From: Macrostomum lignano
Taxonomy: Eukaryota
Assembly: GCA_002269645.1 (NCBI GenBank)
Contig: NIVC01003483.1
Span: forward strand, 1 to 63,028
Reading direction: 5' to 3'
Length of the DNA: 63,028 bases
Below are positions 1 through 63,028 of this stretch, in pieces (within the stretch, counting starts at the first letter, position 1; each line of letters begins with the position of its first letter). Under the pieces are notes generated by a model. The model ran no database searches, had not been told where the DNA came from, and saw nothing but the letters and a program-made list of their open reading frames with translations. A program made the translations under genes and the position numbers.

Positions 1-130
1 CTAGTCTCTATAAGCTAACACACAGACTAAGCTGACTTAACTTAAAAAAAACTGGCACAAAAATGCAAAAAACACTGCCAGTCACTTTGTTATATATTGC
101 TCCTAAATATGTATATATATGTAACATATG

Positions 131-165
<35 letters not shown>

Positions 166-1545
166 TTTTTGAATTACGCAATTACTATTAATAATTAATA
201 AAACAATAACTTTGGGATTTTGTCGCCCGAGTCCAGCAATAGAAATATATTGATACGCCAAGTTATTCAGACATTCATTCTTCTGGGTAATAATATGATT
301 ATTTGCTATCAGTACGAGTGTATTTAATACACAGTAAAAACTTGGCAAAAATGGAGTCGAACGTTCTATATAAAAAAATTATTAAGCAAGCAAACAAATT
401 TAAAATTAAACGCGATTTAAAATCCAACGTAAGGCCTGTTAGGGTTTTCAATTTTAAGCAGATCCGATGCTGTTATATCACAGGTGCAGGCGGCAGACTG
501 TTGGGACTTAAATTGCTGTATTCGATAAAACAAAAAGACACATTATTTTTGAAAAAAAACGAAATTTCCACTGTAGTCTGTTAAAGCTGCTGCATAATTA
601 ATTAGTTGAATCAAAATTATTAATAATAATAATTATGATATTTGCTACAAACAGAAATACGAAACGTTTAAAACATCGTAGTTGCAATGGAAGTTAAGAA
701 GTGAAATTTTAATTATTTGAATAACATATACAGGTGCATAGAAATTAATATAATGTTATAAATAATATCTATACTGGAAGAAGTTGGGCTGCATCGCATC
801 GTTAACGCTCTCTACTAAGCTAAATCAATACGATAAAAGGCATTCATATTGATTACAGTTGACACAATTAGAACTAAGTATCCATAGGAATGCATTATTT
901 TATCATATAGATTATTAATAAACCGTTGTAGTAATATTGTACGCATTCATTACGGCCTTACATAGAAAACGTGAAAATAAAAAATAGATTATAATATTTT
1001 CTTGACACTTCAAGCAAGATAAAACAGGTGATAAAAACAAAAAAAAATCGAAAGTTTTAACAAACTTGATTCTCTTTTTCTAAGAATATACGATTTTATT
1101 AAATTAATTAGTGAAAATTAAAGTGAAACTAAGTCTAAATATCATATTTATTTATGCAAGATTAAGCACAAGAGGCACTAAAGTTCCTACCGTAAAACCG
1201 ATTAAAAGATACAGGTTATTTGTTAAAGCAAAGCATTAAATAATAATAATAATAGCAATGAATGGCACAGCCCTGTACAGACAAAATCTAATGTACGCTC
1301 CACAGTTCCTGGAAATATTGTATTTGGCAAGTAAATTTCAAACTTGTTTTACTGCCAACTATCATCTTAACATTCGTAAGGCATGGACAAATCATTTATT
1401 AGGCACTTAGGCACTAAAACATTACATTTTTTGATCGATCATAACCCGCATCAAATGTTTAAAGCAAACACATATTATATACTTATTTATACTTTGGTTG
1501 GCGTCTGTATAATTACTTTGTGCTGCACTAATTAGAGTAGCGAGT

Positions 1546-1785
<240 letters not shown>

Positions 1786-2079
1786 TTATTAATTTAAATA
1801 AACTTTTGAAAACAAGTAATTGTAACAATATAACTCGTTGCAACTAGAAAAAAACTGCAGTTTCTGATAGTTAACCAAATTTTCCAAAATTTCAGAATAA
1901 AAATGAAGGCAATCTGTAATGGATTATACACAAGGTATGAAATTGTAATTATATTGTAGCCTACTAAAATATAATTCGACAATGTAGATAGCGTATACAC
2001 TGGGTATAAGGTAGAAGTTGAAACAAAAACTGTATTAAAATCAAGACAAGAGATGCTAGCAGGCTCTAGGGTGGATTCA

Positions 2080-3837
<1,758 letters not shown>

Positions 3838-4019
3838 CTGCACGGGATATGCGTTTACAGGTGCATAGACATGTTGATATAGATGTGCGCTTATTATCAT
3901 GCATTCTCACGCATTAACGCTCCCACACACTTTTTTACACTATATAATTCATTTACTAGACGTCTATAGTAGTTCAGTAACGCATAACCCATCCTACATA
4001 AATTCTCATTGGCAAACAC

Positions 4020-4790
4020 CCAACCCCCTATAACAACCCATCCTCGATAACACCCTATCCTTCATAACACCCATTCCCCCATAAACATCCCATCCCCTAC
4101 AAAAACCGATAAGACCCCAACCCCATAACACCCCATCCCCATAACACCCCATCCGCCATAACACCCCATTCCCATAACACCCCATCCCCCATAACACCCC
4201 ATCCGCCATAACATCCCATCCCCATACCACCGATCCACCATAACACCCCATCCCCATAACACCTATCCCCCATAACACCAACAACAACAACAGCAACAGA
4301 GTACGCTGCCGGATCACAAAAGCAACGTCAGATGGCACGCTTCGAAGCCTGGGCGCGAACAAAGGCCGCACCGCCGGCAGAGTCCGGGGCGCCGGCGTCA
4401 GCCCACATCCCATAAAACCCCATCCTCCATACCACCGATCCGACATAACACCCCATCCCCATAACACCCCATCCGCCATAACACCCCATCCCCATCCGCC
4501 ATAACACATCATCCCCATAACACCCCATCCCCCATAACACCCCATCCCCCCATACCACCGATCCACCATAACACCCCATACCCCATAACACCCATCCCCC
4601 ATAACACCCCATCCCCATAAACACCCCATCCCCCATAACACCCCATCCCCATAAACACCCCATCCCCATAACACCCCATCCTCCATACCATCGATCCGCC
4701 ATAACACCCCATCCCAATAACACCATGTCCCCATAACACCCCATCCCCATAACACCCCATCCCAATAAACACCCCATCCCACAACCCCAG
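4020..4790. repeat. CCCATCCCCATAACAC-type minisatellite (~16-18 bp) in PKN intron 3
   Basis: Visible tandem array, interrupted by a unique island at about 4275-4405. Confidence 0.93.
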
Positions 4791-4800
4791 CGGGACTCAC

Positions 4801-5309
4801 AGCGGGCTGCCTGCTAGCAGTCCTTGGCGGTGGGGTGGGCACCAGCTCGTGCAGATTGGTCCTACTCTTAGACGCAATAGTAATGTCATTCCGATCGCCC
4901 AAGCGCTTCTGAAACGGCCACCAAGTCATCCAATTGACATTCTTCGGCATCTCAGCGGCCATCCGTTTGCCCTTCCGCCGGCTGAGCAGCCTCTGCCGCT
5001 GCCGTTGCAACGGCTGCTTCTTTCGGAAGATTTGCGGATTGCTGAAAATCAACTCGGCAAAGAAGAAGCCGTCGGGTTCCAGATAGAATGGCACAGCGTG
5101 CTTCTCGCAGTCCAGATAATCCTCCAGCTTCAAGAACCTCACAGCGGCCAAGCCGCGACTATCTCGCCAGTGAATTTGAATCTCTAACTCGCGAGCAGTT
5201 TCCAGCGGTATGCTGATCCGATTGTTCCAGCACTCGTGCGACATCGGGCGCCACTCGGATGACCATTCGAATTTGTTGTTGTCAATCCGTAGTATGCATT
5301 TGACCTCCT
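4801..5309 (-). CDS. PKN: PKN exon 3 (C2-like domain, second half)
   Basis: EVKCILRIDN..W..CWNNR..LETARELEIQIHWRDSRGLAAVRFLKLEDYLD..FYLEPDG..FAEL matches the PKN C2 region. Acceptor ttcgcag|AG and donor GCT|gtgagt; phase fits exon 2. Confidence 0.88.
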
Positions 5310-5439
5310 CTGCGAATGGTGACGGGTTTTAGGGGGAGGTGGTTTGTCACATAAATCCTATACTAAAATGAGTACACACTGACAGATATGATAACAAAAT
5401 TGAGCTCGTAAAATACGAGTATTTCACATGTATTTTCTT

Positions 5440-6040
5440 CATTACTGATCCCATTGTCTTTAATACTGATCCCATTGTCTCTATCACTGATCCCATCGTT
5501 TCCATCACTGATCCCATTGTCTCCATCTCTGATCCCATTGTCTCCATCACTGATCCCATTGTCTCCATCACTGATCCCATTGTCTCCATCACTGATCCCA
5601 TTGTCTTTATTACTGATTCCATTGTCTCTATCACTGATCCCATCGTTTCCATCACTGATCCCATTGTCTTTATCACTGATCCCATTGTCTCTATCACTGA
5701 TCCCATCGTTTCCATCACTGATCCCATTGTCTTTATTACTGATCCCATTGTCTCTATCACTGATCCCATCGTTTCCATCACTGATCCCATTGTCTCCATC
5801 TCTGATCCCATTGTCTAATACTGATCCCATTGTCTCCATCACTGATCCATCGTTTCCATCACTGATCACATTGTCTCCATCACTGATCCCATTGTCTCCA
5901 TCACTGATCCCATTGTCTTTATCACTGATCCCATTGTCTTCATCTCTGATCCCATTGTCTTTATTACTGATCCCATTGTCTTCATCTCTGATCCCATTTC
6001 TTAATTACTGATTCCATTGTCTCCATCACTGATCCCATTG
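5440..6040. repeat. 21-bp minisatellite in PKN intron 2
   Basis: Tandem ACTGATCCCATTGTCTCCATC units. Confidence 0.95.
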
Positions 6041-6879
6041 CCAATGTCATTGCTTTCACTGTTCACTTTACTAAACACATCCTATCACTTTCCACACTAC
6101 ACAGAGTATGCTACACAATCTGACTCAACACAGTCAAACATGTAAAATGGTTTAAAAACATTCAATAAAAAACTTTCTTGAAAAATAATTCGCAACATGA
6201 TAAACATAAAAGCGGAACCAGTTAGCCTGCTGGTTGGCAATAAAATGTCAAATTCTGTCAATCTGTTTCAAAACTATAATAGAAGATGCATTTGTTAGTA
6301 ATATTTAAGTATCTTGCTACCCTAATGCTCAGTACTAGCCGCGATCAAATCCGCTTAACTTAGGCTAGGGAGATCCCATATATGCAGATGTATAAACTGG
6401 GGATTCGAGTTCGGGACCATGCCAGTTCAAATCGATTTATCGATTGCATATAAACTCGCCATCCGGTAAAATGTTAACAAATCATCATATGTATTGTGGT
6501 ACACTAAAAATTCATTGCATGCCTGTATATGGTTCTGTTCCTTTTTGAATCAATCAATTATTACCATAGACATTGCTATGCGATAGGCGCCGCATGAGAG
6601 CGGGCGCGCAACCGCTTATTAACATGTCTGGCACAGTGGGCGGCTGTGGCGCCGCCCTTTCTGGGCTGATTGCGAATCCTGAATCGATTGATTGATTGAT
6701 AATTAATAGATTAATTAATAGTCTCTGCACATATCATAGTCAGAGGTAATAGGTTTAAAACAAGTAATGATACCGATATTCAATAATTTTGGATAGAACA
6801 TGCCTGCTTACCTGTTTATATCGCTTTCTAAACTGTTTCCCGGCAATATACCTGTCTACCTGTTAACCTGGAAATCTTA

Positions 6880-7440
6880 ACTATCTACCCATCAATCTCA
6901 ACTGGCTGCCCGTCAATCTCAACTGGCTGCCCATAAATCTCAACTGGCTGCCCGTCAATCTCAACTGGCTACCCGTCAATCTCAACTATCTACCCGTCAC
7001 TCTCAACTATCGACCCATCAATCTTAACTATCTACCCGTCAATCTCAATCTCAATCACTATCCACCCGTCAATCTCAACTATCTACCCATCAATCTCAAC
7101 TATCTACCCGTCAATCTCAGCTATCTACCCATCAATCTCAACTATCTACCCGTCAATCTCAACGGTCAATCTCAATCTCAATCACTATTCACCCGTCAAT
7201 CTCAACTATCTACTCATCAATCTCAACTATCTACCCGTCAATCTCAACGGTCAATCTCAATCTCAATCACTATCCACCCGTCAATCTCAACTATCTACCC
7301 ATCAATCTCAACTATCTACCCATCAATCTCAACTATCTGCCTGTCAATCTCAACTATCTACCCGTCAATCTCAACGGTCAATCTCAATCTCAATCACTAT
7401 CTACCCATCAATCTCAACTATCTACCCGTCAATCTCAACT
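6880..7440. repeat. 21-bp minisatellite in PKN intron 2
   Basis: Tandem ATCTACCCGTCAATCTCAACT units. Confidence 0.93.
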
Positions 7441-7586
7441 GTCTGTCCTGAAATATTATAATAAACTATACACAAAGCTACTAAATATCGTTAGAAGGAA
7501 AGAATGTTAGAAAATTAGAAGACAAAAAACCAGGTTTGGCAATAGAAACTAAATCAATCAGCATTATTGCCCTATTAACAGCTCAC

Positions 7587-8034
7587 TAGTTAGTTCGTCT
7601 TCATGCAACCGCATGCTGTAGCTCCTAGTGGGCATGATACCCTTTGATCCTTTGCGCAGAGATTGATAATCACCACTGGCTGCCACAGGCAGGGGGCTGG
7701 CGCTACCGCCGAAGTTGCCGTTGCCGGAGGCCCCCAAGCCGCCATCAGACGGCCGAGGCCTCAGCACGGCCGGGTCTTCAATCAGCTCTTTACAACCGAG
7801 CACTTTAATCTCGAGTTTGCCACTAACAGGCGCCGGAGCCTTTACCAGAGTCTCCAATGCTGCGTACTCCTTAGCTAGCAGCAGCTGTCTGTCCCGGCGA
7901 ACCCAATCGAGATTGTCGTCCATCTCCGCTAGCAGACGGCCGAGAGAGTACTCGAATAGAGCCACTTTGCACTGGGCTTCGGCTAGATTCTGCTGTACGC
8001 TGGCTGCGCGAGCCTTGTCCGGAGCTCGGACCGT
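7587..8034 (-). CDS. PKN: PKN exon 2 (end of HR1c, start of C2)
   Basis: Acceptor ccgcag|ACG. Translation includes QQNLAEAQCKVALFEYSLGRLL and KAPAPVSGKLEIKVLGCKELIE (PKN-type KPA.LTG.LEV.L.GC). Donor A|gtgagc. Confidence 0.87.
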
Positions 8035-8762
8035 CTGCGGTATGGTTCAAGATTGTGTGCGACACAGGTGAGTAAAATGGCATTTGTTTTAATTCAATGA
8101 CAGAATCAATCCGGAAAAACTAGACAAGGTCTAGTAGGATTTGCTAGACTATTTTAGAATACCAATAGCAATAGTGATATACCAATAGTGAGCACGAAAA
8201 GTACTTTAACCACCTCTTTCACGCATTCTCTGTTTCTCTATTTACTTATCGATTATCTTCACGACTTTCTACTCTCTACCCTTCTCCTCTACTCTCTCCT
8301 TTCTATTCTCTTTTCACTATCTCTCTCCTCTACTCTCCTTTCTACTCCTCTCATCTACTCTCTCCTCTCTACATCTTTCCTATACTCTCTCATCTCGATC
8401 CCTTCTTTTCTATTCACTCACCTGTACTCTTCTTCTCTACTATATCTTACATCTACGCCTCTCATGTACTCTCCTCTCATTGCTACTCCTATCTAATCTC
8501 TCATTTCTACCCTTTCTCTACTCTCTCCTGTCTACCCCTCTCCTCTACTTTTGGCTGTTGGCACGTTTTTCAGGCACACACTCATACACACGCTCACACA
8601 GAGTGCACAGCAAGCCCTGACTAATCGAATATTTAATCCTCAGGCATGTACACTATCTGTGCCTTGGGGGTTCGGCCCTCATTGGTGTGAATTTCCGTGC
8701 ACACAAGCCCCAAAACGAATGTGACCGCGCAGCGCAAGAGTGTAAAAATCTCTCTCACACAC

Positions 8763-9557
8763 CTGCAGAGCTCTCGCCGCTTTCATTGCTCCATCGCACA
8801 GTCGCCATTCAACTTTCAATTTGTGCTTCAACTCTTCGATTCGTTGCTGCTCAGCTGACAGCTCCGTTGGCGCGAGAATCACCCCGACGCCGGTACCGTC
8901 TGAAGAGGAAGCGGCAGCAGCAGCCGCGGCCGCCGCTGCAGCGCTAGCAGCCGCCGTGTCCTCCTGCTGCAAGCGCAACAGGCTGTTCTTTAAAAAAGCA
9001 ATCTTATCGCGACTCTCGGCAAGCTCCTGTCTGGCCCGTTCCAGCAGAGCGGCTGAAGCGCCAGACACGGCCGCGCCTTTGCCGCACAGATTCTCAATCA
9101 GCCTCTCGGCTCCAGACTTCACTTTCATCTCAATTGCCAGCTGCTTTTGAAGGTCAGTAATTCGCGGATCGACGCCACCAGAACCGCCAAATCCGCCGTC
9201 ATCTGATGCTCCACCGCCGCCACCGTCGGCTTCGTTAGCAGCTGCCGATGTGACACCGCGGATGTGCTGCAGCACCAGCATTTCGTTGCTGGTTTCCTGG
9301 ATCTGGTCGTGAATCTCGTGAAGGTCTCTCTCGTAGTCGGCAATCTGTTTATTAACATCTTTTGCTTTCTTTTTTTCCATAGCGTTGCGCAAATTCTCGG
9401 CGCCAGCTTTCAACTTGCGCACCTTGAATAGTTCATCTTTTAGAGATTCTTTCTGCGCTTCGAGACGGCGCATCACTTGGTCAAACTGCTCAGGATCGGA
9501 GCCAGGCCGCAAGCTGTACTTTGTGGCCACGCTAGTGTAGGAATCCAAAGTGTCCAT
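8763..9557 (-). CDS. PKN: PKN exon 1 (three HR1 Rho-binding repeats)
   Basis: HR1 repeats LKAGAENLR, QLAIEMKVKSGAE and RIEELKHKLKVE..DGA. Donor CAG|gtgtgt. Confidence 0.9.
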
Positions 9558-9770
9558 TGCTGCTGCTGCGTGACCTCTAAGTGAGAAAATCTGACTAATC
9601 TATAGCAGGCCAATACTTGGTTGCCCGAATTGGGTTTGACAATTTCAGAAATGTTTATAACGCAGATTTCCTGTTAACAATGGTTATTACTTCTAGTTGT
9701 ACAGTTGGTTCGTTGTATTGATTAACTGAGTAAAATACCTCTCGAAAACAATTAAATTACTTTAAACGGC

Positions 9771-10051
9771 TAATAATAATTGATTGCACCTGCCCTAATG
9801 AGCAGATGTGCAACCGACAGCTCAGCCGCAGCTATTGCGCGGCGCATCTGAAGGCTGCGTACGGCTGTTCAGTCCAAGGACTAGGGGGGGGGGGGGTCGC
9901 CACACACCCTCAATTACCCCAGCTAATGCTGGCACCCATTTTACAGCTGGGTGAACTGAAGCAATGCAGAGTTAATTGTCTTGCTCAAGGACACAAATTG
10001 TTCCAATGGAATCGGGAATCGAACCCCAGACCACAACTAGGCTACAGCCCC
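9771..10051 (-). mobile_element. tRNA-derived SINE, copy 1 (deletion between box A and box B)
   Basis: Minus strand reads GGGGCTGTAGCCTAG (box A-like) ..GGTTCGATTCCC (box B), then the central tgtgtccttgagcaagac..cacccagctgtaaaatggg block and an (ATT)n tail. Homologous to 11445-11734. Confidence 0.75.
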
Positions 10052-11444
10052 ATTTAAACCGTCGCAATATAATATTTAAATAGTTTTGACTCAAAAACTC
10101 CTTAAATTAATGCCACAAAGTCTTAATAAAAAACGCGTCTATATTTATACACAAAAACTTGACATACTGACCGTTCCTAATTGTACATAAGAAACATCTA
10201 AACAATAACTATATGTGAGCTAAAAATAAAGAAAGAAAAAAATAGTTAAGTAAAATAAAAAAGAATTGTTTATAATGTGAATTGACAGCATTTATTTATG
10301 TAATAAAATTATTTTATTATTTGAAAGGGCTACACTACTGGATGAAATTCAGGTTTAAAAAAACATAACTTTTTATTCAAAAAGCAATTTAAAATGGGTA
10401 TAACAAAAACTGGGTTAAAATTGATTATTGAGTGAATGTATATGCAAATCTATATAACTATTGATAAACATTAAACGATTAATTTTTAATATATCATATC
10501 TCATGCCACGGTACCATGCTAAAAGTACACCAGATTTTGTACATAAAGCTTTTTGTGTCTTTCAATTTCTTATAGTAATCCAAATAATAGAAAATTGTAA
10601 AAATTTCCTGACAAAAAACGTTTTTTTTCAAAAGAACACCATTTATGCAGTTAATAATTATTGAAAATTAACAAGCGCTGGTTCTGAATTACAATAACAA
10701 TCCTATACTTATATATAATATGTGTGTATACTGTACATCAATATGTACGTAACTAATTATTAAATTTAATATAACAAAATGACACACAAAAGCACAATTT
10801 TGTTAATTAAATATTCAGTGCAATCATCACAAAAATTATATACCGGTATATATAAAATACTAGAATGATGCATGCAATAAACAATTTATAAACGTGTTTA
10901 ATAACGTTAATAAATAGGCTTTTCTTGAACTATATACATGCAAATATTAGAGTCAATACTAATAATATTAACTAGGATAACTATAAACAATTGAGTTAGC
11001 ATAAAATTGATAAGCTTAATGTATAATCAGCTTTTAAAAACTTTGAAAATCTATGAAATTTTGTAATATATTTTTGATGGCTTGATTTAACTTTAATAAT
11101 ACATTAGCAAGATGAGGAAGGCGTTTGCGCTGAACTTTCAGCAAGGTTATAAACCTTTTATAAAAATTTTAACTGACACTGCCCGTTCCGCCGACTCCCC
11201 TGAGCAGGCGCACAAGCGCGCGGATACGTTACGCAGTCATACGCGCAGGCACAAACTCACACAGGACTGTACAGCGGCCCTAACTTTAATTATCGTTAGG
11301 CCTGTACACTTCACTGTGCCATGGGGGGTTGGCCCTCAAGGCCGTTAATTGCACGAGCAGAGCCAAGCCGAGATTCCAATTTAGCCCCAAATTTAGCCCT
11401 AACCATTATGGCAGCTGGACAACTGGGCTACGGACCCACCAATT

Positions 11445-11734
11445 ATTATAATTGATTACACCTGTCATAATGGCCAGATTCGCAACCGACAGCTCAGCCG
11501 CAGCTATTGCGCGGCGCATCTGAAGGCTGCGTACGGCTGTTCAGTCCAAGGTCGCCACACACCCTCAATTACCCCAGCTAATGCTGGCACCCATTTTACA
11601 GCTGGGCGAACTGAAGCAATGTAGAGTTGAGTGTCTTGCTCAAGGACACAAATTGTTCCTAAGTGGAATCGGGAATCGAACCCCAGACCTTCAAGTCCTG
11701 AGCCCGACTCTATAACCCACTAGGCTACAACCTC
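11445..11734 (-). mobile_element. tRNA-derived SINE, copy 2
   Basis: Box A TAGCCTAGTGG, box B GGTTCGATTCCC, and the same body and ATT-rich tail as copy 1. Confidence 0.8.
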
Positions 11735-11892
11735 ATTTTACCATTAACAATAGCTAATACATTCAACAAAAAGAAAAAACAGGCCTTCAAATACGAGATT
11801 TAAATTGTTAAACGATCAATCAAAAGGATAGATCTTTACTCAAGAATAATACGCTCGTAATCCCAATGAATCGCTGATTCAACAGCAGATCC

Positions 11893-12327
11893 CTAAGACT
11901 GATGATGCGACGCCACTGGCCGTCTGGCGGAACCAACAGCATTGTAGGCCTGGCGAATCAGTGCATAGGGGAAGCACATCTCCAGCAGACTGGCAGTCAG
12001 GTAGGGGCACTGCTTCACTATCAGGTCCAAGATGATGAACACTGAGGGCAGATTCCTGCCAGTGAGCTCGTCCTGGCTAGCCCTGAGCAGTGAGCTGCTG
12101 CACAGAGCTAGAAATTCTTTCCAACGATCGCCCAATTCAATGCTCAGCTGCTGCGGAGTGCACAGAGTTAGCAGGGCTGGCAGGACTGAGTTCAAGGCTC
12201 CCGCAATGGTGTGGGTATTGTTGTAGTGCGCCTCAACATCGTGGCCATAGACTGTGTTGTCAAGGGCGGCCAGGCGGGGCAGAGACACGGACAGGAAGAC
12301 CAGCATGTGGCACACCAGCATGTACTC
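11893..12327 (-). CDS. NCKAP1: NCKAP1/Hem last coding exon (exon 8)
   Basis: EYMLVCHMLVFLSVSLPRLA..HYNNTHTIAGALN..KEFLALCSSSLL..LEMCFPYALIRQAY matches the NCKAP1 C-terminus. Acceptor ccgcag|GAG. Confidence 0.92.
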   Translation of the reverse strand, partial: EYMLVCHMLVFLSVSLPRLAALDNTVYGHDVEAHYNNTHTIAGALNSVLPALLTLCTPQQLSIELGDRWKEFLALCSSSLLRASQDELTGRNLPSVFIILDLIVKQCPYLTASLLEMCFPYALIRQAYNAVGSARRPVASHHQS

Positions 12328-12399
12328 CTGCGGTGGGGTGGCAAGGGTCATGACCGGTTAGAATGCACAGATTCAGAACAAGGTAAGATAGATATAATG

Positions 12400-13045
12400 G
12401 TGAGATAGAAAATAGAATAGCTGAGGTAGAAGATAGAATAGGTGAGCATGAAGGTATAATTTGTGAGACTGGAGATATAATACTGGAGTGACAAGATAGA
12501 ATGGCTGAGATAGGAGAAAAAATGGCTGAGATAAGAGATAGAATGGCTAAGATAGGAGATAGAATGGCTGAGATAGGAGATAGAAAGGCTGAGATAGAAG
12601 ATATAATGGCTGAGATAAGAGGTAGAAAGGCTGAGATAGGAGATACAATGGCTAAGGTAGGAGATTGAATCGCTGAGATAGGAGATAGAAAGGCTGAAAT
12701 AGGAGATAGAAAGGCTGAGATAGGAGATAGAAAGGCTGAGATAGGAGGTAGAAAGGCTGAAATAGGAGATAGAAAGGCTGAGATAGGAGATAGAATGGCT
12801 GAGATAAGAGATAGAAAGGCTGAGATAAGAGATAGAAAGGCTGAGATAGGAGATAGAATGGCTGAGATAGGAGATAGAAAGGCTGAGATAAGAGATGGAA
12901 AGGCTGAGATAGGAGATAGAAAGGCTGAGATAGGAGATAGAATGGCTGAGATAAGAGATGGAAAGGCTGAGATAAGAGATAGAAAGGCTGAGATAGGAGA
13001 TAGAATGGCTGAGATAGGAGATAGAATGGCTGAGATAGGAGATAG
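12400..13045. repeat. 21-bp minisatellite in NCKAP1 intron 7
   Basis: Tandem AGGCTGAGATAGGAGATAGAA units running up to the donor site. Confidence 0.95.
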
Positions 13046-13052
13046 AATTCAC

Positions 13053-13367
13053 CTGCTCAGGTTTCCCTTTAAGCCGTTCCAGCGCCTGCAGCAGGCCCAG
13101 ATCCACTGAGCTGTCCAGTCCCATTCCGCTGCGGAACAGTGCGGTGACTTCGCCCCGATCGCCGAGCAGATCTTCAGCAGTTTTGATGAGGAACGGAGAC
13201 CGTTTCTGCATGACGGAGTTCAGGCCCTCCTGGCACAGGCGGCGGAAGCTCAGGTAGACGCCGGCGTTTTTAAAACGGCACAGAAATTCGACCGGTTGCT
13301 GCAGGCGACCGGATAGTTCGGACATCCGCGTTGGATCTTCGAAGCTGACACGGAGGGCTTGGAGAAC
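13053..13367 (-). CDS. NCKAP1: NCKAP1 exon 7
   Basis: Acceptor ccccaag|GTT. Translation VLQALRVSFEDP..GVYLSFRRLCQEGL..V..KRSPFL..VDLGL. Donor CAG|gtgaat. Confidence 0.88.
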
Positions 13368-13499
13368 CTTGGGGAAGAAATCGAGGATGCCAGGGGGGGA
13401 GGTTTATTAAGAATCTTAGATTGCAGTAGCTTTGGATGGCACAGTGCAGTGATAGGCCAGCGGTAAAAGAAGCGATTAATCTGTTTTTTAATGCGCTTA

Positions 13500-13773
13500 G
13501 ATTAATGATTGATGGATTGGTTTGTTGATTGATTTACTGATGTATTGATTGGTTGATTGATTGATTGGCTTATTGATTGACTGATTGATTGGTTTGTTGA
13601 TTGATTGGCTGATTGATTGGCTTATTGATTGATCGGCTGGTTGATTGGTTTGTTGATTGATTGGCTGATTGATTGACTGATTGATTGGTTTGTTGATTAA
13701 TTGGCTGATTGATTGGCTTATTGATTGGTTTGTTGATTGATTGGCTGATTGATTAGCTGATTGATTGATTGGC

Positions 13774-13804
<31 letters not shown>

Positions 13805-14160
13805 CTGATTGATTGGTTTGTTGATTAATTGGCTGATTGATTGGCTTATTGATTGGTTTGTTGATTGATTGGCTGATTGATTAGCTGATTGATTGATTGG
13901 CTGATTGATTGATTGATTGATTGATTGATCGGCTGATCGATTGATTAGCTAATTGATTGATTAGCTGATTGATTGATTGATGGATTGTTTGATTGATGGA
14001 TTGGCTAATTGATTGATGGATTGATTCGATCGATTGATCGATTAGTTGATTGATTGGCTGATTGAATGATTAACTGATTGATTGGTTCATTGATTAGCTG
14101 ATTGTTCAAATGATTGATTGATTGATAAATTAGTTGATTGATTGATAGATGGATTAATTA
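13500..14160. repeat. Degenerate (GATT)n microsatellite in NCKAP1 intron 6
   Basis: gattgattggct-type runs. Confidence 0.95.
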
Positions 14161-14284
14161 ATATACTGGTTGAGAGATCGATATACGGCATGGCTGATTG
14201 GCATACATCATAATTGATGCATAAATCATAGCTAGAAAAGCAAGTTTAGCAGCAAAAGCACACGGCAATATGAGCACCCCTCAC

Positions 14285-14973
14285 CTCCATATTGGCCATA
14301 ACCAACTTCTTAGCTTCTTCAATCTCCGCGGCAACCAATTTGCAGACCTCCTCATCAAGATACTTCATACCGTAGGGACCGATCAGTTCGGCCAGAGCGC
14401 AGATCTCGTTATAATCAGCGTACTCTTCAATAGGGAACGGCTGGTTGGGGTCCATCATGAGGAAACTCTTGAACCTGGGACTGTAGATCACCCTAGGCGA
14501 GTCGGCAACCACTTTGGGCAGCAGGGCACCGCAGTACCAAGCTATGTAGTTGTGCGTGATGGTCTGGTCACCGCGCCAGCTGTCTCTGAGCTGGGTCTGC
14601 TGCAACAGCACCATGTTGAACACCCGAGGCAGGTCCAATGTCATGAAACAGTCCAGATCTTGGAGCACACCTAGAGACGCTTTTAAACAGCTCAACAGTT
14701 CCGACGGTTTAGCGATCTCTTCCCGTTCGGCATTGTACATCTGGCTAGCAACGATAGTTTTACAGAACTTCTGTTCCAATTCGGCAGTCAGAACCTCTCT
14801 GGGCACGATGGATCGGTATTGAAAATTGACAGTTCGGCAGTTGTGCAGGGAGCAGCACAGCTCGCTCAGTGCCATGCGGTATTTGTCAATAGAGGTCATG
14901 TTCTCTCGGCGCTTTCGCTGCGACTCCGTGCCGGGAACTTCGGCGGCCGCGGCTGACGCCAACGCCGCTGCGG
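14285..14973 (-). CDS. NCKAP1: NCKAP1 exon 6
   Basis: PGTESQRKRRENMT.IDK..ALSELC..PRE.L..AKPSELL..VLLQQTQ..EEYADYNEICALAELIGPYGMKYL. AG and GT borders in phase. Confidence 0.92.
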
Positions 14974-15069
14974 CTGCGTGTGGCGAAACGTATCGTTTTG
15001 TTTTACAAATAAGGGATATGCTGCCATGCAGACGAGTTCCAATTCTATTGCTGCAATACCCATAGCATT

Positions 15070-15905
15070 GAAATGCTAGTAGAGATCGTTGCTAAGCTAG
15101 TAGAAGCCGTTGTTATGGCGTAAAAAACCGTTGCTATGCTAGTAGAACATGTTGCTATGGTGTAAAATCCGGTGCTATGGTAGTAGAACCCGTTTCTATG
15201 CTAGTAGAGCCCGCTGCTATGCTATTAGAACCCGTTGCTATGCTATTAGAACCCGTTGCTAAGCTATTAGAACCCGTTACTATGCTATTAGAACCCGTTG
15301 CTATGCTATTAGAACCAGTTGCTATGCTATTAGAACCCGTTGCTATGCTATTAGAACCCGTTGCTTGCTATTAGCAGTGGCGTAGCCAGGTGGGGTTGGG
15401 CGCGGCGGATACCAAAAACCAGGAGGCAATTGAGTGCCTGCGGCGCCGAAATAAGTGCCTGCGGCGCCAAAATGAGCACCTGCGGAGCCAAGTGGCAATG
15501 GCATGAGGCATGGCCAGCCAAACCAACCCGTCCCTCCCCCAATTGAAATTCCTGGCTACGCCACTGGCTATTAGAACCCGTTGCTATGCTATTAGAACCC
15601 GTTGCTATGCTATTAGAACCCGTTGCTATGCTATTAGAACCCGTTGCTATGCTATTAGAACCCGTTGCTATGCTATTAGAACCCGTTGCTATGCTATTAG
15701 AACCCGTTGCTATGCTATTAGAACCCGTTGCTATGCTATTAGAACCCGTTGCTATGCTATTAGAACCCGTTGCTATGCTATTAGAACCCGTTGCTATGCT
15801 ATTAGAACCCGTTGCTATGCTATTAGAACCCGTTGCTATGCTATTAGAACCCGTTGCTATGCTATTAGAACCCGTTGCTATGCTATTAGAACCCGTTGCT
15901 ATGCT
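15070..15905. repeat. 21-bp minisatellite in NCKAP1 intron 5
   Basis: Near-perfect GCTATTAGAACCCGTTGCTAT units, split by a MITE. Confidence 0.96.
15375..15566. mobile_element. hAT-type MITE (192 bp)
   Basis: Perfect 16-bp TIRs CAGTGGCGTAGCCAGG / CCTGGCTACGCCACTG and an 8-bp TSD GCTATTAG (15367-15374 and 15567-15574). Confidence 0.9.
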
Positions 15906-15979
15906 ATGTTAATAGCATACAGAATAGTATTGAAAATTAAAATTCACCCCAAGCGGGCTAATTAAAAGTACACGCTCAC

Positions 15980-16508
15980 CTTGACTTTTCTTGCCGGCAT
16001 TAGGCGCAGGCAGCGGCATCATTTTAATGGCGGCCATTTTCGGCAGCAGCCGATAGCTCAGCTGAGTCTGCTCCTCAAACACGCATATTACTAATTGAAT
16101 AATCTCGTGACAGATATTGCGAACAAAGGAGAGAGCCCGTTCGAAAGCTCGCTCGGAAACTAGGGCGGTCTCCTCCGGGCAGAGCGGGTGGGTCAGCGTG
16201 GTGTAGTGAGTGCAGATCTGGGGGAACACGGTGATGTACCTGTGCTGAGCCGGGAATTCGATGTTCAAATTGAACATTTGAATTAGGAAATCGTCGTAGA
16301 AGAAGAACAGATGCAGCGACGAAGTCTCGGCCAGGACGCCGTCCAGATCGTCGATGAGGCGAGTGTGAAAAGCGGCGCTGTTCATATGCTTGGCGAACGG
16401 GTCGCACTCGCGGATGCTGGGCACCCCGCTGCTGGAACTGAGCTTGGCCTGAAGGCGGAGCCAATCGATGCGGACGTCCGACAGTTGGATTGGCTCTTTG
16501 TCTTCGAC
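15980..16508 (-). CDS. NCKAP1: NCKAP1 exon 5
   Basis: Acceptor cgccag|GTC. Translation VEDKEP..RIDWLRLQA..MN..FHTRLID.LD.VL.ETSSL..FFFY..FPQICTH..HPLCPEE. Donor G|gtgagc. Confidence 0.9.
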
Positions 16509-16589
16509 CTGGCGATGAAGGGGGGACAGATGGAGAAGGAAGTGAATGTTTTTTGAGCATTCAATCTAAGGTTCAATTGTTATGCAGCT

Positions 16590-17040
16590 AGGATTGGCTG
16601 CTATATGGGGTGAGGATCTGCTGCTATGAAGTAAGGACCTGTTGCTATGGAGCAACAATCTGTTGCTATGGTGTAAGGATCTGCTGCTATGGATTAAGGA
16701 CCTGTTGCTATGGAGCAACAATCTGTTGTTATGGTGTAAGGATCTGTTGCTATGGCGTAAGGAGCTGTTGCTATGGGGTAAGGAGCTGGAGCTGTTGCTA
16801 TGGGGTAAGGATTTATTGATATTCGGTAAGGATCAGTTGCTATGGCGTAAGAATATGTTGCCATGGTACAAGGAACTGTTGCTATGGAGTAAGGACTTGT
16901 TGCTATGGCGTAAAGACCGGTTGCTATGGCGTAAGGACCCGTTGCTAAGGTGTAAGGACCAGTTGCTAAGGTGTAAGGACCAGTTGCTAAGGTGTAAGGA
17001 CCCGTTGCTAAGGTGTAAGGATCTGTTTCTATGGCACAAT
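16590..17040. repeat. 21-bp minisatellite in NCKAP1 intron 4
   Basis: GTAAGGACCTGTTGCTATGGC-type units. Confidence 0.93.
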
Positions 17041-17192
17041 GACTGTTACCATGATGCTAACTGCCACGTTCCTATGTTTAAGGGACCATTGGGCCCGAAG
17101 CTAATGCTGGTTAGAGACAAGGAACTGTTGTATGAGGACATGCTGTACACCATACAGGCTAACTATTAGATACACAAGTATTAGAATTTTAC

Positions 17193-17348
17193 CTGTTTCA
17201 CGGTGAGACTACTCAATTTCTGCAGCACATCCGACAGCATTGATGCGTCCTCCTCCATCAGGGTGCTCCCCAAGGCGCCTTTCAGTTCGCGTTCGAGCAG
17301 CACGCTGTCCCAGTTGATCAGAGTTTGCACGTTGAATCGTTGAATCAC
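17193..17348 (-). CDS. NCKAP1: NCKAP1 exon 4
   Basis: Acceptor ccaaag|GTG. Translation VIQRFNVQTLINWDSVLL..LSSLTVKQ. Donor CAG|gtaaaa. Not in the ORF track, read manually. Confidence 0.82.
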
Positions 17349-17354
17349 CTTTGG

Positions 17355-17725
17355 AGAAACAGACGAATCTCATTATAACAAAACACACGAGTCTCATTAT
17401 AACAAAACACACGAGTCTCATTATAACAAAACAGACAAACAGCATTATAACAAAACAGACAAACAGCATTATAACAAAACAGACAAACAGCATTATAACA
17501 AAAAAGACAAATCTCATCATAACAAAACAGACGAATCTCACTATAGCAAAACAGACAAATCCCATTATAACAAAACAGACGAATCTCATAATAACAAAAC
17601 AGACGAATCTCATTATAACAAAACAGACGAATCTCACTATAACAAAACAGACAAATCCCATTATAACAAAACAGACGAATCTCACTATAACAAAAGACAA
17701 ATCTCATCATAACAAAACAGACAAG
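17355..17725. repeat. 24-bp minisatellite filling NCKAP1 intron 3
   Basis: AACAAAACAGACGAATCTCATTAT units between the donor and acceptor. Confidence 0.94.
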
Positions 17726-17737
17726 TCCCAGTCTCAC

Positions 17738-18142
17738 CTGGTGATACTTCCTAACCAGCTGCCTCAGCTCCTCCATGTGATAGATGAACTCAGGCAGGAA
17801 CCTGTCCTGCATGCTGTCACCAGCATTCTGTCCGGCCTTCTGACGCAACTTGCCCGCTCCCGACGGGTGAACACCGTGACGAAGAAACCAGAGAACCTCG
17901 TCGCGACAATAGGACAGCGTCATCAACAGGTAGAGCACCTTGGGACCCAGCAGGCCAGGCTGATCAGAGAATATCAGGCAGAGCTCTTTGAGTATGTTTC
18001 GCAAATATTTCCGGCGCTCCCTGTGCACCTCGGGTCCCTGCTGGCAGACCTGCGTGTGCCACTCCTTCACTTCGTTCACTCGACGACTGTAGTTGCGAAT
18101 TGTGTCAAAGAAGCTGATGATGAAGCTGTGAGTCTGGATCAC
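17738..18142 (-). CDS. NCKAP1: NCKAP1 exon 3
   Basis: HRERRKYLR..LKEL..I.SDQPGLLGPK..L..RDEV.W..RH..D..LPE.IYHMEELR.LVRKY matches NCKAP1. Confidence 0.93.
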
Positions 18143-18199
18143 CTGGAATTTGATGCGGGATTTTAAAATAGCTAGATTTGAAGAAGCATTTTATTTGCT

Positions 18200-18620
18200 A
18201 TTATGGGGATTGGGAATCTTACGTTTTACATGTTTTTGATTGAGGTGGGATTAGGGGTATTAGGATGGGGATTTGGGGTATTATGATTAGGATTTGGGGT
18301 AGTATGATTTGGATTTGGGGTATTATGATTGGGGATTTGGGGTATTATGATTGGGATTTAGGGTATTGTGATTGGGATTTGGGGTATTGTGATTGGGATT
18401 TGGGGTATTATGATTGGGATTTGGGGTATTATGATTGGGATTTGGGGTATTATGATTGGGATTTAGGGTATTGTGATTGGGATTTGGGGTATTATGATTG
18501 GGATTTAGGGTATTGTGATTGGGATTTGGGGTATTATGATTGGGGATTGGGGTATTTATTGGGATTTGGGGTATTATGATTGGGGATTGGGGTATTATAA
18601 TTGGGATTTGGGTTATTAAA
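18200..18620. repeat. 21-bp G/T-rich minisatellite in NCKAP1 intron 2
   Basis: GGGATTTGGGGTATTATGATT units. Confidence 0.93.
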
Positions 18621-18732
18621 ATGGGAATGTTGGGTTTTAACGATTGGCATTTTTGTGATAGAGAACTCCTTTAAATATTAATTGGAGTAATGACAGTGGA
18701 ATTCCATCATAATTCTATAATCCAATGCAAAC

Positions 18733-19122
18733 CTGATCTCTATAGAGCGGCAGGACCCAGCTAGAAAGCAGGGCCTGTTTCCACAGATTGAACGGCTCCT
18801 CATCATTGAGCTGCGGGTGGATCACAACGAAACCCAGCACTAGCCAGCGCTCCAGCCGCTCCTGACTGACAACCTCCAGAGCCAAGATGTCGGAGGACAG
18901 AGCGTTAACCAGCGAGCTGGGCTCTTTCAGCAGCGACAGAAATTGCACAGCGCGCCAGTTCTCCGCGCGTAGAAAGCGCCGACTGCAGATGCCGCGAAGC
19001 GACATCAGCGCCGGGCAGAGCAGGCGCGAGTGAGGAACGAACTCGTCTTGCAAGCGGCGCATCGTGTGGGTTGGCTGGTCATAGTCCAGCATGAGCTGCG
19101 CCAGGCGGGGGAACTGCTTCTC
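18733..19122 (-). CDS. NCKAP1: NCKAP1 exon 2
   Basis: Acceptor ccatccag|GAG. Translation EKQFPRLAQLMLDYDQP..L.DEFVPHS..ERW..LGF..H..LWKQAL.SSW..L.RDQ. Donor CAG|gtttgc. Confidence 0.92.
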
Positions 19123-19169
19123 CTGGATGGGTTGGGGTGAGGATAAAAGGGAATTACAGGGGGAGGATT

Positions 19170-20480
19170 AGTGCAGAGTGACTCTCATGTGAGGTAAGGA
19201 TTAGTGTAGAGTGAATCTCAGGTGAGGTGAGGATCAGTGTAGAGTGACTCTCAGGTCAGGTGAGGATTAAGTGTAGAGTGATTCTCAGGTGAGGTGAGGA
19301 TTAGAGTAGAGTGACTCTCAGGTGAGGTACGGATTAGTGTAGAGTGACTCTCAGGTGAGGATTAAGTGTAGAGTGATTCTCAGGTAGGTGAGGATTAGTG
19401 TAGAGTGACTCTCAGGTGAGGATTAAGTGTAGAGTGATTCTCAGGTAGGTGAGGATTAGTGTAGAGTGACTCTCAGGTCAGGTGAGGATTAAGTGTAGAG
19501 TGATTCTCAGGTAGGTGAGGATTAGTGTAGAGTGACTCTCAGGTCAGGTGAGGATTAAGTGTAGAGTGACTCTCAGGTAGGTGAGGATCAGTGTAGAGTG
19601 ACTCTCAGGTGAGGTGAGGATCAGTGTAGAGTGACTCTCAGGTGAGGTGAGAATCAGTGTAGAGTGATTCTCAGGTAGGTGAGGATTAGTGTAGAGTGAC
19701 TCTCAGGTCAGGTGAGGATCAGTGTAGAGTGACTCTCAGGTGAGGTGAGAATCAGTGTAGAGTGATTCTCAGGTGAGGTAAGGATTAGTGTAGAGTGACT
19801 CTCAGGTGAGGTGAGGATCAGTGTAGAGTGACTCTCAGGTGAGGTGAGGATCAGTGTAGAGTGATTCTCAGGTGAGGATTAAGTGTAGAGTGATTCTCAG
19901 GTGAGGATTAAGTGTAGAGTGATTCTCAGGTGAGGTGAAGATTAGTGTAGAGTGACTCTCAGGTGAGGATTAAGTGTAGAGTGATTCTCAGGTGAGGATT
20001 AAGTGTAGAGTGATTCTCAGGTGAGGTGAAGATTAGTGTAGAGTGACTCTCAGGTGAGGATTAGTGTAGAGTGATTCTCAGGTGAGGTGAGGATTAGTGT
20101 AGAGTGACTCTCAGGTGAGGTGAGGATCAGTGTAGAGTGACTCTCAGGTGAGGATTAAGTGTAGAGTGATTCTCAGGTGAGGTGAAGATTAGTGTAGAGT
20201 GATTCTCAGGTGGCTGAGGATTAGTGTAGAGTGACTCTCAGGTGAGGTGAAGATTAGTGTAGAGTGATTCTCAGGTGGCTGAGGATTAGTGTAGAGTGAC
20301 TCTCAGGTGAGGATTAGAGCAGAGTGACTCTCAGGTGAGGATTAGAGCAGAGTGACTCTCAGGTGAGCATTAGTGTAGAGTGACTCTCAGGTGAGGATTG
20401 GTGTAGAGTGACTTATAGGTTAGGATTAGTGTAGAGTGACTCTCAGGTGGGTGAGGATTAGTGTAAAGTGATTCTCAGAG
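19170..20480. repeat. 28-33 bp minisatellite filling NCKAP1 intron 1
   Basis: GTGTAGAGTGACTCTCAGGTGAGG(TGAGG)ATTA units over about 1.3 kb. Confidence 0.95.
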
Positions 20481-20521
20481 GTGTGCCTACTCGTAGCTCA
20501 GAACCTTTCACCTGCACTTAC

Positions 20522-21022
20522 CTGAGCTCCAGTCTTAGACTCCAGACACAGTACATAGATAGCCACTAATAATTTCTTATCTTCAAACTGGCTAAACATA
20601 ATCATAGTGGCAATATAATTAGCCACCAGATCTAGATACTGGAAGGTCATCTCAGTGTTCAACTCGGCATTCAGATGAATACCACTGGCATCCATCCTAG
20701 TTAGCAGTTCAGAAATGTGATCCTTCACGTCAAGGATGTCGAGAAATGCGACATAACAAATAGAGAATGTTTTAATGAAGTCTTCGCGTCGATTAACCAG
20801 TGCTGTGAGGTTTGCACTGCCGGAGCGCAGGTCGATGGTTGGAAACCGGCGCAGCAGATCTTTGCAAGCTTTGTCCAGAGTCTTCTCGGACAGCAGGTCC
20901 GACTTGTAGCGTTTTGACGCCTCCCGGACAAAGTGTAGGCGAGCCATCATACCGTTGAGTCGATCATTGAGGATGTAAAGCTTCTCGCCAATCTTCTGTT
21001 GGCCTTGCATCATTCGAGACAT
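20522..21022 (-). CDS. NCKAP1: NCKAP1/Hem exon 1
   Basis: MSR..GQQKIGEKLYILNDR..GM.ARL..K..LLRRFP.ID..F.D.LD.KDH..ELL matches the NCKAP1 N-terminus. Donor CAG|gtaagt. Confidence 0.93.
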
Positions 21023-21224
21023 GTTGGATTATTATTATTGATATGCTGGTAAGACCGCTCCAATGATATTTCGCATGCATAGATGAGTCAGTATATTAGC
21101 AGAAAGCCGCTCAACAACCAGCATTACTCGAATATTCCGTCAAATCGAGTGAAGCTAACAATTATTCATGTATTGTCCTAGACATCCTGGTAGCCTACAG
21201 AGAACTAAAGAAACCCTGGGATCT

Positions 21225-21735
21225 CACGAAAAACCCTGGAACCTCCTGACAAGCACTGGAACCTCCTGACAAGCACTGGAACCTCCTGACAAACACTGGA
21301 ACCTCATGAGAAACTCTGGGACCTCATGAGAAATCTAGGAACCTCATGAGAAACTCTGGGACCTCATGAGAAATCTAGGAACCTCATGAGAAACTCTGGG
21401 ACCTCATGAGAAATCTAGGAACCTCATGAGAAACTCTGGGACCTCATGAGAAATCTAGGAACCTCATGAGAAACTCTGGGACCTCATGAGAAATCTAGGA
21501 ACCTCATGAGAAATTCTGGGACCTCATGAGAAATCTAGGAACCTCATGAGAAATTCTGGGACCTCATGAAAAATCTAGGAACCTAATGAGAAACTCTGGG
21601 ACCTCATGAGAAATCTAGGAACCTCATGAGAAATTCTGGGACCTCATGAGAAATCTAGGAACCTCATGAGAAACTCTGGGACCTCATGAGAAATCTAGGA
21701 ACCTCATGAGAAACTCTGGGACCTCATGAGAAACC
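21225..21735. repeat. 20-bp minisatellite arranged as a 40-bp A/B dimer
   Basis: ACCTCATGAGAAACTCTGGG alternates with ACCTCATGAGAAATCTAGGA. Confidence 0.93.
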
Positions 21736-22339
21736 CCTTACTTAGGAGACCACTTAACAAACCACAGAACATCTGAATTGAAACATTGAAACATACAAAT
21801 AAAATGAAAAAAGTTGAAAAAAGTTCATGGATTCACTGCCACACTACTTTAAATAGCATTTTTTACACTTAATAACCAAACTATGCAAATTAAAAGCAAG
21901 TTACTCTGATAAGACACACACGCACCATAAGGCAACCATAACCAGAAATAATTTACACATTACCCACATAAATATCAAACCGAACTTTTATACGCTAAAT
22001 TTAATTTAGCCAAAACTGCATAAGCGGAGTGTAGAAATCTAGAGGGGTTAATACACAGTGTACGAATGTGCACAAGATGAAACAGTCTTGTACACGCGCG
22101 TAGAAAGGAGAGATGCTTTAACGGAAGATTTTGCAGTGGTACCAAACAACACTAACGGAGACAATTTCTTCTGCTACAAAGAAGCAAATGAAATTTGGTG
22201 TTGCAGAATTTTGTCAGACAAATACTTTTCAATTCTAACTCAATAAATAACTAAACTGACCAGAAATATTGGAGAATCCTTTATGGTTAGTCTACAAAAT
22301 ACCTAATTAAAAAGACACATTTAACTAATAGTGCGCGGG

Positions 22340-22990
22340 GTCTCTTAGGTAGTGTCAGGGTCTCTTGAGTAGTATTAGGGTCTCTTAAGTAGTGTCACAG
22401 GATCTATTGAGTGTGTCAGGGTCTCTTAAGTAGTGTCACAGGATCTATTGAGTGTGTCAGGGTCTCTTAAGTAGTGTCACAGGATCTATTGAGTAGTGTC
22501 AGGGTCTATTGAGTAGTGTCAGGGTCTCTTGAGTAGTGTCAGAGTCTATTGAGTAGTGTCAGGGTCTATTGAGTAGTGTTAGGATCTATTGAGTAGTGTC
22601 AGGGTCTCTTGAGTAGTGTCAGGGTCTCTTGAGTAGTGTCAGAGTCTATTGAGTAGTGTCAGGGTCTATTGAGTAGTGTCAGGGTCTCTTGAGTAGTGTC
22701 AGGGTCTATTGAGTAGTGTTAGGATCTATTGAGTAGTGTCAGGGTCTCTTGAGTAGTGTCAGGGTCTCTTGAGTAGTGTCAGGGTCTATTGAGTAGTGTC
22801 AGGGTCTCTTGAGTAGTGTCAGGGTCTCTTGAGTAGTGTCAGGGTCTCTTGAGTAGTGTCAGGGTCTCTTGAGTAGTGTTGGTGTCTCTTGAGTAGTGTC
22901 AGGGTCTCTTGAGTAGTGTCAGGCTCTATTGAGTAGTGTTGGGGTCTCTTGAGTAGTGTCAGGATCTATTGAGTAGTGTCAGGATGCTAT
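22340..22990. repeat. 20-bp minisatellite
   Basis: GAGTAGTGTCAGGGTCT(C/A)TT units. Confidence 0.95.
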
Positions 22991-23869
22991 GAGTCACTAA
23001 GTAAATTTACGAGTCATTCTGAATTATATAAATTGACTAAATGTTAAACCATACAATAATACACAACTGAAAATAATTAAAACAAAGTCCACAAAATTAA
23101 CAAGAAGAAATTTCTACGCCATTTACAGTTTGCCAGCGAAGCAAATTTTATTAATATATAACAAATAGGCCTCAGCTTTGCAAACAATGTAACTCCATTT
23201 TTTGCGTTAGAAAAATCTTCTTTTAAAAAAAATATTATTCAACTTTTTTATTGAGGCAATAAGATGGATTAACGAAGACGCATATCGCTTGCAATGTAAT
23301 TACCTGTAACTGCAAGTGTTAATTTGACATTTCGATTAGATTTAATAATAATAGTAATAATAATAATAGTATTAAGATAAAAGCTAAAAAACTAATTACA
23401 TTAATCATCGTTAATTATCGATAAAACTGTTATTAATTATAGTTATTAGCCAACTGTAAAAGCAAGTTTAAGACGCAAACGATTCAAAAAAATTAATGTA
23501 TATTAATAAAACAAAATGGAGAAATTATTTAGTCTAAAAACACAAGTCAAGCTGTGGTTTATTAAATAATATAATTAACTTATAACTGCTGCAAAATCTA
23601 GAGAATGTAGTTAATTAAAAGGTGCGCGGATGTACTCTATTGCTAATACAGAACAAAATGTTTTTGTTAGAACTGAATAAACTAACCTTAGTTAAAATCG
23701 AATCAAGCACTGCGCAGTTTAAATAAATCCCTATAAATAGTCTTTCATTTTATTTTGTTATTACTATAAATTTAAAAAAAAAATAAATCTACAGTCTTTG
23801 TGCTTTTCTGATGCGTATCTGATTGAATTTTTTTCGCCTGATTTATAAGAAACCAGTCGGGTAGGACCT

Positions 23870-24710
23870 TCTTCTAAGAAACGGGTCACATCCGACCACC
23901 AATTTCTAAGAAACGGGTCACATCCGACCACCAATTTCTAAGAAACGGGTCACATCCGACCACCAATTTCTAAGAAACGGGTCACATCCGACCACCAATT
24001 TCTAAGAAACGGGTCACATCCGACCACCAATTTCTAAGAAACGGGTCACATCCGACCACCAATTTCTAAGAAACGGGTCACATCCGACCACCAATTTCTA
24101 AAAAACGGGTCACATCCGACTATCCATGTCTACGTCTGGTTACGTCTGACCCTCCATTTCTACGAAACCAGCTAGCTCTGACCTTCTATTTCGAAGAAAC
24201 AAGCTAGCTCTGACCTATTTCTAAGAAACCAGCTAGCTCTGACTCTCTATTTCTAAGAAACCAGCTAGATCCGACCTTCTATTTCTAAGAAACAGCTAGC
24301 TCTGACCCTCTTTTTCTAAGAAACCAACTAGATCTGACTCTCTATTTCTAAGAAACAGCTAGCTCTGACCCTCTATTTCTAAGAAACCAACTAGATCTGA
24401 TCTTCTATTTCTAAGAAACAGCTAGCTCTGACCCTCTATTTCTAAGAAACCGGCTAGGTCTATCCCTCTATTTCTAAGAAACCAGCTAGCTCTGACCTTC
24501 CATTTCTAAGAAACCAGCTAGATCTGACCTTATATTTCTAAAAAACCAGCTAGCTCTGACCCTCTTTTTCTAAGAAACCGGCTGGGTCTATCCCTCTATT
24601 TTTTAAGAAACTGACTAGACATGACCCTCCAATTCTAAGAAACCAGTTAGGTACGTTTGACACTCCATTTCTAAGAAACCGATAAGATCTGATTGTTGTT
24701 TCTAAGAAAC
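23870..24710. repeat. 32-bp minisatellite with two sub-arrays
   Basis: About 8 near-perfect TTCTAAGAAACGGGTCACATCCGACCACCAAT units grade into CTAAGAAACCAGCTAGCTCTGACCCTCTATTT variants. Confidence 0.93.
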
Positions 24711-24865
24711 CGATCCAACTTTAGTCAGGATTTCTCTTAACATAAAATCATTAAAGTCTTTAAAAACTTCGAATTTCAATAGTCCAAAATTTGAAAAAAA
24801 ACATTTAATTAAAAGTTCTTCATCAAGGTTGGACTCTGAGTCACACGTGTGTCAACTCTCGTACC

Positions 24866-25360
24866 TCATTTAGCGATATCAACGCCGTTGGAGTTGGCCA
24901 ACCAGCTGTCCTTGCTTAGTTCGACATTTTTCCAATTGTCCAGAAGCAGAGCAGACAATGGCTGCTGCTGCTGTTGCGGCTTTTGCTCCTTCTGCTCCTG
25001 CGACAAAGTCGGCTGACTAACAATCATCGATTGCAGCTTCTGCTTCAACTCGGACTCCGGTTGAATTTGAGAAGCCGGCTTTGGCGCCTGAAACATTGGC
25101 AGCGGCAGTTGCAGCAGTTGCTGCTGCTGGTGGTTCAACTGCTGCTTGGATTTCGGCTGGCACCGATTCAGCCAGCGATCGTTGCTGCCCTCCAGCTCTT
25201 GGCGAATCTTCGCTTCGCTGGATTCCTCGTCGGCCAGGCCCTGGAAGCAGCCGCCGTCGCACAGACAGTCAGAGCGGCTCTGGCACGGCTCGTTCGCTTT
25301 GCACACGTAGTTTATCAGCCAGCGGGTCTTGTCCTCGTCTATGGAGCCGGCGCTCAGGAC
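24866..25360 (-). CDS. NCOA4: NCOA4-like exon 3 (Cys motif)
   Basis: Acceptor ctgcag|GTC. The motif CKANEPCQSRSDCLCDGGC resembles vertebrate NCOA4 CRANEPCTSFAECVCDENC, and W-L motifs recur. Confidence 0.75.
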   Translation of the reverse strand, partial: VLSAGSIDEDKTRWLINYVCKANEPCQSRSDCLCDGGCFQGLADEESSEAKIRQELEGSNDRWLNRCQPKSKQQLNHQQQQLLQLPLPMFQAPKPASQIQPESELKQKLQSMIVSQPTLSQEQKEQKPQQQQQPLSALLLDNWKNVELSKDSWLANSNGVDIAK

Positions 25361-25403
25361 CTGCAGTGCGGCATGGTGAGAAGGATGGCCATAAACTCAT
25401 TTC

Positions 25404-25435
<32 letters not shown>

Positions 25436-25921
25436 CTCAAAGCTGTCAGCCAGTGAGGCGGCAGCATTGACAGCAGTGCCGCTGCCAGAGCCGCCAAGGC
25501 TGCTGCCGCTGCTGCTGCCGCAGCCACTGGCAGACCCGAGCTTCAGCGGAGTACGCGGCAGTCGAACCAGATAGGATCCCTGCTGCTGCTGCTGCTCCTG
25601 TTGAAGCATCATCAGGCGGCTCTGTCCGCCGCCTCCGCCGCCGCCAGACGCCAGACTCTTGTGCTCCCAGCCTTCGTCCTCTTTATCGTCGTATTCCTCA
25701 ACCGGCCCAGGCAGCGACGGCGTGGCGCTGCTGAAACTCGACGGCGACTGAGCATAGCCGCACACGATCCGGCCGTACTGGCTGATGGACTCGTGCATCG
25801 CGGCGCTCTCGGCTGTGAATGAGATCAGGGGCGGCTCGGCTGGCATCAGAGGCAGCTGGAGAGTCTGCTGAGATGTCAGAGTCTTCTGCAGGCAGCGCTC
25901 CTGACGCCGGAGCTGGTCAAC
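25436..25921 (-). CDS. NCOA4: NCOA4-like exon 2
   Basis: Acceptor caaccag|GTT. Translation VDQLRRQERCLQKTL..ISFTA..I.QYG.I continues the ARA70 domain. Donor GAG|gtctgt opens a short (GTCT)n intron. Confidence 0.7.
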
Positions 25922-26097
25922 CTGGTTGAGGGGGGGGGGGGGTTTCAATGGCAAATCAATATAAGTTATAGGAGCTAGGTTAAAACGGCCCTTTTTAGGA
26001 CAGAGCTGCTCACTGTATAAACGTTAATTAACATCTCCCAATGCTTTGCTCCCCACCCCACCTTGTAATTCGTTGTGGAAAGCAATAATTTTTGTTT

Positions 26098-26486
26098 CAG
26101 GGAGCTAAAATGACTGCCTGTGGCGCTAAAATGAGTGCCTTGGGCGCTAGAATGAGTGCCTTGGGCGCTAAAATGAGTGCCTTGGGCGCTAAAATGAGTG
26201 CCTGTGGCGCTAAAATGAGTGCCTTGGGCGCTAAAATGACTGCCTGTGGCGCTAAAATGAGTGCCTGTGGCGCTAAAATGACTGCCTGTGGCGCTAAAAT
26301 GAGTGCCTGTGGCGCTAAAATGAGTGCCTGTGGCGCTAAAATGAGTGCCTTGGGTGCTAAAATGAGCGCTGACTACATCGATTCTGAGAATAATGTACAT
26401 GTAGGAATTTAGTCATGTACATCTACATGCAGAATTGTTGGCGCTTTGTCCCCTCCCCCACCATAAAATCCATGGCGACGCCCCTG
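26098..26486. mobile_element. hAT-MITE-like remnant with expanded 21-bp internal array
   Basis: GAGTGCCTGTGGCGCTAAAAT array at about 26105-26365 and a right TIR-like end CATGGCGACGCCCCTG. No left TIR or TSD found. Confidence 0.5.
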
Positions 26487-26600
26487 GGCCGTACACTCCT
26501 GTGTGAGTGGTGCCTGTGCATATGACTGGATACGTATCTACACTATCTACTATGAATGGGCAATAATGCCACTCGCCAGTTGTGTGACACTGTGACTCAC

Positions 26601-26789
26601 CTGATCGGCCTGAACTAGCTCAACCTGCTGCACAAGCCACTGCTCCCTACTGCGCATGGCAGCAATCTGCTTAGCAACACTGTCCCTGATGGAGGCTTTC
26701 ACAGCTTCAGCATTGTCTTCAAGAGATTTCCGACAGCTAGTGAGGTGAGACATGGCCTGGTATAGGCGGGTTCGCTCAGAGTCAACCAT
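26601..26789 (-). CDS. NCOA4: NCOA4-like exon 1 (ARA70 coiled-coil)
   Basis: LEDNAEAVKASIRDSVAKQIAAMRSREQWLVQQVELV resembles NCOA4 IKDNLREVKAQIHSCISRHLECLRSREVWLYEQVDLI. Donor CAG|gtgagt. Confidence 0.78.
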
Positions 26790-29300
26790 TATGAATTCTT
26801 GATTGGTTATTTAGTTAAAATTAGATTGAACAGCTGCAAAAAAATATTAAACTATTAAAACATATAATATACATTAAGCTAGTTATTCTACGAGTGTGAT
26901 ATATTTTTCTTCCATTTTATATTTTCCTTTCTAGTCCTTTTTTATTCTTGGTCACCAATTTTGCAACTTAAATATAGACTCTTAGTCAGCTACAATTTAT
27001 GTTAGTTAGAATTAGATTACTTTGGTTAGCCAATAACTTGACTATATGATGTACTTTTATATGCCATTTATCTTTGATTAATATAACTTATATTGCATTT
27101 TGAAGTCAACTTTATTTATTTATATTACTCAACTAGCAATCTAATGCTAGAAAATACTAATAAATAGATATAATAATAGCATAGTACAATAGTGCTATAG
27201 CTAAAATCTGCTAACAATACATCATAATAGACCTAAAAATTATAATATGAATATAGCATCTACTATATAGAATATAGTGAGTTATATAGAAAATGTGACC
27301 AAAATGAAAAACAAAAATAAATTTTCCTAGTTAAAAAAACATAGGTAGATAACTAAGAAATATTAGAAAATGGTATAGGAAATATTCAATAGAAAAAATA
27401 ATAATACAATAGTAAAAATACAAACAAAATACAAACAAACAAAATAAAGCCCATTTGCAAGGCCAAGTCTTGAGCTATGCATAGAACTTTAGATGCTCCA
27501 TTTGGCATCTAACTGTGGGAATTCATGTGGCATTAGGACTTTTTGAAACTACCAATTTGGCAATATCCTATACTAGTATAATAACTCAAGTCAGTAAGTT
27601 TGGATGCCTAGCCTAATGTTATATTATGCTATGTCATGAAAACGTGTAGAACTTGAATTGTTACAGAGGTGTTGCAACACTTTCCAAAGCTTATACAGTG
27701 ACTATGATATAAATAATAATAAAAGTAACAAATGTTATCTGCTCTCTTTGCATTATGATAAATTGGCAAGAAGTTACTATAGCCCTGCCTAACAAGCTTC
27801 TTAGAAAAGGATACACAAAGAAAGCAGCTTATAAGTTGCCGAGTTATTAAATGCACTTATATTTGAGTTTTTGATTTACTATTTTACTAAGACAAGGGGT
27901 AGGCTTGCTAGTAGGTCTCAGAATGATAGATATAAGTGGTTGATTTTTTTTGCTTTAAGTTAATGTCTATTATTTACTTTTCTAGCCCATTCTCTAAGTT
28001 AATTGCACTACACTAGATTAAGGCATTATTACCCTATTTGAACTTTATTGTTTTATTCATATATTTTATAGTCCCAACTACTTAAACTCATGGCTATGCC
28101 CTGTCTATTTCTAAGCACAGGTTAGGTATAGCTTTGTATAAAATAGTGACAAAATTAAATATTGGAATCTTCCAGATCAACAACTTATTAATAGTAGTGT
28201 AGAACCACTACACTAGCCCTGAGAGAAAAAGTGGCATTTTCCAGGACATGCAACTTGCGTGTTTTTTTTTATTTCAGGTTGGTGTGATGTGGCTATAGCC
28301 AGGTCGTGGCATGGCGCGCAAGGTGGCTAAGCATAGTATGGGTATAGCATAGCATGGCGCGGAGCAACATGGCAAGAAAGGCAGAATCATTACATGTATA
28401 CAACAACTTCTAGTGGTCCTTGGTCAGAATATTTATAGATAATAGTTGAAGATTCCAGAATCTCCCTGAATATTTTATACATTAATTTAAAACAAAAAAT
28501 GCAATTTTTAGCTCAGTACACTTTTAGGGCTCATTTTTTTGCCTCAGTGCACTTTTCAGCTAAAAGCTATTGTTTCTTAGTGCATGTCCAAGCAGTTTGT
28601 GCAGATATTCCAATAGGGATATTTAAACTTTTTACTAAACTTAACATGGTCATAAAAACTCTAATAAAAGGAATAACTTTGGTATAAATTGTTTCTAGAT
28701 GTATATCTTTTTTATCAGAAGCTATTTTGAAGTCTAGTTTAATAGATTATAATATATAATTCATGAGGCATTCTTGAATAAGTTAAAACAAGCATGAATT
28801 ATTTAAAAGGCAAGCAACCTTATGTTAGTCTTATTTTTTTAAAATCTAATAAACAAGATAACTTCATTCATTAGAAAGTTATTTCATTTGGTTTTTTATT
28901 TTTCTAAAAATAAATTTTTTTTAAATTTTTAAAATTTTAAATTAAAAAAAATTTTCTTTAGGCAGGATTGGTATCAAGAATAAATTTTTTCTTAGGGTTG
29001 GGATCAGGATCAGGATTTGGGAATTGGGATTAGGTCTTTTAGTGTATTACCCATATAAAGTTAAACAAAATTAAGCAAAAATGCCGAGATCAAAAAGTAA
29101 AACACAACATACTTGATACAAAGTGTAGAAGGGCCTATGTTTATTCTAAGAAATTTAGTATCTTTCTTCGCAAAATTAAATTCCTGCCAAAATAACAGCT
29201 ATCATATAATTTGTTTTAATGTACCATTTTGTTTTAATGTAGAAATTTTGTTTTAGTAAGGCAAAATAATTTTGTTTTAGTTTGATGTTGTTTTCATGCA

Positions 29301-29962
29301 TGTTACACGAGCCAATTAGACGAGACATTAACCACTATAAATACAAGGCAAAAATTACATTCTTTCTTTAACCCCGACCTTTCGGGTTCTTAACTCAGTT
29401 AACAGGAAATTAAGATTTCTTGGTTCTTCTGAATTAGTTATTTGAAGCAGTATTGCAAGCTAAATTATTGTGCTGGATAGAATTAAGAGTGTTTTATCAA
29501 AGCACAGATTGCCAGTCAAGCATTGTGCGCAGTAAGAGGGTGGAATACCCAGTAAAAGGGTGGAATACCCAGTATAGAGGGTGAAATACCCAGTGTAAAG
29601 GTTGGATTACCCAGGAAGGGAAAATATTTAGGCTGCTCCAGATTAGCGTGATACAGTTCTAAATTGTAAGTGACAGTACTTAAAGAAGCCAAAAACCCCT
29701 TGGTCTGTGGTAAACGCCGTGTTTGGACTGGATAATTTTAGGAATTTAGTAGTAGTCAGCAGTGTCTTGCCACTCGGGCATTGAAGCTACCAAGGGTAAC
29801 TTGTAGCGACGATAGCCCATAACGTAAAAGTACATGTAAGTATAGAAATAGGGTTCTTAGAAATAGCAAACTTAGCAGATTTAGTATAGTTCAGTGATTA
29901 AACTTTAGAATTAAATAGAGAGAGCCAGAAGGCCTGCGACAACTTGGTATCAGTAGTGGGAT
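29301..29962 (+). mobile_element. Possible orphan 5' LTR followed by a gypsy-type primer-binding site
   Basis: Candidate TGT..ACA ends (TGTTACACG at 29301, GCGACA at 29941), then TGGTATCAGTAGTGGGAT, which resembles the TGGTGTCAGAAGTGGGAT PBS. No internal ORF follows and the left end is uncertain. Confidence 0.4.
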
Positions 29963-31675
29963 AGGCCCTAATTAAAATTAGGGAATCCCATCCCTAGTAC
30001 AAAAGTTTTGTAACCAACAAAGTAAAAGTGTGATAAGTACAAGTTAAAACAAAATATATTTAAGTAATGACCTGAAGTAATCACTAATTCTATAAATTTT
30101 TAATCAAAAGACCTGTTCCTAATTCTCATGTTTTTTGGGGTTGGGATTCTGGTCCTGTGGGAATCTAATTTTCCAAGTAATCCCAAGATTTGGGATTTGG
30201 ATCCTATTATCTAACCTCTACTAGAAATCCCAGGACTAAACATAGCATGCCAATTCCATAGGACATACATAGGCATCGCTAGGCTATGTTAGGCCTAGGC
30301 AATATGCCTACTAAGTCAAGTCAGAATCATATTCATAAGACATAATGATTAATGAAATGAATGACACATATGACTAACCTGGGTTTATTTTTTGGGCCAT
30401 ATAGGGTTTTTTGGCCCCTTGAAAATCTCATTAGCAACTGGATTTTTAGCATCAGAGGCCAATCTGGTGGCGACTTCATTTCCCCCATGCCAGTTGACAT
30501 ATTCAAAAAAATGATTTTGTAAATGTAATATTAATAAAAGTTCTATAGGCCTATGAATAAAAGTTATGGCAAATACTAAGTTACAAAAATTAACAATGTC
30601 AATAGGCCTAACAAGTCCCTGATAGTCTCATTCCCATAGTCATATAGTATAGTGCTTAGGCCTACTGTTTAATATGTTTAATAACTTAGCCTTGGAAATA
30701 TAATATACATCCTTGAGAATGTGGCTAGGCCTAGTTGCCAATGCCATGGGCAACCAAAAATAGCCATTGCAACTAGAGTTTGAGCCCCAAGGGCCAGCTG
30801 GCAACTATATTTCCAACCTTATAAAAAAACCCAGCATGACGGCCACTATTCTATTGTCTATTGACTATTGGCACAAATTTATTAACAAAATTCATAAACT
30901 TGAAGAAGTCCGACACCCAAAGTACGCCTTGAAAATTTCAATCGATGTTTTGTTTTTCATTCCAGTTATTTTGCGGACATTTAAGCTCATAAATGAAAGA
31001 TTTATGCAGTGCCTGGGTACCGCCCTTATCCTAGATGCGAGCGAGCGTACAATATTCCGGTTTCTATTTCTGATTTCTAATCTTTAAGTTCATCCCTAAC
31101 CCGGAAAAGAACAAATAGAATAAACAAATTTTTCTAGTTTCATGCGTTTTAACAGCAAGTTTAGTTAAAGCTAGAGAACTTTAGCTACAAAAATACAAAA
31201 ATTTTCCTATCTATGAGCTTTAAACATAAAAAAGTAGTATCGGATTTTTTAGCTGTATAACAACGCTTGTGTAAACCATAAGCAAAAGCATTTCTAAAAA
31301 AAATACTTCCACTTATTCAAGCTGATGCATGTAAAAATAAAATCGGAAATTATAAGAAATGCTTTTTTGCTTTTTTGCAAGTTCGTGCTCGAGAGCATAA
31401 AATCTATCTATGATCAAGAGGAGAGAGAATTAAGAGGAGGGAAGTTTTGTGAGAGGGGAGAGTGAGGACGAGGAGTGAGAAAGAAGAGAAGAGGGGGGAG
31501 AGGAGAGAGTAGAGAGCGGAGAGAAATGAGAAGAGATAAGAGAGTAGGGTCGGCAGAGACAAAATTAGAAGAAAAAAAAGAGATGAGAAAGCAAAGACGA
31601 GAGAGATGAGAGGTGATCGGGAATATCGACGATGAGAGAAGAGGAAAGAGAGGAGATAGGAATTAAGAAGAGAAT

Positions 31676-31880
<205 letters not shown>

Positions 31881-32453
31881 AGGGATAGAGAGAAGAGACT
31901 GAAGAGGAAATAAGTTTCAAAGCTGATCCGATGGACGTACGTACATGTAGAGAGAGGCAGAGACAGAGGCCCAAAGTTTGCCAATACATGCAGTACATAT
32001 TTTCGAAAGACATTCCTGACATGTGCACAGCAACCCAGCCAACGAGATCATGCTTTCCTCAAATCTTAATTTTACACGAGTTTACTCCATTTTATATGCT
32101 CACCTCCATCCTAACATCCCATAACTATTGATACTTCATAATCCTGATTGACACCGCTGCACAACATAATCAATAAAAAGTACATGTAGTCATACAAAAC
32201 TATCACAAGATTATACTGTACATTAATTCAATTTGAATGAAACCACACTTAAAGTATAAATTAGGTTAAAATGCTATAGCATTGGAATCATGTATACGGA
32301 CACGAAAAAGCAAAATGAAGGTTTCATTAGTTTCACCAGCTTCGAAAGATTCACTAACACTATTTATTATTGTCAGGAAGCAATCAGGGTAACCTTGAGC
32401 GTGCTAAAACGGCTGAAAATATAATTATGAAACATTAACGCAAAAAAGACACA

Positions 32454-32875
32454 GGCTTCAGTCGAGCTGCTCTCTCCCTTGCCTGTCTTCTTGGCTTCAG
32501 TCGAGCTGCTCTCTCCCTTGCCTGTCTTCTTGGCTTCAGTCGAGCTGCTCTCTCCCTTGCCTGTCTTCTTGGCTTCAGCCGAGCTGCTCTCTCCCTTGCC
32601 TGTCTTCTTGGCTTCAGTCGAGCTGCTCTCTCCCTTGCCTGTCTTCTTGGCTTCAGTCGAGCTGCTCTCTCCCTTGCCTGTCTTCAATTGGCTTCAGCCG
32701 AGCTGCTCTCTCCCTTGCCTGTCTTCAATTGGCTTCAGCCGAGCTGCTCTCTCCCTTGCCTGTCTTCAATTGGCTTCAGCCGAGCTGCTCTCTCCCTTGC
32801 CTGTCTTCAATTGGCTTCAGCCGAGCTGCTCTCTCCCTTGCCTGTCTTCAATTGGCTTCAGCTGAGCTGCTCTCT
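32454..32875. repeat. 39/41-bp tandem array immediately 5' of a LINE fragment
   Basis: GGCTTCAGTCGAGCTGCTCTCTCCCTTGCCTGTCTTC(TT/AATT). Five 39-bp units, then five 41-bp units and a partial unit. Confidence 0.93.
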
Positions 32876-32879
32876 TGGA

Positions 32880-34330
32880 GAGCAACGGCCTGCGCCCCCC
32901 CCCCCCGAGGTGCCCTCCGGAGGACCACCAATTAAAGTCCACGAAATGCAGGTCAGCAACGGCCCAGCACCGCAACGCAGTCTCTTCGCCGCCCAATTGG
33001 CATCTGGCGGCCACCAGCCGATCAAATGCCTAGCCGACGCCTGAACCAGCTTGCCGAGCCTCAACGGCTCCCCCGGCGGCGCAAGGCGCCCCCCAACCCG
33101 GCGCGCGCGGCACCCCAGTAGCCTGCACCTTCTGCAACTCAACGGAAAGGGCGTCGCCGCTAAGATGCCCGAAATGTTGCAAGCGGCTGCTGGACCTGCG
33201 CGTCAACGTGGCATGTCTGCAAGAGACCCAAACCACCGAGGGACGGGATCCGCGCCTGCCGGGGTTCAACGCAATCTGGCGCCACCGACAGAGCGGCCGG
33301 CGCTCCGGCGGCCCCGCGCGCGGAGGAGCGTTACAATCCTCATCCGCGAGGGGCTGCGCTTCGAGGTGCTGCAGGAGCGCCCCTGCGCCCCCGGTGATGT
33401 CACCACGAAGTGGGCCGGTGTTCGGGTTCTCCCCTCTGAAAAGAGCGTCGAGAGCCTGGACATCCACTGCTTCTACGAGTACATCCCACCGATCAGAACG
33501 GCCGAAGGCGACGACCACGTGCAGCGTTTCAGCCCCCATCACCTGTCGGGCGTCAACACGTGATCCTGGGCGACCTGAACGAGCACCATCCGGCCTGGCA
33601 TCTGGTACCTGGACCCCGAATCAGAAGAGTCGGACCTGAGCACGGTGGTCTTCGAGTGGTCCGTGGTGTCCGGCATGCGCGTCCTGAACGACGGCAGCAC
33701 CATCCACATGCCGCGCCGCGCTGCGCAGACAGTACCTGACGTCAGCCTGTGCCACAAGTCGCTCGCCAAACGGGCTGAGTGACAGGTTTGGGAAGACGTC
33801 GGCTTCGGAACCACCTGCCGATCGATTTGCATCACCATTCATCACAGCTAAGGTGCGGCCAAGCGCGCGGGCGCCACCCGGCGGGCCTGGGCGAAGGCGG
33901 ACTGTGCCAGTTTCCGCGCCCGGACCGAGGAAGCCCTGGCTTTCTGGGAGGCCTGCCCGCCCGAGTCGGTCAGCGAGGCCAACCGGCAGCTGACCGCGGT
34001 TCCTCCGCGAAGGCCTGGTGGACGCCAGAGGTCGACGACGCCAAGAAGATGATCGCCGACGCCAAACGCGAGAGCTGGCTGGGAAGGACCGGCGAGCTGG
34101 CAGCCGACAGCGACCACTACAAGATCTGGAGAGTTGTTCGCTACCTCGACGGCAGAAATAGCATCGCTCCGGTTGGGTCAGAAGACGCTCGTCCAGTCGA
34201 AGGACATCGCCGAGGCCTACGCCCGTGAGTATGCCGGCATCAGCCGCCTCACGCAAGATCGCAGGACGCGAGACCTCCGTCGCGAGAACTTTCGCAGCAG
34301 CGCTTCGCGGGCCGGCGCCGACAGCCATGG
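32880..34330 (+). mobile_element. Non-LTR retrotransposon fragment: APE endonuclease and linker (I-group, Ingi/Nimb-like), frameshifted and truncated before RT
   Basis: Across frames: LLQLNGKG, ACLQET, GG.VTILIREG, YIPP, VILGDLNEHHPAW, LNDGS, PDVSL, WWTPE, W...L..SDHYKIWRVVR. Confidence 0.8.
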
Positions 34331-34906
34331 AGCAAAGACTTTGAAAAGCCATTCTATGGCCCGAATAAACTCGATTTCTTACAAATCTCGTGGTAGTTGA
34401 GAGTGCCCGAGCGGTAAGACACTGTACTACTGTAAATTTCTAAGTCCGAAAGTATTGCATTTTTCGGGGATCAAGGGTGTCCAGCGATGACTACTAATCT
34501 AATACTTTTTTATAAATCGTTAGTTTAACATCTAACGTCTACTGCTTAACTACCTAGTCTTTAGCGTCTAATACCTTATCGCTATTAGCCTGCACGGCTT
34601 CCTTAGTACTCTGGGTCTCCACGACCTCAGTTTTTCCTGTTCCAGAAAGGACAAACGATGTAAGTCTTTCAGCAAAGACTTTCCTTTTGGGCCAAAAGCA
34701 GGGCATGCAAATAATGTCTTCGAAAAGACTATAGCAAAAGCCGAAGCAAAGGATGGGTTGATTTTATTTTGACTTAATTCGGCCGTATATATACGAGTAG
34801 CAAGTTGAAAGGGGGGTAGGTGCGCTATTATTGGTTAGTGCTCATTAAAGCAATTCGTTGGGAAGATTTTAAACAAATGAGAATTAAAACAAAATGATAG
34901 CACTTA

Positions 34907-36898
34907 TGATGGGTTTCGACCTTTCGGCCCCCTTGTGGGGAAGCCTTCGGGCCTCAGGTCTCAGAAATAAATCAATTAGAGTCCTGTCCCCCCACTCCTG
35001 TCAGATGGTCAGCCCCATGGTAGCTTGATCGTGTGGCGAGCAGTCTAGGTCCTATAGCTAAGAGAGGGACGGCGAGAGACAAGCAGGGAGAATTTTGAAG
35101 GTAGAAATTAGCTAATCCGCAGATCAACTAACTCGCTGCCACCAGCCCGTGGGCCCTGGCTCACCACACCGGAGCTCTCGAAATCGGGCTTCCGACTAGA
35201 AGGGGCTTTGCACTTACCTGCCAACTAGTGTCTTTTTGCTGTCTATTTCGAAGTCATAGCCGATGGTAAGGGACACTGCTGGGACTTGATCGCATTGGTC
35301 ATGCAGGTACAGAGGGGACTTGTGCAGGGGATTCTTGCAGTGGCGAGTCTATGGGGTAGCTACATGTACTATTACATTGCTAAATACGAAGATATGTACT
35401 TTTGGCCTTCAACGCGCCAACCAGCCTCTCCTAGCGCTGATGATAGGCTAACTCGATCATCAGAGACCGCATGATTCATTAACCGAGCCGCTTGGCTAAC
35501 CTAGAGTGCACAAAGTACATCTCTGGCGCCGATTCTGCACTACTGGCTGTTTTGCTCACTGATTTGAAAGATTGATCGACTGAGAACTGCCTTGTCATTG
35601 GTTCACTGTGACCGGCGCCTACTAGCTTAGCTACTCATCTGAGCCATCGGCGAACAAAGAAATAAAACCGATAAAATAACTGTTAGATTTAACCTTCTCC
35701 TTAGATCACTTCACACTTCAGATTGAATTGGAGTCTTAGACTACTAGCAGTATTATTGAATGACTTCTGCCTCGATAACAGCACTGCTGAACAAAATGAG
35801 CAAAAGTGTGCGCCTAATCCAGCTACTGAAACAGGGGACAGATAAGGAATCACCCAATCAAGCAAGTTTAGGTAGCCTCTCACCCAACCAATCAGAAACT
35901 CAACAGCCGGAGACCAGGTAAACCAGTGACCGAATCGGCTTGATGCTTCGCAGCTGTAGACCCACCGGGATGGTGCTGATGTCACGGTCTTCGCAGATAG
36001 CTAGCAGGTGATGCTCTTAACTTTGATGTTCGCTGCTGATGACCGGGGGGACTCGTCCTTGATGATAATGCGGGAGGTCGCAATCCGGGGATCAAGAAAC
36101 GACGGTCGCGCTCCGGGACGTCTCAATCTAGGCTAAGGTCCCAGGAGGAGTTGGTCCAAGCGGGCAAAAAACACCGGTTTAAAAGCCGCCAGCTGGACCG
36201 CAGTTTGTTATAATGGAACACGTCGATTCTGATTGGCTGATCCGATTTGTTAAAATGAGCGTCGAATTTTCTGATTGGATGAGCTAGTTGCTACCCAGAA
36301 TCACGTGACCGGGAGATCCTATTAGTTCCCACAGGGTCGTAAAAAGATGACAGGTGCGGCCATAAATCTATCAAAATCGCAACAAAATGATTTATGACTT
36401 TTCGCGTAGGATATTGACAGAAGTTAATGAAAAAAATATACATTAGAAAGCTCTTATTAAATAGAAAGTGAAGATAATGAAGAGAAATCACTAATCGCTA
36501 ATCCCAAAGTACTTTTAGGAGTAAAACGCATAGCTGTTAAAGCTGTCACACGCTTGAGTGAACACGAACAATAGGCTCTGACCTCATAAATCTTGATGGC
36601 CTGTCAAAATGATGAGAAAAAAGCTACCGCCCGCATCCTCTCAGACCATCTGGCGCCCGCCTTAACACTGAGTGAGGCACAGGTGTCTGTCAGACCAGCT
36701 TCGAAAGCGATGATTTATGACCCAAAAAGTTGCGCCTATGTTATTATGACTACTAGTATGACCAAACATTATATCTAGTATAGATCCTATAAGAATTCGC
36801 AGAAAATGATAAAAATGCCCTTTGCCCACTGTTAGTAGGCTAGTAAGTTTAGAGTCCATGTGCTAGCGCGGGATTTGGAAAAAATTGCGTCCTTATCA
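34907..36898. mobile_element. Solo-LTR-like element, copy 1 (1992 bp)
   Basis: Termini TGATGGG..CCTTATCA with a 4-bp TSD CTTA (34903-34906 and 36899-36902). Both ends are shared with 41856-44292. Confidence 0.8.
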
Positions 36899-37104
36899 CT
36901 TAAACAAAACTTAGAAATTCGCTTATTGGCATGGGTGAATAAAATACGCATCTGGCTACTAATAGTAATATGATATTAATTGGCCCTGCCTCATAAGCCT
37001 TAACAAAATATTATTATAACAGATAAACAAAAACAATTTGAAATAATTTAGATAAATTTAGAGTTTCTGGACTAAATCAGGAAAAAACGATAATTTAGCT
37101 TAGT

Positions 37105-37443
37105 CTAACAACAACAAAAACAAAAACAATCGTCTAGATAGCGCGCCGCAGAGCCTGGGAGCGAACGAAATCCGCTCCGTTGGCAGTGTCGGGCCCCCGG
37201 CGTCGCAAAGCCAAGGACCACTGACCAAGGACCAAAGCCTGCGCAAAGCAGGCAGTTCACGTATCGACGGGTTCGGGCCTGACTCCGCCTGAACGGGCCC
37301 TGAAGGGTGAGCAGCAGGACGTCCTGAACAGGTTGGGGGCAGTAGCCTTCGGCCCGGATCACGTGGCCCGCCAGTTGAAGTCGCCGTCGGCGCAGAATGG
37401 TGGACGGGCGCTGCAGCTTGGCCCGATTGTACAGGACCTCGGT
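37105..37443 (-). mobile_element. 5'-truncated RTE-type LINE 3' end
   Basis: TEVLYNRAKLQRPSTILRRRRLQLAGHVIR carries the RRRL..AGHV.R motif, followed by a TTG/TTTTG-repeat tail. Confidence 0.72.
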
Positions 37444-38919
37444 CCCGACGGAAGCTTGTTGAAAGCGAACATCCGAAATGGTGTTGACATTACTGTCAGC
37501 TCTTTGAAAGCTTCATCTAGTGGGATCTGGTGATAAGCTTTCTCTAGGTCCAGACGAGTGTATATCCGGCTGCCAGCAGCAGTTGTAATCACTTCGTCAG
37601 GTGCAGGCATCGGATATGAATCGTTGATAAGATGAGAATTGATTGTCACCTTGTAGTCGACGCAAAGTCTGAGCTTTCCAGAAGGTTTCTTGACCACGAC
37701 AATTGGTGAGGCCCATTCACTGAACTTGACGGGCTTGATGGTGTCTTCTTCAAGCAACCGATCAATTTCATCCTTGACTCCCTGTCTGAGTGCGAAGGGT
37801 AGCGGCCTGGGTTTGCAATAAATTGGAGTGGTTCCTTCTTTGATCTTAAGAGTTACTGGTGGAAATTCGCATGACTGGGTTGCCGATGTGCAGCTGTTGT
37901 CTACAGCGTTTAGCGTGAAATTGAGCTTGTCTAGGCAAACCAGAACAAAGTTCCTCTGCGATTCCACAATGAAGAATGTGATTGGAATGAACTCGTCATT
38001 GTACTCCAACTCAGTGTCGTGTGTTCCAAAGACCTTCATCTGCGTATCAGCGTATGTTGTCAGAACAGTGTCTGTAGGTGTCAGCTTTGGACAACCCAAT
38101 CGTTTCCAGATCGTTTCTGACATTACCGAAACTCCTGCCCCAGTATCGATTTGTGCGTTCATGCTAAGCATCGACCCGCTCGTGTGTCTGAGCCTAACAG
38201 GCACGGTGTAGCTATCAATGGGATGTCGAATGTGAAAACAATCCTCCTGTTCGGCTTCGCTTGCATCTACAAAGCTTGTGGTCCTTGGCCACACTGCAGC
38301 TCGCCTAAATTGACCAGATGCTGACGGGCTTTTGAACGATTTTCGGCCTTTGCCAAAACCAGTTGATTTCGTTTTGCAAACTGTTGCGAAGTGGTTTTGC
38401 ATGACACATTTGTTGCACGTTTTTCCTTTTGCAGGACACCCTCCTTTGGAGCCATGCATTGTGCCACATCTGCCACACTTGGGGCTTGTAGAGTGGGAGC
38501 CTCTGGCCACCGATGCTGAAATTTTCATTACTTCAGAAGACTGCGGCTGACTGGTGCAACCCTTTAGTATTTGCGTTTGTGATAGGTTCTGGTGCGCCTC
38601 AGCGATGTTGATAGCTGTCTCAAACGTGAGAGTGCTGAAGTCCTGTTTCAATAACTTGCTGATGGCCACCTTGTCATTCAAACCGAATACGAGCTGATCT
38701 CTCAGTCTCTCATCTCTGGATAGGCCAAACTGACACTTGTCTGCCTGCATGCAGAGTTGCTGTGCATACTCACAAATGCTCATTGATGCCGTGCGAGTGA
38801 TATGCTGGAAATTGAATCTCTCAGCCATGGCGAACCTCTTTGGTTCCAGGATGCTGGCCAGTAGTTTGGTCAGTTCATCGAAGCTCTTTTCTCCCGGCTC
38901 AAAAAGTTCAAAAAGACTG
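37444..38919 (-). mobile_element. Ty3/gypsy (Mag-like) gag-protease-RT fragment, truncated at both ends
   Basis: One open frame: EKSFDELTKLL..AERFNF, RDQLVFGL, two CCHC knuckles, protease IDTGA, and RT WASPIVVVKKPSGKLRLCVDY and LDLEKAYHQIPL. It stops after FNKLPSG, before the YxDD motif. Confidence 0.92.
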
Positions 38920-40535
38920 CTTGGTCAACGGGTGGTCCATCGCTAATGGTTTTGAAAGATTTCTCGGAGATGACGAAGCAAGATCTGAATTATCTTCTGA
39001 AGTACTTTGTTATGGAAGTACGCAATCAGGATGGAGACCGGTACACTTCCACCAATCTGAAGGACTTTGTGTCCATTGTTCAATGGTGCTGGCAAAATTT
39101 TTTGAAACAAAACTGGTCAATTTGGATGGACGACGCTTTCCTTGAAACACGTGTCTCATTGGATGCGGCTATGAAGTTGGCCACCAGAGAAGGCAAAGAT
39201 GCTCGTTTGAACAAGGCTGAAATAATTCCAAATACGATTGAGGACAAACTATGGGCTGATGGTGTGTTGGGTGTTACGACGCCGCGCAGCCTACTAAACG
39301 CCGTCGTGTGGCTGTTAAGTAAAAATTTTGCCCTGCGTGGTGGTGCGGAACTACGTAACCTTTAATTTGACAGGCAGATTCAACTGACGTCTGTTGGATG
39401 CACGAGTGCATCGTCTACAGAGAAAATTGCATGACCAAAACCAATCAAGGCGGTTTTAAGAGATTGCTCCGTAATCCGAAGGTTGTTCGTGCGTTTCATA
39501 CGGAGAATCATGAACGCTGCCCAGTGTGTGTCTACAAAGAGTACACGAAAAAGCGTCCTCTAAATAGCGACGCCGCCTTGTTCTTGGATGTGAGTCGGTC
39601 GTGGTCGCCTGGTTCAGCCTGTTCATGGTTCATGCGATCTCCTGTCGGACGGCACACTCTCGCAGATGCAGTAAAGACATGTGTCAAACTGGTTGCACCT
39701 GAGGATACCAGTAAGTATACCAACCAGAGTTTGCGCAAAACGGCTGAAACAAGACTTCATGAAGCCGGCGTCAAACGTGCCGACATTTTTCGCGTCACCG
39801 GCCACAGCTCCTCGGCTCTTGAAAGGTGCTGTGGATGGGTCATAGGCAAATGTTGAGCCATCCTACAGTGACTCTATTTTTATGTAGCTCGGGCAGAGAG
39901 CAAGAGAATCAAAAACGAAAAGAGTGCTCGAATGCCTCAAGTAAAAAAAGCCACACATCTTTACAAAGCGATCACAAACAGTCTCCGGCTCCGTCTTCAG
40001 ACATAACTAAAGGTATATCGGTCAACCCGTGACTGAGCAGAAGGAGGCTTTGGCAATCGTTGCCGCAAGAGACGAGAACCTAGTGACAAAATCAATGCTG
40101 GTGGAGATTCCATGACGCTCATAGTCTGCCAGAGCCAGTATTCTGCCCTCATGACTACCTCTGGAGGTACTACTGCTACCTCTTATAATGCTGATGCCCA
40201 CCAAGGACAACAGTCAACTGTCGCCGTTTACTCCGGGAGTCCTAGTCCTAAGAAGATGCGAATCGAGATCTGTGGCGAATCGAATAAGGTCACTACACCT
40301 TTTCACGTTCAATTTTGAACAAAGTCCAGTTCTAAAAAAACTAGCGGAAATTCAATTCAGACAATTCAGACTGGGGCAACAAAACCCAGTTCAAAACATT
40401 CTGCTACGGAAGCGAGGTTTAGCCATAGACAAAATTGTCCCCAGTCTGAATTGTCTGAATTGAATTTCCGCTAGTTTTTTTAGAACTGGACTTTGTTCAA
40501 AATTGAACGTGAAAAGGTGTATTACTTTCGATTAA
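38920..40535 (+). pseudogene. CryptonA-type tyrosine recombinase (DUF3504-like), disrupted
   Basis: LNYLLKYFVMEVRNQDG..Y, EDKLW..GVLG..P..LL, FALRGGAELRNL, KTNQGG, RCPV, TNQSLRKT..TRL.EAGV..I..VTGHSS. Contains a stop plus frameshift near 39365 and a MITE in the last codons. Confidence 0.85.
40296..40519. mobile_element. Tc1/mariner-type MITE (224 bp, 81-bp perfect TIRs, TA TSD)
   Basis: Arms 40296-40376 and 40439-40519 are reverse complements, flanked by TA at 40294-40295 and 40520-40521. Confidence 0.88.
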
Positions 40536-41729
40536 CAATGCTTGTTTTTCGAGAACTTAATGACGAAAGTGCAGTTCTTCGTTGTTACTCGTTTTTTACA
40601 CGGTATTTCGTTCAAACAGAAATTCTAAAGTCCGGCCCGGCCAAATACATTTCTTTCGCAATAAATAGATGCTTTTCTTTGTCTATGACCGGGCCTAACT
40701 GGATAAAAGGATGAGACTGGAAAAAAGGCGAGAAATGCACTTTCTTTCGGTTAAAGCTAATTATGCAAATAATAAACGCCGTTTAATTCACATTATGTGC
40801 TTAGAATGTCCCTAGGCGAGCAAAACGAGCAAAGGAGAAATTCAATTGCTCCTGATTTCGCGGAGATTATATGACATAATATCCTAGCTTTTGTTAAGAA
40901 TTACCACAGACAACACATTCCTGGCTCAGAATAGTACAATTTTTAATGATTAAATAAGCAATCGTATTATAATCCATAGAAATAAAAACTTTCCGTGACA
41001 ATATTTGCGTTCTCCGGGATTTTATTTGGTAATATTCAATAATATTCCGTGAAGTCTTTATGTCTATGGTTTATACGAGATTACACATGCCTTTTTCGGG
41101 AGTTACGAGCTATTTTCATAAATCCCTCAAAAGGCATGTTTAATCTGATACTTATATGCAAAGCTTGATTTCTAGCTCTCTGTGTGCATTAAAAACGAAG
41201 GATTGGAAACTTCAGCCATAGACAACTTTATTGAACTCAATTCATTTACCGGCTTGCTTTTGGCAGTTTTCGATATACAGCGAAAGCTTTGTGGGTGGAA
41301 GAAAAATTATTATCTATGGCCTAAAGACCGGGTCTTCGAGGCGTCTTAAGAAAGCAGCTAATTTAAGTATATGGTGTCACCCCATGGATTCTTTGATTTG
41401 GTGGACAGAGTGGCTGAGGGCTGCATTTATCGGCCGAGGCAAAACGCAAAGTGTGCAGAGCTTCAACTAAAACAAGTTTGATTTAATTTACTGTGTCCCA
41501 TGCCAACCACCTCCAAAGAACAAGGTAAGCAAACGGTAAATTCTGCATTTGGTAAATTTTAACAGTAATTGGTAGAACTTTTTGTAATTTTTTATTTGTA
41601 GCATGATTCAAGAATTAACGTTGATAGAAACTTACTTACTTTCTCGCAAAGTCAGTTGGATTATAAATATAAAACGATGTAAAGACTAAAACAGGAACTG
41701 TATTCATTACAAAAGTGTTTACAAAAGTT

Positions 41730-41855
41730 ATTTTCCAGATACGAAGGCAAAGCCCTCTGTGTTAGGGACATGTTTTTGTTTATTTTCAGAATCTTCAGGT
41801 GTTATAAAACATTCAAAGTCCGCATACACAACAAATGGAAGCTTTTCCATCTTAT
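41730..41855 (-). pseudogene. polB: Protein-primed DNA polymerase B, piece 3 (Exo I motif)
   Basis: HKMEKLPFVVYADFECFITPE..QKHVP. Continues piece 2 in frame once LTR copy 2 is removed. Confidence 0.85.
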
Positions 41856-44292
41856 TGATGGGTTTCGACCTTTGGGCTCCTTGTTAGGGAAGCCTTCGGG
41901 CCTCAGGTCTCAGAAATAAATCAATTAGAGTCCTGTCCCCCCACTCCTGTCAGATGGTCAGCCCCATGGTAGCTTGATCGTGTGGCGAGCAGTCTAGGTC
42001 CTATAGCTAAGAGAGGGACGGCGAGAGACAAGCAGGGAGAATTTTGAAGGTAGAAATTAGCTAATCCGCAGATCAACTAACTCGCTGCCACCAGCCCGTG
42101 GGCCCTGGCTCACCACACCGGGACTCTCGAAATCGGGCTTCCGACTAGAAGGGGCTTTGCACTTACCTGCCAACTAGTGTCTTTTTGCTGTCTATTTCGA
42201 AGTCATAGCCGATGTTAAGGGACACTGCTGGGACTAGATCGCATTGGTCATGCAGGTACAGAGGGGACTTGTGCAGGGGATTCTTGCAGTGGCGAGTCTA
42301 TGGGGTAGCTACATGTACTATTACATTGCTAAATACGAAGATATGTACTTTTGGCCTTCAACGCGCCAACCAGCCTCTCCTAGCGCTGATGATAGGCTAA
42401 CTCGATCATCAGAGACCGCATGATTCATTAACCGAGCCGCTTGGCTAACCTAGAGTGCACAAAGTACATCTCTGGCGCCGATTCTGCACTACTGGCTGTT
42501 TTGCTCACTGATTTGATAGATTGATCGACTGAGAACTGCCTTGTCATTGGTTCACTGTGACCGGCGCCTACTATACTGTCCGTCAAAAGTTCCGGAACCC
42601 TTGCTACGATGTCTTCTAGCGGACAGAATTTCAGTCCGTTTCAATTGTAACTTGATTCAAATGAAAGCTGCGGATCTCAGCTCCATGATGTGGTCAAGAA
42701 AAAGTTTATTCGAAGGAGCGCGTGTGAACAGGCCAGTGTTATGTACATAAAGGTTAGAGAAAAAAAGTGAGGAAAAGACAAACAAGCAATTGTCTATGGT
42801 TGCTGAGTCTATGGAGCAAACACACATGGGAAGGAATCGGTTTGCGCGCAGTGTTCAGCCTGGCTAACATTAGTCTATGGCCAAAACTTGTGTTGAAATC
42901 AACAGTGTTTCAACAGTGTTGAAACAGTGTTGAACAGTGTTGTTTCACTGTTCACTGTAAGTGTTATGTACATAAAGGTTAGAGAAAAAAAGTGAGGAAA
43001 AGACAAACAAGCAATTGTCTATGGTTGCTGAGTCTATGGAGCAAACACACATGGGAAGGAATCGGTTTGCGCGCAGTGTTCAGCCTGGCTAACATTAGTC
43101 TATGGCCAAAACTTGTGTTGAAATCAACAGGCTCTTATGGATTCTTGTGCAGTCAGTTTTCATGGGAGAGTAAAAAAGAGTAAAAAAAAGAGCAAGCAGA
43201 ATGCACTGCACTCCCACCCCTCCCGGCCGCGTGCCTGCGCCACCCCCCCCCCCCCCTATTTTCTTATTATGCGTACCCAGCCGGATTGCCTGGCCTGGCC
43301 CCTCTGCCCCCTTTTTTAGCACTTGTCAAAAAGTGCCCCCCTTTTTTGCTATATGCGCTACCCCTCCGTCAAAGGTGATTGGCCAACAAGTTGGTATTGC
43401 TCTGGGTTGTTGATAATGCTGTCTGGCGTGAGACCCTAGGGCTTACGCCAGGCAGCCTAAATAAATAGAAAGCTGCTGGGGGGGGGCAAGGTGAGCGTGT
43501 TGCCTTAACGTCTGCCACTACAGAATCAATAAACTTAAACTGTGATATCAAAATCTCAATAGTACTATACAACCGAATTCGCCGCCTTGCCCACTGCCGT
43601 GCCGATTGGAAGTCAGAAGTAAGACTCGCGTCTGTATTTAGTAATCATTTGGGACTCGTGTTAAGCGGGTACCGTACGCTCTAGGGACGGACTGGTTGCC
43701 TTACCTAAACGCGATCCGACGCTCAGTAGCGGAGTCAGTCCGGTCAGCGGGCTGACGCCATCTCTCAGGCTCGTTCGCTGCAGAATATTCTTAGGGAGCT
43801 GGTTCGATCACGTGTAGTGACACAACAATATTCATTAGAAAGCTCTTATTAAATAGAAAGTGAAAATAGTAAAGAAAAATCGCTAATCGATAATCCCAAA
43901 GTACTTTTAGGGGTAAAAACGCATAGCTGTCACAGCTGTCACACGCTTGAGTGAATCCCGACAATTAGGCTCTGACCTCATAAATCTGATGGCCTGTCAA
44001 AATGATGAGAAAAAAGCTACTATTCACATCCCCTCAGACCACCTGGCGCCAGCCTCAACACTGAGTGAGGCGCAGGCGGCTGTTAGACCAGCTTCGAAAG
44101 TGATGATCTATGACCCTAAAAGCTGCGCCTATGTTATTATGACTACTAGTATGACCAAACATTATATCTAGTATAGGTTCTATGTTACTTCGCAGAAAAG
44201 GGATAAAAAATGGCCATAGCCTACTGTTAGTAAGCAAGTAAGTTTATAGCCTATGTGCTAGCGCGGGATTTGAAAAAACTGCGTCCTTATCA
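41856..44292. mobile_element. Solo-LTR-like element, copy 2 (2437 bp), inserted in pPolB
   Basis: Same TGATGGG..CCTTATCA termini as copy 1, with a 4-bp TSD TTAT (41852-41855 and 44293-44296). Confidence 0.85.
42735..43130. repeat. 171-bp direct duplication with an AACAGTGTT-type spacer
   Basis: 42735-42905 is repeated at 42960-43130. Confidence 0.9.
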
Positions 44293-44939
44293 TTATGATA
44301 ATTCTTAAACCTTAGATATTTTTCTTCAGCTGAGGGAAGAGAGCAGATGGTTGGATGGTCTTCACAGGTTAATTCATGCTCTGCAAGCTTTTCATCACGG
44401 TTAGGTCCACTGTAATTTTCAAACATACTCTACAGATTGCTATAGCTGGACAATGATTGTTGATTTGTTTATGAATTAATCTGGAAAGATCTTTAATCCA
44501 CACATAATGTGCGTTGACTTGTAAATTTCTAATCACTAAAAGATCTACATCCCTCCGTCTCCTACCTTTAGGATCCAAAGTGTTTTGCTACACCTAACTA
44601 GCTGTACTTTTTCACTCTGTTCATTCCACTCAAATACGGGTATTCTAATATCATTGTCGAAAACTTCTTCTAGCTTTGTGATTGGAGCGATTTCTAAGCC
44701 ACTTTTATTAAATTTAATTCCTTTCTTGGAGCATGCAATAAAATAATGGTTAAAATTATCTTGCTAATGTGAGATTCTTTTAGGGTGACCAGTTATTTCT
44801 TCATAAAAAACTGCAGACAATACAGCCCACAAAGCACAACACTTATCATCATTTTGAACATTTATACATTTATTTTTGTTAGCCAGCTTTGGCGGTAATG
44901 GTAGATAAGATAAAGCCCTGAATCGATCATATTTCATTA
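44293..44939 (-). pseudogene. polB: Protein-primed DNA polymerase B, piece 2
   Basis: KYDRFRALSYLPLPPKLANKNKCINVQNDDKCCALWAVLSA..KRISH*, VDLL..HYVWIKDLSRL..C..C, L.EH..C..EKYLRFKNYH. One stop and about 2 frameshifts. Confidence 0.88.
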
Positions 44940-45536
44940 TGTAATAGTCTGATATTCTTTTGTCTGATATTATTTTGTCAAATACTCTGTGCTTAAACTT
45001 AGTAAATTTTTGTTGCCTCAATCATAGCCTTTTAATATGTTACGCGACCTTACTTGTTCGGTGCTGACGGCTATGCACTATTAATACTAAATTGAGTCTT
45101 CGCAGCAAGAGAGTCTTATATTTGAACCTTGACTGATTATATTTAATTGTATTATTTATTTCAATCGACAGAATTTAAACTATTGCCGTTAAATCATTGG
45201 TAGTAAGGTATAGCGAACAGGCACCACGCGGCGGACAAACCAACAGCACACTCGAGACCAGAGAGAAAAACTAGAGCGCAAAAATGCGATATAACCATCT
45301 TTTAAATAATGCAATACTCGTATTTCTATGAATGGTACAGTAAAGCAAATTTTAAGTGTAAATATTCGAAAAACTTTAAGATTTGTTAATAAATAGTAGT
45401 TAGATGAATATAATACTAAAAGAGACATTAATAATACCAAATTAATGAATGAGTTTAAAAAATGAATATCAACATTGTTACAGATAGTTGCCTTAATCAT
45501 TTACCTCGTTCTGTTGCATGTCTTAATTAGCAAAAA

Positions 45537-48140
45537 AACTAGCCAATTCCAACCCCCGTTGGGGCTTTCCGTCCAAACTCCAACCACAGTTTTCCCCATC
45601 CACAAAATCCCCGATGCAAAGAATCTCACATGCAAAGAATCCCCCATCCAAAGAACCCCCATCGATAGAATCATTGATCCGAAGAATTCCCCATTCAAGG
45701 AATCCTCCCATCTGAAGAATTCCCCATCCAATGAATCCCTTACTCAAGAAATCCCCCGTCTACAGAAGCCCCTTATCTGAAGAATCCCCATCCAAAGAAT
45801 CCCTCATCCACAGAATCCCCATCCAAAGAATCCCTCATCCACAGAATCCCCATCCAAAGAATCCCTCATCCACAGAATCCCCATCCAAAGAATCCCTCAT
45901 CCACAGAATCCCCATCCAAAGAATCCCTCATCCACAGAATCCCCATCCAAAGAATCCTCCATCCATCCCTATCCAAAGAATCCCCCCATCCATCCCTATC
46001 AAAAAAATTTCTCCATCCATTCCTATCTAAAGAATCCCACATCCATCCATATCCAATGAATCCCCGCCAAAGAATCCCCATCCAAATAATTCACATCATA
46101 ATCCCCATCCACAGAATCCCATCTAAATAATCCATAGATCCCCCACCAAATAATCCCCCTATTAATAGAATTCATGGCCAAAGATTTCCCTCGTCTAAGG
46201 AAACCCCGTGAAAATAACCCTCATCTAAAGAATCCTTCATCTAAATAATCCCCCATTCAAAAAAACCCTCCATCGAAACAATGCCCTATCGAAGGAATTC
46301 CCCAATGAATTACCAATCCAAAGATATCCATTAGAAGCATCCCTCACCCAAAGAATCATCAATCCATAGAAATCCCCCCAAGACTCGACACCTCAGAAAT
46401 TTACCCCAAGCATTGACATCTCAGCAATTCCAGCGCAAGCCTTGACATCTTAGCAATTTCTCCCCGTCCAAAGCCTTGACATCTCAGTAATTCCACTCCC
46501 CAAGCCTTGACAGCTCAGTAATTCCCCCAGTAAGCCTTCATATCTCAGTAATTCCCCCAGTAAGCCTTCATATCTCAGTAATTCCTCCAGTAAGTCTTGA
46601 CATCTTAGCAATTTCTCCCCGTCCAAAGCCTTGGCATCTCAGCGATTCCCCTCCCCAATACTTGACACTTCAGCAATTCCTACTTAAGCCTTGACATCTC
46701 AGCAATTCCCCCTAGCCTTGACATCTGATTAATTCTCCTTCCCAAGCTTTGACATGTGAGCAAGTCCCTCTTAAGCCTTAGCATCTCAGCAATTCCCCGA
46801 CACGATTTGACATCTCAGCAGTTTACCCCTAAGCCTTCACATCTCATTAATTCCCCTAGGTAAGATTTTATACATGTATCTCAATAATTCCCCCTGTAAA
46901 TCTTGACACCTTAGAATTCTCTTCCGAGCAAGCATCCCCTAAGAGCAAGCGTCCTTCTGATAGCAAGCATCTTCTGATAGAAAGTACCCCCAGCAAGATT
47001 AGTGAAACATTTCCTCAGCTAGCCAATTCCAACCCCCGTTGGGCTTTTCGTCCAAACTCCAGCCACAGTTTTCCCACGCAATAAAATTTCACCCAACTGA
47101 ATCTCCCATATAAAGAATCCCTCATCCAAAGAATCCCCCATCCAAAGAATCCCCCATCCAAAGAATCCCCCATCCAAAGAATCCCCCATCCAAAGAATCC
47201 CCCATCCAAAGAATCCCCTATCCAAAGAATCCCCCCATCCATCCCTATCCAAAGAATCCCCCTATCCATCCCTATCCAAAGAATCCCCCATCCATCCCTA
47301 TCCAAAGAATCCCCCTATCCATCCCTATACAAAGAATCACCCCATCGATCCATATCCAAAGAATCCCCGACCTCCATCCATATCCGAAAAATCCCCCTCC
47401 AAAGAATTCCAATCCAAATAATCCCCATCCAGAATCCCGATCAAAATAATGCAAAGATTCACTCATCCAAATAAACCTCCATCAAAAGAATCATTGAATC
47501 TGAAGAATCTGAATCTGAGTCCCCTCATCTAAAGAACCCCGTCCAAATAATCCAAAGAATCATACTCCAAATAATCTCCATCCAAAGAATCCAAAGAATC
47601 TCCCATCTAAATAATCCCCCATCAATAAAATCCTAGGCCAAAGAATCCCCTCATCTAAAGAACCCCGTCCAAATAATCCAAAGAATCATACTCCAAATAA
47701 TCTCCATCCAAAGAATCCAAAGAATCTCCCATCTAAATAATCCCCCATCAATAAAATCCTAGGCCAAAGAATCCCCTCATCTAAAGAACCCCGTCCAAAT
47801 AATCCAAAGAATCATACTCCAAATAATCTCCATCCAAAGAATCCAAAGAATCTCCCATCTAAATAATCCCCCATCAATAAAATCCTAGGCCAAAGAATCC
47901 CCTCATCTAAAGAATCCCGTCCAAACAATCCCATCATATCCAAAGGATCCCTTTATCGAGAGAATCCTCCATCTAAAGAATCCCCCATTCAAAGAACCCT
48001 CCATCGAAAGAATCCCCCATCGATGGAATTTCCCAATGAATCACCTATCTAAAGATATCCGGTCCATCAGAAGCAGCCCTCATGGAAGGAATCCCCAATC
48101 CACAGAATTCCCCCCCCCCAAAACTTGACATCTCAACAAT
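45537..48140. repeat. Complex satellite block (CCCCATCCAAAGAAT and CTTGACATCTCAGCAATT families)
   Basis: Both arrays are visible. A leader CTAGCCAATTCCAACCCCCGTTGGG occurs at about 45540 and 47020, and ~120-bp higher-order repeats occur at about 47520-47920. Confidence 0.9.
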
Positions 48141-49067
48141 TCTCAGCAGTTCAGTCTGTTCACCTCTAGGCTAACTCATCGTTTTGATAACATGAATTGT
48201 AGCACTTATATAATTCAACACTGAAAACTCCAAGCATAGAGTAGAAATCACTCGAAGCAAGTTATGACATAATCAATTTCTCAGGCAGGCAATATCTGCC
48301 AACTATTTGCCAACTAAGTTGCCAACTAAAGTCAACTATTAAAGTCAACAATATGGTTACGCAATCTAAATTTAAATACAATGGCGCTGGCTTGAATTGC
48401 GGAGTTGCGATAAAGTAGGGGTTTGCGATATGGAAGAGCGTACAATGAGTATATAAAGTAAAAAGTATAGAAATCTTCTTTTTAATGCTGTGCTCTTAAT
48501 TTTTCGAATCTCAGAAAACAAATTATATTCCCCAACTCAGCGTTCCAAGCTCTTTCCAGCAATACAAGGTTCTCTTCTGAAAGTGAAAAACTCAAAGCGC
48601 AAACAACGATTGAACATTCCTGCTTTAAAGCATTGAAATTAAAAAGGTGTACATTCAGCGCCAGCTACAGTGAGAGGCCTGCAAGTTGATGCATTGAAAT
48701 TAACAACCAAGCAATGCTCAGGACTAATTGAATGGCGAAACCCTCCCCCAATTTCAATAACTTAAAGGTGTTGCGCAACCTTTCAACGCTTGTAGCTTTC
48801 CAAGCGAGTGTAGAGAACCAATGCTATAGTTGGCACTGAGTTATGATGCAATACAATTCCATCGGCAGTCAGAACGCTTCTCAATCGGAAAGAACTGTTT
48901 GAACTTAAAAAACGGGCAAAAAATCGAGTTTTTCGAATATTTAATCCCGAAAAAATAAAGCAATTTCTTAGCAAAATTTTGTGTACCAGCGCACCATCAA
49001 TACGCATCGAATGCTGAAAACCCCACAAAATTCGGACCACGCAAAGTCAAGTTAAACGAAGGTTCCT

Positions 49068-49103
<36 letters not shown>

Positions 49104-49379
49104 GTAGGTAGGTACATAGTTTTGATTTTTAGTATAATGGATAGTTTTGATTTTTAGTATATTGGAAGCATCCAGAATTTTTATTATACCCCCCCCCTTA
49201 ATTGGTTACGCAAGTTAAATAGAGTAATTATCTGGGCAGTGGGGCAAAGTGAATTTTCTTATCAGTTGGCTCTGGCGCAATCATTAAAATTGGCTGTGAA
49301 GTTTCTCGCTGCGCGCAGGCTGATAAAAAAATACACTAAAAAGGCCATTTAAAACAGTTTTTCGAATATTTAATCCCCT

Positions 49380-49560
49380 TAGCATTGAGCTAGAGCTTAA
49401 TAAAATTACATGTACCGTCCCGGGCACATTTGACATCTTTTGGCGAAGAAACGGAGAAAATCGGTTGAGCCTTTTGGGAGATAACCTGTTACATACCCAC
49501 AGACAGACAGGGCCGGTGGAGGGGGGGTTGCTACTTTAGATATATTAGATTAGATTAGAA
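49380..49560 (+). mobile_element. Possible Helitron/HINE-like non-autonomous end
   Basis: AAAATCGGTTGAGCC..ACCCACAGACAGACAG..CTTTAGATATATTAGAT pattern. Resemblance only. Confidence 0.3.
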
Positions 49561-50671
49561 GACATCTTTCGTTTTTAACGCATATCGTATCTAGAATTCT
49601 TATTAGTAATAGTAATAGTAATAGTAATCTAGTAAATATATTACATTAGAAACTTAGTATGCTACTCTGTATGCTCTTAATCACCTTTGCAGTAATTGTA
49701 GTTGTTATAATTTGTCCGACATATTTGTTATTTTCAGTATAAATACAGTTAAATATATTGAAAGAAAGAGCAACAGTCTGGCAAAATCTGGGGCCTAAAT
49801 TGGTTCACAACCTCTTGTTTGTGCAGGCCTTAGTGCCGCCCTATCCTAAAAATATCCATTGAGTCAGACTTATTCCTTTAGAGGCGAACGGTCTCTTCCC
49901 TTCGCCCTCATCCCTCTTCCGATAGCGTACAGCTTCCCCTCTTTCCCCAGGCGAACTGCCGCCTCTTCGCTTCCCCAGCTGAACAGGCGTACAGCCTTTC
50001 CCACTCCCAAACCCTCAGCCTGACCTGGCGTTCTCCCCCACCAGACTCGCTGTTTGCCCTGGATTTAACTCCCATATCAGGCATATTGCCTCCTTATCCT
50101 ATTCGGCCTGTCGCCTAAGCTACTTGCCCCTCTATTAATTCTCCCATATCAGGCATATTGCCTCCTTACCCTGTTAAGGCTTTTGTTAATCCGATAGCGT
50201 ACACCTCCTTATCCTATTCGGCCTGTCGCCTAAGCTACTTGCCCCTCTATTAATTCTCCCATATCAGGCATATTGCCTCCTTACCCTGTTAAGGCTTTTA
50301 GCCTGTCATTCCCTGATTAGGCATATTGCCTTCTTAATTCCCTATCTAAATTCCCTTAATGCCAGGCATTCCCTGCTGAATACTAGAATTCCCTTCAGTG
50401 CGCCAATTTCCCAGGCAACTCAAGTCCATCGCGATGCCCTTAACTACCCCCTTCCCCATGGATAACCGGACTGAGTAGAAATTAGTGTCTTTGCCGCTCG
50501 GACACATTCACGCCAGCAGGAGTTTCCCCAGACTTACTCCTCATAGTATTAAAATTTAAATCTTCCTCCCCAATAATTCGAAAGCCCTAATCCCCGAGTT
50601 ATTTAATAAGACCTGCAACAACTTAGTGTCAGCAGTAGAGCCATCTCTCCCAACCCGCGACCCCTACAACA

Positions 50672-51069
50672 ATTATCATGACTGTCGCTCTTTGAATCCC
50701 ACCAACAACCCATCCTGAACCTCGAGATGTAAAATCTTCAATCTTTTTATTGACCTCTTCAAGGAAAGAATCCACGTTGGCGGGAGGAAATAGTTTAGCC
50801 TTTGTTGTTGTTATATAAAACACCTGGTGCTCTGTTGGTTTAATAGGCATGTAAAATTTAACTAAAAATGATTTTTGTAATTTGAATTGACTCCTTGTTC
50901 TCAAGGTATGGTCTATAACTAATTGGATATTGTATCTTTGGTTGTCTACATTTTGTGTGTCTATTTGAGGTAGCGTATACTTAGCATAACTTTCTGTAAA
51001 CTTTCTGTGAGCAAAATTAATATTTCCGATTTCAAGCTCCAATTCTTTTTGATGAATTAAACGTTCCAA
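50672..51069 (-). pseudogene. polB: Protein-primed DNA polymerase B, piece 1 (N-terminal region)
   Basis: KIEDFTSRGSGWVVGGIQRATVMI has the GSGW motif that precedes SY.PLP in Polinton/adintovirus pPolB. Confidence 0.85.
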
Positions 51070-51402
51070 GTCTTCCTGTTCCTGTCTACTTAGAGATATT
51101 GATACTCCTCACCTGTGATAGTCTTATATTTATTTACTAGTTTTCGGCTCCTTTTTGAAATTCTTTTAATTCATCAACGTTGACAGCGGAGTCAGAGTCA
51201 AGTTGATTTGCCTCTAATTGTTCTATAGATTTCCTCTATTTTTATAGCTACCAAGACGCGGTGTCTTCTGAAATATTCCTTACCAAACATTTTTGCTGGA
51301 TTTGATTTCGGCATTGTTTTCTGTAGAAAATTTAGAAATGTGTTACACACTGTCGGTAGAGTCAAATTCCAAAGAGTGGGCGAGTTCTGGTTTTTCCCCT
51401 CA

Positions 51403-51834
51403 TCACATCCGCATTATTGAAAATCCTGCTTTATGTAATGTCATAATGGTCTTGATGACTTCAAAATTGCTAGAAAAACCATATCTCTCACAACTATCAG
51501 AGCTGTTAAATCCATCTCCTGCCTTAATTGTAATACCTTTGTCTCTTGCAATCTTTTGCAATTCTAGCTGGTGAGCTCTATCATTACCAGCTTTAACAGC
51601 ACTCGCTACACCTCCAGCTACACCACCTGCGGCACTTAGAGCACCGGTAATGATTGGGATAAGAGCTGCTAATTGAAGGATTCCTCCTGAATTTTTATCT
51701 GTGATGCTGTGTCTTTGCTCATTACACTGAACTATTTGCTGCATGGGATCGATTTTTACTTTGACACCTTTAATTGTTAAAACGCCTGATTTCTTTGACT
51801 CGATGATTTGATAGATTTTTTTGGCAGTTTTCAT
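51403..51834 (-). CDS. Adenovirus pX-like / amphipathic core protein of the Polinton
   Basis: GGILQLAALIPIITGALSAAGGVAGGVASAVKA resembles the adenovirus pX GGILPLLIPLIAAAIGA..ASVA segment. Confidence 0.65.
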   Translation of the reverse strand: MKTAKKIYQIIESKKSGVLTIKGVKVKIDPMQQIVQCNEQRHSITDKNSGGILQLAALIPIITGALSAAGGVAGGVASAVKAGNDRAHQLELQKIARDKGITIKAGDGFNSSDSCERYGFSSNFEVIKTIMTLHKAGFSIMRM

Positions 51835-51854
51835 TTCGATCTTAATTTTTTGTT

Positions 51855-52790
51855 TTATATTTTTAAATTAATTTCTATGTCAGCTGGAATTACAAGTAGT
51901 TCACCTCTTGTGAATGAACGTGTAGGGGATTTAGGGTTAAACGCCTGAGATAAAAACTAAAAAGTAATAGTCACTAGATGTCTGTCTATTTTATGTACAT
52001 CAAGACGGAAGCGATCTGTAGCTCTTCTTTTAGTTTCCTTCTCTAGTTCTTCAGGTAGAGATAAAAAGCGTAGAACTAAGAGTTTGTCAATATGTATGGC
52101 GATTCAACTCCTGAAAGCTTAGGGTAGTTTGAGGTGTGTGGTGTGTGTTGAGTGTGCGTTGAGTTGTGAGATTCTTTAAGTTCGACTTTGTCTTGTTTAT
52201 TTGCATAAGAAGGTTTTAGTCCAATCATTCGTGTAACTTCATTATTAAGTTCATCTGTGACGCTAGGTAGATAGTCTACCCACTTGGTGTAGTATTGTCC
52301 TGTATTAAATTTCAACTCTTCAGCTGTCTGTTTAGTAAATAGCCTTTTAGCTAGAGTTTGATTTAAACCTCTCCACTAACGCCTGATCCCTGTGTAGTTC
52401 CTTTTTACTATGGCGAATTCTTGTGAAATGCTTTCCCATAAGTGATTTCACCGCACCCATGAATTCTTTGCCTGAATCGGTCATTAAGATTTCTGGATAA
52501 CTAAGCGGCGAGTTTTTATAAATATATTGTAGCGCATTAGCAACTGCTTCTGATTGTTTATTCTTTAGTGGACGAGCTTCTTTATATCTAGAGGCGACAT
52601 CAATCACTGTTAGAGCATACTTGTTCCCTGAATCGTTGGGGAGAAAGAGTAAGTCTGCTTGGTGCGCCTCATTCGGTCTAGAAATATTAAAGTGTGGCCT
52701 TTTAAATTCCACAGGTGGAAAATAGACTTGGAAAATAGCTTGTTTAGACAACCACTTTTCTACTGTAGACTTTGGTTCCTTACTTAACTT
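51855..52790 (-). pseudogene. Polinton rve (DDE) integrase, frameshifted, with the N-terminus cut off by an insertion
   Basis: KWLSKQAIFQVYFPP, PNEAHQADLLFLP, YALTVIDVASRYK.A.PLK.K, LMTDSGKEF, VERF, WVDYLP.V..LNN..TRMIGLKP, RRATD, RSFTRGELL. Confidence 0.92.
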
Positions 52791-52792
52791 TA

Positions 52793-52930
52793 ATTACAAA
52801 AATAAATAGCCTTTATCATTTCGTGTGGCTTGTTGTGAGGCTGAACCACACGAAATGATAAAGGCTATTGATTTTTGTAATAGAGTTCACATGCTCTGCC
52901 TATTAGAAGCCCTGTACATTAAGACCAAAC
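52793..52930 (+). mobile_element. Penelope-like element remnant, 5' half (inverted end plus GIY-YIG C-terminus)
   Basis: 36-bp inverted repeat (52793-52828 / 52846-52881), then PHEMIKAIDFCNRVHMLCLLEALYIKTK. Confidence 0.7.
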
Positions 52931-53022
52931 TTACTTGACTTAGCTGCAGGGGGCTCCGTGCGTCCGGAAACAGCGAGAAGGCGTTGCCGCCCATTTCCCT
53001 AACCCCTGGCGACCACGGGCAG

Positions 53023-56705
<3,683 letters not shown>

Positions 56706-56968
56706 AATTCCACGAGTGGTCCGCGCAGCTTCCTGCCGGCTCAAGGCGAGTTGTGCAGGAGAGCTGCCTCTTCTGCCTCGCCGATAGCTCCAGGCTCCAG
56801 CTCCATGGGCTCCTCCCGGATGGATTCCATGGTCGAGGGCGAGGTCGCTACCTGGGCGGCATTCTCGCTCTCGCCCGGTTTTCCGGGGGGCCGCAGTGGT
56901 GACACTGGGCTGGGGGTGGCTGCGGTTGGGGGCCTTGGCGGTGTCCAGCAGCTGTTTCGCGCGCTGAG

Positions 56969-58205
56969 TCAGACCAGAGCGGATAGTGTTCCGGGCGGGT
57001 TTCCGGCCCTTTCCACGTCCGCCTGTTGCTGCAGCTTTCGCGGCTTTCCCTCTGACAGGGTCCACGTCCTCGGAGGGGTCGTGACGACCGGGAGCTTCTT
57101 TTCCTGGGCGTTTCCGCCCGGCAGAGCCCCCGACTGCCCGCTTACGCTTCTCCGGGGCGGTGGGCGGGTGGCGTCAGACTCAAAGCTAAAGAGCTGAATC
57201 TGCAACAGCCCGACAGAGATGATGGACATGTCCGGGTAGCGGAGCATCCAGCTATCCGACAGTCCAAGAATAGCCGTGAAACCGTCTCCGCCTGGCTTGG
57301 AGATGGTCTCGTGAACTACGACACCGTTGGCCGGTAGCTCCGGGTTGGAAGCCACTAGCAGGTGACGCAGCTCGTCGGCCTTGGTGATGCAGCTGCGAGC
57401 CGGGATCCAGGCACGGTGCCGGTGTGTCCGGGGTCGCTCGTCCTCCCTGTAGATGAACAGGTTCTCCAGCTCCGTACCCCAGTCGAAGGTTTTCAGCAGC
57501 TCGAGGAGCTGCTGTCCTGACTGGCTGTCGGTGGGCTGGATATAGAGGGCTTGGTCCTCGACTTTCGTCTTTTGGACTCGAATAGTAGTGCCGCTCAAGG
57601 CCATCTTGACCAGGTGGGAGTCCAACCTGCGCCAGATAAGGTCGAGCTGTTCGGCCGTAAGAGGCGTCTCCTGGCCTTGGATAACCAGGGCCGGCTGCCT
57701 TTTGGCCATAGCCGCGTAGGTTCGCTTCGGCTTTGTGGTTTGGCCAGCGCCCCCGCTTTGGATCCCTCCACGGCCGTGGGAGCTTCCACACGGGCAGAGG
57801 TCCGGTCACGGGAGGGGCCAGCCGCACCAGGAGTTTCGGCGGCACCTGACGCATCAGACCGGCGCGCGGGGTCCACCCCTTGTCGGATGTCGGCTCCTCC
57901 GCGGGGTTCGCAGAGTTACCGGCACCCTCCTCAGAGGTGGCCGGAGGGGCGGCTTTCGCATTCCTCCGTTCCTCCGCTTTGCGCTGGAGAAAGGCTTTGT
58001 AGCGAGCAATGCTACGGGCCTTCTTTTTCGAAATCTGAGGTCCGCTGTCTTGTCCAGCCACTCCGGTATTATCCTGAGCGGCGGCAGCGGCAGATTGAGA
58101 GGCACCGGGGGTTCCGGTGTTGCGAATGTCCGGCTGGGCCGCGGTGCCAACCTCGGTTGGTGCTCCAGCAGCCTCGGACGTGTCGGAGGTAAATGAATAC
58201 TCCAT
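56969..58205 (-). pseudogene. LINE ORF1 (gag-like), frameshifted
   Basis: Basic N-terminus KKKARSIARYKAFLQRK and a downstream 246-aa frame (FTAILGLSD..ISVGL..QL) directly upstream of ORF2. Confidence 0.65.
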
Positions 58206-58805
58206 GAGTCGCTGAAAGGCGAGTGGGGACTAAAGGTGAGAAGCCGCTGGGCCGTAACCCCAAACCCAACAACCAGGCCAAGAGGTAGCGACCGGGGGTG
58301 GCTTAAGCCCGTACCGGCCCGACCGCTAGCAACCGAGAAACTCCCCGGCTAAGAGCCCGGCTTGGAAAAACCAGAGGCCGAACCAAAGGACCATCAGCAC
58401 GGTACTACACTGGGCCCTTGAGGGAAGCAGGAGGACTGCCTCCGGAGCCTGCGGACTGGCCGCATACCCTGTTAAGGTCAGAGGGTGGTACCTGTTCCTC
58501 AGAGCCGTGGCCAGAGGTACCTGATACGCACAGGTGCACTTCCGGGCGGAGCCCGTACAACTTGGCCAAAAGGCCACGGATGGGTTGCCGCCGCCGGAGC
58601 CCAGTCAGTCCAGCAGCCCTGGAGCTGCCTTGAACACATGCGGGGCGTGAACCCCTGGGTCGGCTTGCGAGTCAGCTTGGAGAGAGTTCTCCTGCCATTC
58701 CTGCACCAGAATAGAGGGGGTGCAGGTGTGTAGGATCGCAGACCTTAGCCCGTAGGCCTAGTCTGTCTCATGCTACACAGGCGTGCTGTACCCGCCATTG
58801 CATGC

Positions 58806-59020
58806 TTAAGACCAAACAGCCCACGTTAAATAACCAACTTGCGATGGGTGGGGCTAGCCGTCAACTCAGATTTTTTTAGCTGATTTGTCAATGACCGGAC
58901 TGGCTTGAAACTGATATGCACTTTACCCAACCAATACTGTATCAAAAATTGATTACTATGTACAAGTTTTAAACCATCAATTAAAAACTCAATTCAACTA
59001 CACTTGGTACTCTCAACTAT
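58806..59020 (+). mobile_element. Penelope-like remnant, 3' half
   Basis: Continues the frame as KTKQPTLNNQLAMGGASRQLRFF* (stop at 58877-58879). The right boundary is uncertain. Confidence 0.65.
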
Positions 59021-59024
59021 CTAT

Positions 59025-59057
59025 GTAGTAAAGTTCTTTTAGTTTCTCGTCCGACAT
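59025..59057 (-). pseudogene. Probable displaced first codons of the Polinton integrase
   Basis: AAAA-ATG context and MSDEKLKELYY, similar to Polinton integrase starts. Some codons linking it to KLSKEPK at 52790 appear to be missing. Confidence 0.5.
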
Positions 59058-59087
59058 TTTTATTAATTATTTTTATAAAAAATAAAA

Positions 59088-59528
59088 ATGTCGCGTTCCA
59101 AACCACGCTTAGATGCCCATGGTGTGCTAGAAAAGCTTCCTCGCCCGATTAAAGGTTGGAAAATCCCTGGTTATAAATACTGTGGACCTCTGAACCCGCT
59201 TGAAATACAATTGGATGAAAAAAATAAGCCAAGAAAAGGACACGAACCAGTAGATGAGTTGGACTCTATCTGTAGGGAGCATGACATAGGCTATAAATTT
59301 TTTCCTGATGAGAAGTCTAGGTGGGACCGGGACATGCTCAAAAAACTAGATGAGATAGGACCTTCTAGTGGATTTCGAGAGTCCATGGCACGAAAACTTG
59401 TCAAAGCTGTCATTTCTGGGAAGGTGAAATTGGGACTGGGATTTGTAAAAAAGTGTTTTGTATTGCAGACACCAAATAAAGAAATAGAAAGACAATTGAA
59501 AGAAATTGGAGTTAAAAAAATTACTTAG
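59088..59528 (+). CDS. Parvovirus VP1u-type phospholipase A2 domain protein (PLA2X-like)
   Basis: PGYKYCGPLN Ca-binding loop, PVDELDSICREHDIGY catalytic HD motif, and a KVKLGLG tail. The ORF is intact. Confidence 0.88.
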   Translation: MSRSKPRLDAHGVLEKLPRPIKGWKIPGYKYCGPLNPLEIQLDEKNKPRKGHEPVDELDSICREHDIGYKFFPDEKSRWDRDMLKKLDEIGPSSGFRESMARKLVKAVISGKVKLGLGFVKKCFVLQTPNKEIERQLKEIGVKKIT

Positions 59529-59607
59529 GTTTGCTATTTTTTACGTATTTTTTGCCGCTGCATAATGTTTGAGAGCGTTCTCAATTTCATTTCTCAGCTG
59601 ATTCATC

Positions 59608-60159
59608 TCAACATTCAAGTTGGTTGAATTTTTTGTTGGTTTTATTATAAAGATTTTGGGTGGCTTTAAACTCATCGTCTGAGATGAACTTGTCCTCAAT
59701 TGCTTTTGAAATGTAGCCGATGATTGATGTGTGAACTCCTTTCTCATTTATTTGCTTCTCCTGTAGCTGTTTAAGTTTCTTTTGTCGATTGCACGCCAGC
59801 GCTCCACTGATTGCTGAGATAAGACCACATGCAGCACCTACAGAGCCAAGTGGAATGGCGATTGGAATTGTAATGGCTGGCAACACTGAGGCTGCAGATG
59901 CTGAACCTGTTAGAACAGACACAGACCCGAGAGTAATATTACTGTACTCAAAATATCTGCAGTGAGCTTTGTAGCGTTTGATATTCTTTGTGTTGTGTTT
60001 TATTTTATTTTCAATGTCTTCTCGCATTTTTTGAATCTCCACCAATCGAACTTGTTGAGAGTTACAAGTAATGACAGGGTAGAGTTTTTGCTGCTCATAG
60101 TGAGGTGCACTAGGTGCTTGGGTTGCATTCGGTTCATAAAGTGAATTTTGAGCGTCCAT
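59608..60159 (-). CDS. Polinton-associated coiled-coil protein with two hydrophobic segments
   Basis: RLVEIQK..IE..KRYK, hydrophobic ITLGSVSVLTGSASAA..IPIAIPLGSVGAACGLISA, then ISKAIEDKFISDDEF. Confidence 0.55.
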   Translation of the reverse strand: MDAQNSLYEPNATQAPSAPHYEQQKLYPVITCNSQQVRLVEIQKMREDIENKIKHNTKNIKRYKAHCRYFEYSNITLGSVSVLTGSASAASVLPAITIPIAIPLGSVGAACGLISAISGALACNRQKKLKQLQEKQINEKGVHTSIIGYISKAIEDKFISDDEFKATQNLYNKTNKKFNQLEC

Positions 60160-60345
60160 TTTTAGGGAATTTTTTAAAAATTGTCAACTAGCTGGTGATC
60201 TGTTTTACGTTTGATTGTTTAGTCTGCAGTGACGGCAACGGGTCTCATCGAATCTGCCTCTTCATTGTCTATGTTTTTGAGCTTATGCAAGCGTTCAAGC
60301 CGACTGATTCTTCTCAACGATTTCTGCCATTCGTAAAACTTAAAT

Positions 60346-60824
60346 CTATATAAAGCGTTTACATGCTTCAATTCTTTCATTGTTCCGATCATGCAACGCT
60401 GTTGACTGAGTCATGAACTCCTCTAAATTACTCACTTTGCCTGTGTTTGTGGAAACTCTTCCTTCAATAATATGCATCCGGCTATCAGTGGCATTTCTCA
60501 GATGATTAATTGTCGATGCTAAATTTGTTCTCAAGCCATTAATTTGCGTGACTACCGAAGTTATTTCTGACTTTAGTTCATTAGTTGCGTGTGCAAACTG
60601 CATATAAAGCTTATCACTTTCAAACTTCTGCTTAGCTACTTTATATCGGAGTTCTTCTATGTTTATTTGCAGTTGGTGTACCGACCGTTCCATTTGTTTT
60701 ATTCGATTTTTTATTGGCTCGATCTCTGGGATCTCTTCATCAGTGTTAATATAGCGCCTGTCAAGAAGGTTGTCGTGAGAGTTCCATTGCCTGTAGTTGA
60801 CTCACCTGCAAAATTTACTGACAT
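60346..60824 (-). pseudogene. Polinton coiled-coil hypothetical (frameshift near the 5' end)
   Basis: MSVNFAGES start at 60824 and a heptad-rich 115-aa frame at 60346-60693. Confidence 0.45.
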
Positions 60825-60829
60825 TTTTA

Positions 60830-61605
60830 AATGAAAGAATAAAAAATTCTAAAATTCTGTTCTCCTTGTTACTCATGACAAACTGATAGGGTTGGTTTCA
60901 CTTTTCATAGCACAGGTTCACAAATTCATCCTGTGATATTTTTCTCTTTTGAGAGTTGGGATTAGTAAAATGAGATGGTGAAATTACTTCATTAGAAAAT
61001 CGTTTCAGTCGATCCTGTGGTATGGTTGGGAAAAGGAGAATCAAATTACAGTTACCTCTAATTGTTTTATTTGGCAATTCAAACCAGTTTTGGGCAATAT
61101 AAATAACATTGCAGTTATTGTGCCTTACCCCGGGTAAAATAATTTTCTATCTGTTTCTGGGGGACCGGTCATGCAGTCATCAAAGACAATCAGGTGCTTT
61201 CTTCCCTTTTCTAGTTCATCAGGTTGTGGAAAGAGTTTAGTTTTAGGATCTATCTGTGGATCTCCATAAGTGAAAACTTTAATGTTCAGTGGCTACAACT
61301 TCTGGGTTGCTGTTGAGGTCTTTTTGATGTCTAAAACACTGAATAATACCTTCCTTGTTGAGTTTGTTTTGCAATCCTGCTACTAGCATTTTATATTCAT
61401 CTTGGTACAGAGTGGGTGAATAGAATAGTAGTGTGTCATAATCGAGGAATCCAGGTCTGAGGAGCATGTTAAAAACTCTGAAGGTTTTCCCTGACCCAGA
61501 TGAGCCAACAACAATGCATCGGAAGTGCCATGGAATTATCTCGTTGTGAGCAAATTTTATCTGATTGCGTGTCCAGTGGGGATGAAAGTCGTTTGTGAAG
61601 TCCAT
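60830..61605 (-). pseudogene. A32/FtsK-like DNA-packaging ATPase (disrupted)
   Basis: Walker A IVVGSSGSGKT, Walker B HLIVFDD, then YFTR.RHNNCNVIYIAQNWF.LP..IRGNCN. The frame is broken after about 61279. Confidence 0.92.
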
Positions 61606-61803
61606 TTTTTTATGTAAAAAAACTTTTTCTTTTAAACTTGTGTATTTAAGACGCGTGTGTCTCTTTGCGGGATGTGTATGTGTGTGTCTCTTTGCGGGAT
61701 GTGTGTGTCTTTTTTTTCGGGTTGTGTGTGTCTTTTTTTGACTAGTCCTACATCCGACTAGTCCTACACCCTTACACCTCTTTTACCGTCAGGGTGCACC
61801 AAA

Positions 61804-62078
61804 TTAGTCAAGTTTAAAACCGCCTCCTTTCTTATATTCAGCTCTCATCTTTGCGTAGATGGCTGGATCGACACTATCTGCACTCGGTGCAAGGGTTGAA
61901 TATCTGGTATTGATTTCCGGGTTTCATTAACCGTATTCTTTATCTTTTTGGCTGCTGTGGCTACACTGCCAGCCGTTCGGCAACGTTCTTGATGTTCTCT
62001 TTGTTCTCTCCAATGACCTTAAAAATCTTGGCCCCCTGAGCGATCAAATCAGCAAGGCCATTCCCAGAGCGTTCTTTT
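61804..62078 (-). pseudogene. Small basic core-like protein, copy B
   Basis: RSGNGLADLIAQG..FKVIGENKENIKNVA..VATAAKKIK..YAKMRAEYKKGGGFKLD*. Confidence 0.6.
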
Positions 62079-62216
62079 GATTGCGTGTTCAATGGGGATA
62101 GAAGTCATTTGAAAAGTCCATTTTTATTTTATTTTCATTTATTTTTATGTGTCTTTTTTGTTAAAGCTTTGTCTCTTTCTGTCACCTGTGTGTCTTTTTT
62201 CAACAGGTCTTGCACC

Positions 62217-62590
62217 CTAGTCAAATTTAAAGCCACTTCCTTTCTTAAGTTCGGCTCTCAATTTTGCGTAGATAGATGGATCAATACTGTCAGCGGTTGG
62301 AGCAAGAGGAGCAAGAGGTTGAACACCTGTGTTTCGTTTGCTCTCATTGACTGTATCCTTAATCTTTTTAGCTGCTGTAGCTACACTACTGGCTCCTTCA
62401 GCAATATTCTTTATGTTTTTTTGTTCTCACCAACCACCTTAAAGATCCGAGCCCCTTGTGTGATCAGATCGGCGAGGCTATTCCCAGAGCGTTCTTTCTA
62501 CAGAATACACCAGAATGCTCAATCAGCTTCCAGATCGAAAGCCAAAATTTAAAACCATAGACACTACTCCGTGTACGTGTGTCTCAAGTA
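62217..62590 (-). pseudogene. Small basic core-like protein, copy A (5' end uncertain)
   Basis: RSGNSLADLITQG..FKVVGENK..IKNIA..VATAAKKIK..YAKLRAELKKGSGFKFD*. Confidence 0.6.
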
Positions 62591-63028
62591 GTAGCAGTTA
62601 AGACATTAGCATTTTACATTGCTAAGTGAGCCATTGCGCATTGCTGTTTCTAATCCAGGCTATATTAAACTAGAAACTAGAAACATAGATGTAGCTTTAT
62701 ATGCAAAACTACTGAATATTTTCAATAAAATTCGTATTCAGCAAGTAAAGCTCAGCATAACAGCAGGGTCTAACAAGCCGCTGTATGATATATGTAGATC
62801 ATTCCTGGTTTCGAAATCCTGATCAGAAGTTCCTGTCCCATTTCCAAGTTCGAACTCCTAGGTTGAAAATTTCCAAATAGATTCTATGAACTGACTGTAG
62901 TTAGATGCTCTGTAAAAGAAGCCGTCAGTGTGCGTCTTATCAGACGGTGTTCACCCTGGTCAGACAGCAGCCGTCTTTCAAAGCTTGCTCAAGCGAATCC
63001 CATGCTGCATATTCGATTTCGATCTTAA

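What the first reader, a model, noticed from the sequence alone, without database searches (positions are those of the whole stretch)
41730..62590. Endogenous Polinton/adintovirus-like genome buried under at least four later insertions
Seen: pPolB, pX-like, rve integrase, PLA2, a membrane protein, a coiled-coil protein, the packaging ATPase and core-like genes in compact order. About 14 kb of the ~21 kb span is younger insertions. No hexon, penton, protease or TIR is visible, and pPolB is lost shortly after Exo I. Established: this gene set defines Polinton/Maverick and adintovirus elements. Inference: a probably uncatalogued lineage from this host, whose native ~7 kb can be reconstructed by hand.
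Basis: partly seen in the sequence, partly recalled or inferred. Interest (0 to 1): 0.8.

Follow-up and report, generated by a model that had tools for sequence, protein, structure and literature searches.

The report
Broken Polinton virus fossil, two-lineage mosaic
This is the wreck of a Polinton (Maverick) DNA virus that once inserted into an animal's genome and was later riddled by other mobile DNA; such fossils are common, and the one unusual point is that it seems pieced together from two related viruses.

Summary
Window 41.7-62.5 kb carries a decayed Polinton/Maverick. Its Polinton-type integrase is split by an insertion (relatives up to 72% identical). Its pPolB survives in five collinear pieces, from the terminal-protein domain through vOTU to Exo I, with nothing beyond. 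It also holds an A32-type ATPase in three frames, PLA2, a pX-like gene and a SLATT-like two-helix membrane protein. Three insertion sites total 14,359 of 20,861 bp. Ten loci fetched with the integrase carry the same kinds of genes. Two corrections. First, the 'core-like genes' are two copies of one gene plus an ATPase start, diverged under purifying selection (dN/dS about 0.11). The relic is therefore probably a mosaic of two viral lineages joined near 62078, not one 7-kb genome. Second, candidate true ends lie at 62568 and 41053 (suggestive only). If they are real, the capsid genes were deleted rather than lying beyond the window. No capsid gene or maturation protease was found, so adintovirus family membership is unproven. 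Verdict: new member of a known, common kind.

The parts
62498..62568 (-). Candidate right terminus, beginning with the (AGT)2 motif described for Maverick ends; suggestive only
   Evidence: motif from PMC8097293 passage
62078..62497 (-). Lineage-1 fragment: 3' part of a small lysine-rich gene (unassigned, 'core-like'), spacer, and first ~15 codons of an ATPase
   Evidence: 75% and 85% nt identity to 61805-62077 and 61562-61609; dN/dS 0.11; control 0 of 5000
61805..62077 (-). Lineage-2 copy of the same small gene, 5'-truncated at the junction, frameshifted
60898..61605 (-). A32/FtsK-type packaging ATPase, in three reading frames
   Evidence: Pox_A32 E 1.1e-3, below cut-off; Walker A, Walker B and downstream motifs in order in the three pieces (motif patterns recalled)
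60219..60823 (-). Coiled-coil protein, frameshifted, unassigned (fiber-like position is a guess)
   Evidence: only non-specific coiled-coil hits; no match in the 10 loci
59541..60159 (-). Two-helix hairpin membrane protein, SLATT-like; open for 183 codons, last residues probably in another frame
   Evidence: 158 relatives at E<=0.001; model pLDDT 87; iridovirus and SLATT-named fold hits; SLATT_1 E 0.012; homologs in L001, L010
59088..59528 (+). Parvovirus-type PLA2-domain protein, open frame, HD motif present; head-to-head with the integrase across a 30-bp AT-rich palindrome
   Evidence: PF08398 E 2.3e-12; motifs; palindrome; homologs in L004, L005, L008
59019..59059 (-). First ~13 codons of the integrase
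   Evidence: P0001 residues 1-13 align here at 69% (E 1.6, weak alone)
52829..59018 (-). Insertion site A, 6190 bp: about 0.3 kb of unidentified sequence holding a 5.9-kb GC-rich LINE (ORF1, APE, RT, RNase H) with a 12-bp target duplication
   Evidence: Pfam Exo_endo_phos_2, RVT_1, RNase_H; duplication; GC 0.60 vs 0.33-0.39
51870..52828 (-). Body of the rve integrase, catalytic D-D-E kept, broken by frameshifts and stops
51403..51831 (-). pX-like (adenovirus mu-core precursor-like) gene, open frame
   Evidence: PF05829 E 9.8e-5, below cut-off; no match in the 10 loci
50672..51140 (-). pPolB piece 1 (terminal-protein domain)
   Evidence: the matching region of relative L003 folds like the Y-family little finger
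44940..50671 (-). Insertion site B, 5732 bp, TG...CA ends with a 4-bp target duplication, no internal LTR pair; filled with tandem arrays. Read as a solo-LTR-like element with nested repeats (inference)
44293..44939 (-). pPolB piece 2 (vOTU and zinc finger), with one stop and frameshifts
   Evidence: the matching region of relative L003 folds as OTU, Z 8.1
41856..44292 (-). Insertion site C, 2437 bp, TG...CA ends with a 4-bp target duplication; sister copy at 34907-36898
41730..41855 (-). pPolB piece 3 (Exo I motif); last recognisable viral coding sequence
41053..41072 (-). Candidate left terminus: 12-bp inverted match to the right terminus and a 5-of-6 target-site match; suggestive only

Best explanation
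A dead endogenous Polinton/Maverick (class Polintoviricetes). The living ancestor would have copied its linear DNA with a protein-primed polymerase (TP-vOTU-Exo-Pol), packaged it with the A32-type ATPase, probably used PLA2 and the pX-like protein in the virion, and entered the host germ line through its rve integrase (inferred from known families). This copy can do none of that: the integrase and polymerase are cut by three insertion sites, two thirds of the polymerase and all recognisable capsid genes are missing, and point damage has broken most longer genes (shown). The ~0.5 kb right of 62078 comes from a second, related viral lineage, joined by nested insertion plus deletion or by recombination before integration. 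Selection on the two copies is shown; the joining route is inferred.
For: Integrase: 840 of 1224 candidates at E<=0.001, best 72%; D-D-E invariant in 31 of 31 aligned sequences. pPolB: collinear hits and a clean control; relatives carry PF03175 (3 of the 4 polymerase-bearing ORFs tested that reach the catalytic part or are long: L001, L003, L007); the matching region of one relative folds as little-finger/TP plus OTU, with Drosophila-associated adintovirus 2 the best viral match, E 1.4e-14, the layout described in PMC11161782. Co-occurrence in 10 loci: A32 ATPase 3 of 10, PLA2 3 of 10, membrane-protein homolog 2 of 10 by tblastn. Insertions have target duplications. Mosaic: 36 of 61 differences at third codon positions, dS about 1.0, dN about 0.11 over 100 codons; 0 of 5000 neutral simulations with the same frame picking reach that share. 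Intron-bearing kinase (HR1 + Pkinase) and Nckap1 genes in the same window show a eukaryotic, by all signs animal, chromosome.
Against: Two homolog searches with pPolB pieces found nothing, nor did the Atlas or a phage tblastn. ATPase and pX-like matches are under Pfam cut-offs. The coiled-coil, pX-like and duplicated genes match none of the 10 loci. pPolB runs the same way as the integrase here but converges on it in most loci that show both. None of the 10 loci holds both PLA2 and the membrane protein in the stretch fetched. The mosaic rests on 100 codons, only 14 of them from the ATPase (p 0.045 alone).
Confidence: 0.85

Rival explanations
1. One larger provirus that runs off the window: capsid, penton and protease genes and a long terminal repeat lie beyond 63028, and the duplication is an old tandem repeat inside a single virus.
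For: Sequence beyond 63028 could not be read. The generic terminus test is not significant (27 of 362 null pairs score as high). In L001, L002 and L010 a presumed capsid gene lies just upstream of the ATPase.
Against: 62498-63028 has no long frame and no match above control level to any relative or family. The duplicated block cuts two genes mid-frame, yet both halves show selection, which a tandem stub would not.
Confidence: 0.25
2. A self-contained, internally deleted, non-autonomous Polinton: both ends (62568 and 41053) lie in the window, and it integrated as one ~7-kb capsid-less unit using another element's proteins before the later insertions.
For: The best AG...CT pair in those flanks is the one with the (AGT)2 motif, a 12-bp inverted match and 5 of 6 target bases. 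With the motif required, 17 of 5347 null pairs score as high. Mobile Polintons without polB are described (10.1101/2025.02.07.637071, passages).
Against: The second test was narrowed after seeing the data. The matching 12-mer contains an 8-mer that occurs 15 times in the window against 1.9 expected, so it may be an end motif of other transposons. The 71-nt right end aligns no better than shuffles (96 of 300). The left end lacks a clean (ACT)2. The relic still carries ATPase, PLA2 and pX-like genes that such a unit would not need.
Confidence: 0.35
3. A chance pile of unrelated mobile-element scraps.
For: The region is dense in transposons (Gypsy, DUF3504 recombinase, LINE, MITEs), and three ORFs have no assigned relatives.
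Against: Compact spacing, one GC level (0.33-0.39), gene continuity across each insertion and co-occurrence of the same gene kinds elsewhere.
Confidence: 0.02

Closest known systems
Polintons/Mavericks (class Polintoviricetes)
   Same: pPolB with TP and vOTU ahead of the exonuclease, rve integrase, A32/FtsK ATPase; integrated, intronless, decayed. 96% of 3,511 vertebrate Maverick loci are decayed (PMC8097293 passages).
   Different: No long terminal inverted repeats, no capsid or protease gene found; probable two-lineage junction; pPolB codirectional with the integrase.
Adintoviruses, family Eupolintoviridae (renamed from Adintoviridae; PMC12451622 passages)
   Same: OTU-bearing PolB, integrase, FtsK, PLA2 and pX-like genes; SLATT is a listed accessory label (PMC8502044). 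Best viral fold match of a relative's pPolB N-terminus is Drosophila-associated adintovirus 2.
   Different: Hexon, penton and adenain not found. PLA2 and the pX-like domain are separate genes here, whereas PLA2X is described as one protein. Alpha or Beta class not determined.
Unnamed integrase clade P0001-P0006, and Polinton-like loci L001-L010 with sea-anemone (Actinostola) relatives P0079/P0110
   Same: Same ~330-aa integrase family, 49-73% identity; the loci carry pPolB, ATPase, PLA2 or the membrane protein.
   Different: The window integrase forms its own 100/99 group with six proteins from 1.4-2.3 kb contigs of unknown context, apart from the loci and the named proteins.

Membership tests
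Polinton/Maverick | [quoted passage not shown] | tested here: met
   N-terminal third only; collinear match to PF03175-bearing relatives, control clean; direct searches empty
Polinton/Maverick | Retrovirus-like (rve) integrase | tested here: met
   PF00665 above cut-off; 840 relatives; D-D-E invariant
Polinton/Maverick | A32/FtsK packaging ATPase | tested here: met
   Weak: Pox_A32 E 1.1e-3 below cut-off, pairwise E 7e-4 to a relative's ATPase, motifs in order
Polinton/Maverick | Terminal inverted repeats with (AG)3 or (AGT)2 ends and 6-bp target duplication | tested here: inconclusive
   No long repeat; short candidate pair 62568/41053, null 27 of 362 and, narrowed afterwards, 17 of 5347
Eupolintoviridae (Adintoviridae) | OTU domain at the PolB N-terminus | tested here: met
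   Indirect: window pieces align to the region of relative L003 that folds as OTU (Z 8.1, rmsd 3.3, 108 aligned; model pLDDT 67)
Eupolintoviridae (Adintoviridae) | Double jelly-roll hexon and single jelly-roll penton | tested here: inconclusive
   No hit with presumed capsid ORFs of L001, L002, L010, but those ORFs were not validated as capsids (Pfam none; PDB none) and come from another subclade; sequence beyond 63028 not available
Eupolintoviridae (Adintoviridae) | Adenain (Ulp1-like maturation protease) | tested here: inconclusive
   No Pfam hit among the 33 ORFs scanned; no validated adenain query was at hand
Alpha-class adintovirus virion module | PLA2X (PLA2 with C-terminal pX-like domain) | tested here: inconclusive
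   PLA2 present above cut-off and a pX-like gene present, but as two separate genes
Beta-class adintovirus virion module | GasderminX and Cupiennin genes | tested here: inconclusive
   The membrane protein gave no gasdermin match (0 of 66 aligned members in the 25 of 28 families shown) and leans to SLATT; the named reference proteins were in a part of the supplement not held
Alpha vs Beta PolB class | Catalytic-core phylogeny | not testable with these tools
   The catalytic core is absent from the window and no named reference was retrieved

The most novel reading that the evidence does not exclude
A capsid-less, polymerase-less Polinton made of two lineages (dS about 1) that still integrated as one unit with both ends intact. 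It would be a recombinant, helper-dependent defective genome of an unnamed invertebrate Polinton clade carrying PLA2, a free pX-like gene and a SLATT-like protein together: fossil evidence of co-infection and mobilisation in trans.
Probability: 0.25. Interest if true: 0.55.

Novelty: new member of a known kind. Interest (0 to 1): 0.32.

Why it matters
Decayed Polintons are common in animal genomes, so the basic finding mainly adds a host-linked gene order to an integrase clade known otherwise only from short unnamed contigs. The junction matters more. Gene exchange between adintovirus lineages has been inferred from trees (PMC8502044), and a preserved breakpoint between two lineages under one pair of ends would be a direct record of it. 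The nested insertions also give a relative time order: Polinton first, then the solo-LTR-like elements and the LINE.

Tried and rejected
Homolog searches with two pPolB pieces: 62 and 2 candidates, none scored. Atlas search with the N-terminal pPolB frame: no usable hit. Phage tblastn with the Exo I piece: none. PHROGs on 18 pieces: only weak transposase, terminase and coiled-coil hits. PDB sequence searches for PLA2, the pX-like gene and a relative's presumed capsid: none. I first took the membrane protein for GasderminX from memory; no test supported it and SLATT-like fits better, though weakly. Its PDB fold hits (Z up to 11.7) are unrelated helical hairpins and say nothing. The idea that insertion C and its sister are the two LTRs of one retrotransposon enclosing the Gypsy frame at 37362-38924 was rejected: each has its own 4-bp duplication and pPolB resumes right after C. 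An in-host neutral tandem duplication at 62078 was rejected. No Rfam match in 33000-63028; no tRNA in the window. The sigma-70 scan is not meaningful for this host. No target duplication of 6 bp or more was found for the outer part of insertion A. A paper search on a recalled, untested guess that the host is a flatworm found one passage reporting Orthopolintovirales insertions in flatworms; the host stays undetermined. Viral and metagenome contig collections, the rest of the host genome and sequence beyond 63028 stayed unchecked.
Full report
Setting. The left 26 kb of the window holds intron-split genes: a kinase with HR1 repeats and Nckap1. Their introns are full of tandem arrays. This is a eukaryotic chromosome, by these genes most likely an animal's; the taxon was not determined. 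From about 33 kb onward the window is mostly mobile DNA.

Observation. Of 33 ORFs scanned with Pfam, the integrase (E 1.6e-9) and PLA2 (E 2.3e-12) pass their cut-offs; the pX-like gene (E 1e-4) and the A32 ATPase (E 1.1e-3) fall just under. The integrase core found 840 relatives among 1224 candidates, the best 72% identical; 5 of the 120 listed carry a name, two of them from a sea anemone. The best relative aligns with its first 13 residues at 59019-59057 and the rest at 52820-51870, so one gene is split by 6.2 kb and broken further by frameshifts and stops. The ATPase lies in three frames with Walker A, Walker B and downstream motifs in order (the motif patterns are recalled).

Polymerase. 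Direct searches with the pPolB pieces failed. A scan of GTDB contigs with the integrase alignment returned 10 loci (88 pattern matches, 11 confirmed). They sit in bacterial MAG records but carry Polinton genes and, in L010, LINE reverse transcriptases, so they are probably mis-binned animal DNA (inference). Their polymerases carry PF03175 (L001, L003, L007). ORFs from five loci align to the window in order at 50919-50674, 44940-44584, 44569-44280 and 41853-41788, with the relative's numbering continuing across both gaps; best E 1.6e-11 against 0.033 in the reversed control. The divergent L001 polymerase gave no hit. A profile from 16 relative ORFs hit five window fragments, all pPolB pieces, at positions 102-435 of 1210, and none in the control. 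The matching region of relative L003 was modelled (pLDDT 67, six sequences). Residues 1-120 resemble the Y-family little finger and 126-243 the OTU fold (Z 7.6 and 8.1); the best viral match is Drosophila-associated adintovirus 2. This is the TP-vOTU-Exo layout described for Polintons in PMC11161782 (passages). The window therefore keeps TP, vOTU, a zinc finger and Exo I, and has lost the rest.

Accessory genes. The membrane protein has 158 relatives at E<=0.001, of which the ten best looked up carry no informative name. It models as a long helical hairpin, with iridovirus proteins and several SLATT-named viral proteins as fold neighbours and a weak SLATT_1 hit (E 0.012). No gasdermin match appeared. 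Homologs lie near the same integrase family in L001 and L010; PLA2 does so in L004, L005 and L008; A32 ATPases in L001, L002 and L010. No locus holds both PLA2 and the membrane protein in the stretch fetched, though seven of the ten loci are under 9 kb. The coiled-coil, pX-like and duplicated small genes match none of the ten.

Insertions. Site A (52829-59018) holds a GC-rich LINE with APE, RT and RNase H and a 12-bp target duplication, inside about 0.3 kb of unidentified sequence. Sites B (44940-50671) and C (41856-44292) have TG...CA ends and 4-bp duplications, and C has a sister at 34907-36898 with its own duplication. B has no internal LTR pair and is read as a solo-LTR-like element later filled with arrays (inference). 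Together they make 14,359 of 20,861 bp, and at least four events.

Two lineages. 62218-62497 resembles 61805-62077 at 75%, and 62078-62125 resembles the ATPase start at 85%. The block is a repeat whose edge cuts two genes mid-frame. Over 100 aligned codons the differences fall 19, 6 and 36 on the three positions; dS is about 1.0 and dN about 0.11. Dealing the same differences at random and picking frames the same way reached the observed share in 0 of 5000 runs. The copies therefore diverged as working genes, long before this locus decayed. The simplest reading is two related viruses joined at 62078, by nesting and deletion or by recombination. An old duplication inside one virus, later trimmed, is not excluded.

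Ends. No long inverted repeat links the two sides. An (AGT)2 motif, reported for vertebrate Maverick ends (PMC8097293, passages), starts at 62568, 70 bp past the last viral match. Among all AG...CT pairs in the two flanks the best is 62568/41053, with a 12-bp inverted match and 5 of 6 target bases; 27 of 362 random segment pairs from the window score as high. Requiring the hexamer, a narrowing made after seeing the data, gives 17 of 5347. Against it, the shared 8-mer is eight-fold over-represented in the window. I rate these ends at about one in three.

Mechanism and rivals. Best reading (0.85): a dead Polinton, probably mosaic. Shown: gene identities, breaks, insertions, selection on the two copies. 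Inferred: the ancestral life cycle and how the lineages were joined. Whether it ends inside the window (0.35) or continues beyond it as one larger provirus (0.25) is open; a chance pile is excluded.

Known families. It meets the two features that define Polintons, pPolB and rve integrase (PMC8502044, parts 1-3 of 6 read; further passages). It works like an adintovirus (family now Eupolintoviridae; PMC12451622, passages), but hexon, penton and adenain were not found, so I do not file it there. The capsid test is weak because the query ORFs were not validated. Of that paper's supplement I saw the map labels and one search; the protein files were not in the part held and may bear on gene names. 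In a tree of 48 integrase cores (39 of the 120 listed hits, 8 of the 10 loci, the window; midpoint-rooted, no named adintovirus) the window groups 100/99 with six unnamed short-contig proteins. Passages were also read in 10.1101/2025.02.07.637071 (polB-less Polintons with transposon cargo), 10.1101/2023.08.22.554363, 10.1101/2025.04.19.649669 and PMC8363768; supplements of the preprints were not seen. Seven paper searches ran; I saw no report of this locus in their listings, but without the host name that is not a test.

Verdict. A real and well-supported but common kind of genomic fossil: new member of a known kind, interest 0.32. The two-lineage junction and the possible in-window ends are the parts worth following.

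Noticed in passing
window 52793-52881: 36-bp inverted repeat (97%, 17-nt loop) at the edge of insertion A whose arm includes integrase coding sequence: an inverted copy of the junction itself; fold-back event or assembly artefact.
   Followed up: partly
window 34907-36898 and 41856-44292: Two solo-LTR-like sisters share their 5' 470 bp at 88% and their 3' 723 bp at 98%, with unrelated middles; suggests gene conversion or subfamily recombination.
   Followed up: partly
window 37362-39856: A Gypsy gag-protease-RT frame (-) abuts and overlaps a DUF3504 tyrosine-recombinase (Crypton-like) frame (+); both truncated.
   Followed up: no
window 40294-40521: MITE-like element with 83-bp perfect arms and a 62-nt loop.
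   Followed up: no
window, 15 sites: One 8-mer occurs 15 times against 1.9 expected, clustered in the transposon-rich part; probably an end motif of a host DNA-transposon family.
   Followed up: partly
window 59052-59093: AT-rich palindrome between the head-to-head start codons of the integrase and PLA2; possible shared promoter.
   Followed up: no
L001-L010 (GTDB MAG contigs): Animal-type Polinton elements, some with LINE genes nearby, lie in records titled as bacterial MAGs: likely eukaryotic contamination of GTDB genomes. L002 repeats its integrase-polymerase block in tandem.
   Followed up: partly
window 2169-21028: Host PKN-like kinase and Nckap1 genes with introns made almost wholly of 12-40 bp tandem arrays, a different unit in most introns.
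   Followed up: no
window 24866-26023: Two glutamine-rich minus-strand frames with no Pfam match; probably exons of a third host gene.
   Followed up: no
window 33030-34440: GC-rich decayed coding-like stretch with an endonuclease-like motif by eye; no Pfam hit at 1e-3.
   Followed up: no
window 51198-51413: Short open frame between the pX-like gene and pPolB, no family match.
   Followed up: no
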